DNA from: Oscillospiraceae bacterium
Lineage (GTDB): Bacteria; Bacillota; Clostridia; Oscillospirales; CAG-272
NCBI GenBank assembly: GCA_015065385.1
Contig: SVQK01000009.1
Coordinates: 18,021 to 82,020, forward strand
Reading direction: 5' to 3'
Length of the DNA stretch: 64,000 bases
Part shown: piece by piece, positions 1-64,000 of the stretch
How positions within the stretch are numbered: the stretch's first letter is position 1
Layout: each line of letters opens with the position of its first letter
Notes under the pieces: generated by a model
Database searches by the model: none
The model's input: the letters and a program-made list of their open reading frames with translations, nothing else
Told to the model about the DNA's origin: nothing
Program-made: the position numbers and the translations under genes

Positions 1-283
1 CGATCCCCCGGTTCTGAAACTCTGTGTCCACACAGAATTCGTCGATGCAGTACTCCGTCCCCTCGTGCCAATGCTTGATCCGTCCCATCGCCAGACCGAC
101 AAGCCGGTTGCCGTCCAGATATCCGAACGTGAGGGAATTGCTCTGCCCGATCAGGTCGTCGATATAGGCCGCGAGCTGTTCCGGATCGCTCCAGTCGTCG
201 TTCCACGGTTCGCGCGTGAAGACATCCCGGAACAACTCGGCAACGGATTCCTTATCCTGCGGCGTCAAGACTTTAAGGTTCAT
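1..283 (-). CDS. GNAT-family N-acetyltransferase, N-terminal part (3' end runs off the window)
   Basis: Not in ORF track because it is truncated. Manual translation from ATG (complement of 281-283) behind GGAGGAATC gives MNLKVLTPQDKESVAELFRDVFTREPWNDDWSDPEQLAAYIDDLIGQSNSLTFGYLDGNRLVGLAMGRIKHWHEGTEYCIDEFCVDTEFQNRGI. The final FQNRGI is the start of the GNAT acetyl-CoA Q/RxxGxG motif. Confidence 0.6.
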   Translation of the reverse strand, partial: MNLKVLTPQDKESVAELFRDVFTREPWNDDWSDPEQLAAYIDDLIGQSNSLTFGYLDGNRLVGLAMGRIKHWHEGTEYCIDEFCVDTEFQNRGI

Positions 284-344
284 GATTCCTCCGAAAACGG
301 ATTCAGCGGTTCGCGGCGACGGAAACGCTCTTTCTCCCGTTCGT

Positions 345-373
345 ATTATACCTTGTTTGATCCGCTTCTTCAA
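345..373 (-). promoter_or_regulatory. sigma-A-type promoter for the GNAT gene
   Basis: Minus strand TTGAAG (complement of 368-373), 17-nt spacer, TATAAT (complement of 345-350), about 60 nt upstream of the start codon. Confidence 0.5.
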
Positions 374-543
374 TAGGTTTCCAGACACAAAACAGGAAAA
401 TGAACAGGGAATAGCCCCGTGTCAACGCCCTTTTGGATTCCGATTCGCGCAGGGAAGAGACGCACGGTCGGACGAGCGACTGACTGGCCGGGAAACAAGC
501 TGCGAGGCCGGTCTGTATATCGGATTATACCGGATGCCGCTAA

Positions 544-596
544 CAAAAAACCGGGACAGCTTTTCCGGCCGATCGGAGTCGGTCAGGCTGTCCCGG
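544..596 (-). terminator. Rho-independent terminator downstream of the GH43-like gene
   Basis: 10-bp stem CCGGGACAGC (551-560) / GCTGTCCCGG (587-596). On the minus strand it is followed by a U-run (complement of the A-run 545-550). Confidence 0.6.
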
Positions 597-727
597 AATT
601 ATGATTTTTTGCTGTCCGCAAACGATCCTGTATCGTGATCTGCCCTTGTGTGGCAGCTTCTATACCGCCGTCTGCTCTTCCTCCCGGTCATGACGAAGAG
701 CATCAATCCGGAGAAACCGCTCTTCTG

Positions 728-1633
728 TTACCGCTCGATCTCGAAGCCGTCCCCTGTGAATCTCAGCCCGACGGAGGAGAGGATCCACGTCTTCCCGCCG
801 TCCGGGGAGCCCTGATAGAAGAGCCGAATCCGTCCGTCGTCGTCCTCGAACACATAGGGATGGCCGCTCTCCGAGGCGTTCCAGTCTCCCGGTGATCCGT
901 TTTTCAGAAAAGGTTCGTCCGAAACGCGCCGGAAGGTCACGCCGTCGTCGGATACCGCGAGTCCGATCTGCTGGGGCTTGCAGTTGTACGCGCCTCCGTA
1001 GAACATCCACACGCGGCCTCCCTTGACGATGGCGGCGGGAGCTTCGATGCAGGACTGCTCCCACGGGAGGGTCGGCGCGAGTACGGGGGCTTCGACCTCC
1101 TCCCGGAAATCTTCCCGCCCGAAGGATGAGCCGATCGGAGCGGACGCGGCTCCCACCATCTGACGCTCCATCCGGTGGTCCCGTGTGGCGAAATACAGCC
1201 AGAGCCGGTCCCGGAACACGACCACGTCGGCGTCGATCGCGCGGCCCGCGCACCACCCCCGGTCGGAGGCGTCGGGATCCGTCGTTCCGGTCGGACGGAA
1301 GACGGGATTGAACGGGTCTTTTTCGAACCGGAGCCCGTCCGCGGACACGGCATGACAGATCGCGTCCCGTTCCCAGTTGCCGTAGGTCTGGTAGAAGAGA
1401 TGGACAACACCGTCAAGCACGATGGCCGCGGGCGCGCCGTTTCCGTTCTTTTCACACTCCGTGTCGAGGGGGAGGATTCCGGCGGGCGACCAGCGTTCCA
1501 TGTCGTCGGAGACGGCGATCCCGATCCGGAGGGGCTTCTCCCCGGGAACATAGGCGGAGTGGTAGAGGAAATACCTCCCGTTGAACCGCACGACGGCGGG
1601 ATCCTTGGCGAATCCGTCAGGCGAGAAGAACAT
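728..1633 (-). CDS. Five-bladed beta-propeller glycosidase, GH43-like (clan GH-F type)
   Basis: 301 aa, AAGGAGG RBS 6 nt upstream. N-terminal KDPAVVRFNGRYFLYH (Asp base motif), central IDADVV, and CIEAPAAIV (Glu acid motif) are arranged as in GH43-type enzymes. No signal peptide. Confidence 0.6.
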   Translation of the reverse strand: MFFSPDGFAKDPAVVRFNGRYFLYHSAYVPGEKPLRIGIAVSDDMERWSPAGILPLDTECEKNGNGAPAAIVLDGVVHLFYQTYGNWERDAICHAVSADGLRFEKDPFNPVFRPTGTTDPDASDRGWCAGRAIDADVVVFRDRLWLYFATRDHRMERQMVGAASAPIGSSFGREDFREEVEAPVLAPTLPWEQSCIEAPAAIVKGGRVWMFYGGAYNCKPQQIGLAVSDDGVTFRRVSDEPFLKNGSPGDWNASESGHPYVFEDDDGRIRLFYQGSPDGGKTWILSSVGLRFTGDGFEIER

Positions 1634-1644
1634 GGGAAACCTCC

Positions 1645-3483
1645 TTACGGCGCGACGATGGAGTATTCGTCCGTGTCGAAGTCAGCCTCGATCACCGTGC
1701 CGTCCGAGAAGGTCGTGCGCTGGCGGCGGATCGAACCGTCGAGGAATTCATGCCGCACGATCGCCGTGTGGGTGAGCCGTTTCGCGGAGGCGCACGCGGT
1801 CTTGACGGCGGCGATCTCCTCCTCGGTGGCCGTGATCGAGCAGTAGACCGGGTTCCCGCAGAGGATGGCGTAGAGGTAGGCCGAATCCTTGCCGGGAATG
1901 CCCCATCCGCCGTGCTCTCCGGGAAGTCCGATCCACGGGATCACCGCGCAGTCGTGGTACACTAAATTGAGCAGCGGGATCGGAATACCGATGGGATCGG
2001 AATTCGGGGAGCCGAGGCTTGAGGTGAAGAACGGCGCGTGGTGGCAGAGCACCTGGGAGGGCAGGATGCAGTCGAGGATCTCCTCGGAGGACGGGATGAT
2101 CCCGCGGTCGGTCAGGATGTCGAGGCAGCGGCGGCGGTTCTCGGCGCACTGTTCGCGGGTGACGGGATGGGCCTTTGAGAAGCACTCGTCCATCTCCACC
2201 ACGGAGAACACGTCGAGGTAGGCCGCCTCCACCGGGATCCCGAGCCGCTCGAACTCCGCGTAGTTGCGCCGCACATATTCCACCGCCCGCGCGGAGCAGA
2301 GGAAGGAGTGGGGCCCGCCGTGCCAGACGGAGCAGTAGGGATGGGAGCCGTCGATGTACTGGATCGCTTCGTCGAGGGAGAAGTCCGGCCCGTCGTAGTA
2401 GTAGTCGCGGTACTGGTCGTGAATGCCGAAGATGTAACCGCATTCCCGGCAGGCTTCGGCGAGCCGCTTCATGCCCTCTGTGCCGCCGGCCTCTTCGTGG
2501 GGCGGGAAGGGCGAGGGATGGAGGTTGTCGTATCCGTGCCGTCCCCATCCGTCGAAGTGGGTGTAGGCGACGTCAAGCCCTTTCTTTTTCAGCTCTCTCA
2601 GCCGCTCCGCCTGCGTGTCGAAGGTCGTCCAGCAGTCGTTTTCCCACGGCTCGTCCTTGTTGTAGTAGTCGCTCTCCGGAGAGACGTGGATGGCGATTCC
2701 GGCGTGGATGACGGGCGCGCCGAAGAGGCGTTCCACGTTCGGATTCCGTGCCGCCTTTTCCCGCAGAGTCACGAGCCGTCCGCGCTCCTTCACATAAGCG
2801 CGGTAGCAGAGGGCGATCGTGTTGTAGTCGCAGGTCTCGCGGAACCGGTAGAGCATCCGGCGCGCATACCGCATTTCGCCGAGGGAGGGGACCCAGAGCG
2901 GCGATACCCGGTCGTCCCGGACAGAATAGCGGGCGTCGAACGGGGTGTCGAATACGGCCAGATATCCGGAGGTGCCCGGCGCGAAGGGGGATCCGCCGCG
3001 GACCTGCCCGAAGATCGGCATATACGCGGTGCGCTCGTTGACCGGCTCGTTTTCGCGGACGAATCCGGAGCCGTCCGGGATCAGCGCGCCCTGCATCCGG
3101 GAGAGCACCGTGTAGCCGCCGCCCTCCTTCTCGAAGGGAGCGGGGAAGGCCACGGACGCGATTTCCCCGAAGCGGTCGCCCTCGAAGAAGATCTCAAAGA
3201 ACAAGTCCCCCGTGGTCCGCTCGATCCGGACGACGGTTTCCAGCCGGAGCGCGGAGCCCTCGAAGCCTTCGTAGACCGCGCGGACGCCGTCCGAGGTGCC
3301 GTTTGCGAGGGGGGATTCCTCCGAAGGGGCGGGGAACGGTACGGTTCTGCCGTCCGAGAATGTCACGGAAGGGCGTTCGGTCATGCGCCACACGTCGCCG
3401 TTCGGAAGGGTAACGGCATAAACGAACGCGGCGGGATCGGCGGTGAGGGTGAGGTTTTGGTGTACGATGCGGGTTTCAGCCAT
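1645..3483 (-). CDS. Putative cytoplasmic glycoside hydrolase, (beta/alpha)8-like; resembles the uncharacterised DUF5696-type family from memory (unverified)
   Basis: The track ORF (1645-4701, 1018 aa) is over-extended. Real start is MAETRIVHQNL at ATG (complement of 3481-3483) behind GGAGGTATCACC, giving 612 aa. GC3-rich coding frame. Motifs HFDGWGRHGYDN and YLDVFS are typical of TIM-barrel glycosidases. Confidence 0.55.
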   Translation of the reverse strand: MAETRIVHQNLTLTADPAAFVYAVTLPNGDVWRMTERPSVTFSDGRTVPFPAPSEESPLANGTSDGVRAVYEGFEGSALRLETVVRIERTTGDLFFEIFFEGDRFGEIASVAFPAPFEKEGGGYTVLSRMQGALIPDGSGFVRENEPVNERTAYMPIFGQVRGGSPFAPGTSGYLAVFDTPFDARYSVRDDRVSPLWVPSLGEMRYARRMLYRFRETCDYNTIALCYRAYVKERGRLVTLREKAARNPNVERLFGAPVIHAGIAIHVSPESDYYNKDEPWENDCWTTFDTQAERLRELKKKGLDVAYTHFDGWGRHGYDNLHPSPFPPHEEAGGTEGMKRLAEACRECGYIFGIHDQYRDYYYDGPDFSLDEAIQYIDGSHPYCSVWHGGPHSFLCSARAVEYVRRNYAEFERLGIPVEAAYLDVFSVVEMDECFSKAHPVTREQCAENRRRCLDILTDRGIIPSSEEILDCILPSQVLCHHAPFFTSSLGSPNSDPIGIPIPLLNLVYHDCAVIPWIGLPGEHGGWGIPGKDSAYLYAILCGNPVYCSITATEEEIAAVKTACASAKRLTHTAIVRHEFLDGSIRRQRTTFSDGTVIEADFDTDEYSIVAP

Positions 3484-3629
3484 GGTGATACCTCCATAAG
3501 GGATCCGCCGGAGGGATTCGCAGTCCCCCGCGGCGGAAAACAAACGGTTGACGGAACGAAATGGTACGATCGATCGTTGAAAATCGACGGGCACGCCGGA
3601 AATCAGAGCTTTGGAACGCCTAAAAGCGG

Positions 3630-5045
3630 TCAGCCTCCGAGACGCTCGCTCTCGACGATCCGTTTTCTGCGGATCACGTCGGAGGGATCGAGCCGCTCGT
3701 CCTCGTATTCCGCCTCTCCGCTCTGGTTGTCGTAGGGATCGAGGCGGAAGAAGGTCTTCGGCGGTTCGAGCTGACGCTGGAATTCCGTGCAGGCGATCAT
3801 CCGGTGCGGATCGAGGTTTCCGAAGTACCAGTTCCAGCCCTCCGTGTCGCCGGCCCGCTTCATGCCTCCGCCGTAGGACGGATCGCACGGGAGCCAGCCC
3901 CACGGTTCCACATAGAACTGCGCCCAGTCGTGACTGCCGATGGAGGTCGGACGGGCCGCGTTTCCGGACTGCCAGCGCGCGGGGATCCCGGCAAGACGGC
4001 ACAGGACGATGAAGAGCAGGGCCTGTACGCCGCAGTCCCCTCGGCCGTTGACAGCAGCGTACATGGGGATGTTGTCCATGAACCGGTAGTCCCGCATGTA
4101 GGAATAGCGGACGTGGGAGGTGACGTAGTCGTAGATCTTCCGCGCTCTCAGGAAGGGATTCTGCTCGTTCCCGGTCAGCTCCCCGGCGAGCATGCGGAAA
4201 TACGGCGTGAAGGAGATGTGCGGGGGCAGCTCGTCGAGATAAAGCGCCGCTTCCTTCGAATAGCCGCGTTTGGCCGCCGCCGGATCGAGATCGTGGTACA
4301 CGGCGGTGCAGACATAGCGGAAGGAGATCTCCAGCCGGTTGTCCGCGCCCGCCTTGACGGGATATTCCGCGTAAGCCGTGCGGATGGGATGGTCGGAAAC
4401 CGTCACCGGACGGTTCGCGGAGAGGAGCTCGATTCCGGACTGCTCCGGCGTGACGGCGGGGAAGGGGAGCCAAGCGCGGAAGAGCTTTCCGTCCCGGATG
4501 TGCTCCTCGTCCGGCTCGACGGATTCTTCGACGGTGAAGCGAACGGAAGCCCGCCCGTGTTCCCGCATATAGGCCATATTTTCGTGGCGCAGCTCGCTGA
4601 ACGTCTCCCGGAACGTCTCGCCGGGATGGGTCAGCTCGTAAAGATATCCCTCGCAGCAGTCGGTCAGGTTGGCGTAGGCGTCGTCCTGAAAGCGGATGCA
4701 CCCCGGGAGCGCGCCGTTTCCGATGATGTAGTCGGCGTGTCCGGAGTCGATCAGAGCGTAAAGATCCTTTTCCTCAAATCCGGGGTAGTTCTTTTGGAAC
4801 AGAGCCAGCATGCCGTCCCATGTGATGCCGTAATCGTGCGACAGCCCGTCCGCGAGGATCTTTTCCAGCTCCAGACGCTTTCTCAGAATGGGCTCGAACG
4901 CCGGATGGGTGTCGGGGGAGAGCAGGCGGTCGATCTCGGCGAGCTCTTCCTCATAGCGGCCCGCGAACCGGAGGTTTTTCAGGGAATCCGGGAGCTCCGC
5001 GGCGAGGAGGGCGAGGGACTCATAATCAAAAGGCGTGTGTTTCAT
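3630..5045 (-). CDS. Transglutaminase-like domain protein (Cys-His-Asp papain-like fold)
   Basis: 471 aa, RBS GGAGGACATTC-ATG. Core motif GDCGVQALLFIVLCRLAGIPARW, then SHDWAQFY and CDPS (Cys/His/Asp triad order of the transglutaminase core). Confidence 0.8.
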   Translation of the reverse strand: MKHTPFDYESLALLAAELPDSLKNLRFAGRYEEELAEIDRLLSPDTHPAFEPILRKRLELEKILADGLSHDYGITWDGMLALFQKNYPGFEEKDLYALIDSGHADYIIGNGALPGCIRFQDDAYANLTDCCEGYLYELTHPGETFRETFSELRHENMAYMREHGRASVRFTVEESVEPDEEHIRDGKLFRAWLPFPAVTPEQSGIELLSANRPVTVSDHPIRTAYAEYPVKAGADNRLEISFRYVCTAVYHDLDPAAAKRGYSKEAALYLDELPPHISFTPYFRMLAGELTGNEQNPFLRARKIYDYVTSHVRYSYMRDYRFMDNIPMYAAVNGRGDCGVQALLFIVLCRLAGIPARWQSGNAARPTSIGSHDWAQFYVEPWGWLPCDPSYGGGMKRAGDTEGWNWYFGNLDPHRMIACTEFQRQLEPPKTFFRLDPYDNQSGEAEYEDERLDPSDVIRRKRIVESERLGG

Positions 5046-5126
5046 GAATGTCCTCCGTAAAGTTCATACTAAGTTCATTCTAAACCATTGGAAAGGGGAG
5101 ACGCGGCTTTCTTTCGGATGAAAGCT

Positions 5127-5145
5127 CGCTCAACAAGTTGAGCCG
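5127..5145. repeat. 19-nt exact repeat, copy 1 (contains palindrome GCTCAACAAGTTGAGC)
   Basis: CGCTCAACAAGTTGAGCCG is identical to 5291-5309. The core is a 6-bp stem with a 4-nt loop. Confidence 0.9.
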
Positions 5146-5290
5146 GCAAAGAACTTTGAAAAAGGGGAAAGGAGTATGGCTGTACCAATAGAGTGAAGCT
5201 GAAGCTTTGGCACACCAACGAAGCTTCGCGCAGAGCGCGAACTTCTGAAGCCATCCAACCTTATCAGAGTTATCACACGCGATGCCCATC

Positions 5291-5309
5291 CGCTCAACAA
5301 GTTGAGCCG
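5291..5309. repeat. 19-nt exact repeat, copy 2
   Basis: CGCTCAACAAGTTGAGCCG, 164 bp downstream of copy 1, same orientation. Confidence 0.9.
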
Positions 5310-5382
5310 CACGGCGATTCGCACCCTACATGGAGCGATCAAAACCCATTTGCTACAGTTTAGAATCAAAATAGTATCGATT

Positions 5383-5431
5383 CAGAAAGAAAGACAGGGG
5401 AAGTTGCCCCGGGAATAAGGGCAGCCTCCCC
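5383..5431 (-). terminator. Rho-independent terminator of tpiA
   Basis: Minus-strand hairpin GGGGAGGCUGCCC / GGGCAACUUCCCC (5419-5431 pairs with 5397-5409; one G-U and one mismatch), followed by UGUCUUUCUUUCUG. Confidence 0.7.
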
Positions 5432-5446
5432 TGCGGAATGTCACAT

Positions 5447-6217
5447 TCAGGCCTGCGCGGCGTCCACGATCTTCGAGAATTTTTCGGGAACGAGGGACGC
5501 GCCGCCGATCAGACCGCCGTCCACGTCCACCTTGGAGAGCAGCTCGGCCGCGTTTGCGTCGTTCATGCTGCCGCCGTACTGGATGGTGAGGGCTTCGGCG
5601 ATTTCGGGGCTGTAGAGGCCGCAGACGACCTTGCGGATCAGGGCGCAGACTTCCTCCGCCTGATCGGGAGTCGCGGTGAGGCCGGTCCCGATGGCCCAGA
5701 CGGGTTCGTAGGCAATGACCACATTCTTCATCTGCTCAGCGGGAATGCCGGCCAGATCGAGCTTGGTCTGCATGGATACGATCTCTTCGGTGATGCCCGC
5801 CTGACGCTGTCCGAGGACTTCGCCGAGGCAGAGGATGACCTTCAGACCGGCCGAGAGGGCCGCGCGCGTTCTCTTGTTGACGGTTTCGTCCGTCTCGCCG
5901 AAGTACTGGCGGCGCTCGGAGTGGCCGATGATCACATATTCCGCGCCGCTCTCGAGCAGCATGTCCGCGGAGATTTCTCCGGTGAAGGCGCCCTTCGGCT
6001 CGAAATGGACGTTCTGCGCGCCGATCTTGACGTTCGTGCCCTTTGCGGCTTCAACGGCGGGGAGCAGATCCACGAACGGGACGCAGAGGACGACTTCGCA
6101 TCCGTCCTTGCCTGCGGTCAGCTCGGCGGTCCTGGCGACGGCGGTCTTCGCGGCAGAGGGGGTCATGTTCATCTTCCAGTTGCCGGCGATGATGACTTTG
6201 CGGGATTCTTTTTTCAT
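5447..6217 (-). CDS. tpiA: Triosephosphate isomerase
   Basis: 256 aa. Motifs IIAGNWKMN, IIGHSERR, AYEPVWAIGTG and QYGGS are the canonical TIM motifs. Confidence 0.97.
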   Translation of the reverse strand: MKKESRKVIIAGNWKMNMTPSAAKTAVARTAELTAGKDGCEVVLCVPFVDLLPAVEAAKGTNVKIGAQNVHFEPKGAFTGEISADMLLESGAEYVIIGHSERRQYFGETDETVNKRTRAALSAGLKVILCLGEVLGQRQAGITEEIVSMQTKLDLAGIPAEQMKNVVIAYEPVWAIGTGLTATPDQAEEVCALIRKVVCGLYSPEIAEALTIQYGGSMNDANAAELLSKVDVDGGLIGGASLVPEKFSKIVDAAQA

Positions 6218-6300
6218 GTCAAACTCATTCCTTCTGTTTCAATCTTGATAGCGGAAAAGGGGAAGCGCAAGAGACGCCTCCCCTCGGGGAACTCAGAAAA

Positions 6301-7500
6301 TCAGTCCTTGTTTTCGAGGCAGGCGATGCCGGGAAGCTCGAGGCCTTCGAGGAATTCGAGGGACGCGCCGCCGCCGGTGGAGATGTGGGTCATCTTGTCG
6401 GCGAAACCGAGCTGTTCGACAGCCGCCGCGGAGTCGCCGCCGCCGATGATGGAGACCGCGCCGCTCTCAGCGACAGCCTTCGCCACGGCGCGGGTGCCGG
6501 ACGCGAAGTTCTCCCACTCGGAGACGCCCATCGGGCCGTTCCAGACCACGGTGCCTGCGCCGATGATGGTCTTGGCGAAGAGCTCCTGCGTCTTCTCGCC
6601 GATGTCCAGTCCCATCCAGCCGTCCGGGATGGAGTCGGAGTAGATGCGCATGAAGGTGGTGTCTTCCTTGTACTCGCGGCCGATCACGTTGTCCACGGGG
6701 AGGATGAAGGAAACGCCCTTCGCTCTCGCCTTGGCCATCAGGTCGCGGGCCAGATCCAGCTTGTCCTCTTCGCAGAGGGAGGTGCCGGTGGTGTTGCCGA
6801 GCGCACGGAAGAAGGTGTAGGCCATGCCGCCGCCGATGATGAGGGTATCGACCTTCTCGATGAGGTTGTTGATGACGCCGATCTTGTCGGAGACCTTCGC
6901 GCCGCCGAGGATGGCGACGAACGGACGGGCCGGATCCTCGAGGGCCTTGCCCATGATGGAGATTTCCTTCTGGATCAGATAACCGCAGACGGCGGGAAGA
7001 TACGCGGCGACTCCGGCGGTGGAGGCATGCGCTCTGTGGGCCGTGCCGAACGCGTCGTTGACGAAGATGCCGTCCTCGCCCGCGAGAGAAGCGAGAGCCT
7101 TGGCGAACTCGGGATCGTTCTTTTCCTCTTCCTTGTGGAACCGGACGTTCTCGATGAGCATCACGTCGCCGTCCTTGAGAGCGGCGGCCTTAGCCTGCGC
7201 GTCGGGACCGATGACGTCGGCGGCGAGAGGAACTTCAACGCCCAGACGCTCGGAAAGTCTCTTCGCCACGGGCGCGAGGGAGTACTTCATGTTGAATTCG
7301 CCCTTCGGTCTGCCGAGGTGGGAGCAGAGGATGACCTTCGCGCCGTGCTCGCGGAGATAGTTGATGGTCGGGAGCGCGCCGGTGATGCGGTTTTCGTCGG
7401 TGATGACGCCGTCCTTCAGCGGGACGTTGAAGTCGCAGCGGACGAGGACCTTTTTGCCGGTTACGCTGATGTCCTCTACGGATTTCTTGTTGTAAGTCAT
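6301..7500 (-). CDS. pgk: Phosphoglycerate kinase
   Basis: 399 aa. Motifs [45 protein letters not shown] and [13 protein letters not shown]. Confidence 0.97.
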
Positions 7501-7542
7501 GGGTTACCTCTTCTTTGTGTGATTTATAGTATGCCACTCGTA

Positions 7543-7571
7543 AGTATAACACATCCCGCGCGGGGAATCAA
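7543..7571 (-). promoter_or_regulatory. sigma-A promoter of pgk-tpiA
   Basis: Minus strand TTGATT (complement of 7566-7571), 17 nt, TATACT (complement of 7543-7548), with an extended TGT immediately upstream. Confidence 0.55.
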
Positions 7572-7648
7572 GAGGGGGAAAGGAAAATATTGACGGAAAT
7601 CCGACGGAGCGGGGGGTGAAATTTCGGGTTTTATTTTTTCTTTTCCCC

Positions 7649-7677
7649 TTTACAAAAGAATTCCGATGTGTTATACT
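7649..7677 (+). promoter_or_regulatory. sigma-A promoter of rpsO (divergent from pgk)
   Basis: TTTACA (7649-7654), 17 nt, TATACT (7672-7677), TG-extended. Leaves a leader of about 115 nt before rpsO. Confidence 0.6.
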
Positions 7678-7800
7678 ATAGCGTGGATTGCCCGCCGCAC
7701 GGTCTCCGGATCACAGGTTCTCCCAGAGGGAACGTTTCACCCGCCGGTCGCTGAGCCCCGGGACTCTGTAAAAATACAAAGGTGAAAGGAAACACACGCC

Positions 7801-8067
7801 ATGATCACGAAGGAAAAGAAGCAGGAACTCATCGAGCAGTTCAAAATCAACGAGACCGACACCGGTTCCCCCGAGGTTCAGATCGCCATCCTGACCTGGA
7901 GAATCCAGGCCCTGACCGAGCACCTGAAGGCCAACAAGAAGGACAACCACTCCCGCCGCGGCCTGAATAAGATGGTCGGCCACCGCCGCAGCCTCCTCCG
8001 CTATCTGCAGGACAACGATATCGAGCGGTACCGCGCCATCGTCTCCAAGCTCGGCCTGAGAAGATAA
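7801..8067 (+). CDS. rpsO: 30S ribosomal protein S15
   Basis: 88 aa. Motifs [27 protein letters not shown] and RRSLLRYL. Confidence 0.97.
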
Positions 8068-8116
8068 CCTCCTTCCTTCCAAAGGCAGACCTCCCTTCTG
8101 GGGCAGGGTGAACAGC

Positions 8117-8180
8117 GCCGCGGCAAGCCTGTGCCATGCGGATTTCCGCAAGCGGCTGCCGCGGCTTTATGCTGTTTTCC
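8117..8180 (+). terminator. rpsO terminator/attenuator hairpin ahead of pnp
   Basis: GCCGCGGCA (8117-8125) pairs with UGCCGCGGC (8157-8165), with internal pairing, then UUUAUGCUGUUUU. Placement matches the classic rpsO-pnp partial terminator. Confidence 0.5.
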
Positions 8181-8345
8181 CGGAGCCGTCCCGCGCTTCC
8201 CAGCTGAGATCAGCAGTTAAACAGGTGTCCGACGCATTTCCGAAAGCGGGCGTGCGGGCCACTGTCTAAATGCTGAGCCGATGCCGAAGGTGCGGACGGT
8301 CCGAACTCATTCGATTTCAAAATTCAAGTAAGAAAGGCAGATACG

Positions 8346-10442
8346 ATGTTCGAGAACTACAGAACCTTCTCCTATGATTTTGCCGGAAAGCCGCTCGTGC
8401 TCGAAACCGGCAAAATGGCGGGCCTTGCCAACGGCTCCGTCCTCGTCCGCTACGGCGACACCGCGATTCTCGCCTGCGCCACCGCCTCCGCGAAACCCCG
8501 CGACGGCATCGACTTCCTCCCCCTGTCCATCGACTTCGAGGAGAGACTTTACGCCGTGGGCCGGATACCCGGTTCCTACCTCAAGAGAGAGGGCAGACCG
8601 AGCGAAAAGGCCATCCTCACCGCCCGCGTCATCGACCGCCCCATCCGTCCGCTCTTCCCGAAGGATCTGCGCAACGACGTGGTGATCTCCCTGCTGGTTC
8701 TGGCCGTGGATCACGACTCCTCCCCCGAGATCGCCGGCATGATCGGCGCGTCCGCGGCTCTGGCCATCTCCGATATTCCGTGGAACGGCCCGATCGGCGG
8801 CGTGTTCGTCGGCCTGACCGAGGAAGAGGGACTCATCATCAACCCCACCGCGGAGCAGAGAGAGCGTTCCATCCTCGAGCTGACCGTGGCCGGCACAAAG
8901 GAAAAGGTCGTCATGATCGAGGCGGGCGCCGCCGAAGTCACCGACGACAAGATGTACGAGGCCATCATGATCGCGCACGAGGAGATCAAGAAGCTCGTCG
9001 GCTTCATCGACGGCGTCGTGGCCGAGGTCGGCAAGCCGAAGTTCGAGTATCCCTCCATGGAGCTGGATCACGACATGTTCGACGAGATCTTCGCCTACTG
9101 CGAGAAGGACGTCATGAACGCGCTCGACACCGATGACAAGAACGTCCGCGACGAGAGAATGCAGCCCATCGAGGACGACATCCTTGCGAAATTCTCCGAG
9201 AAGTACGAAGGTCTTGACGTGATGCTCCCCGAGCTCATCTACAAGATCCAGAAGAAGATCGTCCGCCGCTGGCTCCTCGAGGACAAAAAGCGTGTGGACG
9301 GCAGACGCATGGACCAGATCCGTCCCCTCGCCGCCGAAGTTCACCTCTTCGACCGCGACCACGGCTCCGGCATGTTCACCAGAGGCCAGACGCAGGTCCT
9401 CACCGTCGCTACTCTCGGCTCCATCGGCGACGTGCAGATGCTGGACGGCATCTCCGAGGAAGAGACGAAGCGGTATATGCACCACTACAACATGCCCGGC
9501 TATTCCGTCGGCGAGGCCAAGGCGTCCCGTTCCCCCGGCAGACGCGAGATCGGCCACGGCGCGCTTGCCGAGCGTGCGCTGATCCCCGTTCTTCCCTCCG
9601 TGGATGAATTCCCCTACGCCATCCGCTGCGTCTCCGAGGTCATCAGCTCCAACGGCTCCACCTCTCAGGCGTCCGTCTGCGGCTCCACCCTCGCTCTCAT
9701 GGACGCGGGCGTTCCGATCAAGGCTCCCGTCGCCGGTATCTCCTGCGGTCTGATCACCGCCGAGGACGGCAGCTGGACCACCATGATCGACATTCAGGGC
9801 CTCGAGGACTTCTACGGCGACATGGACTTCAAGGTGGCCGGCACCCACAAGGGCATCACCGCCATCCAGATGGACCTCAAGATCGACGGTCTGACCCCCG
9901 AGATCATCAAGGAAGCGCTGGCCGTCACCCATAAGGGCCGCGACTATATCATCGACGAAGTGCTGCTCAAGGCCATTCCCGCTCCTCGCGCCGAGGTTTC
10001 CGAGTACGCTCCCAAGATGATTTCCATGAAGGTTCCGGTCGAGAAGATCTCCGAGATCATCGGCTCCAAGGGCAAGGTCATTCAGGGCATTCAGGCCGAC
10101 ACCGGCGCGAAGGTGGACATCGAGGACGACGGTTCCGTGTTCATCTCCGGCATCGACAAGGACGGCATCATCGCCGCCCAGAAGATGATTCAGGGCATCA
10201 TTTTCGAGCCCGAGATCGGCGCGATCTACGAAGGCGTCGTGACCCGGATCATCCCGATCGGCGCGTTTGTCGAATTTGCCCCCAAGAAGGAAGGCATGGT
10301 CCACATCTCCAAGCTCGACAAGAAGCGCACGGAGAAGGTCGAGGACGTCTGCAACGTGGGCGACCGCATCCGCGTCAAGTTCCTTGGCACCGACGAGAAG
10401 GGCCGCTTCAACCTCTCCCGCCGCGACGCCATGGACGACTGA
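8346..10442 (+). CDS. pnp: Polyribonucleotide nucleotidyltransferase (PNPase)
   Basis: 698 aa. Two RNase PH-like domains, then KH (ISEIIGSKGKVIQ) and S1 (GVVTRIIPIGAFVEF) domains. Confidence 0.97.
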   Translation: MFENYRTFSYDFAGKPLVLETGKMAGLANGSVLVRYGDTAILACATASAKPRDGIDFLPLSIDFEERLYAVGRIPGSYLKREGRPSEKAILTARVIDRPIRPLFPKDLRNDVVISLLVLAVDHDSSPEIAGMIGASAALAISDIPWNGPIGGVFVGLTEEEGLIINPTAEQRERSILELTVAGTKEKVVMIEAGAAEVTDDKMYEAIMIAHEEIKKLVGFIDGVVAEVGKPKFEYPSMELDHDMFDEIFAYCEKDVMNALDTDDKNVRDERMQPIEDDILAKFSEKYEGLDVMLPELIYKIQKKIVRRWLLEDKKRVDGRRMDQIRPLAAEVHLFDRDHGSGMFTRGQTQVLTVATLGSIGDVQMLDGISEEETKRYMHHYNMPGYSVGEAKASRSPGRREIGHGALAERALIPVLPSVDEFPYAIRCVSEVISSNGSTSQASVCGSTLALMDAGVPIKAPVAGISCGLITAEDGSWTTMIDIQGLEDFYGDMDFKVAGTHKGITAIQMDLKIDGLTPEIIKEALAVTHKGRDYIIDEVLLKAIPAPRAEVSEYAPKMISMKVPVEKISEIIGSKGKVIQGIQADTGAKVDIEDDGSVFISGIDKDGIIAAQKMIQGIIFEPEIGAIYEGVVTRIIPIGAFVEFAPKKEGMVHISKLDKKRTEKVEDVCNVGDRIRVKFLGTDEKGRFNLSRRDAMDD

Positions 10443-10481
10443 TCGCGGACGGACGAACAGAATACAGTGAACCGGCAGGAT

Positions 10482-10522
10482 CCGCCGTCTCTCTCATTCC
10501 GGGAGGCACGGCGGGTCTTTTT
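10482..10522 (+). terminator. Rho-independent terminator of pnp
   Basis: CCGCCGU (10482-10488) / ACGGCGG (10508-10514), followed by GUCUUUUU. Confidence 0.65.
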
Positions 10523-10552
10523 CGATTCGCGCGCCTTTTTTTCCCGCGCATC

Positions 10553-10581
10553 TTGATTTATCCGCCGGGATAATCTATAAT
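10553..10581 (+). promoter_or_regulatory. sigma-A promoter of the VanY-like gene
   Basis: TTGATT (10553-10558), 17 nt, TATAAT (10576-10581). Confidence 0.55.
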
Positions 10582-10604
10582 ATAGAATAGTATAGTGTCA
10601 TCAA

Positions 10605-12311
10605 ATGAAGGAACCTGACGTGAACAACTATCCTGACAACAACAGACAGGGCGCGCAGAACCAGCTCCCCCGCACAGCGTCGGCCAACCGGCAGGGAACC
10701 GTTCGGCAGAACAGCCCGCGGCCGAACGCGCCGATGCAGAACGGAGCGGGACAGACGCCCGTTTATCCGCAGAACCCGCAGAACTATCCGCAGGCTCGCC
10801 CGACGAATCAGCAAACCCGCCCGGCCAATCCGCAGACCGGTTATCCGCAGAACGGCTATCCGCGGCAGAATCCGCAGAATCAGACGGGCTACGCGGGCGC
10901 GTACACTCCCGGACAGCGGCAGCCTCAGCAGCAGCCCGGACAACCGCCGCAGCAGGGACGCGCCTATTCCTACAACCGTCCCGCTTCCGCCACCGGAGCC
11001 GCCTACGGATCCGAACACGCGGCCGGGAGCGCGGCGGGAAGACGGCAGCGTGACGCCATGGTCAACCGGCAGGCCGTCCTGAATCAGAAGCGCGAACCGG
11101 TGAAACGGGTGAAGAAGCCCTTCCGCTTCAACTGGGGCGTGGCGGTGTTCCTGCTCCTCTGCGCCGTGGTCATCGGCGTCTCCGTCTGGCAGATCCAGAA
11201 AGCGGGATGGAACGAGACCGGGATCGCCGCGCCGTCCGGACCCGTGGTCAACGCGGAGCCCGGTACATCCGGGAACGGACTGCCCGACGCGCCGACAGCC
11301 GGTGAGACCGGTACGCCCGAGGACAGCGAACCCGCGGGAGCCGTACAGAATACGGACGATCCGGCCCCGGCGGATCCCGAACCGACGGTCGAACCCACGC
11401 CGGACGACGGAGCCGGAGCCTTGGCGCCCGATACGCCCGCCGAAGATGAGAACGCCGTCAACCTGACGCTTTACGATACCGTAACCGTTCCCAACTCGAG
11501 CCTCAACGTCGGGAACCTGATTCTGGTCAACGCCTCCCACGGATACAGCGCGGGGGACGCCTTCGCCGAGCAGGATCAGCTCCGCAACGCCTACCGGGAC
11601 CGCACCGGACGCCTGAAGGTTGCCGCGACCGATATCGGACTGCTTCCCGTCGCCTTTGACGCGCTGGAGAGGATGGTCATCGATCTCGAGGAGGACACGG
11701 GATCCCACGATCTGCTTATCACGAGCGGTCACCGCACCGTGGCGGAGCAGCAGGAGGTCTGGGACTACTATCTGAATCAGAACGGCGAGGAGTACACGAA
11801 CGCCTACGTTGCGAAGCCCGGCTACAGCGAGCACAATACCGGTCTCGCCTGCGACGTCTCGTTCTACACCGACGAGGGCGCGTCCATTCCGGTGGCCTCC
11901 TACGAGCACGGCTGGTGGCTGGGGGAAAACTGCATGCGCGAGGGCTTCATCCGCCGCTATCCGGAGGATAAGGTCGAGATCACCGGCATTTCCAACGAGC
12001 CGTGGCACTTCCGCTACGTCGGGATCCCGCACGCGTGGGTCTGCGCGAAACGGAACTGGTGCCTCGAGGAGTATATCGAGGGCGTGAAGGCCTATTCCTC
12101 CGACGGGATCATGCTGTACGTCACCGCCGACGGCTCCGTCTCCGAAGTGGACGTGCGCGACGGGCTCCCGACCTCCGGCGGATGGCTGGTGTATTACGTT
12201 CCGAAAGGCTCGGTCGGAGGGCAGACGGAGATCAGGGTCCCGCGCGGCTCCGATTACGAGATCTCCGGCAACAACGCGGACGGCTTCATCGTCACGATCG
12301 ACCTCCGCTGA
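10605..12311 (+). CDS. Membrane-anchored D-alanyl-D-alanine carboxypeptidase, VanY / peptidase M15B family, with a long Q/N/P/Y-rich N-terminal tail
   Basis: 568 aa. TM segment FNWGVAVFLLLCAVVIGVSVW. C-terminal motifs SGHRTVAEQ, GYSEHNTGLACDV and EPWHFRYVG are the M15B zinc-peptidase motifs. The start is ambiguous: ATG 10605 lacks an SD, while GTG 10620 follows AAGGAA. Confidence 0.85.
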   Translation: MKEPDVNNYPDNNRQGAQNQLPRTASANRQGTVRQNSPRPNAPMQNGAGQTPVYPQNPQNYPQARPTNQQTRPANPQTGYPQNGYPRQNPQNQTGYAGAYTPGQRQPQQQPGQPPQQGRAYSYNRPASATGAAYGSEHAAGSAAGRRQRDAMVNRQAVLNQKREPVKRVKKPFRFNWGVAVFLLLCAVVIGVSVWQIQKAGWNETGIAAPSGPVVNAEPGTSGNGLPDAPTAGETGTPEDSEPAGAVQNTDDPAPADPEPTVEPTPDDGAGALAPDTPAEDENAVNLTLYDTVTVPNSSLNVGNLILVNASHGYSAGDAFAEQDQLRNAYRDRTGRLKVAATDIGLLPVAFDALERMVIDLEEDTGSHDLLITSGHRTVAEQQEVWDYYLNQNGEEYTNAYVAKPGYSEHNTGLACDVSFYTDEGASIPVASYEHGWWLGENCMREGFIRRYPEDKVEITGISNEPWHFRYVGIPHAWVCAKRNWCLEEYIEGVKAYSSDGIMLYVTADGSVSEVDVRDGLPTSGGWLVYYVPKGSVGGQTEIRVPRGSDYEISGNNADGFIVTIDLR

Positions 12312-12470
12312 CCGGATTTTCCGCGTTTTTCCGGTTCTTCCGCCTCTCTTTCCCCATCGTTCAGCGAACCTTTGACTCGCCGTCATATTCCCGTCACATT
12401 GGGAGGATATAATGACGGCGTAAACGAAAAGGAAGCCGGACGGACTCCCCTCCGGAGAAAGGGAACAGAT

Positions 12471-14366
12471 ATGAAGGACTACGAAAACGAAGACATGATG
12501 ATCGGCGAATCGGACGCGAACGAAGAGAACAGCGCAGTCGAAGAGAACAGCAGCGAAAACGAAACGGTCGGCGCCGCGGAAGAAACGATCGGCGAGATTA
12601 TTGAAGAGACCCTGAGCGAAGAGCGCGACACCGTGAAGAACACGGTCGATGAAGCGGAAACGGTGATCCGCGAGGCCGTCGCCGAAACCGTCCGGGCAGA
12701 CGCGCCTCAGCCTACGAACCCCGCGCCCGCGCACTACGTCCAGGCGGAACCCATGCCCTATGTGCGCCCGGCAGAACAGCCTCAGCCCGTACAGAGCAAT
12801 CCGGCGTACGGATACGGTCAGCCGCATTCCGCTCCCGGGACCGCATGGAACGCGCCCGCCGCCCAGACTCCCCTGAACGCGCAGAACGGGAACGCCGCTC
12901 GCCCCGCTCCTCAGGCAGCCTATACTCCTTACGGCGCGCAGCAGCAGACTCAGGCGGGGATCTGGTCCCCCTATCCGAACGGCGCATACGGCGGAAGCGC
13001 TCAGAACGCCCGGTCCGCCTATCAGGGACAGACCTATAACGCCTACGCCGCAAGAACGGCCTCCCCCGCGGCAAACGGAGGAGAACAGGGTATTTCCTAC
13101 GCCCCCGCGAAGAAGAAGGAGAAGAAGACCGTCGGACTGAAAGCGGTCGCGGCGATCTGCGCGGTGTGCGTGCTGCTCTCCGGCGCGTTCGGATTCGGGG
13201 GCACGGTGCTGGCGAACCGTCTGACCGGCCAAAACGGATCCGTCCAGACGACGACCGACAGTCAGCGTCCCGCGGCTCTTGCGTCCGGCGGCGAATCCGT
13301 CGTGATCTACAAGTCCGTGGACGACGTGGCGACCTCCACCGCGGCCACCTCCGGCGGGGATCTGACCTACGCGCAGGTGGCGGCCCTCGTGAAGGATTCC
13401 GTCGTGGAGATCAACACCGAGTACACCGTCCGCAACTCCTGGTTCCAGTACACCACGGGCGGCGCGGGCTCCGGCGTGATCATCTCAGAGGACGGGTACG
13501 TCATCACCAACGCCCATGTGGTTCTCGACGAACAGATGGCCAATATCGCCGACAACGTGGTGGTCCGCCTCACCGACGGCGAGGAATACACGGCGGAGGT
13601 TCAGCGGTTCGACGCCGACGAGGACATTGCGATCCTCAAGATCAACGCGTCCGGCCTCACTCCCGCCAGAGTCGGCGACAGCGACAGGCTGGTGGTCGGC
13701 GAAGAACTGGTGATCGTCGGCAACCCGCTCGGCGAACTGGGCGGTTCCGTGAGCAACGGCATCGTTTCCGCGACCGAACGTGAGATCCAGGTGGGCGGCG
13801 TGAGCATGCGCCTGATCCAGACCAACGCGGCGGTCAACCCCGGCAACTCCGGCGGCGGCATGTTCAATATGAAGGGACAGCTCGTCGGCATCGTGAACGC
13901 CAAGTCCTCCGGCTCCGGCATCGAGGGCCTCGGCTTCGCCATTCCGATCAATCAGGCCCTGACCGTCACCGAACAGTTGCTGACCTACGGCTACGTCCGC
14001 GGCAAGCCCATGATCGGCGTCAGCTTCGAGGACGTCTCCGGCTCCAACTATTTCTTCTACTACAGCGTCAAGTCCGGCGTGTATGTCAGAAGCCTGACGC
14101 CCGGCATGAACGACAACGTTCTGAAGGAGGGCGACCGGGTGATCGCGGTCAACGGCGAGGAAATCTCCTCCTCCGACGACATCAAGGCCATCATCTACGC
14201 CTCGAACATCGGCGACAAGCTCCTCTTCCAGCTCTACCGCGACAACAGGCTCATGGAGGTCGAGGTCACCTGCTACGAGCGCACGCCCGAGACCACCGGC
14301 TCGTCCATCTCCTTCGGCACGGAAGAGGTTCCCGGGTCTCTCGACGACTTCTTCGGGGGCAGATGA
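12471..14366 (+). CDS. htrA: HtrA/DegP-family serine protease (S1C) with PDZ domain and disordered N-terminal tail
   Basis: Start re-set to ATG 12471 (MKDYENED), in frame with track ORF 12372. TM segment AVAAICAVCVLLSGAFGFGG. Catalytic motifs ITNAHVV, DIAILKI and GNSGGGMFN. C-terminal PDZ. Confidence 0.9.
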   Translation: MKDYENEDMMIGESDANEENSAVEENSSENETVGAAEETIGEIIEETLSEERDTVKNTVDEAETVIREAVAETVRADAPQPTNPAPAHYVQAEPMPYVRPAEQPQPVQSNPAYGYGQPHSAPGTAWNAPAAQTPLNAQNGNAARPAPQAAYTPYGAQQQTQAGIWSPYPNGAYGGSAQNARSAYQGQTYNAYAARTASPAANGGEQGISYAPAKKKEKKTVGLKAVAAICAVCVLLSGAFGFGGTVLANRLTGQNGSVQTTTDSQRPAALASGGESVVIYKSVDDVATSTAATSGGDLTYAQVAALVKDSVVEINTEYTVRNSWFQYTTGGAGSGVIISEDGYVITNAHVVLDEQMANIADNVVVRLTDGEEYTAEVQRFDADEDIAILKINASGLTPARVGDSDRLVVGEELVIVGNPLGELGGSVSNGIVSATEREIQVGGVSMRLIQTNAAVNPGNSGGGMFNMKGQLVGIVNAKSSGSGIEGLGFAIPINQALTVTEQLLTYGYVRGKPMIGVSFEDVSGSNYFFYYSVKSGVYVRSLTPGMNDNVLKEGDRVIAVNGEEISSSDDIKAIIYASNIGDKLLFQLYRDNRLMEVEVTCYERTPETTGSSISFGTEEVPGSLDDFFGGR

Positions 14367-14471
14367 TTCAGCCGGGGGATCGCGGCGAAACAGGACAACA
14401 GAATCAACATCATTCCGCGGGGAGAGCGTCTCAGGTGGCGTTCCTCCCCGCTAAAGGTTCAGGAGAAGGCT

Positions 14472-15176
14472 ATGTATCACATTCTTGTTGTGGACGACGA
14501 GGAAATGATCCGCAAGCTGATCGCCAAATACGCGGTCTACGAGGGACACACGGTCACCGAGGCCGCGGACGGCATGGAGGCCATCGAACAAGTGAAGAGC
14601 GGGAGCTTCGATCTCATGATCATCGACATCATGATGCCGGAGCTGGACGGCTTTTCCGCCTGCCGCGAGATCCGGAAATTCTCCGCGATCCCGATCATCA
14701 TGCTCTCAGCGCGGGGCGAGGAGTACGACAAGATCAACGGCTTCGAGCTGGGGATCGACGACTATGTGGTCAAGCCCTTCTCCCCGAAGGAACTGATGCT
14801 CCGGGTGAACGCCGTCATGAAGCGGGCCGCGGGACGTCAGGGCGCGGAGCGGGAGCCCGAGGAGTCCCGGAACGAGATCGTGGAGCTGGCCGACGGCGGT
14901 CTTCGCGCGGATCTCACGGCGCGGATCGTCTATGTGGACGGCAAACGGGCCGACATGACTCCGAAGGAATACGACCTGTTCTTCTATATGCTGAAAAACC
15001 GGAATATCGCCCTGACCCGGGAAAAGCTGATCACCGAGGTCTGGGGCTACGACTATTTCGGCGACGACCGGACGCTCGATACGCACATCAAGCTCCTGCG
15101 CAAGAGCCTCGGCAGGTACGCTGATTTCATCGTCACGCTGCGCGGCGTCGGGTACCGGTTCGATGCGGACAGATAA
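14472..15176 (+). CDS. OmpR-family response regulator (CssR-like)
   Basis: 234 aa. Receiver motifs ILVVDDE, DLMIIDIMMPELDG and KPF. Winged-helix output domain LTPKEYDLFFYM...GVGYRF. Confidence 0.93.
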   Translation: MYHILVVDDEEMIRKLIAKYAVYEGHTVTEAADGMEAIEQVKSGSFDLMIIDIMMPELDGFSACREIRKFSAIPIIMLSARGEEYDKINGFELGIDDYVVKPFSPKELMLRVNAVMKRAAGRQGAEREPEESRNEIVELADGGLRADLTARIVYVDGKRADMTPKEYDLFFYMLKNRNIALTREKLITEVWGYDYFGDDRTLDTHIKLLRKSLGRYADFIVTLRGVGYRFDADR

Positions 15177-16683
15177 AAAAAGCGGCGCGGCAGCCGGGGG
15201 CAGGGGATCCGGGATCTCCTTCCGGACGCGGATGATTTTTGCGTTCGGGCTCTTTACCGCGATCGTCATCATTCTTTTGTGGATGTTCCAGACGCTGTGG
15301 CTCGACGATATCTACCGCTCTCTGAAACTGCGGGAGCTGGACCGGTGCGCGGACGCCGCCGTATCCGCCGCTGCCTCCTCGGACGACGCGGACGCTTTCG
15401 ACGACGCGCTCAGCGATCTGGCGAAGAAATACGAGATCTGCCTTTCCCTCTACCGGATCAGCGGGACCTCGGCCTCGCCTGTGACGAAAAAGCACGTCAA
15501 CTCCTTCTGCTATATACACAATTCCTCGAGCAACGACACGCTGAACCGCTTCTACTGGAGCGCGGCCAAGGCCGGCGGGGAATACACGGAGCTGATTTCG
15601 CTGAACAGCCTGTTCGGAAGGAACCGGGGCGGGGAAATGGCCGCGGACGCCGGTGAGAACATGATCTCCGTGCGCCTCCTCTCCGAGGGCGACTCCACGC
15701 TCATGCTGCTGTTCAATACGGAGCTTGTGCCTCTGAGCTCGACGGTCAAGACCCTGAACGCGCAGCTTGTGTGGATCACGGCGATCCTTCTCGTGATCGG
15801 CGTCGCGCTGGCGCTGTTCCTGTCCGACCGCATGTCGAAGCCGATCCGGCAGATGAGCGGGGAAGCGTCTCGGCTCGCGCTCGGGGATTACAACGTCAAC
15901 TTTGACGGGAGCGGATGCGCGGAAACGGAAAATCTGTCCGCTACCCTGAACCGGGCGGCGTACGAGCTCGGACGGCTTGACCGGATGCAGAAGGATCTCA
16001 TCGCCAACGTGTCCCACGACCTGCGCACGCCCCTGACCATGATCGCGGGCTATACGGAGATCATGCGGGACATTCCCGGCGAGGCGACTCCGGAAAACTT
16101 CCAGATCGTGCTGGACGAGTGCGACCGCTTGACGAATCTCGTGACGGACATGCTCGAGGTTTCGAAATACCAGAACGGAACGCAGAAGCTGAACGTGACC
16201 CTGTTCAACTTCACGGACGTGATCCGGCGCACGCTCGAACGGTATCAGAAGCTGCGGGAGCACGACGGCTATGTGATCCGGTTCGAGTCGGAGCGGGACG
16301 TCTTTGTGAAGGGCGACGAGGGACGGCTTCTTCAGGTGATCTATAACCTTGTGAACAACGCCGTGAACTATACGGGAGCCGACAAGACGGTGGTGATCCG
16401 TCAGACGGAGACCGTCGGAGAGGACGGCAGCCCGGAAGTCCTCGTGGAAGTGATCGACACGGGCGACGGCATCCCGGAGGAGGATCTGCCCCTTGTGTGG
16501 GAGCGCTATTATAAAGCCCGCGATTTCCACAAGAGGGCGAATATGGGAACGGGCCTCGGTCTCTCCATCGTCCGGGGGATCCTTCTGCTCCACAACGCCA
16601 GCTTCGGCGTCCAGAGCAAGGTCGGCTCCGGCAGCAACTTCTGGTTCCGCCTGAAAACCGAACCCGCTCCGGCCGAGCAGTGA
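15163..16683 (+). CDS. Sensor histidine kinase (CssS-like)
   Basis: 506 aa, overlaps the regulator by 14 nt. Two TM segments flank an extracytoplasmic loop. H-box VSHDLRTPL. N and G boxes NLVNNAVNYT and GTGLGLSIV. Confidence 0.9.
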   Translation: MRTDKKSGAAAGGRGSGISFRTRMIFAFGLFTAIVIILLWMFQTLWLDDIYRSLKLRELDRCADAAVSAAASSDDADAFDDALSDLAKKYEICLSLYRISGTSASPVTKKHVNSFCYIHNSSSNDTLNRFYWSAAKAGGEYTELISLNSLFGRNRGGEMAADAGENMISVRLLSEGDSTLMLLFNTELVPLSSTVKTLNAQLVWITAILLVIGVALALFLSDRMSKPIRQMSGEASRLALGDYNVNFDGSGCAETENLSATLNRAAYELGRLDRMQKDLIANVSHDLRTPLTMIAGYTEIMRDIPGEATPENFQIVLDECDRLTNLVTDMLEVSKYQNGTQKLNVTLFNFTDVIRRTLERYQKLREHDGYVIRFESERDVFVKGDEGRLLQVIYNLVNNAVNYTGADKTVVIRQTETVGEDGSPEVLVEVIDTGDGIPEEDLPLVWERYYKARDFHKRANMGTGLGLSIVRGILLLHNASFGVQSKVGSGSNFWFRLKTEPAPAEQ

Positions 16684-16707
16684 GCGGGAATATGAAACGA
16701 GACTGAT

Positions 16708-16757
16708 AAAACCCGCGCGGGGAGATTCGTACGATCTCTTCCGCGCGGGCGTTTTTT
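16708..16757. terminator. Bidirectional terminator between convergent kinase and SBP genes
   Basis: CCCGCGCGG (16712-16720) / CCGCGCGGG (16741-16749). A-run upstream, T-run 16752-16757 downstream. Confidence 0.75.
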
Positions 16758-16771
16758 GATTCTGCCGGAGG

Positions 16772-18289
16772 TTATCCTTCCAGCTTGTCGATGAGCTTCT
16801 TGAGGGTCTTCGCCCATACCTTTTCGTTTTTCTTGAGCGTGGACGCGAACTCGTCGTTCTGGATGTTGTTGTAGAAGATGTCCATCAGGGAGCCGACGGA
16901 GTCGCCCCAGTAGAAGCAGAAGTCGGCCGTGATGCTGTCGTGGATCATGTCGATCATCTGCGCGGTGGTGGCGTCGCGGCTGTATTTGTTTTTCAGCGCG
17001 AGGTCGTAGTACGCCGGGATGACGATCTTCGAGGTCATGGAGCAGTCCGCCTCGAGCCACGTTGCGATCATGGGGATCCGGTCGGCGGGAAGGGTGGTCG
17101 GGCATCCGTAGATCGGCACGCCGTCGTACTGGTTGACCCGGTAGGTCTCCTGCTGGTCGTCGTACTTCGGCAGGGGAATGATCATGAAGTCGGACTCCAT
17201 GCTCCGGACCTTTTCGTTGCCCGCGAGCCCGATGGTGTAGGGGCAGAAGAGCAGCCGGTCCCCGGTGAACATATCCACGGCGGTCCCGTCGAAGTCGGCG
17301 TTGTCGAGCATCAGCGCGTAGTTCGTATTGTAGTAGATGTTGTGGAGCTTGTTGAAGACGTCTACGGTGTGCTCGTTGTTCAGCACGACGGAATAGTTTC
17401 CGCCGTCGTCGATTCCGGTGTAAGTAACGCCGTTTGCGAAGACCATGCCGTTCAGGGTGTGCCCTTTCTGCATGACCACGCCGAACGCGTCCGCCTTGTC
17501 CACCTCGGAGTTGCCGTTCAGATCCTGATAGACGCCCTCGCAGAGAGACGCCATCTTGTCAAGCGTCCATCCGCCCTCCAGCACCATGCCGTAGACGTCC
17601 TCGCCGGGATAGAAGTTGTTGAGGACGGTGTTGTTGACGAACATGGCGTAGATGATGGAGATGAAGTTGTGGGTGAGGTCTTCGGAGAGCCAGTAGATGT
17701 TGTCCTTGTAGTTGATGTTCTCGATGTAGAGCTGACTCCAGTACGGCGCCTGAATGTCGATCGTGTCCATGAAGCCGTTTTCGTTGAGCTTCATCACGAT
17801 CCCGGACGCGGCCAGCGCCACGTTGAACCGGGTGTGTCCCACGAAAACGTCGTAGTCGTCGCTCCCCGCGGTGACGGACTGGGTCGCGGTGGCGGAGAAA
17901 TTGCCGTAGCCCGTCTTCTCGCAGAGCCTCATTCCCGCGTTCATGCGGGAGAGAAGGGCCTCGTTCCTGCGCCAGTACGCGTCGGCGATCGTGGCGTCGA
18001 GCTGCGTGCCGCCGGACGTTCCGTCTTCGTCCAGCTCCACGGAATGGGTTTCCTCCGCGGTGAGGAAGCGGACCTCGTAGCCGTCCCAGTCCATGGTCTC
18101 GGGCAGGTTGTCGAGGTAGGGCTTTTCCGTCTCCTCCGGTTCGGCGTCCACGGCGTCCGCAGCGGAGGGAGAGGACGCGCCGCCCTGTTCTCCGGGATCG
18201 GAGCCGTTGGCGCAGGACGCGAGGGCGGAAAGGGCGAGCAGGCCGGAGAGGGCGGCACAGAGAAGTCGGGAGAGAATGGAGCTTTTCAT
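16772..18289 (-). CDS. Extracellular solute-binding lipoprotein (family-1, LplA/YtcQ-like about 500-aa type), orphan
   Basis: 505 aa. Signal peptide plus lipobox LALSALASC. RBS AGGAGGCAAC-ATG. Paralogous in length and motifs to 49510-51033. No adjacent permease or ATPase genes. Confidence 0.85.
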   Translation of the reverse strand: MKSSILSRLLCAALSGLLALSALASCANGSDPGEQGGASSPSAADAVDAEPEETEKPYLDNLPETMDWDGYEVRFLTAEETHSVELDEDGTSGGTQLDATIADAYWRRNEALLSRMNAGMRLCEKTGYGNFSATATQSVTAGSDDYDVFVGHTRFNVALAASGIVMKLNENGFMDTIDIQAPYWSQLYIENINYKDNIYWLSEDLTHNFISIIYAMFVNNTVLNNFYPGEDVYGMVLEGGWTLDKMASLCEGVYQDLNGNSEVDKADAFGVVMQKGHTLNGMVFANGVTYTGIDDGGNYSVVLNNEHTVDVFNKLHNIYYNTNYALMLDNADFDGTAVDMFTGDRLLFCPYTIGLAGNEKVRSMESDFMIIPLPKYDDQQETYRVNQYDGVPIYGCPTTLPADRIPMIATWLEADCSMTSKIVIPAYYDLALKNKYSRDATTAQMIDMIHDSITADFCFYWGDSVGSLMDIFYNNIQNDEFASTLKKNEKVWAKTLKKLIDKLEG

Positions 18290-18334
18290 GTTGCCTCCTG
18301 TATGTAGAAAGAATTTGAACGGATGGACGGCGGG

Positions 18335-20491
18335 TCAGATCCCGTGTTCCGTCCGGAGGATGACCTCCTCCTGCATGGTGGGGGAGAGGCGGGTGAAATA
18401 GTCGCTGTAGCCTCCGATGCGGACGATCAGATCTTCGTATTCTTCGGGACGGATCCGCGCCCGCTCGAGGGTTTCCCGGTCGGTCACGTTGATCTGCATT
18501 TCGAATCCGCCGCGCGCGAGGTAGGTCTTGACGATGGACTTCATGACGGGCAGGGAGTCCGGGGTGAAGAGGGATTTCGAGAACTTCATGTTGACCGCCA
18601 CCCCTCCGATGAAGGGCCAGTGCTCCCACGAGGTGGAGGACAGCACCGACGCCGTGGGACCGCAGGCCTCCCGCCCCTGAGCCGGACCGGATCCGTCGCC
18701 GAGCGGGAATCCGGCATGCCGTCCGTCCGGAGTCGCGCCGGTCGAGCGCCCGAAATGATCGTGCATGATCCAGCAGAAGAGGGAGGGGATGAGGCGGCCG
18801 GACCGTTCTCCGTCTCCGTCCGTGAGGGGAACCCGGTGCTTTTCGCACTCCGACGCGAGAAAGTCCGCAATGGTCTTCACATACGCGTCGGGCGAGTCCG
18901 GGGAGCGGTCGTCAGAGCCGTATTTCGGCAGGCTCCGGATCCGCGCGAGCAGGGCGGGATCGTCCCGGTAGTCCGTGTCGAGCGCCTGTTTCCAGTCGGC
19001 AAAGGTGGTTTCGTGCCTCTCGTAGATCAGCGTGCGGATCGCATAGAGCGCGTCGGCGGCGTTGGCCACTCCCACGAAGGACGGCATGATCCAGTTGTAC
19101 CGCGCCCCGCCCTCCTCGATATCGACCCCGCGCTCGAGGCAGTCCCGGACGAAGCAGGACAGGAGCGGATCGGCGCAGTATTTCGCGCGCTCGTATCGGT
19201 ACAGGCTTTCCCGGCGGCAGTTCTCGCGGATGAGCCCCGCGACGCGTCCGAAATACCGTCCGACGAAGTCCTCCATGGTGGCCGGCGCGTCCGTGTCACA
19301 GGACGGGAAGACCGCGAGCAGCTCGCCGGGGAGATTCATGTACGGGGAAGCCACCCAGACGTTCGAGCACCCGACCGGGGTGATCTCCACGCAGGTGGAA
19401 TGGATGTACTCCGCGGATTCTTCCGCAGTGAGCCCGTAGTGGGAAAGGCCGCGGCGGATCGTGGCGTCTCCGAAGAGCGCGGGGTGGGAATGCCCTTCCG
19501 CGAGGATTTCCAGTGCGAGATCGAGATCCTCCTCCGGCGTGTCCTCCGTGACGCAGAGGCCGACCGAGGGATAGACCAGCCCGACCTGACGGATGGCCTC
19601 GAGGAACATTCGGGTGAGCGGATTCGAGACCGTCGTCCCGTCCGCAAGGCTCCCCCCGACCATCAAGCCGCAGGACAGGCCGTTCGGGACCCGCCGGTTG
19701 ATCTGGACGCATAGGCAGTCGATGAGGGTCTGGGCCTCCCCGTCCGTGAGGATCCCCGCCGCCTTGTCCCGCTCGTAGTACGGAGCCAGCCATCGGTCCG
19801 GATGACCCAGCTGGAACTGCAGAAGGGACGGGCGGAGCGGCTTGACGGAAAGCGCGTAGGTGACGAAGGCCGCGGACTGCGCCGCTTCCCGGAAGGTTTC
19901 GGCGGGGTGGAGCGGAACTTTCCGGCAGATTTCGGCGATCGTGCGGTATTCTTCCCTTTGCGTTGGATCGGGTTCGGTCTCCGCCAGCTCGTCCGCGCGG
20001 TCCGCATACCGTTTCGAGAGGATCTCCACACCTTCGAGGCAGATCTTCGCGGCTCTGTAAAAATCCTCCTTCCGCACGGAGCGGGGATCGTCCGGGTCGA
20101 GCGCGGCGATATGCCGGTCGATCAGGGCGCGGATCCCGGAGGTCCCGAGGGAGAGCAGGCGGGGGTAGTCGATCGCCATGTGGGAGTCCTGACCCACGGC
20201 GCAGTGGGAGAAGCGGGCGGCCTCATTCGCGCGTCGAAACCGCTCTTCCTCCTCCGGCGTATGGGGAGAGGACGCGGGACGTCCCACGATGAGCTCGCCC
20301 GGCTCGATGTCCACGGTCCAGCGGGAATACGCCTCCCGGACCGCTTCGGCAAGACGGCATTTGAAGGACGGATTGCCGTACCGTTCGAGATACGCGGCGT
20401 TGAAGAACGAATAGAATTCGTCGTAGCTGACCGCGGGTTTCAGGGCGCGTTCCCTGAGCCGGTCGATTCTCGGTTTGTCGTATGCGTTCAT
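18335..20491 (-). CDS. Glycyl radical enzyme, PFL2/glycerol-dehydratase-like family, short (718 aa) form of unknown substrate
   Basis: C-terminal glycyl radical motif LIVRIGGYSDYFTRL. Catalytic Cys-Glu in IHSTCVEITPVG. RBS GGAGGACTC-ATG. The start overlaps the upstream stop (ATGA). Confidence 0.9.
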   Translation of the reverse strand: MNAYDKPRIDRLRERALKPAVSYDEFYSFFNAAYLERYGNPSFKCRLAEAVREAYSRWTVDIEPGELIVGRPASSPHTPEEEERFRRANEAARFSHCAVGQDSHMAIDYPRLLSLGTSGIRALIDRHIAALDPDDPRSVRKEDFYRAAKICLEGVEILSKRYADRADELAETEPDPTQREEYRTIAEICRKVPLHPAETFREAAQSAAFVTYALSVKPLRPSLLQFQLGHPDRWLAPYYERDKAAGILTDGEAQTLIDCLCVQINRRVPNGLSCGLMVGGSLADGTTVSNPLTRMFLEAIRQVGLVYPSVGLCVTEDTPEEDLDLALEILAEGHSHPALFGDATIRRGLSHYGLTAEESAEYIHSTCVEITPVGCSNVWVASPYMNLPGELLAVFPSCDTDAPATMEDFVGRYFGRVAGLIRENCRRESLYRYERAKYCADPLLSCFVRDCLERGVDIEEGGARYNWIMPSFVGVANAADALYAIRTLIYERHETTFADWKQALDTDYRDDPALLARIRSLPKYGSDDRSPDSPDAYVKTIADFLASECEKHRVPLTDGDGERSGRLIPSLFCWIMHDHFGRSTGATPDGRHAGFPLGDGSGPAQGREACGPTASVLSSTSWEHWPFIGGVAVNMKFSKSLFTPDSLPVMKSIVKTYLARGGFEMQINVTDRETLERARIRPEEYEDLIVRIGGYSDYFTRLSPTMQEEVILRTEHGI

Positions 20492-21633
20492 GAGTCCTCC
20501 GGCGGCAGAAGCCGATCGATGAAACGCCGGGCCCCTTTTCCGAGTCCGTCCGCAATCGCCCCGAAGAGTGCCGGGATGTGCAGAAGACGGGAGAGCATGC
20601 GGCGCAGGAAATCCGCCATGGAGCAGAGCAGGAACAGGGAGAGCGTCACGGCGGGCAGATAGAGGAAGATCTTGGGGGATTTCGCCCAGCGTGAGAGCTT
20701 GAGCGTGTCCCAGATCAAAGCCTCGAGCTCGTCCTGCTCATGGATCAGATAGACGCCGAAGGTCAGGGGAGCGAAGAACCCGATCAGAGCCCGTGAAACG
20801 CGCCCCTCGATATTCAGATTCAAAAAGAAGAGGAAGAAGCACACCGACGCCGCGACCACGGGCAGGGAATTGTACTGCATGAAGACCTTCAAAAACTCCG
20901 ATCCGAATCTGAACCGGTAGTAGAGGACCGTCATGAGGATCCGGGAGAGTGCGGTGAGAACGGAGAGCAGGAAATACCACAGCAGCCAGCGGCGTTTTTT
21001 CGGCGGGTATTTTCTCAGATACGCGGCGGTGACGTACAGCACGATGAAGGAGGTATAGCTGTAGCCACCGTGAAGGTTGGCGAAATCGAGCCAGTAGACC
21101 AGATTCCGCCCCGCGACGAACAGGCCCCAGAGGGCTGCGACGGCGATGAAGTGCTCCCGGCGGCTGAGCCCCTCAAGCGCGCGGTTCAGAAGCGGCGTCA
21201 GGGCGTAAAGGATGACGTACGCCGTGGCGAACCAGTACCGTGTGCCCGTGACGGCGGCAAAAGCGGTAAGCAGTCCCCCCGGCGTGAAGACCGCCTTTTT
21301 CAGCGCGCAGAGGATCAGATAGACGGCGGCGGAGGTGAAGTCGATCTGTCCCCAGAGGAGCAGGAGCTTTTTCAGCTTGAACCGGGAGGCGGACTGATAG
21401 TATCCGGTGATCAGCACGAAGCAGTTCACCATGACGTAGCAGCAGCCCTCGATGAGCCATCCGATATGGAAATTGACGTCCGTCGGGCGGAGGGAGCTCA
21501 GCACCTTTCCGTGAACGAAAAAGTGGCTCGTCAGAATCATCATCATGCAGACGATGCGCAAAAGGTCCGGCCCGGCGGCTCGTTCCGCGCGGCGATCCGT
21601 CCCGGAGGGAGAGGCGATTGAAAGAAAATTCAT
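20488..21633 (-). CDS. Acyltransferase family 3 (OafA-like) integral membrane protein
   Basis: 381 aa with about 10 predicted TM segments. The N-terminal PDLLRIVCMMMILTSHFFVHG matches the AT3 start motif (LDxLRxxAxxxVxxxH). Confidence 0.85.
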   Translation of the reverse strand: MNFLSIASPSGTDRRAERAAGPDLLRIVCMMMILTSHFFVHGKVLSSLRPTDVNFHIGWLIEGCCYVMVNCFVLITGYYQSASRFKLKKLLLLWGQIDFTSAAVYLILCALKKAVFTPGGLLTAFAAVTGTRYWFATAYVILYALTPLLNRALEGLSRREHFIAVAALWGLFVAGRNLVYWLDFANLHGGYSYTSFIVLYVTAAYLRKYPPKKRRWLLWYFLLSVLTALSRILMTVLYYRFRFGSEFLKVFMQYNSLPVVAASVCFFLFFLNLNIEGRVSRALIGFFAPLTFGVYLIHEQDELEALIWDTLKLSRWAKSPKIFLYLPAVTLSLFLLCSMADFLRRMLSRLLHIPALFGAIADGLGKGARRFIDRLLPPEDS

Positions 21634-21739
21634 GATTCATTCATGGAAACGGCATGAAAGCCGCCCCGGTTGGTGTTATTATTCTCGTGAACTTTACCAG
21701 AACACTGCGGCTTTGCCCGGCGGAGAAGAGGAACGCAAC

Positions 21740-22177
21740 ATGCTCGAGGACCACATCATCCGGATCAGCGACAAAATCCACCTGAATTTTTATAAGCGTC
21801 TCTTTTCCATCATCAAGGAACGCGAGGGCAGTCTGACGGCGATGGAGGTCTTTGCGGTGGAGGTGATCCACGCGCTGGGTACGCCCACCATCAGCGAGTT
21901 CGCGGACTTTCTCGGCATCTCCCGGCCCGGAGCTTCCTACAAGGTGGCGTCCCTGATCCAGAAGGGCTACATCGTGAAGGAGGCGTCCACCGACGACAAG
22001 CGGGAATTCCGCCTGACGCTGACGGACAAGTACTACAACTACATCGGTCTGTACGAGGACGGACTCCGGGAGTATGTGGCGAAGCTCGAGGAGAACTTCA
22101 GCAAACGCCAGCTCGAAGCCTTCGAATCCGTCCTGAGCCGGGTCGAGGAGGAAATCGACGCGTTTCCGAACAACTGA
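21740..22177 (+). CDS. MarR-family transcriptional regulator
   Basis: Start re-set to ATG 21740 behind GGAGAAGAGG (track ORF begins at 21545), giving 145 aa. Winged HTH ISEFADFLGISRPGASYKVASLIQKGYIVK...DDKREFRLTLT. Divergent from the AT3-GRE operon. Confidence 0.85.
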   Translation: MLEDHIIRISDKIHLNFYKRLFSIIKEREGSLTAMEVFAVEVIHALGTPTISEFADFLGISRPGASYKVASLIQKGYIVKEASTDDKREFRLTLTDKYYNYIGLYEDGLREYVAKLEENFSKRQLEAFESVLSRVEEEIDAFPNN

Positions 22178-22243
22178 ACGGGATCGAGCAAGCAGAACAG
22201 CGCGGGGCAAAGACGCGGGAGAGACCGGCCTTCGCCCCCCTTT

Positions 22244-23593
22244 TTATTTCCGGATCAGATCGAACGTGGCCTTGGCGAGGTCGCGGACTTCCACCAGATT
22301 GTACCCTTCGATCGAGGTGTACAGCCGCTTTTCGAAGGGCGCGGACCAGTACGGATCGATGGCCGACTCGCCGTTCCGGATCCCGACGATCGAGCCGACG
22401 GTCGCGCCGTTGCAGTCGGTGTCGAAGCAGGACTGTACGGCGAGGCAGACCGAAGTCCCGAAGTCCCCGCCGCCGCAGAGAAGCGCCATCGTCACGATCA
22501 TGGCGTTGGAGTTGGTGTAGCACCAGTCGTTCGCGGAATACTCGTTGAACCGGGTGTGGATGTGTTCGATGATCTGATCCGCGCTCTTTCCCGCGTCGTA
22601 CAGGGCGGCGATCTCCCGCACGTCCGCGGCCAGGCGGGATTTTGCGGGAATATAGGCGAGCCCGGTTTCGATGACCGCGCGGATGTTGCTTTCGACGGCG
22701 GCCGCGGCGATCATGGCGGCGATGAACATCTCCCCGTAGATGCCGTTTTTGACATGGGAGATGGACGCGTCCCGGAAGGCCATTTCGGCGGCGGCGCGCG
22801 GATCGCCCGGATTGATGTAGCCGAAGAAATCCCCGCGGATCTGCGCCCCGATCCATTCCCGGTAGGGGTTTTTGCGGGTCGCCGTATCGGGAGGCAGAAG
22901 CCCCGCGGCGATGTTGCGGTATGCGGCCCGCTCCGCCGTGCAGGTGGCGAAGGCCGGGATCCACGAGAGCCATCCCTCCGCGACGTCCGCGGGCGTGAAG
23001 TCCCGTCCGTACCGGCTGACCAGCTTCAGGGCGAAGGTGGTGTAGTTGGTGTCGTCGTCCACGGGGGAGGCGTAACGCACGTTGTCCGCGAAGCACGCGC
23101 CGGTCCAGAGCTTGTGCTCCTCAATCAGCTCCGGCGTGAAGGCGGATTTCAGGATATACCCCTTCATGGGCCAGTTTCCGGTGGCTTTGAGCACGGGCCA
23201 GAGGCGGTCCCTTCTCCAGCCTTCCACGGGCTTGCCGAGCAGGCACCCGGCGATCCGCCCGATCCACGCGCCGCGGAGCCGGTCCATGAGCGTCTCGTCG
23301 TCCGGAAGATCGGGCAGAAGCGGCGCTTTTTCCGCGCTCGGGGAGGCGGACAGGATGGCGGGAAGGTCGGAGGGCTCTTCATAGGGAAAATCCCCCCGGA
23401 TGGGTTCGGAGGCCATGACGGCGGCGAGCGCTTCCACGGCGGCCTCGTTGCGGAAGACCAGTTCGTTGTCGGCGGCGACAAAGGCGTTTACGATGCCCTC
23501 GTATCCGGCGACATCCCGGCCTTCTCTGACGCACTGTTCGTATTCGACGCGGATATCGTTTCCCAAGCGGAGCCAGGGTTGGTTTTTCAGCAT
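22244..23593 (-). CDS. ADP-ribosylglycohydrolase-family protein with an N-terminal extension of about 100 aa
   Basis: 449 aa. Motifs DRLRGAWIGRIAGCLLGKPVEG, DDDTNYT and FDTDCNGATVGSIVG (dimetal-binding motifs of the ARH/DraG fold). RBS AGGAGACCGTC-ATG. Confidence 0.85.
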   Translation of the reverse strand: MLKNQPWLRLGNDIRVEYEQCVREGRDVAGYEGIVNAFVAADNELVFRNEAAVEALAAVMASEPIRGDFPYEEPSDLPAILSASPSAEKAPLLPDLPDDETLMDRLRGAWIGRIAGCLLGKPVEGWRRDRLWPVLKATGNWPMKGYILKSAFTPELIEEHKLWTGACFADNVRYASPVDDDTNYTTFALKLVSRYGRDFTPADVAEGWLSWIPAFATCTAERAAYRNIAAGLLPPDTATRKNPYREWIGAQIRGDFFGYINPGDPRAAAEMAFRDASISHVKNGIYGEMFIAAMIAAAAVESNIRAVIETGLAYIPAKSRLAADVREIAALYDAGKSADQIIEHIHTRFNEYSANDWCYTNSNAMIVTMALLCGGGDFGTSVCLAVQSCFDTDCNGATVGSIVGIRNGESAIDPYWSAPFEKRLYTSIEGYNLVEVRDLAKATFDLIRK

Positions 23594-23609
23594 GACGGTC
23601 TCCTTTCGC

Positions 23610-24413
23610 TCAGCCGATCAGCTTCTTATAATTGTCGGCGATGTCCCGGTAAGGACGTCCGGCTCCCGATTCGTAGAGGAAGCGTCCGGCGTACCCGACC
23701 TCCTCGAGCGCGTTCAGAATGGCGGGCCAGTCGTTTTTGCCTTCGAGGGGGAGCCAGTGCTTTTCGTCGATAAAATCATAGTCGGACACATGGAGCGTCA
23801 CGATCTTTGCACCCACGGCGCGGATGTAGTGGACGTTGTCCTCCCTCAGGCTGTGGTTCGTGTCGAACACCACCCGCAGATCCGGGATCCGGTTCAGGAA
23901 AAAGAGCATCTCGTCGGAGGTGCGGCAGAGGCAGGTCCGTGGGAGGTTTTCGAGGCAGAGCGTCACGCCCGCGGAGCTCGCCGCATCGGTGACTTTGGCA
24001 ATGACGTCGGCGGCAAGCTCCAGACGTTCGGCGCGCTCGTTTTCCTCATAGGGTTCACCGGACGGATGGATCACGCAGAGTCCGATCCCGGCGTCCCCCG
24101 CGGCGTTCAGAAGCTCCGTCTGCAATTCGACCGCATGGGCGCGGACGGCGGGGTCTCTGTGGGCGGGATCGATTTCGGAAAACGGTCCGAAGGGAAGGTG
24201 GACGGAGGAAACGGTCACACCGCAGGAGCGTGCCAGCGATACGATCTCCTTCGCCTTGTGCGGAAAATCAAGCTCGTTGTAGAAAGGAGCCACGGCTCCT
24301 GAGGACAGCTCGATATGAGCGATCCCGGCGTCCGAGAGCTGCCGGAGCGATTCTTCATTCATGGCGGCGGGACCGACGGACAGGGCGAGAGGCCAGGTTT
24401 GACGGGAAGACAT
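23610..24413 (-). CDS. Sugar phosphate isomerase/epimerase (xylose-isomerase-like TIM barrel, AP_endonuc_2 family)
   Basis: Start re-set to MSSRQTWPL (ATG complement of 24411-24413) behind AGAGGTG, giving 267 aa. Motifs HIELSS, SVHLPFGPF, CLENLP and VFDTNHS. Confidence 0.8.
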   Translation of the reverse strand: MSSRQTWPLALSVGPAAMNEESLRQLSDAGIAHIELSSGAVAPFYNELDFPHKAKEIVSLARSCGVTVSSVHLPFGPFSEIDPAHRDPAVRAHAVELQTELLNAAGDAGIGLCVIHPSGEPYEENERAERLELAADVIAKVTDAASSAGVTLCLENLPRTCLCRTSDEMLFFLNRIPDLRVVFDTNHSLREDNVHYIRAVGAKIVTLHVSDYDFIDEKHWLPLEGKNDWPAILNALEEVGYAGRFLYESGAGRPYRDIADNYKKLIG

Positions 24414-24544
24414 GCGTGTCACCTCTTTGATCGATTTTGGAATCATCGGACAAACGCTTGACGTTTGCGCTTCTTTATTGATTATGTTATCATAAACCCT
24501 CCGGATTTTCAAGGGTTTTGGGGAATTTTTACAGTTCCTTCCTC

Positions 24545-24573
24545 TTGACTTTCCGTCCGCAATGCTTTATAAT
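24545..24573 (+). promoter_or_regulatory. sigma-A promoter of the ileS leader
   Basis: TTGACT (24545-24550), 17 nt, TATAAT (24568-24573). Confidence 0.65.
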
Positions 24574-24579
24574 TGAAAT

Positions 24580-24836
24580 AAGAATACAACCGAAAAGGCT
24601 GTGACGGAACGAGTAGGCGTCCCCCCGGTCCTTGGGGGAGCGGCGTTGACAGAGAGCCGGGGACGGTGGAATCCCGGTACGGCGCGGCGTCCGAAAATCA
24701 CTCCCGAGCCGCCGGGTGAGTTCTGCATGACGGAACGAGCCTTGGCCGGAATCCCTCCGTTACCGGGGAACCGTATCGCGCGTGCGGGTGGTCAAGCAGG
24801 TTTTCTGTCCCGGGCTGAGCCGGGATTTTCTTTTTT
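24580..24836 (+). promoter_or_regulatory. T-box riboswitch leader, Ile specifier (AUC)
   Basis: Stem I elements AGAGAG (about 24650) and GGUGGAAUCCC distal loop. Specifier-loop GAAAAUCA with AUC at 24697-24699 followed by a purine. T-box core GCGGGUGGUC (24785-24794). Terminator UCCCGG-GCUGAG-CCGGGA plus UUUUCUUUUUU (24808-24836). Confidence 0.8.
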
Positions 24837-24846
24837 CGGAGGAAGT

Positions 24847-27800
24847 ATGTACAACAAGGTCAACACAAACCTGAATTTCGTGGAACGCGAACGCGAGACC
24901 CTGAAATTCTGGAACGAGAACGACATCTTCAAAAAGCAGCTCGCCGAGAGCATCGGACGGCCCGGCTACACCTTCTACGACGGCCCTCCGACGGCCAACG
25001 GCAAGCCCCACATCGGCCACGTCCTCACCCGGGTCATCAAGGACCTGATCCCCCGCTACCGCTGGATGAAGGGCAGGGACGTTCCGAGAAAAGCCGGATG
25101 GGACACCCACGGCCTGCCCGTCGAGATCGAGGTCGAGAAAAAGCTCGGACTGGACGGCAAGGAACAGATCGAGAAATACGGCCTCGAGCCCTTCATCAAC
25201 CAGTGCAAGGAAAGCGTCTGGAAGTACAAGGGCATGTGGGAGGACTTCTCCGGGACGGTCGGCTTCTGGGCGGACATGGAGCATCCCTATGTCACCTACG
25301 AAAACGACTATATCGAATCCGAATGGTGGGCGCTCAAGGAGATCTGGAACAAGGGCCTGCTCTACAAGGGCTTCAAGATCGTCCCCTACTGCCCCCGCTG
25401 CGGCACCCCTCTGTCCGCGCAGGAGGTAGCGCAGGGCTACAAGACCGTCAAGGAGCGCTCCGCCGTGGTCCGCTTCCGGGTGAAGGGCGAGGACGCGTAT
25501 TTCCTCGCGTGGACGACGACGCCGTGGACCCTGCCCTCCAACGTCGGCCTCTGCGTCAATCCCGACGAGACCTACGCAAAGGTGAAGGCCGCAGACGGAT
25601 ATACCTACTATATGGCGAAAGCCCTGCTCGACACGGTGCTCGGACGGCTGAAGACCGAGGACGCCCCGGCTTACGAGATCCTTGAGGAGATGCCCGGCTC
25701 CGCCCTCGAGTACCTGGAATACGAGCCCCTCTGGACCTGCACCGCGGAGGCCGCCGCGAAGCAGAAGAAGAAAGGGCATTTCGTCACCTGCGACGGATAC
25801 GTCACGATGGGCGACGGCACGGGCATCGTTCACATCGCTCCCGCGTTCGGCGAGGACGACTCCCGGGTGGGCGCGAAGTACGATCTGCCCTTCGTTCAGT
25901 TCGTGGACGGCGCGGGCAATATGACGGCGGAGACTCCCTACGCGGGACTCTTCGTGAAGAAGGCCGACCCCGTGATCCTCGAGGATCTGAAAAAGGACGG
26001 CAAGCTCTTCGACGCGCCGAAGTTCGAGCACGATTATCCCCACTGCTGGCGGTGCGACACACCCCTGATCTACTACGCGCGCGAGTCGTGGTATATCCGC
26101 ATGACGGCTGTGCGGGACAACCTGATCAAGAACAACAACACTGTCAACTGGATCCCCGAATCCATCGGCAAGGGACGCTTCGGCGACTGGCTCGAGAACG
26201 TGCAGGACTGGGCGATCTCCCGCAACCGCTACTGGGGCACGCCGCTCAATATCTGGGAGTGCGCCTCCTGCGGGTGCCGTCACTCCGTCGGTTCGGTCGC
26301 CGAGCTGAAATCCATGTCGAAGAACTGCCCGGAAAACATCGAGCTGCACCGGCCCTATATCGACGCCGTGACCCTCGTCTGCCCGGACTGCGGCGGGGAG
26401 ATGAAGCGCGTGCCCGAGGTCATCGACTGCTGGTTCGATTCCGGTTCCATGCCGTTCGCGCAGCACCACTATCCCTTCGAGAACGAGGACAAGTTCAGGG
26501 CTCAGTTCCCGGCGGACTTCATCAGCGAAGCCGTGGACCAGACCCGCGGGTGGTTCTACTCCCTTATGGCGATCTCCACCCTGCTCTTCGACTGCTCGCC
26601 CTACCGGAATGTGATCGTGCTGGGCCATGTGCAGGACGAGAACGGGCAGAAGATGTCCAAGTCCAAGGGCAACGCCGTGGATCCCTTCGACGCCCTCGGA
26701 ACCTACGGCGCGGACGCCATCCGGTGGTATTTCTACACCAACAGCGCGCCGTGGCTGCCGTCCCGGTTCTCCGGCAAGGCGGTGCAGGAGGGACAGCGGA
26801 AGTTCCTCGGCACGCTCTGGAACACCTACGCCTTCTACGTCCTGTACGCGGATATCGATTCCTTCGATCCCACGAAATACTCCCTCGGAGACTGCAAACT
26901 GACCGTCATGGACCGCTACGCCCTGTCCGTGGTGAATACGGCGGTGAAGGCCGTGGACGCGCACCTCGAAAACTACCGCATCCCCGAGGCGGCGAAGGCT
27001 CTGTACGAGTGCGTGGACGAGCTGTCCAACTGGTATGTGCGCCGCTGCCGGGAACGCTACTGGGGCACGGAGATGACCGAGGACAAGATCGCGGCGTACA
27101 TGACGCTCTGGTGCGCTCTCGTGACCGTGGCGAAGATCGCGGCTCCGTTCGTGCCCTTCATGGCGGACGACATTTACCGCAATCTCGTGCGCTCCGTGGA
27201 TCCGGACGCCCCCGAATCCGTCCATCTCTGCGCGTGGCCCGAGGTTGACGAAAGCCGGATCGACGCCGCCCTCGAGGACTCCATGAAGACCGTCATGGAC
27301 GTCGTGGTGCTCGGACGCGCGGCCCGCAACGGCGCGAACCTGAAAAACCGCCAGCCTCTGTCCGCGCTCTACGCAGGCGGATGCGAGAAGCTGGAATCCA
27401 CCTATTCCGATATCATCCGGGACGAGCTGAACGTCAAGGCCGTCTGCTTCGTGGACGATATGTCCGCGCTGTCCTCCTACAGCTTCAAGCCGAATCTGAA
27501 GACCGTCGGCCCGAAGTACGGCAAGCTGCTCGGGAAGATCCGCTCGACTCTCCAGGCGGAGGACTTCGACGGGAACGCCGCCATGGCCGAACTGCGGGAG
27601 ACGGGAAAGCTCTCCTTCGACTTTGACGGATCCGCCGTCGAGCTCGGGGAGGGGGATCTGCTCATCGAGGTCAAGCAGAAGCCCGGGTACTTCACGGTGT
27701 CCGAAAACGGCGTGTCGGTCGCGCTGGATACGAACCTGACCGACGAGCTGATCGCGGAGGGCTTCGTGCGCGAGGTGATTTCCAAGGTGCAGACCATGCG

Positions 27801-28014
27801 CAAGGAGATCGACTTCGTGGTGACCGACCACATCCGGGTCTCCGTGACGGGCAGCGAAAAGCTCGAAGCCCTGCTCCGGGCCGATCCCGACGAGCTGAAA
27901 GCCGCGACCCTCTGCGACGAGCTGACCTTCGAGCCTCTGACCGGCGACGGCGTGACCGCGAAGGAATGGGACATCAACGGCGAGTGCGCGACCGTGTCCG
28001 TGGCGAAGGTCTGA
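24847..28014 (+). CDS. ileS: Isoleucine--tRNA ligase (long, type-2-like form)
   Basis: Start re-set to ATG 24847 (MYNKVNTNLNF) behind GGAGGAAGT. 1055 aa. Motifs PTANGKPHIGHV and KMSKSKGN. The track ORF start at 24601 lies inside the T-box leader. Confidence 0.95.
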   Translation: MYNKVNTNLNFVERERETLKFWNENDIFKKQLAESIGRPGYTFYDGPPTANGKPHIGHVLTRVIKDLIPRYRWMKGRDVPRKAGWDTHGLPVEIEVEKKLGLDGKEQIEKYGLEPFINQCKESVWKYKGMWEDFSGTVGFWADMEHPYVTYENDYIESEWWALKEIWNKGLLYKGFKIVPYCPRCGTPLSAQEVAQGYKTVKERSAVVRFRVKGEDAYFLAWTTTPWTLPSNVGLCVNPDETYAKVKAADGYTYYMAKALLDTVLGRLKTEDAPAYEILEEMPGSALEYLEYEPLWTCTAEAAAKQKKKGHFVTCDGYVTMGDGTGIVHIAPAFGEDDSRVGAKYDLPFVQFVDGAGNMTAETPYAGLFVKKADPVILEDLKKDGKLFDAPKFEHDYPHCWRCDTPLIYYARESWYIRMTAVRDNLIKNNNTVNWIPESIGKGRFGDWLENVQDWAISRNRYWGTPLNIWECASCGCRHSVGSVAELKSMSKNCPENIELHRPYIDAVTLVCPDCGGEMKRVPEVIDCWFDSGSMPFAQHHYPFENEDKFRAQFPADFISEAVDQTRGWFYSLMAISTLLFDCSPYRNVIVLGHVQDENGQKMSKSKGNAVDPFDALGTYGADAIRWYFYTNSAPWLPSRFSGKAVQEGQRKFLGTLWNTYAFYVLYADIDSFDPTKYSLGDCKLTVMDRYALSVVNTAVKAVDAHLENYRIPEAAKALYECVDELSNWYVRRCRERYWGTEMTEDKIAAYMTLWCALVTVAKIAAPFVPFMADDIYRNLVRSVDPDAPESVHLCAWPEVDESRIDAALEDSMKTVMDVVVLGRAARNGANLKNRQPLSALYAGGCEKLESTYSDIIRDELNVKAVCFVDDMSALSSYSFKPNLKTVGPKYGKLLGKIRSTLQAEDFDGNAAMAELRETGKLSFDFDGSAVELGEGDLLIEVKQKPGYFTVSENGVSVALDTNLTDELIAEGFVREVISKVQTMRKEIDFVVTDHIRVSVTGSEKLEALLRADPDELKAATLCDELTFEPLTGDGVTAKEWDINGECATVSVAKV

Positions 28015-28114
28015 CGGCGGACGAGCGGCGGCAACCCCCGGGATTGTACGAAAAAGGACAGGGCATGGGGAAACTTGTTGTTGAAGTTGCCGATGAAAAA
28101 ATCCCGCGGAACTA

Positions 28115-28143
28115 TTGATTTAGGATCCGGTTTTTGGTATAAT
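28115..28143 (+). promoter_or_regulatory. sigma-A promoter of ptsH
   Basis: TTGATT (28115-28120), 17 nt, TG-extended TATAAT (28138-28143). Confidence 0.6.
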
Positions 28144-28198
28144 ATATTTAATTCAAACAGCTCTGCTGCCCTATCACCTTATTCGAGGAGCGTAAGAA

Positions 28199-28462
28199 AT
28201 GATTTCGTGCGACGTAACCATAAAGAACAATGTGGGTCTCCATGCCAGACCGGCGACGTTCTTCATCCAGAAGGCCAACTCCTACAAGAGCTCGATCTGG
28301 GTTGAGAAGGATGACCGCAGAGTCAACGCCAAGAGTCTGCTCGGCGTTCTGTCCCTCGGCATTGTCAAGGGAATGACGATCACCCTGATCGCGGACGGCA
28401 CCGACGAGGAAGAAGCCCTCGAAGGCCTGTCCACTCTGATCGACAGCGGATTCGCGGAATAA
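28199..28462 (+). CDS. ptsH: Phosphocarrier protein HPr
   Basis: 87 aa. His15 motif GLHARPA and the Ser46 region NAKSLLGVLSLG are both present. Confidence 0.93.
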   Translation: MISCDVTIKNNVGLHARPATFFIQKANSYKSSIWVEKDDRRVNAKSLLGVLSLGIVKGMTITLIADGTDEEEALEGLSTLIDSGFAE

Positions 28463-28630
28463 GGACGGATCCTCCGCGCCAAGCTCCCGCCCGTCAGCGG
28501 GTCAGGGGTGAATTATGCGGTTTCGGAGGACGGACAGCCGGTTTGAGGCCGGGCGAATATTCAGGAAGAAAACGGGCGATGGTGAAGAAAAGCATCATCG
28601 CCCATTTGCTGTCAGAGAGGCGGGAGGTTC

Positions 28631-30529
28631 ATGAACGATCTTTCACCCAACATCGGGCATCTGCGGGAGAAATCGGCCGCTCTGCCCCGTCAGCCGGGCG
28701 TCTATATCATGAAGAACGCGGCGGGGAAAGTGATCTACGTCGGAAAATCCCGCTCGCTCAGGGATCGGGTTTCCCAGTATTTCCACGGCGCGCACGACCC
28801 GAAGACCACCCGGATGGCGGCATCGGTCTATGATTTCCGCTTCATCACCTGCGACACGGAGATGGAAGCCCTCGCGCTTGAAAACTCCCTCATCAAGCAG
28901 TACACGCCGAAATACAACATCAAGCTCAAGGACGCGAAATCCTATCCCTACATCCGGATCGGATCGGGGGAGGACGGCGCAGAGTGGCCGCGGATCACCA
29001 TGAGCCGGAAACGGACGCCAGACGGGAGTCTTTACTTCGGCCCGTATTCCTCCACCGCGACGGTGTTTTCGGTGATCGGCCAGCTGGAGCGGACGCTGAA
29101 GCTCCCCTCCTGCAAGCGGAAATTCCCGGCGGATATCGGGCGGGAAAGGCCCTGCGTCTACTATCAGATGGGCCGCTGCATGGGCATCTGCACCGGGGAG
29201 GTCAGCCGGGAAGAGTATGATTCTGCGCTGGATCAGGCCGCGGGGATCCTCCGGGGCGGCACGAGGGACGTCATCGCCGGTCTGACCGCGAAGATGCTCC
29301 GCGCGTCGGATGCCTTGGAGTTCGAGCAGGCGGCGCGGTGCAGGGACGCCATCGCGGGACTCAGGAAGCTGGGCGAGCGTCAGAAGGCCGTGGGCTCTCC
29401 GGATGTGGAGTGCGACGTGATCGGCCTTCACCTCACCGACGTGGACGAGCTGAAATTCCGGGACTGCGCGGCGGTATTCTATATCCGGAGCGGCTATATC
29501 GCGGACAGCGAGCACTTCCTCTTCGGCGGGGACGAAATCACGTCGGAGGAGGAGAACGAGAATGGAGACTCCCCGTTTTCGGTGTTTCTCATGTCGCTCT
29601 ACCAGTCCCGGGAGTTCATCCCCGGCGAGATCCTTCTGTCCTTCGAGATCCCGGATCACGACCGGGCGGTGCTGTCCGAGTATTTCACGGAGCGGTCCGG
29701 CCACAGGGTCGAAGTCCGGACGCCGAAGAGAGGCGCGTCGAAATACCTCTGCGACATGGCGGTGCAGGACGCGGCGAGACATTCCGAAAACCGCGCCAAG
29801 CAGGACCGGGACGGCGAGCGGACGCTGGCGTCGCTTGCGCAGCTCTTGAAGCTCGAAGTCCTGCCGGAGCGCATCGAGGCCTACGATATCTCCAACCTCG
29901 GCGACGAGCACATCACCTGCGGCATGGTGGTCTGCGCGGAGGGACGGATGAAGAAGAGCGAATACAGGACCTTCAACATCAAATCCTCATCCGGGCAGGA
30001 CGACTACGCCTCCATGACCGAAGCGATTTCGAGACGGCTTGCGCATATGGGACAGGACGGGGACGGCATGGGCGCGGTTCCGGATCTGATCCTTCTCGAC
30101 GGCGGGCGCGGACACGTCTCCGTAGTGAAGGAGATGATGGCGCGGGAGGGATATGAGATCCCTGTCTTCGGCATGGTCAAGGACGAACACCACAAGACCC
30201 GGACGCTCTGCGACGAGGACGGCGAGATCAACATCGCTCGGCAGGCAGACGTGTTCCGGCTGATTTACGGCATTCAGGAGGAAGTCCACCGGTATTCCGT
30301 CTCCCGCATGACCGGCGCGAAGCGGAAGACGCTCAAGACCTCCTCCCTCGAATCGATCCGCGGGATCGGACCGGCGAAGGCGAAGGCCCTTCTGAAAGCC
30401 CTCGGAACGATCGGCGCGGTCAGAGAGGCCGACCGGGATACGCTCGCGGAGGTCCCCGGACTCTCCCGATCCGACGCCGACGCGGTGTATCTGTATTATC
30501 ACAAACCGGAAGAGAAGCCGTCAACCTGA
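28631..30529 (+). CDS. uvrC: Excinuclease ABC subunit C
   Basis: 632 aa. GIY-YIG domain (GVYIMKN...VIYVGKS...YF), UVR domain, RNase H-like endonuclease domain and C-terminal (HhH)2. Confidence 0.95.
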   Translation: MNDLSPNIGHLREKSAALPRQPGVYIMKNAAGKVIYVGKSRSLRDRVSQYFHGAHDPKTTRMAASVYDFRFITCDTEMEALALENSLIKQYTPKYNIKLKDAKSYPYIRIGSGEDGAEWPRITMSRKRTPDGSLYFGPYSSTATVFSVIGQLERTLKLPSCKRKFPADIGRERPCVYYQMGRCMGICTGEVSREEYDSALDQAAGILRGGTRDVIAGLTAKMLRASDALEFEQAARCRDAIAGLRKLGERQKAVGSPDVECDVIGLHLTDVDELKFRDCAAVFYIRSGYIADSEHFLFGGDEITSEEENENGDSPFSVFLMSLYQSREFIPGEILLSFEIPDHDRAVLSEYFTERSGHRVEVRTPKRGASKYLCDMAVQDAARHSENRAKQDRDGERTLASLAQLLKLEVLPERIEAYDISNLGDEHITCGMVVCAEGRMKKSEYRTFNIKSSSGQDDYASMTEAISRRLAHMGQDGDGMGAVPDLILLDGGRGHVSVVKEMMAREGYEIPVFGMVKDEHHKTRTLCDEDGEINIARQADVFRLIYGIQEEVHRYSVSRMTGAKRKTLKTSSLESIRGIGPAKAKALLKALGTIGAVREADRDTLAEVPGLSRSDADAVYLYYHKPEEKPST

Positions 30530-30573
30530 GCGGGGATCCGCCGCGGAGGGTTCGGACAGGAAAGGAATGGAAG

Positions 30574-31254
30574 ATGAGAATCATTACAGGAAGCGCGCGG
30601 GGGACGAGACTGGTCACCGCGGAGGGAGAAAACACCCGTCCCACCTCGGACAAGGTCAAGGAGGCCGTGTTTTCCATGATCCAGTTCGACATCGAGGGAC
30701 GGCGCGTGCTCGATCTGTTCGCCGGGAGCGGGCAGATGGCGTTTGAGGCACTGTCGCGCGGCGCGGAGAGGGCTGTTCTGGTGGATTCGTCCAAAGAGGC
30801 GGTCGCCTGCATCGAGGAAAACGCGAAGAAGACCCACCTCGGCGGACGCTGCCGGATCGTCGGGAACACTTACACCTCCTATCTGCGCAGCGCGGCGGGA
30901 CGGGAGAGCTTCGATCTGATCTTTCTCGATCCGCCCTATAACAGCGGAATGCTCCCGAAGGCTTTGAAAACCATCGCGGCCGAGGGATTCGCCGCGCCGG
31001 GATCCACGCTGGTCTGCGAGACGGACTGCGACATTCCTCCGAAGGCGACCCGGATCCGCAAGGACGAGGAGGTCGCGGCGGAGGCGATCCTGCGGGATGT
31101 GTTCGGCGGGGACAAAGAGCTTGCCGCGCGGTATGCCGTTCTGAAATCCCCCCTCTACGGACGGACGCGGATCACCCTTCTGACGCCCCGGACGGACAGC
31201 GCGGAGAGCGGAGAAACGGACGAGGCTGAGACGCAGGCGGAGGACGGGGAATGA
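30574..31254 (+). CDS. rsmD: 16S rRNA (guanine966-N2)-methyltransferase RsmD with acidic C-terminal tail
   Basis: 226 aa. Motifs RPTSDKVKEAVFSM, LDLFAGSGQMAFEALSRGA and IFLDPPY. Confidence 0.88.
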   Translation: MRIITGSARGTRLVTAEGENTRPTSDKVKEAVFSMIQFDIEGRRVLDLFAGSGQMAFEALSRGAERAVLVDSSKEAVACIEENAKKTHLGGRCRIVGNTYTSYLRSAAGRESFDLIFLDPPYNSGMLPKALKTIAAEGFAAPGSTLVCETDCDIPPKATRIRKDEEVAAEAILRDVFGGDKELAARYAVLKSPLYGRTRITLLTPRTDSAESGETDEAETQAEDGE

Positions 31255-31745
31255 AACACGCGATCCTGACGGGCAGCTTTGATCCCGTCACATCCGGGCA
31301 CGAGAACCTGATCCGCCGGGCGGCGCAGATGTTCGACCGGGTGACCGTGGTGATCCTCGCCAATACGGAGAAGGCCTCCGGTATGTTCCCGCCCGTTGAC
31401 CGGCTCCGATTCTGTGAAGAAGTCTGCCGGACGATCCCGGGGGCGGACGCGCTTCTCTGGGGCGGGCTGACCTCGGACGCGGCGAAGGAGCTCGGAGCGA
31501 GGTTCATCGTCCGCGGCGCGCGCTCCGGCGGGGACTTCGACTACGAATACAATCTGGCGTTCATCATGAAGCGGTTCGATCCCGCGCTCGAGACGGTGAT
31601 CCTTCCCGCGATGCCGGAGTTGGCCGCGATCTCCTCGACCTATGTGCGGGATCTTCTGAAATACGGCGCGCCGCTCGGTGACGCGGTCCCCGAAGCCTGC
31701 CGCGAGGATATCGCCGCAACCTGCGCCCGGATGAACGGACAGTAA
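31251..31745 (+). CDS. coaD: Phosphopantetheine adenylyltransferase
   Basis: 164 aa. GSFDPVTSGHENLI (the T/HxGH nucleotidyltransferase motif). ATGA overlap with rsmD. Confidence 0.95.
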   Translation: MKHAILTGSFDPVTSGHENLIRRAAQMFDRVTVVILANTEKASGMFPPVDRLRFCEEVCRTIPGADALLWGGLTSDAAKELGARFIVRGARSGGDFDYEYNLAFIMKRFDPALETVILPAMPELAAISSTYVRDLLKYGAPLGDAVPEACREDIAATCARMNGQ

Positions 31746-31828
31746 AAAATACCGCGCGCCTCCCCTCCCGCGCCGGTTTGCGGACCGGACGAAGGGAAGA
31801 GAAGCGCGCGGCGGTCAGATCAGATCAC

Positions 31829-31960
31829 TTATCTGCACCCGCATCCGCCGATGGATCCGCATCCGCTGCCGGTGGTTCCGCATCCGCAGCCGTGGAAGAA
31901 GATGACGAGGGCGAGGATCAGGACGATCCAGGTGACGCAGTTGTTCCCGTTGTCAAACAT
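31829..31960 (-). CDS. Unannotated 43-aa Cys/Gly-rich small membrane peptide
   Basis: Below the ORF-track size cutoff. Manual translation: MFDNGNNCVTWIVLILALVIFFHGCGCGTTGSGCGSIGGCGCR. RBS GGAGGAGCGCGAA-ATG. One TM helix, then a tail with 6 Cys in 19 residues. A GC-rich hairpin (CCGCGCGC/GCGCGCGG) plus U-run lies downstream, at about 31746-31825 on the minus strand. Confidence 0.6.
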   Translation of the reverse strand: MFDNGNNCVTWIVLILALVIFFHGCGCGTTGSGCGSIGGCGCR

Positions 31961-32114
31961 TTCGCGCTCCTCCTTTCCGAGGGATCACTCCATCCTATGC
32001 AAAGCCGCCCGAAAGGTGCGGAACAGCATTTGCGGGCCAAAAGGCGGGACGCGCATATTTTCCTCCCGATCCGGGAAAACTGACCGTAACCCGGAGAAAT
32101 CAAGGAGGAAAAAC

Positions 32115-32339
32115 ATGAATACGGATTTTACCAAACCCGCCCCCGGACGGGAAACGGAGGCCCCGATGCCCCCGGCCCTCAGCCTCGCGCTGGCGGAGGA
32201 GGACGCGACCTTCGACCGGTTTTCCCGTCTGTCCGAGCAGGAGAAACGGGAATTCATCGGAGGCGCGCGCGGCCTCACCACCGGCTACGAAATGCGCCAG
32301 TATGTGCGGGCGTTCGTGCGGGGGGAACAGATCCTCTGA
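32115..32339 (+). CDS. Small hypothetical protein (74 aa)
   Basis: Strong RBS AAGGAGGAAAAAC-ATG at 32115; the upstream part of track ORF 31851-32339 has no RBS. Sequence MNTDFTKPAPGRETE...LSEQEKREFIGGARGLTTGYEMRQYVRAFVRGEQIL. No family recognised. Confidence 0.5.
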   Translation: MNTDFTKPAPGRETEAPMPPALSLALAEEDATFDRFSRLSEQEKREFIGGARGLTTGYEMRQYVRAFVRGEQIL

Positions 32340-32392
32340 CACAGGCCCCCCGCCCCTGAAACGCCGCCGCGGAAACGAAAACGGAGGTTCCC

Positions 32393-32896
32393 ATGGCCAT
32401 TGAAACCGAACGCAAATTCCTGATCCGCCTGCCCGACCTCGATTTTGTGCGCTCCCAGCCCGGATGCCGCGTCCGGCAGATCCGGCAGACCTATCTGAAA
32501 AAGCTGCCCGGCAAGAAGGTGGAACGCCGCCTGCGACGGGTCGAAGAGGACGGGCGGGTGAAGTGGATCTTCACGCGGAAGGTCAAGCTCTCGAATCTCA
32601 GCCGTCAGGAGGACGAATGGGAGCTGACCGAGCGGGAATACGGGGAGTGGTACGGGGAGGCCGACACCGAGCTGACGAAGACCCGGTACAGCTTTCCCTA
32701 CGAAGGCCACGTCATGGAGATCGACGTCTATCCCTTCGAGATCGGAGGCCCCGAACTCGAAGGCCGCGCGGTGCTGGAGGTCGAACTCGGCGGCGAGGAC
32801 GAACCGTTCGAAGTCCCGGAGTTTCTCGAAATAGAGCGCGAGCTGACCGGAACGCGGGAGTTTTCCAACAAAACGATGGCGCGGAAGGTGCGGTAA
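32393..32896 (+). CDS. CYTH-domain protein (triphosphate tunnel metalloenzyme family)
   Basis: 167 aa. N-terminal IETERKFL (ExExK signature). Alternating charged beta-strands, EIDVYPFE and LEVEL motifs. Confidence 0.85.
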   Translation: MAIETERKFLIRLPDLDFVRSQPGCRVRQIRQTYLKKLPGKKVERRLRRVEEDGRVKWIFTRKVKLSNLSRQEDEWELTEREYGEWYGEADTELTKTRYSFPYEGHVMEIDVYPFEIGGPELEGRAVLEVELGGEDEPFEVPEFLEIERELTGTREFSNKTMARKVR

Positions 32897-32948
32897 AGGC
32901 AGACTCCCCTTCTTTTCGTGAAAAACAGCGAATCCTTTTTGAAAAATG

Positions 32949-32972
32949 CCGACGGGAATCGTCGGTTTTTTT
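32949..32972 (+). terminator. Rho-independent terminator of the CYTH gene
   Basis: CCGACG (32949-32954) / CGUCGG (32960-32965), followed by U7 (32966-32972). Confidence 0.7.
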
Positions 32973-32973
32973 C

Positions 32974-33002
32974 TTGACTTTCCGGCGTTCCCGTGCTATA
33001 CT
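32974..33002 (+). promoter_or_regulatory. sigma-A promoter of the zur-znu operon
   Basis: TTGACT (32974-32979), 17 nt, TATACT (32997-33002). Confidence 0.65.
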
Positions 33003-33017
33003 ATGAAAAACTGAAAT

Positions 33018-33032
33018 TGAAATTCATTTTCA
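33018..33032 (+). promoter_or_regulatory. Candidate Zur/Fur-type operator (7-1-7 inverted repeat)
   Basis: TGAAATT-C-ATTTTCA, 6 of 7 symmetric, AT-rich. Sits immediately downstream of the -10 box over the expected transcription start. Architecture is like the Fur-family box TGATAAT-n-ATTATCA. Confidence 0.5.
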
Positions 33033-33047
33033 AATCCGGAGTCAGTC

Positions 33048-33494
33048 ATGCAGTATAAGACCAAACAGCGGGACGCGGTGCTGCGGTTCTTCATGGACCA
33101 CGCGGATTCCTGCTTCACCGTCCGGGACGTGTACGGACAGGTGGACGCGGGAGAAGCTACGGTGTTCCGCGCCATCACGTCCCTGACCGAGGCGGGGCTT
33201 TTGCGGAAGTTCACCGTCGGGAGCGGCCGGGGGGAGTGCGCGTGCTATCAGTATGACAGCTGCAGCGGGAAGAGCGAGCACATCCATTTGAAATGCGAGG
33301 GATGTGGGCAGCTGATCCACATGGACTGCGCGTTCATGGAGACGATCCTCGCCCATTTCCTCGACGAGCACAGGTTTTCCGTGGACTGCGGCCGGACTGT
33401 GATTTACGGCCTGTGCGCGGAATGCCGGGAAAACAAAGACCGGGCCGCTCGCGCGGATCGGAAAGAGGAGAAAACGGAGGGGATGGGATCATGA
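33048..33494 (+). CDS. zur: Fur-family metalloregulator, Zur-like
   Basis: 148 aa. Winged helix then HIHLKCEGCGQLIHM ... GLCAECRE (two CxxC pairs, the structural Zn site). First gene of a zinc-uptake ABC operon. Confidence 0.85.
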   Translation: MQYKTKQRDAVLRFFMDHADSCFTVRDVYGQVDAGEATVFRAITSLTEAGLLRKFTVGSGRGECACYQYDSCSGKSEHIHLKCEGCGQLIHMDCAFMETILAHFLDEHRFSVDCGRTVIYGLCAECRENKDRAARADRKEEKTEGMGS

Positions 33495-34480
33495 GAAAGC
33501 GCAGAACACGGAACCTGAGACTGTCCGCGCTGGCCGCGGTTCTGATCCTGCTCGGCGGACTGCTCGCGTCTTGCGGGAACGGCGGGAAAAACGTCGGATA
33601 TCGACCGACCGTCGTCGCTACGAATTTCGCCGTGTACGACATTGTACGCTCCGTTGCGGGGGATACGGCGGATGTTGAAATGCTCCTGCCCCCCGAGACG
33701 GAGTCCCACGACTATGAAATCACCCTCGCCGACGCCGCGAAGATCGCGCGGGCGGATCTGTTCGTCTGCGTGGGCGGCGAGAGCGAGGACTGGGTGGACG
33801 ACACGCTCGGGGCCATGCCGGAGAAGGACCGTCCGACCGTTCTGCGCGCCGTCGAAATCGCGTCAACCGTGACCGAGAGCGACGACGGGATCCTCGAGTC
33901 GGAGACTGCGGCGCACGGCATTCACGCCCCCGGTGAAGAGGAGGAAAGCGAAGAGGCCGACGAGCACGTCTGGACCTCCTTCGGGAACATCCGTCTGATC
34001 GCTCGGGCTGCGGCGGACGCGCTCAACCGGATCGACGAATGGGGCGCTTCCGAACGCGCGGACAACATGATCCGGTATTCTTCCCAGCTGAACGATCTGG
34101 AACGGGAGTACGCCGACCTCTTTGCATCGACGGACAAGAGGCTCATCGCGGTCGCGGACCGGTTTCCCTTCCGCTATCTGGCGGAGGAGTGGGGTCTCGA
34201 GGTCGTCGCGGCGTTCAGCGGATGCACGTCCAACGTGGAGGCGTCCCTTGCCACGATCAGCGCGCTGGTGGACACCGTGGAGAAAAACAGCCTGCCCTGC
34301 GTGATGAAGATCGAGCTGTCCGACGGGCGGTGCGCCGAGGCTGTGGCGAGGGAAACGGGATGCGAAGTGCTCGAGCTGCAATCCGGACACAATGTGACAC
34401 GGGCGGAGTTTGACGCGGGCGTGACGCTGATCGGCCTCATGCGACGGAATCTCGAAGTTTTGCGGACGGCACTCCAGTGA
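33491..34480 (+). CDS. znuA: Zinc ABC transporter substrate-binding lipoprotein (ZnuA/TroA family)
   Basis: Start re-set to ATG 33491 (MRKRRTRNLRL...LLASCGN lipobox), overlapping the zur stop. 329 aa. His/acidic loop AAHGIHAPGEEEESEEADEHVW is typical of ZnuA. Confidence 0.88.
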   Translation: MRKRRTRNLRLSALAAVLILLGGLLASCGNGGKNVGYRPTVVATNFAVYDIVRSVAGDTADVEMLLPPETESHDYEITLADAAKIARADLFVCVGGESEDWVDDTLGAMPEKDRPTVLRAVEIASTVTESDDGILESETAAHGIHAPGEEEESEEADEHVWTSFGNIRLIARAAADALNRIDEWGASERADNMIRYSSQLNDLEREYADLFASTDKRLIAVADRFPFRYLAEEWGLEVVAAFSGCTSNVEASLATISALVDTVEKNSLPCVMKIELSDGRCAEAVARETGCEVLELQSGHNVTRAEFDAGVTLIGLMRRNLEVLRTALQ

Positions 34481-34495
34481 AGCGGAAACGGGGGT

Positions 34496-35323
34496 ATGAG
34501 CTTGAATATCATCGAAGCGCGGGATCTGACGCTGGCCTATGAGGGCGTCACGGCGGCGGAAGGGGTGTCCTTCACCCTCGAGGAGGGGGATTACCTCTGC
34601 GTCGTCGGGGAGAACGGATCCGGCAAAAGCACGCTTCTGAAAGCGGTGACCGGTGAGCTGAAGCCGGCGGGAGGGACCCTGACTCTCGCTCCGGAGCTGA
34701 GGAAACAGGGGATCGGCTATCTGCCCCAGCAGTCGAAGATCCAGCGGGATTTTCCGGCGTCTGCGCGTGAGGTGGTTCTCTCCGGATGCGTGGGACGGGA
34801 AGGACGCGGATTCCTCTGGGGCGGGGAGGCGCGGAAAAAGGCGGCGGACGCCATGGAGCTGCTCGGGATTTCGGATCTGGCGGAGAGGACCTTCGGGGAT
34901 CTCTCGGGCGGACAGAGACAGCGCGCGCTCCTTGCCCGGGCCGTATGCGCCTCCGACCGCCTGCTGCTGCTCGACGAGCCGGTGACGGGACTGGATCCCG
35001 AGGCGGCGCACAGCATGTACGAGGCCATCCGGCGGATCAACCGGGAGAGAGGGTGCGCGGTCATGATGGTCACGCACGACGTCGGATGCGCCCTGAGAGA
35101 GGCCCGGAATGTGCTGTCCATGTGCCGCGGGCACTCCTTCTTCGGGACGGTGGCGGCCTACGAGCGGCATGAAAGGCTGGACGAGGCGGCGGATGAGATC
35201 CTGCATCACCACTCCCACGAGGGGCATTCGGCGTTCGCGGCATCCTTCGCGCGGGAGCTGGGACGGGATCATCTGCGGACAAGCGCGTCGGGAGAAGCGG
35301 ACGGGAAAGGAGAGGGAGCATGA
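34496..35323 (+). CDS. znuC: Zinc ABC transporter ATP-binding protein with His-rich C-terminal tail
   Basis: 275 aa. Motifs GENGSGKST, LSGGQRQRALLA and LLLLDEP. Tail EILHHHSHEGHSAF. Confidence 0.9.
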   Translation: MSLNIIEARDLTLAYEGVTAAEGVSFTLEEGDYLCVVGENGSGKSTLLKAVTGELKPAGGTLTLAPELRKQGIGYLPQQSKIQRDFPASAREVVLSGCVGREGRGFLWGGEARKKAADAMELLGISDLAERTFGDLSGGQRQRALLARAVCASDRLLLLDEPVTGLDPEAAHSMYEAIRRINRERGCAVMMVTHDVGCALREARNVLSMCRGHSFFGTVAAYERHERLDEAADEILHHHSHEGHSAFAASFARELGRDHLRTSASGEADGKGEGA

Positions 35324-36213
35324 GCGTGTCTGAGATTTTCGCGTCGGCGTTCCTTTTGCGGATCATTCTGCGCGGGCTGGTCGTGGGGGTTCTCGTGTCC
35401 CTCTGCTCCGCGGTGCTCGGCGTGAGTCTGGTGCTGAAACGGTATTCCATGATCGGGGACGGGCTGTCCCATGTGGGCTTTTTCGGACTTGCTCTCGCCT
35501 CCTGCGCCGGGGTGGGATCCCTCTATTCCATGGAGATCTCCATTCCGGTGGTGATCCTCTCGGCGGTTCTGATCCTGCGGCTGTCCCGCAATGACGGAAG
35601 GCTCAACGGGGACGCTGCCTGCGCGGTGGTGTCCACGGGGGCGGTGGCCGTTGGAACGCTTCTCTACAATCTGACGGGCGGGCGGTCCGGGGATATCTGC
35701 TCGTCCCTGTTCGGTTCCTCTTCGATCTTCACGATTTCGGAAAAGGACATGATCCTCTCCCTGCTCCTGTCGGCGGCGGTGCTGGTCTGGTTCGCGCTGA
35801 GCTTCAAGGTCATTTTCGCCGTGACCTTCGATGAGACCTTCGCGCGGGCGGCGGGCGTGAAGACGGGCTTCTTCGGCCTGACGCTCTCCGTCCTGACGGG
35901 GCTGACGATCGTGGTGGGCATGAAGATGATGGGCTCCATCATGATCTCCGCGCTTCTGATTTTCCCGCCGCTCACCGCCATGCGCCTGACCGGGAATTTC
36001 CGACGCACGGTGATCCTCTCCGCGGCGATTTCCTGCCTGTCGTTCGTCGCCGGGTATCTTCTGGCCTGCTGGTGTTCTCTCAGCGAAACGCTCCTGCCCG
36101 TCCAGACAGGAGCCGCGGTCGTCACCGTCGATCTGATCGCCTTCTGCGCCGTCTACGGTATTATGGGACTGATCGGACGGATGAAGCAGAAAAAAGCCGG
36201 AGCCGCCGTCTGA
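35320..36213 (+). CDS. znuB: Zinc ABC transporter permease (ABC-3 family)
   Basis: 297 aa, multi-TM. ATGA overlap with znuC. Typical FLLRxxLxG N-terminus. Confidence 0.9.
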   Translation: MSVSEIFASAFLLRIILRGLVVGVLVSLCSAVLGVSLVLKRYSMIGDGLSHVGFFGLALASCAGVGSLYSMEISIPVVILSAVLILRLSRNDGRLNGDAACAVVSTGAVAVGTLLYNLTGGRSGDICSSLFGSSSIFTISEKDMILSLLLSAAVLVWFALSFKVIFAVTFDETFARAAGVKTGFFGLTLSVLTGLTIVVGMKMMGSIMISALLIFPPLTAMRLTGNFRRTVILSAAISCLSFVAGYLLACWCSLSETLLPVQTGAAVVTVDLIAFCAVYGIMGLIGRMKQKKAGAAV

Positions 36214-36235
36214 ACGGATTCTCCGGAAAACAAGG

Positions 36236-36287
36236 TCTGCCGGGGTTCTCTCTTCTTCTCGTAGGGAGACCGTCCGGCAGATTTTTT
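36236..36287 (+). terminator. Rho-independent terminator of the znu operon
   Basis: UCUGCCGG (36236-36243) / CCGGCAGA (36274-36281), then U6. The U-run overlaps the stop codon of the convergent gene. Confidence 0.7.
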
Positions 36288-37008
36288 ATGGTCGGCTTTC
36301 CGACTGCCCTTTCCGGGACATCCGCGCGGCTTTGATCAGCAGAAAGACGCCCGCGCCGAGGGTGACGAGGAAGACCGCCATGCCGAGGGACGCGGTCATG
36401 ACGACGAAAAACTCGGACTCCAGCCCGCCGCCGTCGATGCTTGCGATCATGGTGCGCTCCAGCGTGAACATCGCCATCGAGGCGTCGGAAAGAGCCACGC
36501 AGCGGAGCGTGCTTTCTTTCGGTGAGCGTCCGGCCCGTTTCCGCGCCAGACTGACGATCGCGGCGGTCATCTTGAAAAAGGTGAAGGCGGCGGTGCCGAT
36601 GACCGGAATCAGGCCTTTGACGTCCGCGATCCGCTCCCTGATGCTGAGCACGGAAGTACCGGCGACCACGACGCTGAGGCAGACCAGAACGATCCCCGCC
36701 GCGGTCATGAGCTTCTTTCCGCCTTCTCCGGTCCCGATCCGGGAGACGGCGCGTGTCAGGACGGAGGCGTTTTCGCGGGCGGGATCGTCGGATTTGTCCG
36801 GGGATCCCGAAAGGGCGGCGGCGGTCCGGATCCCTCCGAGCAGGCCGTGATACACCCCCGCCGTCAGATACCACCACGACCCGTACCACAAGGCAAGGAT
36901 CAGGTTCCAGACGGCAAAGGCGAGATTCCGCGCGGTTTTATAAACAAGGCCCAGAATGCCCGGCAGTCCGGGATGGGAGGCGAGAAAGGCGCGGATTCGT
37001 CCGATCAT
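36286..37008 (-). CDS. Hypothetical multi-pass membrane protein
   Basis: 240 aa, about 6 hydrophobic segments, GC3-rich frame, RBS GGAGGATGAT-ATG. No family recognised. Confidence 0.6.
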   Translation of the reverse strand: MIGRIRAFLASHPGLPGILGLVYKTARNLAFAVWNLILALWYGSWWYLTAGVYHGLLGGIRTAAALSGSPDKSDDPARENASVLTRAVSRIGTGEGGKKLMTAAGIVLVCLSVVVAGTSVLSIRERIADVKGLIPVIGTAAFTFFKMTAAIVSLARKRAGRSPKESTLRCVALSDASMAMFTLERTMIASIDGGGLESEFFVVMTASLGMAVFLVTLGAGVFLLIKAARMSRKGQSESRP

Positions 37009-37084
37009 ATCATCCTCCGTTCAGAACAAAAGAGGAACCGGCGGGATTCCCGAAAGAGGCCCGCCGGTCCGCGGTGGATCCGGA

Positions 37085-38311
37085 TTATCTGTCCAGCGTG
37101 TAGAACCCGTGATTCAGGTCGCTTTCGGGACGGTGCGTCCACATGCCGCGCGTGAAGTCCGGGATCTCGAGAGGCGCGCCGCCCTGCTGGATGGAGGCCT
37201 CGGACAGGGGCGTGATCGCCATCCATGAAGCGGTGTCGAAGGTGTCGATCGGCGGGTTCTCGCCGTTTTTCAGCGCTTCGAAATAGGCGTCGAACACCAG
37301 CCAGTCCATGCCGCCGTGTCCGCCCTTGACGCCCTCTTCCTCGAACTTCCGCCAGACAGGGTGCTCCCAATCCTTGCGGTATTCGGGAATGTTGCCGTAG
37401 AAGCTGTGATCCCATTCGCTCCCCTTGCCCTCGAGGAAGATGCCGTCGCAGTTCTCGCTAAAATAGCCGTTGGTTCCGCGCACGGTGAAGTTCCGGGAGT
37501 AGTTCCGGGGCAGGGTGGTGTCGAGGGTCAGCGTGATGAGCTCGCCGCCCGCGCACTTGATGTTGGTCTTGACGATGTCACCCTGATTGAAGCGGTAGGT
37601 CCTGAGCTCCGGATTCACCTTTTCGTTCTTCTCGGCGTAATCGTTCAGGCCGAACGCGCCGGACGCCATGGAGGAGAGCGAAAGCATCCGGTTGCCGCGG
37701 TTGATGTTCAGGATCTTGGCGATCGGGCCGAGCTCGTGGGTGGGATAGTTCTCGCAGTTGCGGTTTTTGTAGTTGCGGAGGCGGTAGTGGCGGTTTTCTT
37801 CACCGAAGGAGATTTCCTCGCGCAGATCGTGCTGATATCCGCCCTCGCAGTGGACGATCTTCCCGAACACGCCCTCGCGGACCATGCGCATGACCATCAT
37901 CTCGTTCCGGTCGTAGCAGCAGTTCTCGAGCATCATGCAGTGGATGCGGGTGCGTTCGTAGGTCTCCACGAGGGACCAGCAGTCCTCGAGGGAATACGCG
38001 CCGCCCACTTCGGTTGCCGTCTGCTTGCCGCAGTTCATGGCGTAAATCGCGGCGGGAATGTGGTTTTCCCACGCGGAGAAGATCATGACCGCGTCCACGT
38101 CGTCCCGCTCGATCAGGGCGCGGTAATCGGTGGTGGTTGCCACGTCCCAGTTCTTCTTTTCCTTGCAGTAAGCCGCGGCCTTTGCGCAGCGGTCCTCATA
38201 TGTGTCGCAGACGGCAGTGACAACGGTATCGTCCCGTTCGGTGAGAATGCCGTGGATATGACCCATGCCGCGGCCCCCCAGACCGATGACGCCGACTCTG
38301 AATTCAGCCAT
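37085..38311 (-). CDS. Gfo/Idh/MocA-family NAD-dependent enzyme, GH109-like architecture
   Basis: Start re-set to MAEFRVGVIGLGGRGMGH (ATG complement of 38309-38311) behind GAGGTACATTTTC, giving 408 aa. N-terminal Rossmann fold. A C-terminal alpha/beta domain with NRHYRLRNY...HELGP resembles GH109-type NAD-dependent glycosidases. No signal peptide. Confidence 0.8.
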   Translation of the reverse strand: MAEFRVGVIGLGGRGMGHIHGILTERDDTVVTAVCDTYEDRCAKAAAYCKEKKNWDVATTTDYRALIERDDVDAVMIFSAWENHIPAAIYAMNCGKQTATEVGGAYSLEDCWSLVETYERTRIHCMMLENCCYDRNEMMVMRMVREGVFGKIVHCEGGYQHDLREEISFGEENRHYRLRNYKNRNCENYPTHELGPIAKILNINRGNRMLSLSSMASGAFGLNDYAEKNEKVNPELRTYRFNQGDIVKTNIKCAGGELITLTLDTTLPRNYSRNFTVRGTNGYFSENCDGIFLEGKGSEWDHSFYGNIPEYRKDWEHPVWRKFEEEGVKGGHGGMDWLVFDAYFEALKNGENPPIDTFDTASWMAITPLSEASIQQGGAPLEIPDFTRGMWTHRPESDLNHGFYTLDR

Positions 38312-38372
38312 GAAAATGTACCTCGTTGTTTCGAATGATGAACGGGATCCGAAAAAGTCCCGGACATGCTTC

Positions 38373-38401
38373 ATTATACCCAACCCGAGCCCGGATGTCA
38401 A
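38373..38401 (-). promoter_or_regulatory. sigma-A promoter of the GH109-like gene
   Basis: Minus strand TTGACA (complement of 38396-38401), 17 nt, TATAAT (complement of 38373-38378). Confidence 0.6.
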
Positions 38402-38504
38402 GGGAAAAGTCGAAATCCGGATAAGCCGAAACAGGAGAAGACGGAAGCGCGGCTTTAATGAAGTTAAACTCCGGTTAGAATTCTCTCCGGAAGGCTTTTT
38501 CCTC

Positions 38505-38534
38505 TTGCGCGGGAGGCGGGCGATATGGTATAAT
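38505..38534 (+). promoter_or_regulatory. sigma-A promoter of the ABC-2 operon
   Basis: TTGCGC (38505-38510), 18 nt, TG-extended TATAAT (38529-38534). Confidence 0.5.
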
Positions 38535-38552
38535 AGGATCAAAGAAAAACGG

Positions 38553-39263
38553 ATGAAAGGCGGGAGGCCGATGGATCGGGGAACCGCGCTCCGCTTTGAG
38601 GGCGTTTCCTTCACATACGGACGGAGCCGGGGACAGTCCCGGACGCTCCGGCTCGGGAAGATCGGATTTTCGCTCCGCTTCGGGGAGTGCGCCGTGATCG
38701 CCGGGACGAACGGTTCGGGAAAGTCAACGCTGCTCTCCCTCGCCGCCGGGATCTTCAAGCCGACCGAGGGACGGGTACAGCGCGTGGGCCGGACGGGCTA
38801 TGTTCCCCAGGGGAGCGCGCTGCTCGAGGACGCCACGGTCGGGGAGAATCTGCGGTTCTTCGCCGATCTTGCGGGCGCAGCCATACCCGAGCCTCTCCCC
38901 TTCGCCGTGGGAGGATGGCTCGACAGGAGGGTGTCCCGTCTGTCCGGCGGCATGAAAAAGCAGGTCAGCATCGCGTGCGCCATGGCCGGGGATCCCGACG
39001 TGATGATCCTCGACGAACCCTGCGGCGCGCTCGACATCCGGTTCCGGGAATCGCTGTGCTCCCTGATTCTCGACTGGAAGGCGGCGGGGAAGGCCATCCT
39101 CTATGTCGGCCACGATCCGGCGGAGTTTTTTCCGTTCTGCGACCGGCTCCTCTTTCTTTCTCCGGGCGGGCTGACCGAATCGCCCGCGCCGCTGCCCGGA
39201 GACGAACCCTCGTTCCGGGATCTGTACGCTGTCATGATGAAGCAAACGGAGGTGACTGAATGA
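38553..39263 (+). CDS. ABC transporter ATP-binding protein (ABC-2 type system)
   Basis: Motifs GTNGSGKST, LSGGMKKQVSIACAM and VMILDEPCGALD. Start is ATG 38553, or ATG 38571 (behind GGGAGG). The track ORF start at 38265 lies upstream of the promoter. Confidence 0.85.
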   Translation: MKGGRPMDRGTALRFEGVSFTYGRSRGQSRTLRLGKIGFSLRFGECAVIAGTNGSGKSTLLSLAAGIFKPTEGRVQRVGRTGYVPQGSALLEDATVGENLRFFADLAGAAIPEPLPFAVGGWLDRRVSRLSGGMKKQVSIACAMAGDPDVMILDEPCGALDIRFRESLCSLILDWKAAGKAILYVGHDPAEFFPFCDRLLFLSPGGLTESPAPLPGDEPSFRDLYAVMMKQTEVTE

Positions 39264-40840
39264 ACAATTTCTACAACTACTACGCATCCGCTCCCGCCCC
39301 GGCGAAGAAAAAGGGATTTCCCGGCTGGGCGGCGGCCCTGATCGTTTTGGCCGTGATCCTCGCGGCGGCAGGGCTGATCTGGTCCCTGCTTTTGAAAAAT
39401 CCTCTCGTCAGCGTGGAGCGCGCGTGGAAAACCAGCCTCAAAGCCGCCGAGTCCTCGGAGGTCGGGGAGATCGCGTCCGCCGCGGCCGATTCCGGGAGCG
39501 TGGAGATTTCGCTCGACGCCCGGGATCTGACGGAGAGTCTCTTCGGGCTTTCCATCAACGCGGGCGCGCGCGTCAAGTTCTATTTCGATCTTGACAGGAG
39601 CGACAGCCGCGAGGCAGCCGTTGAAGCCGCGGTCAGCCTGAACGGAGCCGAGGCAGCGGATCTTCTGCTCTATACCGACGGAAAGAGCGCGGCGGTTCAG
39701 TCGGAGGCGATTCTCGGCGCGAAGAACTACGGCTTCCGGTTCGGGGACGTGCGGGAGCGGTTCGACTCCTCCGTCTTCGGCCCGGGCGGCGCGTATGATC
39801 TCGGCGAGCTCTTCGGACTCGAGCTGACCGGGGAGAAACTCGGCGAGCTGTTCGAATCCTTCGCCCCCTCGCGCGGATCGGAAGAGGAGATGAAGAAGGT
39901 CTTCGAATCCGTGAGCGGACACATTTTGAAGATGCTGCCCGAGTACGGGGAGATCACGAAGGAAAGCGGAACGGTGACTCTCCTCTCCGAAAAGGAAGTG
40001 AAGACGCAGAACGTCGTAATCTTTTTGGAAGGCGAAAAGCTGGCGGACTTTCTGAAAGCGGCCCTCGAGGAGATCCGGGACAACGAGCGGCTGAACGAAT
40101 ACCTGAACAAGCACGCGGAGCTTTTCGAGAAGAGCGGTAAGACCCTCGAAGACTATCGGGCCGCTCTGGACGACGCGTCCAACGATATTGAAGAAGACCG
40201 GGACGAGATCGCGCAGTACGAGACGACGCTGGTCTTCTCTATTTCGAAGGAAAACAGGCAGCTGATCGCGGCGGATCTGGGCATGATTTCAAAGCGGGAC
40301 GCGGAAAAACGGATCGACGTACCGATCCGCGTGCATCTGACCTGCGGTCCCGACTGGAGCGATCCGGAAGAAATCAGCTTCTATGCGACCTATGACGACA
40401 CGATGACGCAGTTCCACTGCACGACGGTCAAGGACGGAAACGGCGGAGCGAAGACCGATCTGCGCGCGGCTATAGGCGACGAAACGCTCTTCGACGGAAC
40501 GCTGACGACGGGCGGGGAGGACGGCGCGTTTGCGCTTGAGGTGAGCTTCGCGTCCCTCGGCACCTTCGGCCTGAACGGATCCTGCCGCCGCGCGGAAAAG
40601 GAACTGACGGTGATCGTTCTCGATTCCGTCCGGCTGGGCGACGAGGAATACTCCCTCGGCGGCGCGTCCGTGACGGTTCTGGAAAAGGACACGATGCCCG
40701 TGATCTCCGACTACCGCGACGTGCTCTCCATGAGCGAGGAGGACGTCGGGAAAATCGGGGAGGACGTGAACGAGTTTATCGAGACCTTCAAAGACAAGCT
40801 GACGGAAATGCTCGGGCTTCTGGCCTTCCTTCTCTTCTGA
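39260..40840 (+). CDS. Hypothetical N-terminally membrane-anchored extracytoplasmic protein (526 aa)
   Basis: ATGA overlap with the ATPase gene. Single TM segment WAAALIVLAVILAAAGLIWSLLL. GC3-rich frame. No recognisable domain. Confidence 0.7.
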   Translation: MNNFYNYYASAPAPAKKKGFPGWAAALIVLAVILAAAGLIWSLLLKNPLVSVERAWKTSLKAAESSEVGEIASAAADSGSVEISLDARDLTESLFGLSINAGARVKFYFDLDRSDSREAAVEAAVSLNGAEAADLLLYTDGKSAAVQSEAILGAKNYGFRFGDVRERFDSSVFGPGGAYDLGELFGLELTGEKLGELFESFAPSRGSEEEMKKVFESVSGHILKMLPEYGEITKESGTVTLLSEKEVKTQNVVIFLEGEKLADFLKAALEEIRDNERLNEYLNKHAELFEKSGKTLEDYRAALDDASNDIEEDRDEIAQYETTLVFSISKENRQLIAADLGMISKRDAEKRIDVPIRVHLTCGPDWSDPEEISFYATYDDTMTQFHCTTVKDGNGGAKTDLRAAIGDETLFDGTLTTGGEDGAFALEVSFASLGTFGLNGSCRRAEKELTVIVLDSVRLGDEEYSLGGASVTVLEKDTMPVISDYRDVLSMSEEDVGKIGEDVNEFIETFKDKLTEMLGLLAFLLF

Positions 40841-40846
40841 CGCGCT

Positions 40847-42031
40847 ATGTTTGAACGGGATCGGAGGCTGTTTGCCCGGTGTCTTCTGACCTCCCTTGCC
40901 ATTCTTGCGGCGGCGGCTCTCATCGGGGCGGGGGCCGTCGCTCTGCTTGTGCGGGAGGGGAATTTGTACGCCCCGGTCAAGATCGCCGTCGTGGACCGCG
41001 AGGATTCCGTGACGAGCCGCATCCTCGTGCGCACCGTGCGGAATCTGGACGCGTTCGCCACCGTGCTGGACGCGGAGGTGATGGAGGAGGAGGAAGTCGA
41101 CCGGGCGTTCTCTTCCGGAGAGGCGGCTGCCGTTGTGATCCTTCCGGAGCGGTTCGTCTCCGATATCCTCTCCGGGGCGGAGGGCGGCGGTGAGATCCGT
41201 CTTTCAAAGGCTCTCGAGCGGCAGTCCGAAATCGTGGAGGCCGCGGCGAAATTCGGCGAAACCCTTCTCATGGCGGGGCAGTACGGCGTCTTTGCCGGGG
41301 AAAAGCTGATCGACGGAGCCGGGGAGAGCGCGTCGGTCCGGGAGGACTACCTCGACCGCGTGAACCGGATCCTGCTCGACGAGGGCATGAACGTCTCCGT
41401 GACGTACCTCGAGACGGAGGAGGCGGAGTTCGGCGGCGCGGGGCTCGACGTTGTGGGGCATTATGTGCTCTGCTGGTGCGCGATGGTGCTGTTTCTGACG
41501 GTTTTAGCCTTCATTCCCCTATTCCGGAGTGACGCGTCGTCCCCCCTTGTGCGGCGGATGGAGGGCCTCGGCGTCGGACCGGCGGCCTTTCTGCGCTGGA
41601 AACTGCTCCTCACGGCCGGATTCCGTTTTGCGCTGACCCTCGGCCTGCTCGCCCTGCTTTCGGCGTTCGGACTGGCTCCGGAGTTCGAGATGCGGACCCT
41701 GGGATCGGCTCTCGCGCTGGCGGTCTGGCTGGCCGTTGCCGGGGCGTGCCTGTCCCTCTGCTGCGGAGGGGGCGTCGCGGCGGTGTGCGTCCTGTCGGGC
41801 GGAGGACTCCTTCTCTGCGGGGGACTGATCCCGCGCCCCCTGCTTCCGGGCTGGCTGATCCGGATCGGCGATCTGACGCCCTTCGGAGCCGCGCGTGGCC
41901 TTCTGCTCCCTGCGTTTTCCCGTGAGGCCGGATGGAGCGGGTTGATTCCGGCGGCGGTTTACGCGATAGCAGCGGCGGTCTGGCTCGGCCTTCGCTGGCG
42001 CGCGCTGATCCGCGGAGAGGAGGGCGGCTGA
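40847..42031 (+). CDS. ABC-2-type transporter permease with large first extracytoplasmic loop
   Basis: 394 aa. N-terminal TM, a loop of about 180 aa, then 5 C-terminal TM segments (ABC2_membrane_3-like topology). Confidence 0.75.
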   Translation: MFERDRRLFARCLLTSLAILAAAALIGAGAVALLVREGNLYAPVKIAVVDREDSVTSRILVRTVRNLDAFATVLDAEVMEEEEVDRAFSSGEAAAVVILPERFVSDILSGAEGGGEIRLSKALERQSEIVEAAAKFGETLLMAGQYGVFAGEKLIDGAGESASVREDYLDRVNRILLDEGMNVSVTYLETEEAEFGGAGLDVVGHYVLCWCAMVLFLTVLAFIPLFRSDASSPLVRRMEGLGVGPAAFLRWKLLLTAGFRFALTLGLLALLSAFGLAPEFEMRTLGSALALAVWLAVAGACLSLCCGGGVAAVCVLSGGGLLLCGGLIPRPLLPGWLIRIGDLTPFGAARGLLLPAFSREAGWSGLIPAAVYAIAAAVWLGLRWRALIRGEEGG

Positions 42032-43128
42032 TGGGCTCGATCCTGCTTGCGATCAAAAGACAGCTGCGGGGGAAGGCGCTTCCGCTCTTCTGCCTCTTGC
42101 TTGTGGCGGCGGTGTTCGCCTCCTCCTTTCTCGCCGACGCGGATTCCCTCACGCCCGCCGGAGTGTGCGACGCGGATCGGAGCGGGATTTCGCGCTCCGT
42201 GACATCCCGCCTCGAAGCGGAGGGATTCCGGGTCTACGATACGGAGGCCGGGCTGCGCCGGGATCTGGAACGGGGACGGCTCGACGCGGCGGTGCTTCTG
42301 CCGGAGGGATTCGGCTCCGCGCTCCTGTCCGAGCATCCCGAGGGGTGCGCGCTGTTTCTCATCCCGTCCGGAGCCTTTGTCCCGGAGCTGTACCGGAACC
42401 AGGTCTCGGCCGTCCTCTTCGCCGAAAAGACGCCCTATCTGACGGCGGACGCGCTCGATGAAGCGGGATCCTCGGTCAGCCGGGAGGACGTGTTTCTCTC
42501 GTACCGGACCATGACGGCCCGCGGCTCGCTCTTCTCCTTCCGGATTCTCTGGGAGGGCGGGGAAGAGGCCGGAGGTCCGCCGCCGTATGTCACGGGGATC
42601 CTCTCCGTCCTGCTCTTTGCGGGCGTCACTCTCGGTGTATCCTCCCTGCTCTCGGACAGGGAGACCTCCCCGGCCCGAAGGATCGGAGTACGGCAGACGT
42701 TTTTTCGCCTGACGCTCCCGTACCTCGGCGTCCGGATGGCGTTCTGGGCGGGTTCGGCGACGGCTGGCTTACTCCTTTCCGAGCTCGAGGGCCGTGGGGA
42801 TTCGCGCTCCCTGATCGTTCCCGCGCTGGTTTTCCTCGCGCTTCTGACTGGATTCGCCGCGCTGATTCAGGCGGTGTTCCGGCGAAGCGAGGCCGTGTAC
42901 GGATTCTTGTTTGTCGGGACGCTGCTCTCGTGGCTGCTGCTCCCCGTGTGGGCGGACGCCGCGCTGTTCGTGCCGGTGATCGCGCGCCTGCGGATCCTTC
43001 TTCCGCCGTACTGGCTTTGGCTCTGTTTCGAGCATCCTGCGGTCTGCGCGGCGCTGGTTCTTCCCGTCCTCGCGGCGGGCGGATTCGTTCTGTACCGGGA
43101 ACTCGGCAGGCGTGCGATGAAGCGGTAA
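42031..43128 (+). CDS. Second ABC-2-type transporter permease
   Basis: Start re-set to ATG 42031 (MGSILLAIKRQL), overlapping the previous TGA. 365 aa, same topology as the preceding permease. Confidence 0.75.
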   Translation: MGSILLAIKRQLRGKALPLFCLLLVAAVFASSFLADADSLTPAGVCDADRSGISRSVTSRLEAEGFRVYDTEAGLRRDLERGRLDAAVLLPEGFGSALLSEHPEGCALFLIPSGAFVPELYRNQVSAVLFAEKTPYLTADALDEAGSSVSREDVFLSYRTMTARGSLFSFRILWEGGEEAGGPPPYVTGILSVLLFAGVTLGVSSLLSDRETSPARRIGVRQTFFRLTLPYLGVRMAFWAGSATAGLLLSELEGRGDSRSLIVPALVFLALLTGFAALIQAVFRRSEAVYGFLFVGTLLSWLLLPVWADAALFVPVIARLRILLPPYWLWLCFEHPAVCAALVLPVLAAGGFVLYRELGRRAMKR

Positions 43129-43130
43129 GC

Positions 43131-43182
43131 AAAAAAAGACGGAGTCCTCTGAGGCTGACTGCCCCGGAAGGCTCCGTTTTTT
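43131..43182. terminator. Bidirectional terminator between the ABC-2 operon and the cys-GH5 operon
   Basis: A7 run, stem GACGGAG (43138-43144) / CUCCGU (43172-43177) with extended pairing, then U6. Confidence 0.75.
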
Positions 43183-43206
43183 GCCGGGTTTATCCGATTG
43201 ATTGGA

Positions 43207-44385
43207 TTACAGGATCTGGCAGAGGTCTTTGAGCCGGAGCGCGAGGTCGTAGGCAAAGGCCCGCACTTCGGAGAGCGGCGGCTTGTGTCCCTCCGCGGTC
43301 TGCTTTCTCCACGCGAAGATCTGCGCGGTCGGCGGGCTCACCATCGGAACCATGTCGCAGCATTCCAAGAGATTGGCGGCGTATTCGGCGGCCTCGAAGA
43401 GTTTTTCGAGATCCGAAGGCCTGTAGTCGAATGCGTCGTCCGTGTACTCCGTCAGAGCCTTCCTGACCGCGTCTACGGCCCGCTGTGCGTGACCTTCCCG
43501 GTTGGGAACGGGCAGGACCATGACGTCGAGATCCCGGCAGCGGTAACAGCCCATCATCGCGGCAATCGTGGCCGGATCGCGGACCGTTCCGTCGGGGTAG
43601 AAGACGCCGTGTTCGGAATCGCAGCGTCCGTGGATCATCAGCTCGAAGACGAACCAGCCCATGCCGTACCGCTCGCACGCCTCGAGCACCATGTCGTAGG
43701 GATTGGAGCGGGCGAGACATCCGGTCTCCGTCTGGATCACGGGAATCCCAAACTTTTCTCCGTACTCCGCGGCAAGGGTGAAATTGGCGTTCATGCCGGA
43801 GCGCGTCGCGCTGTAGTCGTGGAAGGACAGCACGTCGCAGAGGGAGCCGACCGTGTCCTCGATTTCCCACGCCGTGGTGTAGCCCACCGTGACGCTGTGT
43901 TCCGGATCCAGAGACCGGATCAGCGGGATCACCGAGCGCAGAAACGCCCACACCCGTTCCGTCCGGCGGCCCTTCTCCCCGGGATCCTCGCAGCCGTTGA
44001 TCCACCAGCAGCAGAGCGGCTCGTTCATCGCGTCCCACATGAGAAGGCCCGGCTCGTCCCTCAGCGCGGCGACCGTCTCCCGGACGTACTGCTCCATGGC
44101 GGGGCGGCGTTCGTCGGGCAGGGAGGCGGAGTTCTCCCCGTTGCCGTTGAAGAGGATGGGCATGGTCCGGTACCCGCAGTCGTACGCGATTTGTACGGAT
44201 TTCTTCACGCGCGCGAGGTAGGCGGCCCCATCCCGCTCCCATGCGTGAAAGTTCAGCCACCCGCGAATGGCGTTGAGACCGACCCGCCGCCCGTAGGACA
44301 GCTCTTTCCGGATCTGCGCCTCGTCCGTCAGGAACGGGGAATAGTTGACGCCGCGGATCGCTCTGCATTCTTCTCTGCCTGTCAT
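43207..44385 (-). CDS. GH5-family (clan GH-A) glycoside hydrolase, cytoplasmic, with a C-terminal extension of about 100 aa
   Basis: Start re-set to MTGREECRAIRGVNY (ATG complement of 44383-44385) behind AGGAGAACGATC, giving 392 aa. WDAMNEP (acid/base Glu) and IQTETG (nucleophile Glu) motifs. No signal peptide. Confidence 0.8.
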   Translation of the reverse strand: MTGREECRAIRGVNYSPFLTDEAQIRKELSYGRRVGLNAIRGWLNFHAWERDGAAYLARVKKSVQIAYDCGYRTMPILFNGNGENSASLPDERRPAMEQYVRETVAALRDEPGLLMWDAMNEPLCCWWINGCEDPGEKGRRTERVWAFLRSVIPLIRSLDPEHSVTVGYTTAWEIEDTVGSLCDVLSFHDYSATRSGMNANFTLAAEYGEKFGIPVIQTETGCLARSNPYDMVLEACERYGMGWFVFELMIHGRCDSEHGVFYPDGTVRDPATIAAMMGCYRCRDLDVMVLPVPNREGHAQRAVDAVRKALTEYTDDAFDYRPSDLEKLFEAAEYAANLLECCDMVPMVSPPTAQIFAWRKQTAEGHKPPLSEVRAFAYDLALRLKDLCQIL

Positions 44386-44422
44386 GATCGTTCTCCTTTC
44401 GAAATGATGGCGGATGGGCGTA

Positions 44423-46003
<1,581 letters not shown>

Positions 46004-46004
46004 A

Positions 46005-46892
46005 TCACATGTACCCTCCCCGTCTCAGCTCTTCGAGGCCGCCGCCGTCCTCCTTGTCCTGTTCCCGTCCGCTCCGTTCCGCGACCCGGGCGAACTTGCC
46101 GGATTTCAGCTCCTCGATGATTTCGTCCAGCGTGGACGCATCGGAGTCCACCGGCTTCGTGCAGGGCCAGCATCCGAGGGAGCGGTACCGTTTCCCGTCG
46201 CCCTGATTGAAGTACAGGGACACCACGGGAACACCCTCCCGCCGGATGTACTCCCAGATATCCACCTCGGTCCAGTCGAGCAGGGGATGGATCCGCACAT
46301 GGGTTCCGGGGGCGAAGTCCGTCTTGTACTGACCCCAGAATTCCGGGGGCTGGTCGTCGGCGTCCCAGTCGCCCGCCTTGTCCCGGGGAGAGAAATACCG
46401 TTCCTTCGACCTGCTTCCCTCTTCGTCGGCCCGGACGCCCACAATGACGCCGGTGAAGGGCTCGCGGTTCGGATCGACTTCATAGAGACCGGTGGAATGG
46501 TTCAGACGATACCTCGGCCAGTCTCCGGCCAGCGTGTGGGTCAGAGCTTCGGTTTTCAGGCGGCGGCAGCATTCGATCCGCGTCGCGTTTCCGTCCGGGA
46601 AGGTCTCCTTTTTGTCGAGGGCTTCCCGGTTCTCGCCGTAGATCATGTCGAGGTTCCACTCCATGGCGAGGCGGTCCCGGTATTCGATCATTTCGGGTAT
46701 TTTATAGTGGGTGTCCACATGGACCAGCGGAAACGGAACGTGGCCGTAGAAGGCCTTCCGCGCCAGACAGAGCAGGACGGTGGAGTCCTTTCCGATGGAC
46801 CAGAGCATGCACAGGTTTTTGAAGGCCGAATAGGACTCCCTCAGGATGTGGATGCTCTTGGATTCCAGCATATCCAGATGGCTGTATTGCAT
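46005..46892 (-). CDS. cysD: Sulfate adenylyltransferase subunit 2
   Basis: 295 aa. PP-loop [10 protein letters not shown]; also [11 protein letters not shown] and [11 protein letters not shown]-like LGCWPCT. Confidence 0.93.
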
Positions 46893-46913
46893 ATAGTGCG
46901 TTACCTCCCGGAT

Positions 46914-48329
46914 TCAGTTCTTTTCGGGGAAAACGAGGGATGAAAGCGACTCGGGCCGGTTGACGATCAACATTCCGTTCAGGTTTCGGGGATCTTCCCG
47001 GTTGGCGGGCATGGGAGCTCCGTCCGAGTCGGTGAAGCGTCCGCCCGCCTCCTCCGCGATGATCTGCATGGCGGCGGTGTCCCATTCCTTCATGAAGGCT
47101 CCCCTCCGCCAGTGGAGGTCGGCGCGCCCCTCGGCGATGAGGCATCCCTTGAGGCAGGATCCCACGGTGACGACTTCGGCGATTTTGTCCCGGTTGAGGG
47201 CGAGAAATTCCTCCGTGTCCCGGTCGAGATGGGAGCGGCTGACGGTGACGACGAGGCCGTCTGTCCGGTCCGACACATGCAGCTTTTCGCCGTCTCCGGG
47301 AGAGAAGTCCTCCGTCAGCGCGTCAAAGGGTATCTTGTACGCTCCGATTCCTTCGGCGGCATAGTACAGTACCTCCCGGTCCGGCACCGCGATGACGCCC
47401 GCGCGCACCTTCCGGCCCTCTGCGAACCCGATGGAGACGCAGAATTCCCCGTTGTGGGAGAGAAATTCCTTCGTGCCGTCCAGCGGATCGACGATGAAGA
47501 CACCCGCCCGGTCGGAGAGCCGACGCCCGGTGTCCTGCGCTTCCTCAGACAGAAGTTCGACTTCCGGGAAAGCGTTGCGGAGCATGGCGCAGATGCAGTC
47601 GTTCGAGGTGACGTCAGCGGAGGTCAGGGGGGATTTGTCCTCCTTGTACTCCACGGAATAGACGCCGTCGTAGTACTCCATGATCCGCTCCGAGGCTTCC
47701 CGGGCGGCGTCCAGCATGACACAGAGCAGGCGGCGGAGATCCCAGTCCGTCTCAAGCGCGGCCCGGACCAGAACGTCGGCGCAGCTTTCCGCGGATTGGG
47801 AGGCCGGAAAGGCGATATCGGGGGCGCGGGGAGGCTCGTAAGGCGCGGATACCCCGGTGAAGTCCCGGATCTCTCCGGCGAATGCTTTTTTGTACAGCCC
47901 CTTCGGATCCCGCGCGGCACAGGTCTTCACGTCCGCGGTCATCCAGACCTCAAAAAAGGCGGCGTCGGGGGAGATGATCGCGCGGGCCTGCTCCCGGTCC
48001 GCTTCGGTCGGGGATATGGCGCAGACAAAGACGGTCATCCCGGACATAGCCGCGATTTTCGCCAGCTCCGCGATGCGCCGGAGATTTTCGCGCCGGTCCT
48101 CCGGGGAAAATCCCAGTCCGCGGCAGAGACCCGTGCGCACGGTGTCCCCGTCGATCATCAGGGCGGCGTGTCCCGCGTCGGTCAGCTTTTTTTCCGCCAG
48201 AGCCGCGACGGTGGATTTCCCGGACCCGGAAAGGCCGGTCATCCAGAAAACGGCGGGACGGGAGCCCGTGATCCGCATCCGGTCGGCGGTCGAGGTGCGG
48301 GAGAGATACGGCGTGATGTTTTCCGCCAT
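46914..48329 (-). CDS. cysC: Bifunctional adenylylsulfate kinase / 3'(2'),5'-bisphosphate nucleotidase (CysC-CysQ fusion)
   Basis: Start re-set to MAENITPYL (ATG complement of 48327-48329), giving 471 aa. N-terminal half: FWMTGLSGSGKST, LDGD-like MIDGDTVR, and DPKGLYKKA (APS kinase). C-terminal half: LSEE, VDPLDGTKEF and WDTAA (inositol monophosphatase/CysQ family). Confidence 0.88.
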   Translation of the reverse strand: MAENITPYLSRTSTADRMRITGSRPAVFWMTGLSGSGKSTVAALAEKKLTDAGHAALMIDGDTVRTGLCRGLGFSPEDRRENLRRIAELAKIAAMSGMTVFVCAISPTEADREQARAIISPDAAFFEVWMTADVKTCAARDPKGLYKKAFAGEIRDFTGVSAPYEPPRAPDIAFPASQSAESCADVLVRAALETDWDLRRLLCVMLDAAREASERIMEYYDGVYSVEYKEDKSPLTSADVTSNDCICAMLRNAFPEVELLSEEAQDTGRRLSDRAGVFIVDPLDGTKEFLSHNGEFCVSIGFAEGRKVRAGVIAVPDREVLYYAAEGIGAYKIPFDALTEDFSPGDGEKLHVSDRTDGLVVTVSRSHLDRDTEEFLALNRDKIAEVVTVGSCLKGCLIAEGRADLHWRRGAFMKEWDTAAMQIIAEEAGGRFTDSDGAPMPANREDPRNLNGMLIVNRPESLSSLVFPEKN

Positions 48330-48368
48330 GGGGCAGGTACCTGCTCTTTCCACAATAATACAAATTAC

Positions 48369-48398
48369 ATTATAGCGGATGCGTATGCGCTCTGTCAA
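48369..48398 (-). promoter_or_regulatory. sigma-A promoter of the cys operon
   Basis: Minus strand TTGACA (complement of 48393-48398), 18 nt, TATAAT (complement of 48369-48374). The short leader of about 35 nt leaves no room for a riboswitch. Confidence 0.6.
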
Positions 48399-48485
48399 GA
48401 AATGGCGGTAAAAAGTCCGCAATACGCGCGGATTTGAGCAAAAATGGACTGGTTCAGGCGGTTTGTGAGGAAAAGGAGGGCGCGG

Positions 48486-48848
48486 ATGAAGTACAGTTCG
48501 GGTCGGAGCAGGATCCAAACGAAAGACGGCGAAACGGCGTTCCGGGAGGAGGAAACGGGAAGGGGTTCCGGATTCGGGGAGCGGGTCCTGCTCTTCTGCG
48601 GGATCCTCGCGGTCGCCCTGACGCTGGCAGTCCCCATGGAACAGGGGCAGAACCGGGCGGACAGGGGGGAGCGGATTCCGGTGAGCGGGGACGTCGTGGC
48701 GGTCATGAGCGCGTCGGTTCGGGATCGGGACCCGCAAAAGGATCCGCCCGATCAAGAGAGGGAAGAGGAGCCCGTGTCGGCGGAGCCGGGGGAATCGGTG
48801 TACGACGGGATCGGACGGTTTTTCGCGCGGCTTCTGACCGGAGGCTGA
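48486..48848 (+). CDS. Hypothetical single-pass membrane protein (120 aa)
   Basis: ATG 48486 lies 6 nt after AAGGAGG. TM segment VLLFCGILAVALTLAV. GC3-rich frame. Immediately upstream of, and probably co-transcribed with, the M50 gene. Confidence 0.55.
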   Translation: MKYSSGRSRIQTKDGETAFREEETGRGSGFGERVLLFCGILAVALTLAVPMEQGQNRADRGERIPVSGDVVAVMSASVRDRDPQKDPPDQEREEEPVSAEPGESVYDGIGRFFARLLTGG

Positions 48849-48854
48849 CTCGGG

Positions 48855-49337
48855 ATGTTCATCCGGCTCGGGCTGGCCGTGGGGATCCATGAGGCGGGCC
48901 ATCTTTCGGCGGCGCGGCTTCTCGGGATCCCGCTGAGGCAGGGGAGGGGCGGCGCGTTCGGGATCCGGCTGACGTTCGACTTTTCCCACGCGGGATACGG
49001 CAGAGAGGCGGCGGTACACTTCGCGGGGCCTCTCGCGGGGTGGCTTGCGGCGGCGCTTTCCGCGGGTTCGGACCGTGCGTTCGCCGGGATGAACGCCGCC
49101 TTGGCTTTTCTGAATCTGCTCCCGCTCGGGGGATTCGACGGCGGGGGGATCGCGCGGTGCTTTTTTCTCAGCGGTTTCGGTCCGGTGCGGGGGGAGCGGG
49201 CGGCGTCGGTTCTCTCGGGCGCGGTCCGGGGTATGATCTGGCTCGCGGCGGTTCGTCTTGCGCTGCTCCCGGAGCCGGACGCGGGACTGCTTCTGTTCGC
49301 GCTCGGGGAGTTGAGCCGGGGCCTTTTCACCGGCTGA
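48855..49337 (+). CDS. Minimal site-2 protease (peptidase M50, SpoIVFB-like core)
   Basis: 160 aa. HEAGH (HExxH) in TM1 and NLLPLGGFDGG (NxxPxxxxDG) in a later TM. RBS GGAGG 9 nt upstream. Confidence 0.75.
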   Translation: MFIRLGLAVGIHEAGHLSAARLLGIPLRQGRGGAFGIRLTFDFSHAGYGREAAVHFAGPLAGWLAAALSAGSDRAFAGMNAALAFLNLLPLGGFDGGGIARCFFLSGFGPVRGERAASVLSGAVRGMIWLAAVRLALLPEPDAGLLLFALGELSRGLFTG

Positions 49338-49509
49338 GGGAGGAAAGCAACGGGAAGTTGTCGAAAGCGTCAAAAATCAACGGGAATTATTATGAATTTT
49401 ACCAGTGGAAAAAAGAATTGATTTGATTTATAATTTATCCGTTATGGACTGCTCATCACAACCGCGAAAGCAAGGATGAGACGACCAAAAAACTTGAAGG
49501 AGAAACCCA

Positions 49510-51033
49510 ATGAACAAGCGACTGACCTCCCTCCTGCTGGCTCTTCTGCTGACGTTCCCGGCCTTCGCCGCCGGATGCTCCGAGAGCTCGGAGAACAATA
49601 CGGACTCGAAGAACACCGCTGCGAACACCCCCTCGGCCACGGACGCCGGAAACACCGGGGAAGAAGAGGCTGAAACCGAATTCACCCGCGCGATGGTGAA
49701 GGACGATCTTCCGGACGATCTGGACTTTAACGGCGCGACTCAGCTGGTGCTCGCCCGGACGAAGGCGTGGTTCACCGGCGAAATGTTCGTCGAGGAGCTC
49801 AACGGCGAGACCCTCAACGACGCGGTTTACCAGCGCGACACCGCGGTCGAGGAACGGCTGAACGTCGTGATCGATTACTCCCTTGTGGACGACACCAACG
49901 GCGTGGTCAACAAGAACGTGACGGCGGGTGCGGACGAGGTCTCCATTCACGTCGGATCCGCGGTCGATACCGTCCAGTACGGCGTCAACGGCAACTACTA
50001 CAACCTGCTCGGCGACGCGCCGGTTTACCTGAATCTCGAGCAGCCGTGGTGGAGCCAGTACTACACGCAGCAGGAATCCGTCATGGGCAAGGCGTTCTTC
50101 GCAACGGGCGACCTGTTCACCTCCCTGATCAAGCTGTCCTTCGTGACCTATGCCAACATGAAGCTGGTGAACGACTATCAGCTCGAAAGCCCCTACGACC
50201 TCGTCCGTTCCGGCCAGTGGACCTTCGACAAGGAAATGGAAATGGCCTCCCTCGTGCATGAGGACAAGAACGGCAACGGCGTCCGCGACAAGGACGACAG
50301 CTACGGCATGACGCTCGCCGGCATGATCGGTCTGGACGTGTACTGGTCCGCCTTCGACCTCACGATCTGCGAGAAGGACGCGAACGACGTTCCCACCTTC
50401 TCCGTGGACGAGGAAAAGATGTCCGCCGTCCTCGAAAAGCTCTACTCCTACTACATCGACTGCGAATACTGCTGGTGCCCGCCGAACCCGGATTCCGACA
50501 AGGAACAGGACGAAGTGGCCCAGATGCTCGCCGAGGACCGCATCCTCTTCACGCCTCTGCGCATCATGCACACCGATCAGATCCGCGATATGGAAAGCCC
50601 CTACGGCCTGATCCCGCTTCCGAAGTGGAACGAAGAGCAGACCAACTACTATACTTTCGTGCACGACCAGTATTCCATCGGCGGTATTCCGGTGTCCGTG
50701 CAGGATCCTGCCATGACCTCCGCCGTGATGGAGGCTCTGGCGGCGGAATCCTACCGCTTTGTCACCCCGGCGTACTACGACGTGGTTCTGAACGGCAAAT
50801 ACCTGCGCGACGCCGACTCCTCCGAAATGCTCGAGCTGGCGATGGCCGGCGTCAAGATCGACTTCGGCTGGATCCACACCTATTCGCTCGGCTCCTGCTC
50901 TCAGGGCCTGCTCCGCGAGATCCTCTACAACTCCAAGAGCTCCAACTTCTCCTCCGTGTACAAGTCCAAGCAGAAGGCTTTCGCCAAGATGATGAGCAAG
51001 CTCGTCGAGAAGATCGAAAAGATCGACCACTGA
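49510..51033 (+). CDS. Extracellular solute-binding lipoprotein (paralogue of 16772-18289), orphan
   Basis: 507 aa. Signal peptide plus lipobox FAAGCS. RBS AAGGAGAAACCCA-ATG. Shares WWSQYY/YWSQLY and PLPKWN/PLPKYD blocks with the other SBP. Confidence 0.85.
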   Translation: MNKRLTSLLLALLLTFPAFAAGCSESSENNTDSKNTAANTPSATDAGNTGEEEAETEFTRAMVKDDLPDDLDFNGATQLVLARTKAWFTGEMFVEELNGETLNDAVYQRDTAVEERLNVVIDYSLVDDTNGVVNKNVTAGADEVSIHVGSAVDTVQYGVNGNYYNLLGDAPVYLNLEQPWWSQYYTQQESVMGKAFFATGDLFTSLIKLSFVTYANMKLVNDYQLESPYDLVRSGQWTFDKEMEMASLVHEDKNGNGVRDKDDSYGMTLAGMIGLDVYWSAFDLTICEKDANDVPTFSVDEEKMSAVLEKLYSYYIDCEYCWCPPNPDSDKEQDEVAQMLAEDRILFTPLRIMHTDQIRDMESPYGLIPLPKWNEEQTNYYTFVHDQYSIGGIPVSVQDPAMTSAVMEALAAESYRFVTPAYYDVVLNGKYLRDADSSEMLELAMAGVKIDFGWIHTYSLGSCSQGLLREILYNSKSSNFSSVYKSKQKAFAKMMSKLVEKIEKIDH

Positions 51034-51071
51034 TCCCGAACGCTCTTTGAGAAATCCGCCCGTATGAACCG

Positions 51072-51115
51072 AAAACTCCCCGTCCGTCCTTTTCCGGGAC
51101 AGGCAGGGAGTTTTT
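51072..51115. terminator. Bidirectional terminator between SBP and metallophosphoesterase genes
   Basis: AAAACUCCC (51072-51080) ... GGGAG (51106-51110) plus U5, with an inner GUCC/GGAC stem. Confidence 0.75.
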
Positions 51116-51121
51116 CAGCGT

Positions 51122-51898
51122 TCAGAGCAGTTCGCCCCGGACGCCGTTGTAAAAGAGTTCTCCGTCTGCGATCCGCACGATCGGAAAACACTCGTCGGTA
51201 TAGGCGGGCGCGCGCTCCGGGCTCGGGACATTGACGAACAGGATCCCGTCCCGGCGATCTGCCCGGAAGGTGTGGTGGTGGCCCTGAAAGACGGCGCGGA
51301 CGCATCCGGAGCCCGAGAGCAGATCGACGAGCTGTTCCCAGTTCTGCACCCGGAAAAACGCGTCCGAGGGATCCCCGGTCTCCCAATAGAGACAGTTGTG
51401 GGTGAAAACCACCGTGGGGATCTTTTCCCGGAGCAGATCTTCGAGCCATCGGACCTGCGTGTCGTCCACGATCCCGAACCGCCAGTCGAAGTTGTCCGCG
51501 GAATAGTGACTTCCGTCCGGGTTGACATTCGTGTCGAGGAGCACAAAGCGGATGCCGCCCGTGACAAAGCTGGAATACGTCCGGTCGGTCCCGCAGACGG
51601 AGAGGAATTCCGCATGGCTCAGCTGCTGGAACTCATGATTCCCGGGGACGAGTGAGACGGGAAAGCCGTACCCGTTCCAGAGGGCGATCATGCCGGAGAG
51701 CTGTTCGGCCTGCCGTTCGGCGTTTTCCGCGGGCTGGACGTTGTCGCCGAGAGATACGGCAAAGCGGACTCCGGCGTCGCGGAACCGGGAGAGTCCCCGG
51801 GCAAGATCCTCCATGGAGCGGCCTGCAAATCCGCGCTCCGGAAGTCCCGGCAGATTGGCGTGAAGATCGGAAAACAAACCGAAGGAAAGATCGGTCAT
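51122..51898 (-). CDS. Calcineurin-like metallophosphoesterase
   Basis: Start re-set to MTDLSFGLFSDLHAN (ATG complement of 51896-51898) behind GGAGGAATTCCC, giving 258 aa. Motifs DLH, GDNV, GNHE and GHHH. Confidence 0.85.
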   Translation of the reverse strand: MTDLSFGLFSDLHANLPGLPERGFAGRSMEDLARGLSRFRDAGVRFAVSLGDNVQPAENAERQAEQLSGMIALWNGYGFPVSLVPGNHEFQQLSHAEFLSVCGTDRTYSSFVTGGIRFVLLDTNVNPDGSHYSADNFDWRFGIVDDTQVRWLEDLLREKIPTVVFTHNCLYWETGDPSDAFFRVQNWEQLVDLLSGSGCVRAVFQGHHHTFRADRRDGILFVNVPSPERAPAYTDECFPIVRIADGELFYNGVRGELL

Positions 51899-52006
51899 GG
51901 GAATTCCTCCTTGTTTCGGGAAGTTGTTCGGGACTGCGCTTTTTCTCCATTGTACCACCGAAAGACAGGCTCCGCAAGGGGAAAGGGCGCATTTCGGACA
52001 CGGCGG

Positions 52007-52035
52007 TTGCAAATTCCCGGCGGATGTGATAGAAT
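52007..52035 (+). promoter_or_regulatory. sigma-A promoter of the esterase gene
   Basis: TTGCAA (52007-52012), 17 nt, TG-extended TAGAAT (52030-52035). Confidence 0.5.
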
Positions 52036-52073
52036 GGACGCGAACCATCCTACCTTATGCGGGAGGTGACGTC

Positions 52074-52937
52074 ATGTCCAAAGCTCCGGTTCTGCTGGTA
52101 TTCGGCCAGTCCAACGCCCATGCGAGCGGCGTTCGGCTCCCGGAAAACGAGCGGATCCTCTCCCCCCTTTCGCGCGTCCTCACCCTGCCCCGGGCGGAGA
52201 ATCAGTTCTACTCCCCGGCGGCGGTCATATGGCGCGGCTACACGACGGAGGACACCAACCTCGGGGAGTGTCAGGATCACACGGACTGTTTTCCCACGGC
52301 GTACGCGCGGCTCTGGGAGGACAACGCCGGATCCCTCGGCCTGCCGGATCTGTATGTGATCCGGATCTCCATCGGCGCACAGGGGGTGACGGAGGGGTAT
52401 ATGTGGCATCCCCTCCATCCGAGGCGGCTGATCCCCGGTCCGCGCGGGGTGGCAGATCTCGCGCTGTTCCCCTTTTCCTGCGATGTGATCCGGCGGGCGT
52501 TCGACGATCTGCGCTCCCGGGGACTCGAGCCCGTCGTGACCGGACTGCACTGGTTCGGAACGGAGGAGGAGACCGGCGTCCCGACTCAGCGGCTGGACGT
52601 GCTCCCCGTGCTGCACCGCGTCCTGATCCGGGGATGGCGGGAGGCGGCGGGATGCAAGGTCCCGGTGATCCTCTACAAGCTCCGGTGCGTGGAACGGAGC
52701 GCGGCCATGGGGGAGGATCCCCGCTGCATCGAGACGATCAACGCCTCCTTTGCGCGTCTTGCGGAGGAAGAGAAGGACGTCTTCGCCGCCGATCCGAGGG
52801 ACTGCCCGCTGTACGATCCGTCGGATCCCATCAACAACGGCCTTTACGCCGACGGCGTACACCTCTCCGGTCCCGTCAACCGCTGGCTCGCGGAAACAGC
52901 CTTCCGGAAGGATCTCTCCGCGCTCGGCCTCGACTGA
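52074..52937 (+). CDS. SGNH-type carbohydrate esterase, sialate O-acetylesterase-like (DUF303/SASA type)
   Basis: Start re-set to ATG 52074 (MSKAPVLLVFGQSNAH) behind GGGAGGTGACGTC, giving 287 aa. The GQSN block holds the catalytic Ser. A C-terminal DGVH-type block follows. No signal peptide. Confidence 0.7.
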   Translation: MSKAPVLLVFGQSNAHASGVRLPENERILSPLSRVLTLPRAENQFYSPAAVIWRGYTTEDTNLGECQDHTDCFPTAYARLWEDNAGSLGLPDLYVIRISIGAQGVTEGYMWHPLHPRRLIPGPRGVADLALFPFSCDVIRRAFDDLRSRGLEPVVTGLHWFGTEEETGVPTQRLDVLPVLHRVLIRGWREAAGCKVPVILYKLRCVERSAAMGEDPRCIETINASFARLAEEEKDVFAADPRDCPLYDPSDPINNGLYADGVHLSGPVNRWLAETAFRKDLSALGLD

Positions 52938-53305
52938 CCGCGGCGGGTGGCCTGATACTCAAAAAATACTGTTTCGCGTCTAAACGGTCTGATCGTGCAT
53001 AGAACAGCTCTAACGAGTTTTGCCTGCACAAACCCACTGTAGCCCCCTTGCCCAACGCGCGACTGAAGCTCTTTGGCCTCCGGCTGCACAAACAGAGACC
53101 GCGCGAGGACAGTGGGATAGACAATCGGATTTCGACTCAAGTGCGGGCTGTTAGGTTATGCCATATGGCCAAGGAAACCCCCGCACGGGGGGAAACCTGC
53201 GGCCAGAGCTGGTGTCCCCCCGTGCCTCCCGCCCTGAGCAGGGCATCCAATTCGAGAAACGCGCAGCGTTTCGTTCGTTATATCCTTTTAGTAGGGATTT
53301 AGTAT
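52938..53305 (+). other. Unexplained structured non-coding region (candidate ncRNA or long structured 3' UTR) ending at a strong terminator
   Basis: Several perfect stems: CCCACTGT (53033-53040) / ACAGTGGG (53109-53116); GCACGGGGGG (53183-53192) / CCCCCCGTGC (53216-53225); GCCCT-GAGC-AGGGC (53231-53244); GAAACGC-GCA-GCGTTTC (53256-53272). GC is lower than the flanks over 52950-53170. No credible ORF. Strand is uncertain. Confidence 0.35.
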
Positions 53306-53347
53306 AAAAAAACCGGTTGAGATCGAATCCAGTCTCAGCCGGTTTTT
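53306..53347. terminator. Strong bidirectional Rho-independent terminator
   Basis: A7, then stem AACCGGUUGAGA (53311-53322) / UCUCAGCCGGUU (53333-53344) with one G-U pair, then U5. Confidence 0.75.
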
Positions 53348-53548
53348 CCGCGCCGTATCGCGTGGGAAGGGCGTCCGCACAACGCGTCTTCCGGATCCGT
53401 CCGCCCCGCCAGCGGGAGCATTCGGACCGCTCGGGTCTGGCCGACCCGTCATAGTATATAGACGCATTTTGGAGGGCGAATGTTTCACCCCGCGAACGGT
53501 TTTATTCGGAAAATGTTGTAAATAATCTGTGAACGGCGGATCCTGCCG

Positions 53549-54319
53549 TCAGTCTTTTAGAATGAGGCCGACGGGGCAGTGGTCGCTTCCGGTGACGTCC
53601 GGATAGATCATGGCGTCCTGTACGCGGTCCATGAAGCGGTCGGACACGATGAAATAGTCGATGCGCCATCCTGTGTTCCGCTCTCTTGCCTTGAACATGT
53701 AGGACCACCATGTGTAAGCGTCCTTCCGGTCGGGATAGAGGCGGCGGAAGGAGTCGGCGAACCCGGCGGACAACAGCTCCGTCATCTTCCCGCGCTCTTC
53801 GTCTGTGAAGCCCGCGTTGCCGACATTGGATTTCGCGTTCTTGATGTCGATCTCCTCGTGCGCCACGTTCAGGTCGCCGCAGAGAACGACGGGCTTGATC
53901 CGGTCCAGCTCCGTCATGTACGCGCGCAGATCGTCCTCGAAACCCATCCGGTAGTCCATCCGGGTCAGCTCCCGCTGGACGTTCGGGGAATAGGAGTTGA
54001 TCAGGAAGAAATCGCCGTAGTCAAGGGTGATGAGCCGCCCCTCGTCACTGTATTTGCCGGGTACTCCTTCCTCACCGCCGATGCCGTACCGGACGGACAA
54101 GGGAGCGGGCCGGGTGAAGACGGCGGTTCCGGAATAGCCCTTCTTTTCCGCGCTGGACCAGAAGGAGGAATATCCCTCCCGCTCGAAGTCCGCCTGCCCG
54201 GGCTGCATTTTCGTCTCCTGAAGACAGAAGACGTCGGCCCCGAGCTCGTCGAAGAATCCGCCGAATCCCTTGCCGAGCACGGCCCGGAATCCGTTGACGT
54301 TCCATGAGATCAGTTTCAT
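53549..54319 (-). CDS. xth: Exodeoxyribonuclease III
   Basis: Start re-set to MKLISWNVNGFRA (ATG complement of 54317-54319) behind GGAGGAAACCG, giving 256 aa. Motifs CLQETK, GDLNVAH and SDHCPV. Track ORF 53549-55711 is over-extended. Confidence 0.93.
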   Translation of the reverse strand: MKLISWNVNGFRAVLGKGFGGFFDELGADVFCLQETKMQPGQADFEREGYSSFWSSAEKKGYSGTAVFTRPAPLSVRYGIGGEEGVPGKYSDEGRLITLDYGDFFLINSYSPNVQRELTRMDYRMGFEDDLRAYMTELDRIKPVVLCGDLNVAHEEIDIKNAKSNVGNAGFTDEERGKMTELLSAGFADSFRRLYPDRKDAYTWWSYMFKARERNTGWRIDYFIVSDRFMDRVQDAMIYPDVTGSDHCPVGLILKD

Positions 54320-54330
54320 CGGTTTCCTCC

Positions 54331-56226
54331 TTATTCCAGCTCGAACGCGCCGGTGTAGAGCTGATAGTAGGTGCCCCGTTCGGCGATGAGCTTGTCGTGG
54401 CTGCCGCGCTCGATGATCCGCCCGTGGTCGAGCACCATGATGACGTCGGAGTTCATGACGGTGGAGAGCCGGTGCGCGATGACGAAAACCGTCCGCCCTT
54501 CCATCAGCTTGTCCATGCCCCGGGAGACGATGGCCTCGGTGCGGGTGTCGATGGAGGAGGTGGCCTCGTCGAGGATCATGACCGGCGGATCGGCGACGGC
54601 GGCCCGGGCGATGGCGATCAGCTGGCGCTGCCCCTGAGAGAGGTTCGCGCCGTTGCCCGTGAGCTCCGTGTCGTATCCCTTCGGCAGGCGGGTGATGAAG
54701 TCGTCGGCTCCGGCAAGACGCGCGGCCTCCCGGCAGTCCTCGTCCGAGGCGTCGAGCCGTCCGTAGCGGATGTTCTCCATGACCGTTCCTGTGAAGAGGC
54801 TGGTGTCCTGAAGAACGATCCCGAGGGAGCGGCGCAGGTCGGCCTTTTTGATTTTGTTGATGTTGATGCCGTCGTAGCGGATCTTTCCATCGGCGATGTC
54901 GTAGAAGCGGTTGATGAGGTTCGTGATGGTGGTCTTGCCCGCGCCGGTCGCTCCGACGAACGCCACCTTCTGGCCGGGCTCCGCGTAGACCGTGACGTCG
55001 GTGAGCACCTGCTTCGTCCCGTCGTAGGAGAAGTCCACGTCGAAGAGGCGGACGTCCCCGGCAAGAGGCGTGTAGGTCACGCTTCCGTCTCCGTGGGGAT
55101 GCTTCCACGCCCAGCGGCCCGTGTGCTCTTCGCATTCCTCGATGGATCCGTCGGCGTCGGTCTTCGCGTTGACCAGCGTGACGTATCCGTCGTCCGTCTC
55201 CGGCTCCTCGTCGATCAGGGCGAAGACCCGGTCCGCGCCCGCCATGCCCATGACGATCGAGTTGATCTGCTGGGACAGGTTGTTGACGTTGCCGGTGAAC
55301 TGCTTGGCCATGTTCAGAAACGGCACGATGATAGAAATGCTCAGCGGCAGGCCGGAGAGGGAGAAGTTCGGCGCGCCGGAAATCAGAAGGGCTCCTCCGA
55401 CGATGGCGGTCATGACGTAGAGCACGTTGCCGATGTTGCCGATGATCGGGCCGAGGGAGTTCGCGTAGGCGTTGGCGCGGAAGCTGTCCTCGCAGAGCTC
55501 GTCGTTGAGGCGGTCGAAGGCGGCCTTGCTTTCCTCCTCGCGGCAGAAGACCTTGACGACCTTCTGACCGTTCATCATCTCCTGAATGAAGCCCTCGGTC
55601 TTCCCCATGGTCTGCTGCTGCTTCCGGAAGTACCGCGCGGAGCCTCCGCCGAAGAACTTCGTCACGAGGAACATCGCCGCGACGCCCGCGAGAATGAGCA
55701 GCGTCAGCCATCCGCAGTACCAGATCATGATGGCGAGCACGGTCAGAAGGATGGTGCCGGAGCGGACGATCTGCGGCAGGGCCTGGGAGACGAGCTGCCT
55801 CAGGGTGTCGATGTCGTTGGTGTAGTAGCTCATGACGTCCCCGGCCCGGTGGGTGTCGAAGTACCGGATGGGCAGATCCTGCATGTGGTCGAACATGGTC
55901 CGGCGGAGCTTGCAGAGAAATCCCTGCGTCATGTACGCCAGAATGAGCTGTCCGGCGATCATGAGGCCGATGGAGAGAGCGTAGAGGACGATGAGCAGGG
56001 CGATCATGGGCATGATCTGCGCCTTTGCGGACGGCCAGTCCCCGCTGTCCACCCAGGCCTCGATCACGGCGATGATCCGCTGCTGGAAGAGGGCGGGGAT
56101 GGAGGAGACCACGGAGGAGAAGATCAGCCCGAAGGTGACAACCGGCGCGAGAACGGGGAAGTACCCGAAGAGCATTTTCAGGGTGCGCGGGATCACGCCT
56201 TTTTTCGGCTTAGTTCTGTTCGGCAT
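54331..56226 (-). CDS. ABC exporter, fused permease/ATPase (heterodimer partner 2)
   Basis: 631 aa. Six-TM exporter domain. Motifs GATGAGKTT, LSQGQRQLIAIARA and VMILDEATSSID. Confidence 0.9.
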   Translation of the reverse strand: MPNRTKPKKGVIPRTLKMLFGYFPVLAPVVTFGLIFSSVVSSIPALFQQRIIAVIEAWVDSGDWPSAKAQIMPMIALLIVLYALSIGLMIAGQLILAYMTQGFLCKLRRTMFDHMQDLPIRYFDTHRAGDVMSYYTNDIDTLRQLVSQALPQIVRSGTILLTVLAIMIWYCGWLTLLILAGVAAMFLVTKFFGGGSARYFRKQQQTMGKTEGFIQEMMNGQKVVKVFCREEESKAAFDRLNDELCEDSFRANAYANSLGPIIGNIGNVLYVMTAIVGGALLISGAPNFSLSGLPLSISIIVPFLNMAKQFTGNVNNLSQQINSIVMGMAGADRVFALIDEEPETDDGYVTLVNAKTDADGSIEECEEHTGRWAWKHPHGDGSVTYTPLAGDVRLFDVDFSYDGTKQVLTDVTVYAEPGQKVAFVGATGAGKTTITNLINRFYDIADGKIRYDGININKIKKADLRRSLGIVLQDTSLFTGTVMENIRYGRLDASDEDCREAARLAGADDFITRLPKGYDTELTGNGANLSQGQRQLIAIARAAVADPPVMILDEATSSIDTRTEAIVSRGMDKLMEGRTVFVIAHRLSTVMNSDVIMVLDHGRIIERGSHDKLIAERGTYYQLYTGAFELE

Positions 56227-57961
56227 CGCCCGTCCCTCCCTTCGTCTGCTGTTCGTACACCTCGCGGTAGATCACGCTGGTTTTGAGAAGCTCCTCGTGC
56301 GTCCCGACCGCGGAGATCCGCCCGCCGTCCAGCACGACGATCTTGTCCGCGTTTTCGACGGAGGCCGCGCGCTGGGCGATGATGATCTTGGTGGTCGCGG
56401 GGATGTATTCGGAAAATCCCTTCCGGATCAGCGCGTCGGTTTTTGTGTCCACCGCGCTTGTGGAGTCGTCGAGGATCAGGACCTTCGGACGCTTCAGAAG
56501 GGCGCGGGCGATGCACAGACGCTGTTTCTGCCCGCCCGAGACGTTGGTCCCGCCCTGTTCGATCATGGTGTCGTAGCCGTCCGGGAAGGACATGACGAAA
56601 TCGTGGGCCTGAGCCAGACGGCACGCCTCCTCGATCTCCGCGTCCGTCGCGTCTTCCTTACCCCAGCGGAGGTTGTCCCGGATGGTGCCGGAGAAGAGCA
56701 TGTTTTTCTGGAGCACCACGGCGACGGAGTTGCGCAGGGTCTCTAAATCGTATTCCCGCACGTCCCGCCCGCCAAGCTTCACCGAACCGACCGTGACGTC
56801 GTAGAGGCGCGGGATCAGCTGGATCAGGGTGGATTTGGAGGAACCCGTCCCGCCGATGATGCCCACCGTCTCGCCGGATCCGATATGAAGGCTGACGTTT
56901 TCGAGGGCGTACTTTTCCGCCTCGGCCGAATACTTGAAGGAGACGTTCTCAAAGTCCACGGATCCGTCCTTCACCTCGGTCGCGGGGCTTTCGGGATTTT
57001 TCAGCGCGCTCTCCTCGGTGAGCACCTCGCCGATTCTGCGGACGGATTCGGCGGAGATGGTGATCATGACGTAGAGCATGGAGAGCATCATGAGGGACAT
57101 GAGGATCTGCACGCCGTAGGTCAGCATGGCGGAGAGCTGGCCCACGTTGATCTGCGCGCCCCTCGTGGAGACGATGATGCGGGAGCCGACCAGCATGATG
57201 AAGACCATGTTGAAGTACAGGCAGATCTGCATGAGCGGGTTGTTCCACGCCACGATCTGCTCGGCGCGGGTGAAGTCCCGGCGGATATCCTCGGCGGCGT
57301 CCCCGAACTTTTTCTTCTCGTAGTCCTCGCGGACGAAGCCCTTGACGGTCCGCATCGCCATGACGTTTTCCTCGATCGACTGGTTCAGCCGGTCGTACTT
57401 GCGGAACACGGCCCGGAAGGTGGGCATGGCTTTCTTTGCGATGATGAGCAGTCCGGTCACGAGCACGGGGATGACGATGACGAAGGTCCCCGCCAGCGCG
57501 CCGCCCATGTAGAAGCCCATGATGACCGAGAAGATCAGCATGAGCGGGGAACGGATCGCGCCGCGGATGATCATCATGAAGGACATCTGCACGTTGGTGA
57601 CGTCCGTGGTCATGCGGGTGACGAGGGAGGCGGAGGAGAAGCGGTCGATGTTTTCAAACGAAAACTCCTGCACCCGCCCGAACAGCTCGCGCCGCAGGTT
57701 TCTCGCAAATCCCGAGGACGCGCGGGCGGCGGTGAATCCGGCGGATCCCCCGAACGCCATGGAGCAGAGGGCGAGAATCAGAAGAACAACGCCGTTTTTG
57801 ACGATTTTCTCCATCTCGCAGCCGGCGTTGATTTCGTTGATGAGATTGGCGATGACGAAGGGCATGTAGCATTCGATGGCCGCCTCGCCCAGCATGAGGA
57901 GCGGGGTGACGACGGCGAAGATCCTGTACTGCCCGATACATCGCGCGAGCCTTTTCAGCAT
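56210..57961 (-). CDS. ABC exporter, fused permease/ATPase (heterodimer partner 1)
   Basis: 583 aa. Motifs GGTGSSKST, VSGGQKQRLCIARA and VLILDDSTSAVD. Overlaps partner 2 by 17 nt. Confidence 0.9.
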   Translation of the reverse strand: MLKRLARCIGQYRIFAVVTPLLMLGEAAIECYMPFVIANLINEINAGCEMEKIVKNGVVLLILALCSMAFGGSAGFTAARASSGFARNLRRELFGRVQEFSFENIDRFSSASLVTRMTTDVTNVQMSFMMIIRGAIRSPLMLIFSVIMGFYMGGALAGTFVIVIPVLVTGLLIIAKKAMPTFRAVFRKYDRLNQSIEENVMAMRTVKGFVREDYEKKKFGDAAEDIRRDFTRAEQIVAWNNPLMQICLYFNMVFIMLVGSRIIVSTRGAQINVGQLSAMLTYGVQILMSLMMLSMLYVMITISAESVRRIGEVLTEESALKNPESPATEVKDGSVDFENVSFKYSAEAEKYALENVSLHIGSGETVGIIGGTGSSKSTLIQLIPRLYDVTVGSVKLGGRDVREYDLETLRNSVAVVLQKNMLFSGTIRDNLRWGKEDATDAEIEEACRLAQAHDFVMSFPDGYDTMIEQGGTNVSGGQKQRLCIARALLKRPKVLILDDSTSAVDTKTDALIRKGFSEYIPATTKIIIAQRAASVENADKIVVLDGGRISAVGTHEELLKTSVIYREVYEQQTKGGTGDAEQN

Positions 57962-58008
57962 AGGGCACCAGCCTTTCCGGAATTGATCCGAGGTTCAAAC
58001 TTCTATAC

Positions 58009-58037
58009 ATTGTACCTTGGATCCGCCGGGCTGTCAA
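58009..58037 (-). promoter_or_regulatory. sigma-A promoter of the ABC exporter-xth operon
   Basis: Minus strand TTGACA (complement of 58032-58037), 17 nt, TACAAT (complement of 58009-58014). Confidence 0.6.
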
Positions 58038-58040
58038 TGG

Positions 58041-58080
58041 AAAAAACAGAGAAAAACCGCGTAAACTTGTACGCGGTTTT
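58041..58080 (-). terminator. Rho-independent terminator of the 58.2-58.7 kb hypothetical gene
   Basis: Minus strand ACCGCGUA / UACGCGGU stem (58056-58063 pairs with 58070-58077), followed by UUUUUCUCUGUUUUUU. A second hairpin CCCGCGG/CCGCGGG lies at about 58108-58135. Confidence 0.7.
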
Positions 58081-58156
58081 GACGGGGAAATCCCGATAAA
58101 ACAAATTCCCGCGGAGTTTTGATCCCCCGCGGGACGGATTTGCCGATCCGTTCGGA

Positions 58157-58654
58157 TTATTTCGCGCTCTCGAAGCCGAGGAGCCTGTTCAGCATGTTGG
58201 TGACCTCGCCCATCGGAATGCCGGCGGTCGAGACGGCCTTTTCCAGCACCGTCATCGCGTGCGCCTCCGCGTTCAGGTCGCTGTAGATCTGGCGGTAGAA
58301 GTCCAGTACCGCGCGGTTGGTGGACTCTCTCGCCTCCACGACGGCGGCGATGGATCCGGATTTTTCGGGGGCGGAATTGTCGATCTTGGCGATGGCCTCT
58401 CCGATGTAGGCCGGTTCCGCGCTGATTTTCTCGATCTGGCCGAGGACGTATTCCACGGTCAGGGCGGGTTCGATTCTATTTTCAGACATTTCGGTGTCCT
58501 TTCTGAAATCATGATCGGGCGGCGACGCCAGACAGATTCTGTTGTCCCCGATCCAGCGCGCCCTCCCTTTTTTGACGAGTCCCCGCGCCCGTTTCTCGAA
58601 CGTGGGCTCGTATTCGTTTCCCGATTCGTCTGAGACAAGGACGGTTTTTCGCAT
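58157..58654 (-). CDS. Hypothetical protein with basic N-terminal module and helical C-terminal domain
   Basis: 165 aa from ATG 58654; the track uses GTG 58657. RBS AGAGG. Has its own promoter and terminators. The N-terminal EKRARGLVKKGRARW resembles the RRXRR-type basic motif (from memory, unverified). Confidence 0.65.
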   Translation of the reverse strand: MRKTVLVSDESGNEYEPTFEKRARGLVKKGRARWIGDNRICLASPPDHDFRKDTEMSENRIEPALTVEYVLGQIEKISAEPAYIGEAIAKIDNSAPEKSGSIAAVVEARESTNRAVLDFYRQIYSDLNAEAHAMTVLEKAVSTAGIPMGEVTNMLNRLLGFESAK

Positions 58655-58724
58655 CACGGAAACCTCTTGCTCATGATGTGTGACGCTGTTTTTGTCGATG
58701 GGTGCCGTCCCCGGTCACGAATAC

Positions 58725-58753
58725 AGTATAGCACATCCCGGACGCGTTGTCAA
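58725..58753 (-). promoter_or_regulatory. sigma-A promoter of the hypothetical gene
   Basis: Minus strand TTGACA (complement of 58748-58753), 17 nt, TG-extended TATACT (complement of 58725-58730). Confidence 0.6.
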
Positions 58754-58818
58754 GAGGGGGAATCCCGGGGAATCAAAACGGGATCTTCCCAAAATCAGGG
58801 AAAGTCCCGCATATGGAT

Positions 58819-59811
58819 TCAGTCCGCTCCGCCGATCCGCAGCACGGATCCGCCCCGGAACAGGGAGGCGGGGAGGCGGATGACCGGTTCCGTCTCCTCT
58901 CCCGCGATCCGCCTGAGCAGGGTTTCGGCCGCCCGTCTCCCGATCTCCTCCACCGGCTTGAGTACGACCGTCAGACGGGGACGGAGCGCTTCGGCGAGGA
59001 TCCGGTTGTCAAATCCCACGAAGGAGACGTCCCGCCCCGGAAGAAGGCCCGCCTCGGCGAGCGCGGTGACGCATCCCACGGTCAGCTCGTTGTTGGTGGC
59101 GAAAAAGGCGGTCGGAGGCTCGCAAAGGGATAAAAGCTCCCGCGTCATCCTCGCGCCGGATTCTGCTGTGTATTCCCCGGAGCGGAGAAGGCGCGGATCC
59201 GGCTCGAACCCGCGCGCGCGGCAGGCGGCGAGAAATCCGGCCCGGCGTTCCACGGGGGTGTAGTTGGAGTCCGGTCCCGTCAGAAGCCCGATCCGCCTGT
59301 GACCCGCACGGATCAGCTCTTCCGCCGCCATCCCCGCCGCCGCCTCGTTGTCGGTCAGAACCGAGACGCAGCCCTCGACGATCCGGTCGATCAGAACCGT
59401 CGGAAGACCGTCGAGGGAGCGGACAAAGGAGCTGGCGGAGGTGGTCGGCACGGCGATGAGGCCGTCGATTTTCTTCCGCCGGAGCAGATCGAGCCGCTTC
59501 TGTTCCCGGTCCGTGTCCGAGCGGCAGGAGCAGACGAGGGCGCTGTAGCCCGCCTCCTCGAGCGCCGCGTCCACCGACTGGATGATCCCGGTGAAGAACA
59601 GGTTGTCAAGCTGCGGCAGAAGGACGCCCACGGTCATGGAACGGCTGGTGCGCAGTCCGCGTGCCATTTCGTTGGGGCGGAAGTTCAGGGCGCGGATCGC
59701 CTCCTCCACAGCCCGAGCGTTCGAGTCCCGGATGCGCGTCCCGTTCAGGTACTTCGATACGGTGGCCTCCGAGACGCCCGCGAACCGCGCCACCTCGCGT
59801 ATGGTCGCCAA
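58819..59811 (-). CDS. LacI-family transcriptional regulator
   Basis: 330 aa with a TTG start 6 nt after the fucosidase stop. HTH ATIREVARFAGVSEATVSKYLNG. Periplasmic-binding-protein-like sugar-binding core. Confidence 0.9.
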   Translation of the reverse strand: MATIREVARFAGVSEATVSKYLNGTRIRDSNARAVEEAIRALNFRPNEMARGLRTSRSMTVGVLLPQLDNLFFTGIIQSVDAALEEAGYSALVCSCRSDTDREQKRLDLLRRKKIDGLIAVPTTSASSFVRSLDGLPTVLIDRIVEGCVSVLTDNEAAAGMAAEELIRAGHRRIGLLTGPDSNYTPVERRAGFLAACRARGFEPDPRLLRSGEYTAESGARMTRELLSLCEPPTAFFATNNELTVGCVTALAEAGLLPGRDVSFVGFDNRILAEALRPRLTVVLKPVEEIGRRAAETLLRRIAGEETEPVIRLPASLFRGGSVLRIGGAD

Positions 59812-59817
59812 ATCCGC

Positions 59818-61239
59818 TTACCCGAGGGTGATTTTGAGACAGTTCGTGTACTTCGTCGGCAGCTCGTCCGGGAGCTTCACGGTCAAGGCGCCCCAGTTCT
59901 GGACGAACGGAACCTCTCCGCATCCGAGCAGGGAGACGGCGGTGATCTTGTCGGATTCGCCGAAGGAGCGGATCACGGCGCGGCGGTCTTCGGGGGCGTG
60001 CATCAGGAAGGCGTAGACGTTGTTGTCCTTCGCCGTGAAGCGGTAGTCGGAGGCCGTCCACGGCACCTGAGACTCCCGGAATCCGTCGATCACCACGCGG
60101 GATTCGCCCTCGCCGAACACGCGCCACGGTCTTGTTCCGTACACGCCCTCGGAGGCCGCGTCGAACCAGCTCCCGATCTCTTCGAGGGTCCAGCGCTCCC
60201 ATTCGTCGATGGTGCCGTCCGGACGCTGGAGGATGTTCAAAAGCATCGTCCCGTTCTTCGAAATGATATCCACGAGCATTTCGATGATGTGGCCCGGCTG
60301 CTTGTAGGTCTGGCGGACGTCGTAGAACCAGTTGCCGATGCAGGTGTCGGTCTCCCAAGGATCGGGCTGGATGCCGGGAAGCTGGCTCTTCTCGATGTCG
60401 AGGGTCCCGACCTTGAAGATCTTCGCGTCCCGGTTCTTCTGGGTATAGACCGCGTTGTTGAAGCCGTATTTCTCGATCGATTTGTTGTACAGATGCGCCA
60501 CGGCCTCGAGCCCGCAGGAGAAGTCGTCCGCGCCGAAGGGGAGCTCGCTGTCGGAGTAGAGCAGATCGGGCGTGAAGCGGTCGATCATCTCCGTGACGGC
60601 GCGGAGCCAGTAGGCGCGGAATTTCGGATTCGGCGTCAGCCACGGCCAGTTCTGTTCGCTGTGCTCGTAGTTGTCGTGGTAGAAGTCGCGGTAGGCCGGA
60701 TCGTTTCCGTCGTAGGGAACCCCGGCGAACGGACCGGTCTTGTCCGCTCCCTTGTTGACGAACCACCACGAGAAGGAGGCAGCGAGGTGCTCGGTCAGTC
60801 CGAAAGGCATCGCATAACGGTCCGCCGCGGCCTTCCAGAGCGCGCAGATATCCTTGCCGGGACCGACCTTCACCGAATTGAAGCGGTTGACGGCGGAGTC
60901 GTAGTTGAAGAAGTGGTCGTGATGGGTGGCCTGCGCGACGAAGAAGCGAGCCCCCGCCCGGTGGTAGAGATCCATCAGGCCGTCCGGATCGAAGTTCTCC
61001 GCTTTCCAGAGGGCGCAGATATCCTTGTACCCGAACTTCGAGGGGTGGCCGTAATGGCGGACGTGGTAGCGGTACTGATCGGAGCCCTCGATGTACATAT
61101 TCCGGGCGTACCAGTCGCCGTACATGGGAACGGACTGCGGGCCCCAGTGGCTCCAGATGCCGAATTTCGCGTCCCGGAACCAGTCGGGCGTTTTGTGCTC
61201 GTAGAGAGATTCGAAGGTGGGTTCAAACTTTGCGCTCAT
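59818..61239 (-). CDS. alpha-L-fucosidase, GH29
   Basis: 473 aa. WFRDAKFGIWSHWGPQSVP and HHDHFFNYDS are GH29 N-terminal catalytic-domain motifs. No signal peptide. Confidence 0.92.
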   Translation of the reverse strand: MSAKFEPTFESLYEHKTPDWFRDAKFGIWSHWGPQSVPMYGDWYARNMYIEGSDQYRYHVRHYGHPSKFGYKDICALWKAENFDPDGLMDLYHRAGARFFVAQATHHDHFFNYDSAVNRFNSVKVGPGKDICALWKAAADRYAMPFGLTEHLAASFSWWFVNKGADKTGPFAGVPYDGNDPAYRDFYHDNYEHSEQNWPWLTPNPKFRAYWLRAVTEMIDRFTPDLLYSDSELPFGADDFSCGLEAVAHLYNKSIEKYGFNNAVYTQKNRDAKIFKVGTLDIEKSQLPGIQPDPWETDTCIGNWFYDVRQTYKQPGHIIEMLVDIISKNGTMLLNILQRPDGTIDEWERWTLEEIGSWFDAASEGVYGTRPWRVFGEGESRVVIDGFRESQVPWTASDYRFTAKDNNVYAFLMHAPEDRRAVIRSFGESDKITAVSLLGCGEVPFVQNWGALTVKLPDELPTKYTNCLKITLG

Positions 61240-61278
61240 AACGGTGTCCTTTCTGTGTCGGTTTTTTGTTTCGTTCTG

Positions 61279-62154
61279 TCAGTCTTCCGCCATATGACGG
61301 ATCCGCGGGATCGGGGGCATGTCGGGGAATCCGTAAAACTCCTTCGCGTTCTCCCCGAGGATCAGGGCCTTTTCACGGCCGGTGAGGGAGGCGGCGTCCG
61401 CGAGAAAATCAAGGCTCATGCGGTAGGTGACGGCGGTCATGGTGCGCGGGTAGTCGCTGCCCCACATGAGCTTTACCGCGCCTACCAGAGAAACGGCCGT
61501 GCGGAACGCTTCCACCGCCGAGGGGAAGGGCCAGAATTCGCTGTTGTACAGCCATGTGATGCCGCCGGATTCGATGCGGACGTTCTTCCGCTCCGCGAGC
61601 CGGATCTGGGAGAGCCAGTCCCCGCGCCCCGCCATGCCGAAGTGTCCCACGGCGATCCTCAGGTCCGGATACCGGTCGGCGAGGATCCCGAGGGCTTCGG
61701 TCTGGGCGTCTCCCTCCGCGAGGTCGATGAGGAGAAAGCGGTCCTTCTCCGCCGCCAGCCGGAAGACGGGCTCGTGATGCAAAAGATCCCCGTCCCTGAG
61801 CCGTCCCGCGCAGATCTTGATCCCATCGAAACCGTCCGTTTCGGGAAGCGTCCCCTCTTCATAGAGGCTTGAGACCTTGAGCCGTCCGCCGAACCGGGAG
61901 CCCATGCCGCGGAGGTATTCGTTCTGGGAGCCGTCGATCTGCTCCTGCGTGATCACGGCGGCGTTGACTCCGGCGAAGTCCATGTTGGAGAGCAGGATCT
62001 CCGCGGGGTTATCTCCGTCTGCGAGATAGGGCGGGAGCATTTGCCGGATCTCTCCGCCGAAATCCGCCCGTCCGCCCGAGAGGGGGATCACCGGCTTGCC
62101 GTTTACAAATCCCGCCTGCTTTTTCCAGAGGTGAGCGTGCGCGTCAATGATCAT
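61279..62154 (-). CDS. Amidohydrolase_2-family metal-dependent hydrolase (sugar lactonase-like)
   Basis: 291 aa. IIDAHAHLW N-terminal His-x-His. VGHFGM and WGSDYP blocks typical of the PF04909 family, which includes L-fucono-1,5-lactonase. Confidence 0.85.
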   Translation of the reverse strand: MIIDAHAHLWKKQAGFVNGKPVIPLSGGRADFGGEIRQMLPPYLADGDNPAEILLSNMDFAGVNAAVITQEQIDGSQNEYLRGMGSRFGGRLKVSSLYEEGTLPETDGFDGIKICAGRLRDGDLLHHEPVFRLAAEKDRFLLIDLAEGDAQTEALGILADRYPDLRIAVGHFGMAGRGDWLSQIRLAERKNVRIESGGITWLYNSEFWPFPSAVEAFRTAVSLVGAVKLMWGSDYPRTMTAVTYRMSLDFLADAASLTGREKALILGENAKEFYGFPDMPPIPRIRHMAED

Positions 62155-62164
62155 GGCAAACTCC

Positions 62165-63196
62165 TCAGTCGCTGAATTTCACAAGGACCTTGGCGAGGGA
62201 TCCGTCGTTGCGGACCAGCGCGTCGAACGCCTCCTGACACCGTTCTGCCGGATAGACCGCGCTGATCATGGGCGTGGGATCCACGGAGCCGTCCGCCATG
62301 AGGCCGATCAGCGTCCGGAAGTCGGCGGGGAGGCTGTTGCGGCTGCCGAAGACGTTCAGCTCCTTCTTCAAAAGGATCGAATGGAGGAAAGTCGTGTTCC
62401 GCTTGCCGTTGCCGATGAGGACGATGTTCCCGGCGAAGGCGCAGGCGTCGATGCATCCGAGGAAGGTCTCGGGAGCCCCGCATGCTTCCACGGTGACGTC
62501 GAAGCCGCCGTCCGTCATCCGCGCCGCATAGTCCGCGAAGCTCTCGCGGGAGGTGTTGACCACGCCGTCCGCTCCGAACGCGAGCGCTTTGTCGAGTCGT
62601 CCGTCCAAAAGATCCGCGGAATAGACTTCCGCGCCGAGACGTTTGGCGGAGATGAGGGCGAAGAGGCCGATCGGACCCGCGCCCGCGATGAGAACCTTGT
62701 CCCCGGGCTTCACGGCGCAGCGGGAGAGGGCGTGCCATCCGATCGAGAAGGGCTCCGCGAGGGCAAGCTGTTCGGCGGAGAGCCCGCGTCCGTCATAGAT
62801 CCGCTCCACGGGCATGGCGACGTATTCGCAGAAGCTGCCGTCCCGCTGAACGCCCATGGTCCGGTTGTCGTGACAGCAGTTGACATGTCCGCGCCGGCAG
62901 GCATAGCAGGACCCGCAGTTGAAATACGGGTTCGCCGTCACCACGTCTCCGGGACGGAGGCTTCCGTCATATCCGTCGGGCAGGGAGACGATCTCGGCGG
63001 AGAACTCGTGTCCGGGGATGCGGGGATAGCTTGTGAAGGGCTGGTTTCCGGTGTAGCTGGCGACGTCCGCGCCGCAGATGCCGCAGACCCGGATCTTCAA
63101 AAGGGCTTCCCCCGGTCCGGGAACGGGTACGGGCAGTTCGGCAAGCTCCATTTTCCCCGGTTCGGCGATGCGGACGGCTTTCATGGTCGTGTTCAT
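62165..63196 (-). CDS. Zinc-dependent medium-chain dehydrogenase (sorbitol/threonine dehydrogenase-like)
   Basis: 343 aa. GICGADV...PGHEFSAEIV (catalytic Zn). CGSCYACRRGHVNCC (structural Zn). GAGPIGL Rossmann motif. Confidence 0.9.
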   Translation of the reverse strand: MNTTMKAVRIAEPGKMELAELPVPVPGPGEALLKIRVCGICGADVASYTGNQPFTSYPRIPGHEFSAEIVSLPDGYDGSLRPGDVVTANPYFNCGSCYACRRGHVNCCHDNRTMGVQRDGSFCEYVAMPVERIYDGRGLSAEQLALAEPFSIGWHALSRCAVKPGDKVLIAGAGPIGLFALISAKRLGAEVYSADLLDGRLDKALAFGADGVVNTSRESFADYAARMTDGGFDVTVEACGAPETFLGCIDACAFAGNIVLIGNGKRNTTFLHSILLKKELNVFGSRNSLPADFRTLIGLMADGSVDPTPMISAVYPAERCQEAFDALVRNDGSLAKVLVKFSD

Positions 63197-63216
63197 GATC
63201 GTGTTCTCCTTTCCGT

Positions 63217-64000
63217 TTACAGGCTGACGCGCGCGGGATTCCAGACGACGGCGGTCTTCATGGGCGCGCCTTTTGCGTAGATGCGGTTTTCGTACGCGCC
63301 GATGGGATCCGCGGTGAAGTCGTCACGATCGATCAGCTCCACCAACTCGTTGTACCGGCTCTTCAGAAGAAGCCGGATCGCCTCTTCCATATGGCTCTGG
63401 CGGAAGTTGATGGAACCGAAGATGAGGTGGTTCTTGAATCCGAACGGCATGGTGTCGAAGGTGATCTTCGGGCCGAGGGAGAAGCTGTTGTAGATCCCGT
63501 TGCAGCCGAGGACGCCGTGCCGGAACGCGATCCGGTGCTCGACCTCGGTTCCGGACGTGCCGAGGAAGACCGTAGCCTTCCCGCCGAGCGTCTTTTCGAT
63601 CAGGGCGGCGGATTCTTCCTCGCTCAGCCCGGCGGTGGAGACGTAGCGGGCTCGCGCGGTTTCGCAGGCGAAGGTCACCTTCGGGGAGTCGGCGGGAGAG
63701 CGGGAGACGAAGAGGATGTCGGCGTCCGGATGGTTCCGCCGGATGAGGTCGCCGATGAACATCCCGGTGGTGCCGAGTCCGAAGATCACGGTGCGGTCGA
63801 AGAGGCTGTCCCTGGCGATGCGGCGGGCTTCCTCCTCGGAGCATTTCCGCCGGGCCATCTCGACCCTGAAATTCTGCGCCTCGCCGAGATCCTCCATGCG
63901 CTCGCGCTGGAAGAGCATGCAGGCGAAGGGATCGCAGAAGACCAGCTTTTTCGCGGCCTCGAGGTCGATCTTCCCGGCGCGGACGTATCCGTCGGGGATG
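63217..64000 (-). CDS. MDR-like NAD(P)-dependent sugar dehydrogenase, C-terminal part (5' end runs off the window)
   Basis: The reading frame stays open upstream of the track Met (63918) to the window edge. Rossmann-like VIFGLGTTGMFIG. FGSINFRQSHMEEAI resembles the glucose-1-dehydrogenase-type C-terminal domain (from memory). Confidence 0.5.
   Translation of the reverse strand, partial: IPDGYVRAGKIDLEAAKKLVFCDPFACMLFQRERMEDLGEAQNFRVEMARRKCSEEEARRIARDSLFDRTVIFGLGTTGMFIGDLIRRNHPDADILFVSRSPADSPKVTFACETARARYVSTAGLSEEESAALIEKTLGGKATVFLGTSGTEVEHRIAFRHGVLGCNGIYNSFSLGPKITFDTMPFGFKNHLIFGSINFRQSHMEEAIRLLLKSRYNELVELIDRDDFTADPIGAYENRIYAKGAPMKTAVVWNPARVSL

Follow-up and report, generated by a model that had tools for sequence, protein, structure and literature searches.

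Bacterial MITEs, namely the Correia elements of Neisseria, RUP, BOX and SPRITE of pneumococcus, bcr1 of the Bacillus cereus group, and ERIC, have been reviewed previously (PMC3184786, PMC2229807), and the repeat described here, which we term the TACTA family, is likewise small, non-coding and present in many copies. Like them, it has terminal inverted repeats and a target-site duplication, is intergenic, shows strong predicted folding and inserts by gene ends, and with BOX elements it also shares a modular interior. That said, its length of 240-310 bp exceeds that of most of those MITEs, it duplicates the 3 bp TNA where Correia and RUP duplicate TA, and its interior differs, too, in that it combines long invariant blocks with hairpins covarying between species. 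As for the target, the IS1031 group of the IS5 family is characterized by a 5'-TNA-3' target and an exclusive 3-bp direct repeat (PMC12016507), and here the TACTA family behaves in the same way as elements such as ISLrh of Lacticaseibacillus rhamnosus. However, the elements of the IS1031 group are approximately 850-950 bp long and encode a transposase, unlike the TACTA family, and the inverted repeat of ISLrh, GAACCTGTCTAGTATCT, is unlike the TACTA-family sequence TACTAATCTCAAGC. Finally, the Tourist MITEs derived from PIF/Harbinger have a 3-bp TNA/TWA duplication and belong with an IS5-related transposase superfamily (PMC2213677; PMC12730594). Being eukaryotic, with unrelated termini, they can serve as an analogy for the likely transposase type only. 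The TACTA family is a new family of a well-known kind of element.

In the window, by which we mean the whole stretch of 64,000 nucleotides that was analysed, positions 5067-5376 are, with a high degree of confidence, a fixed insertion of such a MITE, a kind of DNA transposon that is not autonomous and here measures 240-310 bp. The initial annotation had described positions 5046-5396 as a non-coding, highly structured island of low GC content between the tpiA terminator and the RBS of a transglutaminase-like gene, and as a description of the sequence this holds well. Namely, GC content is 0.47-0.50 over 5000-5450, as compared with 0.59-0.66 in the flanks, and the gene and terminator coordinates agree with the placement. 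The transglutaminase-like ORF runs from 3630 to 5045 on the minus strand (Pfam Transglut_core, E 6e-23), with its start codon at 5043-5045 and its RBS, GGAGGAC, at 5050-5056 (both minus strand), so near the element that only 18 bp lie between the start codon and the target duplication. The tpiA gene occupies 5447-6217, also on the minus strand (Pfam TIM, E 7e-93), and its intrinsic terminator (5395-5433, minus strand) is host sequence outside the element, with a terminator at the same position in relatives. The region folds better than its shuffled versions on both strands (z -3.5 on minus, -2.6 on plus). What is more, the repeats that had been reported are all present, including the 19-nt repeat CGCTCAACAAGTTGAGCCG in two exact copies 164 bp apart (5127-5145 and 5291-5309), the hairpin TTCGCGC-AGA-GCGCGAA at 5225-5241, and the 9-bp inverted repeat 5077-5085 / 5358-5366, which turns out to be a part of a longer, 33-nt inverted pair (5066-5098 / 5345-5377) with 76% complementarity. 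The absence of a credible ORF was likewise corroborated, with no frame consistently open in 69 copies and with the longest open stretch switching strand and frame from copy to copy. A hidden small gene within the element was also considered and rejected for want of a conserved frame, though the insertions and deletions of modules are multiples of three. The proposed scan for a described RNA family came back empty, with 0 Rfam matches when the whole window was scanned at gathering score and no hit below E = 6 when 4900-5600 was scanned at E <= 10.

As for the proposed unit itself, an element is indeed there, and it is the bounds that had to be changed. The body of the MITE comprises 310 bp (5067-5376), in which the plus strand corresponds to the orientation of the family model (profile match C98:23086-23397, model positions 1-279), and it is enclosed by a target-site duplication with its left copy, TCA, at 5064-5066 and its right copy, TCG, at 5377-5379. 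The one mismatch between the two is the result of a decay of the right copy by one base, from TCA to TCG. The window copy aligns with 54 other near-full copies and belongs to a minor subfamily with a variant subterminal sequence, together with copies at C32:15607, C94:47698 and C82:9059 of its own genome (G000). Reading along the plus strand, the left terminal inverted repeat TACTAAGTTCATTCTAAAC (5067-5085) pairs with the right one, GTTTAGAATCAAAATAGTA (5358-5376), the two being imperfect and approximately 19 bp long. Next to the left end lies a hairpin, GCTTTC-TTTCGGAT-GAAAGC (H1, 5106-5125), which in relatives is one bp shorter on both arms, GGCTTC...GAAGCC. It is followed by the first copy of the 19-nt repeat (P1, 5127-5145), an optional hairpin module, GCTCAAC-AA-GTTGAGC, which is found in about half of the copies in the genome. 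In relatives, the position of P1 is taken by GCTGAACAAGTTCAGC, GAGCAGCAAGCTGCTC or CAGGCATAAATGCCTG, and both sides have changed in 3 of the 5 tested pairs. A further optional module, a 27-nt hairpin at 5219-5245 that includes TTCGCGC-AGA-GCGCGAA, is present or absent as a whole block and stays paired in its variant CGCAC...GTGCG. The invariant core block ATCCAACCTTATCAGAGTTATC (5253-5274) is unchanged in the genome and in four other MAGs, and it is followed by the second copy of the 19-nt repeat, again an optional hairpin module (P2, 5291-5309), and by the conserved block GCGATCAAAACCCAT (5335-5349). In short, both 19-nt palindromes belong to the element as its own modules, and so do the 27-nt hairpin and the remaining stems.

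The genome that harbors the window (4.3 Mb in 128 contigs, 94% complete) contains many such elements. A BLAST search with the region returned 109 segments, and a first genome search gave 106 candidate places, 40 of which were scored. A family profile, built from the alignment of 55 near-full copies plus flanks, gave 102 matches in the same genome, 52 of them full-length (236-312 bp) and 50 partial, with 33 of the partial ones at contig ends, and we put the number of copies roughly at 80-95. With these sizes and no coding capacity, the copies lie well within the limit for MITEs (under ~800 bp). All of them have the termini TACTA...TAGTA in common and unrelated flanks. The consensus ends, TACTAATCTCAAGCTAAAA and TTTTTAGGCTGAGAATAGTA, are imperfect inverted repeats of approximately 20 bp (the right end reads TACTATTCTCAGCCTAAAA as its reverse complement), or, in short form, TACTAATCTCA...TGAGAATAGTA, with the TNA duplications outside. 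Five mini copies of approximately 135 bp, in which the left end through P1 is joined directly to P2 through the right end, are consistent with a deletion between the two 19-nt repeats. The same genome also contains a sister structured repeat family, "CATACTG", which resembles the TACTA family in its TACT termini, TNA flanks and optional hairpin modules. Its interior of approximately 400 bp is different, with no obvious similarity to the TACTA-family core. In one copy from a relative (L106), ends like those of other families of this genome (TACTAAATCCCTTC..., ...AAAACAGTA) are combined with the TACTA-family core.

The evidence that the family is mobile comes from its flanks. Among the full copies with both flanks, in which T-N-A stands on both sides, the two 3-mers are identical in 40 of 50, the middle base is identical in 43 of 50, and there is a preceding T in 49 of 50. 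The variants of the duplication are TGA (20 copies), TAA (10), TCA (10) and TTA (8), and the same T-N-A pattern flanks the copies in relatives. A particularly direct comparison is offered by the copy at C102:40614-40920, beside the gene for ribosomal protein L9, as an identical protein is found on 21 public metagenome contigs. On two of these (L139, L146) the rplI-dnaB site is empty and reads CCTTC-TCA-GATAAAACG, and in G000 C102, L138, L140 and L143 it is filled and reads CCTTC-TCA[TACTATTC...ATTAGTA]TCA-GATAAAACG. This clean filled/empty pair means that the element is mobile, defines where it begins and ends, and reveals TCA, no more and no less, as the duplicated sequence. In other words, strains of the same species with a filled or an empty rplI-dnaB site prove both mobility and the TNA duplication.

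At the locus in the window, the comparison with relatives leads in the same direction. Orthologues of the transglutaminase-like protein occur in 27 of the 52 other genomes of the genus, and in the seven congeneric loci with a complete tpiA that were examined, tpiA lies directly upstream of the transglutaminase-like gene, with a spacer of 58-97 bp that contains the terminator hairpin, the RBS and nothing else. The spacer in the window is 401 bp long, i.e. 88 bp plus 313 bp, the latter being the 310-bp element and its 3-bp duplication. Among public contigs that encode an identical TpiA, the five with a call for the next gene all show the same 401-bp spacing, and no empty site was seen at this locus in other strains, all contigs found carrying the insertion, which looks fixed in the sampled populations. 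The initial annotation had listed a miniature inverted-repeat element as one of its options, and it is this option that is right, as seen from the 102 profile matches, the terminal inverted repeats, the TNA duplication, the filled/empty polymorphism and the 7 relatives whose orthologous tpiA spacer lacks the element.

Where do the copies reside? Genes hold 82% of all TNA sites, and the copies are almost all intergenic. For the 49 full copies that have called genes to either side, the context is convergent in 25 cases, tandem in 21 and divergent in 3, as compared with 8.6, 29.4 and 11.0 expected from intergenic TNA sites (chi-square p = 3e-9), it being understood that these counts are approximate because they depend on a crude, purpose-made gene caller that uses codon usage. 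The duplication coincides with the stop codon of the neighboring gene in 17 of 52 copies, versus 9.2% expected (p = 2e-6). Such a placement is what selection against harmful insertions usually leaves behind, and gene ends may, to some extent, be preferred as well. In the tandem contexts, 12 copies are co-oriented and 9 anti-oriented with the neighboring genes, and this lack of a clear strand bias argues against any function that would need co-transcription in one orientation.

The family has a narrow distribution. Among the 53 genomes of the genus that were searched, full-length relatives with 69-79% identity were found in G057, G058 and G013, G048 has partial matches, and G056 has matches to the ends only. 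When 300 more genomes, drawn from 30 families of the order, were searched, no match was obtained. The exact core pattern ATCCAACCTTATCAGAGTTAT occurs in at least 61 places when one genome per species is considered. Among the matches listed, these are almost all in rumen MAGs labelled "uncultured Ruminococcus sp." (RUG12770, RUG12348, RUG10688), with one place in a rumen MAG labelled Lachnospiraceae and one in a Clostridia MAG from sheep rumen. Judging from those same listed matches, the family hardly extends beyond a small clade of rumen MAGs that carry the "uncultured Ruminococcus sp." label. The collections of phages and plasmids yielded no match, and one IMG/VR contig ends inside the core. 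Some of the insertions are old, as seen from a copy lacking its left end that directly follows the stop codon of the same gene both in the genome of the window (C21) and in a relative (L120). Others arose independently. Namely, downstream of one gene, the genome has a copy with the duplication TGA past the terminator (C85) and a relative has one with the duplication TAA at the stop codon (L084), and such independent insertions imply that the family was active after these species had split.

The interior of the element deserves separate attention. The copies are mosaics of invariant blocks (ACGCGGC, GGCAAAGAAC, GGCACACCAA, ATCCAACCTTATCAGAGTTATCG and GCGATCAAAACCCAT), variable stretches and optional modules, the last being two 18-nt palindromic hairpins and one 27-nt hairpin. 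We also observe that blocks such as ATCCAACCTTATCAGAGTTAT are invariant between species whose intergenic DNA does not align, a degree of conservation beyond what a MITE requires. From one species to the next, the first palindrome stays at the same position with a changed sequence, appearing as GCTCAAC..GTTGAGC, GCTGAAC..GTTCAGC, GAGCAGC..GCTGCTC or CAGGCAT..ATGCCTG. Similarly, a short stem after the core exists in five or six Watson-Crick versions: ATCGC/GCGAT, ACGGC/GCCGT, ATGGC/GCCAT, ACAATC/GATTGT, ATGATC/GATCAT and ACGAC/GTCGT. For six local helices specified by hand, in 26 sequences from about five genomes, 92% of the cells pair, and both sides change in 8 pairs and 40 cells. The resulting covariation score is 0.132, as compared with 0.079 +/- 0.005 for shuffles (0 of 500 reach 0.132) and 0.017-0.037 for slid partners. 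Applied to the whole alignment, RNAalifold gives a weak consensus of -5.5 kcal/mol with 20 pairs, and this is because the optional modules disturb the alignment. In the long-range helix CGCGGC/GCACGCG, one pair has changed from G-C to G-U in 12 of the 26 sequences, with no A-C, when read on the plus strand of the model. It should be noted that assigning a strand from G-U versus A-C becomes a circular argument once the structure has been predicted for each strand separately, and that the strand-neutral signal amounts to one or a few inherited substitutions. Finally, consensus scans detected no recurring promoter or terminator inside the element.

This excess of interior conservation leaves room for an additional function, and it is open to three explanations: a cis-acting requirement of transposition, a role at the RNA level, or self-correction of the palindromes by template switching. 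Among the alternatives to a plain MITE, the one that fares best is that the mobile element, in its many copies, also carries a functional structured RNA, a non-coding one expressed from many loci, which would either aid or regulate its own transposition or act as a stabilizer or processing site for host RNA. Such a role is compatible with the element being a MITE, and we regard it as conceivable, if unlikely. It would account for the persistence of invariant blocks where neutral DNA can no longer be aligned, the orthologous end-truncated copy at C21/L120 included, for local hairpins that covary beyond shuffles, and for a stem that comes in so many paired versions, and the G-U pairs without A-C in the long-range helix would fit an RNA transcribed from the plus strand of the model. 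However, the orientation of the copies relative to neighboring transcription has no clear bias, the element is devoid of a recurring promoter or terminator of its own, the consensus fold of the whole alignment is weak, and the G-U signal reduces to one or a few inherited changes. What is more, template switching during replication can keep perfect palindromes paired without selection. Transposing copies are, in addition, selected for cis-acting DNA sites, which conserves blocks too. A more general formulation, which we put forward with considerable reserve as it is rather improbable, is that the hairpin-rich interior forms a putative structured RNA or a fold of single-stranded DNA that the transposon needs or spreads, in which case related families of rumen Clostridia would share the principle. 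An example would be an element-encoded RNA with a part in its own mobilization or control, of which none is known in the superfamily of DDE-type transposons concerned.

Returning to the reading of the segment as a MITE, the next question is what might move it. A transposase supplied in trans would recognize the imperfect terminal inverted repeats of approximately 20 bp, and insertion proceeds at a TNA trinucleotide with duplication of the latter, as is directly visible at rplI-dnaB. Judging from the target and the length of the duplication, the mobilizing enzyme would most likely be a DDE transposase of the IS5/IS1031 kind, both the TNA target and the 3-bp duplication of that type being found in the TACTA family. 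Amplification in the host and its closest relatives led to the roughly 80-95 copies, and those survive where harm is least, i.e. outside genes, rarely between divergent genes and often just past or exactly at a stop codon. In the window, the insertion took place between the tpiA terminator and the transglutaminase-like RBS, expanding a spacer of ~88 bp to 401 bp. As for the invariant blocks and covarying hairpins, they may most plausibly be required in cis for transposition, either as DNA or as a transcript.

A search of the genome itself and of five related MAGs turned up no autonomous element with matching ends. IS copies are often lost from MAGs. Searches with PF01609, PF13359, PF13586 and PF13340 in the same six genomes gave matches with no TACT-type ends, and the larger DDE_Tnp_1 genes in relatives likewise have no such ends nearby. 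Paired TACT-type ends 0.5-6 kb apart in the genome and in the fetched loci amounted to only two pairs of separate MITEs, and a solo end at C45:6930 precedes a gene similar to UDP-glucose dehydrogenase, with no transposase. Two candidates were discarded. The only IS5-family element found, which is degenerate and interrupted by stop codons at C38 of the genome but intact at C96 of G057, is flanked by TA-type sequence and ends in unrelated inverted repeats, GATAGTGTCTACACGA, and a weak pair of end-like matches within the window (58473-58804) is ordinary GC-rich sequence.

Could the mobilizing enzyme be of a different kind? In particular, the element could be an IS630/Tc1-type MITE that is moved by the IS630-family transposase of the genome itself, an explanation that we find distinctly unlikely. 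The genome does have one such transposase (Pfam DDE_3, E 9e-35, DD34E spacing), embedded in a sister MITE; a relic at C53:8208-8401 joins fragments of the gene for this very transposase to the right half of the TACTA family; and the termini of the family resemble the IS630-like ends in a loose TA..AATC...AAAA pattern. However, the IS630-like element is a separate unit of ~1.03 kb that has ends of its own (TAGCAATCCAC and TAGAGCAATTCC), has duplicated TA and lies nested at a TA in a sister MITE, and the copies in relatives have ends of the same kind. Of the terminal 11 bases, only 6 match the IS630-like ends. Most directly, a TA duplication predicts the empty site CCTTCTCA-TA-TCAGAT, and the site observed is CCTTCTCAGAT, by which this model of insertion is ruled out. 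The IS630-like element at C122/C106 was also examined as the potential parent of a sister MITE family, its transposase gene being flanked by the end and the structured region of such a MITE. It was rejected, given that the copies in relatives reveal a separate unit with TAGCAATCCAC ends and the TA duplication, which is simply nested in that MITE. The C53 relic is best read as nesting too, as with the IS630-like element in a sister MITE.

Finally, there is next to no chance that the segment is a leader or riboswitch specific to the transglutaminase-like operon, or a pair of twin operators for a looping repressor, as had been proposed from its position directly upstream of the RBS, its strong predicted folding and its two identical palindromes 164 bp apart: the orthologous spacers in seven loci of relatives with the same gene order are without the whole segment, the same sequence lies beside unrelated genes at ~90 places and in either orientation, the palindromes are optional modules that occur in some copies only and differ in sequence between species with the hairpin kept, no Rfam family matches, and such a multitude of dispersed copies is the very outcome that the initial annotation had named beforehand as speaking against a regulatory RNA particular to this locus.

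For the annotation of the locus, reading the segment as a MITE removes a false lead, in that the transglutaminase-like operon is not preceded by a riboswitch or an operator. On the practical side, with 33 contig ends of a 128-contig assembly falling into a single repeat family, the family is a tangible cause of fragmentation in these MAGs, and its filled and empty sites could act as strain markers. The family itself is an orphan, with a clear TNA signature and no transposase found in the genomes searched. If the conservation of its interior does not reflect a cis-acting fold or an RNA, the TACTA family is one more bacterial MITE; if it does, the family would offer a compact system in which to study it.

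At least three further repeat families in the organism's own genome have TACT... termini in common with the TACTA family of MITEs while differing from it in their interiors, and their copies lie at C98:89763, C125:22791, C12:87685, C2:26540 and other positions, at C33:78232 and C119:14989, and at C105:184849 (C numbers denote contigs of this genome). The first of the three is a 'CATACTG' family of approximately 400 bp, and a second family carries the interior CATGCGCGTTTCGATCGCTGTTTGCG. The third is a mini element of approximately 95 bp, which consists of little beyond its two ends around a terminator-like hairpin. In one relative's copy (L106:316-547), the TACTA-family core stands between the ends TACTAAATCCCTTC... 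and ...AAAACAGTA, both of which are types also known from other repeat families of the genome. What is more, in one metagenome contig (L141:795-1300) the sequence TTA-GAAGCGAAACAGTA-TTA, which is the end of an element from a sister family, comes immediately after the rplI-adjacent copy; either two elements inserted in tandem here, or the assembly was joined across repeats.

Outside the window, the genome also carries an IS630-family insertion sequence of approximately 1.03 kb, with ends TAGCAATCCAC, a TA duplication and a DD34E transposase. The element is nested within a sister-family MITE and is divided over two contig ends, namely C122 (1 to approximately 1020, reverse) and C106 (1-558). The transposase gene contains a frame change at GAGCGTCCCCGA, and the same frame change is present in an 84% identical copy in a related genome (G013, contig C59). 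Because it is common to both copies, this sequence comparison suggests programmed frameshifting rather than decay. At C53:8208-8401, in turn, two reverse-oriented fragments of this IS630-like transposase gene directly adjoin the right half of a TACTA-family MITE; this relic is probably the product of an IS630 insertion into the MITE with deletions afterwards. An IS5-family element of approximately 850 bp, with two overlapping frames, termini GATAGTGTCTACACGA and TA-type flanks, is degenerate and interrupted by stop codons at C38:2131-2976, and is intact in a second relative (G057, contig C96; L148, reverse, approximately 280-1150).

The invariant core of the TACTA family was also found at the end of one viral-collection contig (L149, IMGVR_UViG_3300028048_002421, 6912-6932). 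This contig may derive from a prophage, or it may be bacterial DNA from a rumen relative that was wrongly classified as viral.

Compared with window positions 5046-5446, the spacing between tpiA and the transglutaminase-like gene is only 58-97 bp in seven relatives (L020-L026), where it comprises a terminator hairpin and a ribosome-binding site. A separate promoter for the gene would hardly fit into such a spacer, and transcription of the transglutaminase-like operon may rely on polymerase reading through the tpiA terminator or starting from a promoter within tpiA.

Finally, two species each have a TACTA-family copy 3' of one shared orthologous gene (L084:6097-6351 and C85:33077-33351), one at the stop codon with a TAA duplication and the other past the terminator with a TGA duplication. 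These insertions are independent, and their occurrence downstream of the same gene suggests that the sites tolerated or preferred by the family form a limited set.

Follow-up and report, generated by a model that had tools for sequence, protein, structure and literature searches.

The closest described relatives of the enzyme studied here are glycyl radical enzymes (GREs) with a Cys-X-Glu (CXE) loop. Its best sequence and fold matches are the B12-independent glycerol dehydratase (GDH) of Clostridium butyricum (1R8W/1R9D) and 1,2-propanediol dehydratase (Roseburia inulinivorans 5I2A/5I2G; 9RCO). YbiW and PflD (8ID7, 8ID0, 8YJO) are GRE isomerases that open the ring of 1,5-anhydroglucitol and 1,5-anhydromannitol 6-phosphate, and HypD (6VXC) is a trans-4-hydroxy-L-proline dehydratase common in the gut microbiome. 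The roles of the CXE motif and of GDH His164 are taken here from a 2026 review, which also ties activase specificity to the sequence of the Gly loop (PMC13450708).

Exploring the window, i.e. the whole 64-kb stretch of DNA analyzed, we found the open reading frames of a lipoprotein, a GRE, an acyltransferase-3 (AT3) and a MarR regulator where the original prediction had placed them. The GRE gene (18335..20491, minus strand) encodes a short CXE-type enzyme of 718 aa matching the Pfam families PFL-like (6e-104) and Gly_radical (8.5e-20). Both hallmarks claimed for it are present: the Gly loop is intact (RIGG694YS; VRIGGYS from residue 690), as is the Cys-X-Glu loop (C367-V-E369; HSTCVEITPVG from residue 364), the key residues being His104 (codon 20180-20182), Cys367 (19391-19393), Glu369 (19385-19387) and the radical-bearing Gly694 (18410-18412). 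An AF2 model of the protein (pLDDT 89.6) has 1R8W as its top Foldseek match (TM 0.90, 27% identity). Judging by its sequence, this is a true, if divergent, GRE of the PFL2 type that has a Cys-X-Glu loop.

The enzyme had been described as shorter than characterized GREs. The arithmetic is correct, but short length is normal across a large uncharacterized radiation, the "STCVE" GREs, marked by the Cys loop Y-I-H-S-T-C-V-E-I-T-P and the Gly loop V-R-I-G-G-Y-S-D-Y-F. The shortening is due to a single N-terminal deletion of ~60 residues common to this radiation, which removes sequence between ELIVG and the His of the active site and maps to residues 60-99 of the window GRE. All of the best 120 full-length homologs are ~694-729 aa long, and many 50%-identity GRE clusters fall at 700-740 aa. 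In a similarity network (at least 500 bits), the window GRE lies in a component of 22 members of 680-731 aa, mostly STCVE, whereas the classical xGCVE component at the same threshold comprises 43 members with a median of 799 aa. Its identity to solved GREs is at most 27-28%, in the profile search it scored below every NCBIfam cutoff, and it does not cluster with any characterized clade. In gut and rumen Clostridia these short GREs make up a large, unstudied family, of which the window GRE is an intact member.

To define the context of this family, we compiled 80 species-level GRE loci, 73 of which had enough flanking DNA for an activase count. A canonical PFL2-type activase directly follows the GRE in 36 of these 73; it is a CPLxCxWC gene of ~300 aa that starts 0-10 nt after the GRE and matches Pfam Fer4_12 and Radical_SAM. 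The usual companion of this arrangement is a divergent AraC/cupin regulator, found at 28 loci of the family. As originally claimed, the window has no such partner: the CxxxCxxC motif is absent from every real open reading frame of the 64 kb, tblastn with a family activase query gave no match there, and no member of the window GRE's subclade has an activase within ~10 kb. The absence of an activase at these distances would fit a relic, a pseudo-enzyme left unactivatable after activase loss. We regard this as highly improbable: the open reading frame is intact, 172 of the 718 positions reach 97% conservation or more among 81 family sequences and the window GRE keeps all of them, including both loops, and four further independent metagenome assemblies encode the identical protein. 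The activase-less subclade is moreover under purifying selection, with dN/dS of 0.11-0.26 across ten genomes (pairwise, 0.114 for the window and its relative L001, 0.127 for L004 and L005). Given that no activase lies nearby, yet the catalytic loops are invariant with or without an adjacent activase and dN/dS is low, the activase of this subclade is likely encoded elsewhere in the genome.

In-trans activation, in which another GRE's activase, such as PFL-AE or that of a paralogous short GRE, serves several GREs and none is dedicated to this one, is a possibility that we hold at clearly lower probability. About half of the family loci have no adjacent activase; two relatives (L101 and L102) carry two different short GREs in tail-to-tail orientation and no visible activase, and in other genomes (L027, L044, L079) a number of GRE paralogs and GRE-AE pairs lie at short distance from one another. 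Cross-reactivity of activases is described for cases in which the Gly loops match (PMC13450708), and for two threonyl radical enzymes (TREs) a shared activase is reported in the AARE paper. The loops, however, do not match here: RIGGYSD stands against RVSGY and RVAGY/F in PFL and the classical eliminases, and the loop of the neighboring paralog in L101, RIWGW, is different again.

The gene upstream of the GRE (20488..21633, minus strand) encodes an AT3 membrane protein of 381 aa (PF01757 6.8e-18; 65 bits versus a cutoff of 31), with 11 overlapping hydrophobicity peaks, roughly 8-9 distinct segments. Its stop codon indeed overlaps the GRE start by 4 nt (ATGA, 20488-20491). The 45-nt spacer between the GRE and lipoprotein genes (18290..18334, minus strand; fold -6.2 kcal/mol), said to lack a terminator, contains a ribosome-binding site (AGGAGG) but neither a terminator-like site nor a stable hairpin. 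An intrinsic terminator closes the unit (16705..16750, minus strand; hairpin 16711-16750, dG -26.7 kcal/mol, then TTTTAT) and may, from the preceding A-run, be bidirectional; this strong terminator had gone unmentioned in the original prediction. The overlap, the spacer and the terminator make co-transcription of the three genes plausible. Upstream of them lies, as described, a divergent MarR-family regulator (21739..22177, plus strand; 146 aa; PF12802 2.8e-10, PF01047 1.8e-9), at a distance of 105 bp and not 106, the true start being the ATG at 21739. Alignment of the divergent control region (21634..21738) from the window, L001, L002 and L104 revealed a conserved -10-like box together with a TTCATG-N7-CATGAA palindrome shortly before the AT3 start, a candidate operator. 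The three genes would probably be transcribed as one unit that MarR controls.

This organization had been read as a new pathway. In its dedicated form, the GRE would perform its radical chemistry on a glycan-derived substrate that is acylated or enters by special transport, with AT3 and the lipoprotein, a putative solute-binding protein (SBP), as obligate partners. Several observations are in keeping with such a pathway: AT3 and GRE either overlap by ATGA or stand 2 nt apart in the window and in L001, L002, L004-6, L101, L102 and L104; the only strong terminator of the unit follows the SBP gene; AT3 (dN/dS 0.10-0.33) and SBP are under purifying selection; and in other clades (L007, L023, L061) an EamA transporter lies immediately upstream of the GRE, and a membrane protein in this position is therefore a recurrent theme. 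Against it, AT3 adjoins the GRE in only 6 of the 80 species-level loci, all of one sub-lineage, and the other 74 have the same invariant active-site loop; half of the family combines a canonical adjacent activase and an identical loop with no AT3. AT3 orthologs also persist without a GRE (L095, L097, L103). Twice such orthologs, at 55-58% identity, occupy the same HK-RR-HtrA-VanY backbone as the window AT3: in L095 and L103 the order is EF-G, AT3, then convergent HK, RR, HtrA and VanY, and the L095 proteins are 82% (RR), 62% (HK) and 63% (HtrA) identical to those of the window. Since AT3 orthologs adjoin this block, a cell-wall role of AT3, and not one in GRE metabolism, is suggested; the GRE would be positioned downstream of a cell-envelope backbone gene, with chemistry independent of AT3. 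CXE-type GREs give aldehydes or ketones and not acyl-CoA, whereas AT3 enzymes use acyl-CoA; this general knowledge of the two families also speaks against the pathway. Because the translational coupling persists past dS > 1 in at least eight genomes, some functional link between AT3 and GRE may nevertheless exist.

The lipoprotein (16772..18289, minus strand; 505 aa) has a lipobox, LASC, with Cys26. Its designation as an SBP stands in part: no Pfam or PDB match was obtained for the protein itself, but full-length relatives reach SBP_bac_1 (L007, 32 bits versus a cutoff of 26) and SBP_bac_8 (L003, 25.6 bits), and a family profile weakly matched AraN (PDB 6RJY, E=0.0067). It is probably, from these remote similarities, a divergent carbohydrate-type SBP; no permease or ATPase genes adjoin it. 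An SBP gene follows the GRE only in the window, L002/L104 and L013, in the last at 1.2 kb behind an opposite-strand open reading frame. In L001, the closest species-level relative (86% GRE identity), a different gene follows and the SBP is absent. MarR orthologs are found in L001 and L002/L104, and in L015 in a different order. The original prediction had proposed recurrence of the AT3-GRE-SBP-MarR synteny as its check, to be refuted by a neighborhood not conserved in relatives; it is largely not conserved, SBP and MarR occurring only in the nearest relatives. Together, the missing activase and the AT3 and SBP neighbors are features of one lineage, and not a new pathway; a dedicated one with obligate partners is unlikely. 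The explanation that we favor as probable overall is a functional, uncharacterized short CXE-type GRE whose activase lies elsewhere, the AT3-GRE-SBP arrangement being lineage-specific only.

By analogy, the best reading is that this GRE would be a CXE-type eliminase or isomerase of a hydroxylated, probably carbohydrate-derived substrate, working as the CXE-type 1,2-eliminases and isomerases do. A radical-SAM activase (~300 aa, PFL2-type, with a ferredoxin-like insert) would install the radical on Gly694, from where it would pass to Cys367 as a thiyl radical that abstracts a hydrogen atom from a hydroxyl-bearing carbon; Glu369 would deprotonate the hydroxyl at that carbon, and His104, the counterpart of GDH His164, would assist the exit of the neighboring leaving group. 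From the loose context, the substrate could be a small polyol or anhydro-sugar of carbohydrate origin. Hints are a xylose-isomerase-like TIM barrel of the sugar isomerase/epimerase family (23610..24512, minus strand; PF01261 1.1e-31; weak NCBIfam matches to sugar epimerases), genes for ThuA and Gfo/Idh/MocA that directly precede GRE-AE in L092, GH95, GH35 and GH20 among the neighbors of the family, AraC regulators and the sugar-type SBP relatives. The substrate assignment is weak, however: a Pfam census of 130 flanking genes yielded 171 families and no enrichment, and these organisms are rich in glycan-related genes anyway. The TIM-barrel gene opens a block of six genes that the nearest lineages conserve, and is kept in L001, L002, L081 and L104. 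The block also includes an ADP-ribosylglycohydrolase-family gene (22244..23593, minus strand; 449 aa; PF03747 7.8e-51); in Merdivicinus, a homolog of it immediately precedes the GRE. The ADP-ribosylglycohydrolase family is very large and mostly found without a GRE.

Comparing the locus with known systems, we found that its AT3, like the stand-alone PF01757 O-acyltransferases Oac and WecH, is a full-domain protein of ~380 aa with multiple transmembrane segments; what sets it apart is that it has no fused SGNH domain and that its orthologs adjoin an envelope-stress-like block. HypD, likewise of CXE type, is the best equivalog-level NCBIfam match of the GRE (NF043068), but at 295 bits far under the cutoff of 1100, with 25% identity and no P5C reductase context in the window. 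The glycerol and propanediol dehydratases (phmmer 290 and 280 bits; Foldseek TM 0.90) have in common with the window GRE the ten-stranded barrel, the C-terminal Gly domain, the CXE Cys loop and, at the level of its family, the activase type (PFL2, ferredoxin-like insert), and GDH His164, Ser282, Cys433 and Glu435 are conserved as His104, Ser222, Cys367 and Glu369. They differ in identity (27-28%), in the ~60 residues deleted, in the residue preceding Cys (Thr in the window GRE, Gly in the dehydratases), in the Gly loop (RIGGY versus RVAGY), in the TIGR01774 score (342 bits versus a cutoff of 678) and in context, the window GRE having neither microcompartment nor aldehyde dehydrogenase neighbors. 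Glycerol and propanediol were rejected as substrates because GDH His446 and Asp447 are replaced by Val380 and Ala381, and the diol-binding site is not kept. YbiW and PflD are more distant in sequence (23-24% identity; PflD model 237 bits versus a cutoff of 1109), and no PTS or aldolase neighbors were seen for the window GRE. They are nevertheless, like it, of CXE type (Foldseek TM 0.88-0.90), PflD is relatively short too (765 aa), their substrates are carbohydrate-derived, and the loose sugar-related surroundings of the window GRE family resemble their setting.

The four genes lie where the original prediction had placed them, namely a lipoprotein gene labelled SBP (16772-18289, minus strand), the gene of a 718-aa glycyl radical enzyme (GRE; 18335-20491, minus strand), an acyltransferase-3 gene (AT3; 20488-21633, minus strand) and a divergent marR gene, and Pfam confirmed the GRE, Acyl_transf_3 (381 aa) and MarR identities. 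The 718-aa protein matched the PFL-like domain (PF02901, 349 bits) and the glycine-radical domain (PF01228, 71.7 bits), and its AF2 model (pLDDT 89.6) aligned with GRE structures at TM-scores of 0.85-0.91 and with glycerol/propanediol dehydratases at 0.90. Both motifs reported earlier were present, HSTCVEITPVG beginning at residue 364 and RIGGYS, as VRIGGYS, beginning at residue 690. The latter holds the radical glycine, Gly694, in a loop 25 residues before the C-terminus that fits R-[VI]-x-G-[YF] and was invariant across 81 family sequences. The catalytic Cys367, which aligned with Cys433 of B12-independent glycerol dehydratase (GDH), was likewise invariant in the family and forms with Val and Glu369 a Cys-x-Glu (CXE) motif, C367-V-E369. 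This motif marks GRE 1,2-eliminases and isomerases, in which the glutamate hydrogen-bonds and deprotonates the substrate hydroxyl (PMC13450708). Judged by every defining feature of its sequence and modelled fold, the window protein is a GRE of the CXE class. It scored 341.7 bits against the TIGR01774 PFL2-3 model (cutoff 678) and 169-295 bits against the NCBIfam equivalog models of HypD, CutC, PflD, HpsG/HpfG and arylacetate decarboxylases (cutoffs 1000-1150), and falls outside each characterised GRE family; NCBI annotates this GRE and its clade as hypothetical.

Almost all of the 120 best database homologs of the GRE were 694-729 aa long, and relatives of at least 48% identity were encoded by 80 species-level genomes, every one from uncultured Clostridia of the gut or rumen. 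When 50%-identity representatives were searched exhaustively, dozens more clusters emerged whose GREs are 700-740 aa long and share 31-49% identity, with the classical 790-820-aa GREs ranking behind these short clusters and appearing near 300 bits; the close homologs scored numbered >2,000 and covered at least 80 species and dozens of clusters at 50% identity. Similarity networks drawn at 300-450 bits were too permissive, yielding one giant component, and only thresholds of at least 500 bits were informative. There the window GRE fell into a component of 22 members of 680-731 aa, mostly with an S-T-C-V-E loop, separate from a classical x-G-C-V-E component (43 members, median length 799 aa). 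The short length results from a single ~60-residue deletion, located at residues 60-99 of the window GRE, past the ELIVG motif and ahead of His104, and from two extra loop deletions of 7-9 residues each, a pattern common to all short representatives. Positions conserved at ≥97% in the family numbered 172 of 718, including YIHSTCVEITP..SNVWVASPY and DLVVRIGGYSDYF, and from its sequences the family looks like a single isofunctional one. Further residues invariant in the family are Gln225, Gln227, Asp232, Ser376, Asn377, Trp379, Asn466, Trp467, Cys573, Trp574 and His577. The types of Cys and Gly loop are common to the wider short radiation. The window GRE is no oddity; it belongs to an uncharacterised, architecturally distinct subfamily in which adjacency to the activase has often been lost.

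Of the 73 loci whose sequence reached far enough downstream, 36 had an adjacent activase gene of ~300 aa, starting 0-10 nt past the GRE stop codon. Its product has the motif CPLxCxWC at about residue 27 along with two Cys clusters of ferredoxin-like type, gave matches to Pfam Fer4_12 and Radical_SAM, and is a standard PFL2-type activase. A divergent AraC/cupin regulator was present at 28 family loci. Together, the adjacent activases and the AraC/cupin regulators indicate that the family is an ordinary GRE-plus-activase system. That the window itself holds no radical-SAM gene was borne out, as CxxxCxxC was absent from every real ORF of the 64 kb and tblastn with a family activase returned no match. 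The same absence, within ~10 kb, extended to all members of the monophyletic subclade of the window, which comprises the window locus, the relatives' loci L001-L008 and L010 and the related L081-L084, L089-L091, L101, L102 and L104; adjacency was lost in many other branches of the family too. The GRE catalytic loops of this subclade were identical to those of activase-linked members and its GRE dN/dS was 0.11-0.13 in the least saturated pairs and ≤0.26 overall; by these sequence measures the GRE is clearly maintained. Given the identical loops and the low dN/dS, we infer that the activase is encoded elsewhere in the genome and is either dedicated or shared. The same protein was also found on short contigs (4-8 kb) from JGI and Logan, the source contig being 94 kb.

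Sharing of an activase is plausible, since the metagenome loci L101 and L102 carry a second GRE-like gene with no visible activase and since GRE paralogs cluster elsewhere. This second gene (662 aa; L101 8351-10339 and L102 7648-9636, both minus strand) is arranged tail to tail with AT3-GRE, and its product shares 29% identity with the window GRE, its Cys loop reading A-C-W-E and its Gly loop R-I-W-G-W; no activase was seen within ~5 kb of it. In L027, L044 and L079, a stretch of 10 kb holds two to three GRE paralogs, of which some are accompanied by an activase of their own, and L044 has two GRE-activase pairs back to back. Against sharing, activase specificity is tied to the sequence of the Gly loop (2026 review, PMC13450708), and the RIGGYSD loop is, at the sequence level, unlike those of PFL or the classical eliminases. 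The same review describes the specificity and shareability of GRE activases as poorly studied (PMC13450708), and with about half of its loci having no adjacent activase the family is a natural test case for both.

Turning to transcription, the original prediction had joined AT3, GRE and SBP in an operon. The stop and start codons of AT3 and GRE do overlap as ATGA, and the 45-nt spacer between GRE and SBP carries an AGGAGG ribosome-binding site and no stable hairpin. A strong hairpin (-26.7 kcal/mol) followed by a T-tract was found after the SBP stop codon (16705-16750). Because of the overlap, the hairpin-free spacer and this downstream hairpin, the three genes look like one transcription unit. 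The divergent, plus-strand orientation of marR, whose product matched PF12802 and PF01047 above their cutoffs, stood as described, while the 106-bp spacer was corrected to 105 bp; the mechanical ORF starts at 21545, overlapping AT3, and conservation places the start at ATG 21739 (giving 146-148 aa in L104 and L002). In a metagenome assembly, the gene call at L081 gives a MarR of 181 aa. The spacer (21634-21738) holds a -10-like box and, just upstream of the AT3 start, a palindrome, TTCATG-N7-CATGAA, conserved in the window, L001, L002 and L104, which we consider a candidate MarR operator. An inverted-repeat search of the spacer gave none at the settings used, the 6-bp palindrome being visible only in the alignment. 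AT3 has no obvious Shine-Dalgarno sequence. Searching 14-26 kb with Rfam revealed nothing beyond a sub-threshold T-box leader-like element before the isoleucyl-tRNA synthetase gene (24592-24776, plus strand; RF00230, 31.7 bits, gathering threshold 93, E=5.7e-4), and this position indicates that the real start of that gene lies downstream of its mechanical ORF start at 24601.

Is this apparent transcription unit also a functional one? AT3 matched PF01757 at 65 bits (cutoff 31) and has a multi-pass membrane topology, with 11 overlapping hydrophobic peaks amounting to ~8-9 distinct segments. AT3 lies immediately 5' of GRE only in the window, L001, L002 and L004-L006 among 80 species loci, and also upstream of GRE in the metagenome loci L101, L102 and L104. 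AT3 homologs break sharply into an ortholog group of ≥53% identity and all others at ≤42%, and in three of the five contexts sampled for the ortholog group GRE was absent. Thus, L095 (6001-13096) and L103 (31-8322) carry EF-G and AT3, then convergent genes for a histidine kinase (HK), a response regulator (RR), an HtrA-like protease and a VanY-like carboxypeptidase, without GRE, the L095 products being 82% (RR), 62% (HK) and 63% (HtrA) identical to those encoded at 12.4-16.7 kb of the window; in L097, AT3 is placed after an ABC sugar-transporter set. These GRE-free contexts indicate that AT3 is a backbone gene beside an envelope-related block, and in the window lineage GRE, with or without SBP, has AT3 on one side and the HK gene on the other. 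The window counterpart of this backbone block is at 10596-16683. The conserved EF-G/AT3/HK/RR/HtrA/VanY backbone suggests a cell-envelope role for AT3, linked to an envelope-stress two-component system. In L003, whose GRE is 73% identical, a phage-type integrase gene (2458-3570) takes the place expected for AT3, and GRE is followed by a GH95 gene of the fucosidase family (5757-8015), an arrangement suggestive of a rearranged or mobile site.

The SBP label is the least secure element of the original prediction. The lipoprotein has a lipobox (LASC, Cys26), and it had no Pfam match of its own and none in a PDB sequence search. Only some of its full-length relatives matched SBP_bac_1 or SBP_bac_8, with 32 bits in L007 (cutoff 26) and 25.6 bits in L003 (cutoff 27). 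The family profile matched the arabino-oligosaccharide binding protein AraN weakly (E=0.0067), hhalign of this profile to a single bona fide SBP gave no significant match (probability 0.3), and the single-sequence AF2 model was unusable (pLDDT 32). As reported before, no permease or ATPase genes adjoin the lipoprotein gene in the window. The gene follows GRE only in the window, in L002/L104 and, 1.2 kb away, in L013, and in L001 (86% GRE identity) this position is taken by another gene. The expectation that AT3-GRE-SBP-MarR would be conserved across relatives largely failed, SBP and the six-gene block of TIM barrel, ADP-ribosylglycohydrolase-like (ADPRGH), MarR, AT3, GRE and SBP genes being restricted to the nearest lineages. 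The AT3-GRE-SBP operon is confined to this lineage and is, most likely, an accident of history. Were it functional, AT3 would deliver or modify the GRE substrate, such as a sugar fragment bearing an O-acyl group, or would act as an importer, as EamA may in other clades, and the GRE pathway would have an architecture not described before. We consider it improbable that AT3 truly works with GRE, and we hold out equally little prospect that the coupled AT3-GRE and lipoprotein form a real functional unit of the Ruminococcaceae lineage with a shared, non-adjacent activase. The AT3/SBP/MarR arrangement itself is of minor importance.

No Pfam family was enriched near GRE among 130 flanking genes and 171 families, in a census that skipped activase and AraC genes; AT3 was its top family, with five hits all from one clade. 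An ADPRGH-like gene (22244-23593, minus strand, in the window) was considered as an obligate GRE partner or tight module and rejected, the family being very large (7,899 matches), the 120 closest ADPRGH homologs not lying on GRE contigs and the copy of Candidatus Merdivicinus (L015) being more distant than all of these. Its recurrence with GRE in the window lineage and in Merdivicinus is suggestive only. The Merdivicinus operon, whose GRE is 53% identical, comprises ADPRGH-like, GRE, activase, URO-D-like and EamA genes with a divergent MarR-MatE pair. In Candidatus Merdivicinus intestinigallinarum it lies at ~8.5-14.9 kb of L085 (L085-L088 being the same as L015), and its protein is indexed in 291 blocks of the sequence collection; compact, and more complete than any other version of the locus, it offers a good starting point for experiments. 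Other neighbours were a DUF1846 gene (~494-505 aa) just downstream of GRE in several members of the wider clade around the window (L007, L008, L009 and L089-L091; 12340-13824 in L089) and an EamA transporter gene directly upstream of GRE in L007, L023 and L061.

The gene context gives a loose hint of a substrate derived from carbohydrate, through the AraC/cupin regulators, the xylose-isomerase-like TIM barrel, the sugar-type SBP relatives and the GH95, GH35 and GH20 neighbours of family GREs. ThuA and Gfo/Idh/MocA proteins are associated with sugar oxidation, and in L092-L094 (7988-13050 in L092) ThuA, a Gfo/Idh/MocA oxidoreductase, a short GRE and an activase are encoded in a row, which hints at a sugar-derived substrate. 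Literature searches found no publication on the short GRE clade or its partner genes, and nothing relevant on GRE with ADP-ribosylglycohydrolase or with Acyl_transf_3; the clade goes unmentioned in the AARE paper and in the 2026 review, which states that entire GRE clades are still unannotated (PMC13450708). It is large and widespread in animal-gut and rumen Clostridia, and its architecture is distinct, with the ~60-residue deletion, a Thr-Cys-Val-Glu loop and a RIGGY Gly loop. Its predicted pocket is unlike that of any characterised GRE, and this, together with the distinct architecture, makes it probable that a new substrate is hidden in the clade, which possibly offers a new way of processing a compound from host or diet anaerobically. 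For enzyme discovery, and for studies of activase sharing, the family makes a good target; it is not a surprising system.

The most likely reaction would begin with an activase placing the radical on Gly694, from which it would pass to Cys367 as a thiyl radical. The thiyl would take a hydrogen atom from the carbinol carbon, Glu369 would serve as the base while the β-leaving group departs, aided by His104, and the hydrogen atom would be given back to the product. The closest solved structures, at 27-28% identity, are those of the B12-independent glycerol and propanediol dehydratases. Of the residues that bind the diol in GDH (His164, Ser282 and Asp447), the equivalents of His164, the proposed protonator of the leaving hydroxyl, and of Ser282 are kept in the window GRE, whereas His446/Asp447 of GDH are replaced by Val380/Ala381, invariant in the family as W-V-A-S, indicating that the substrate is not glycerol or propanediol.
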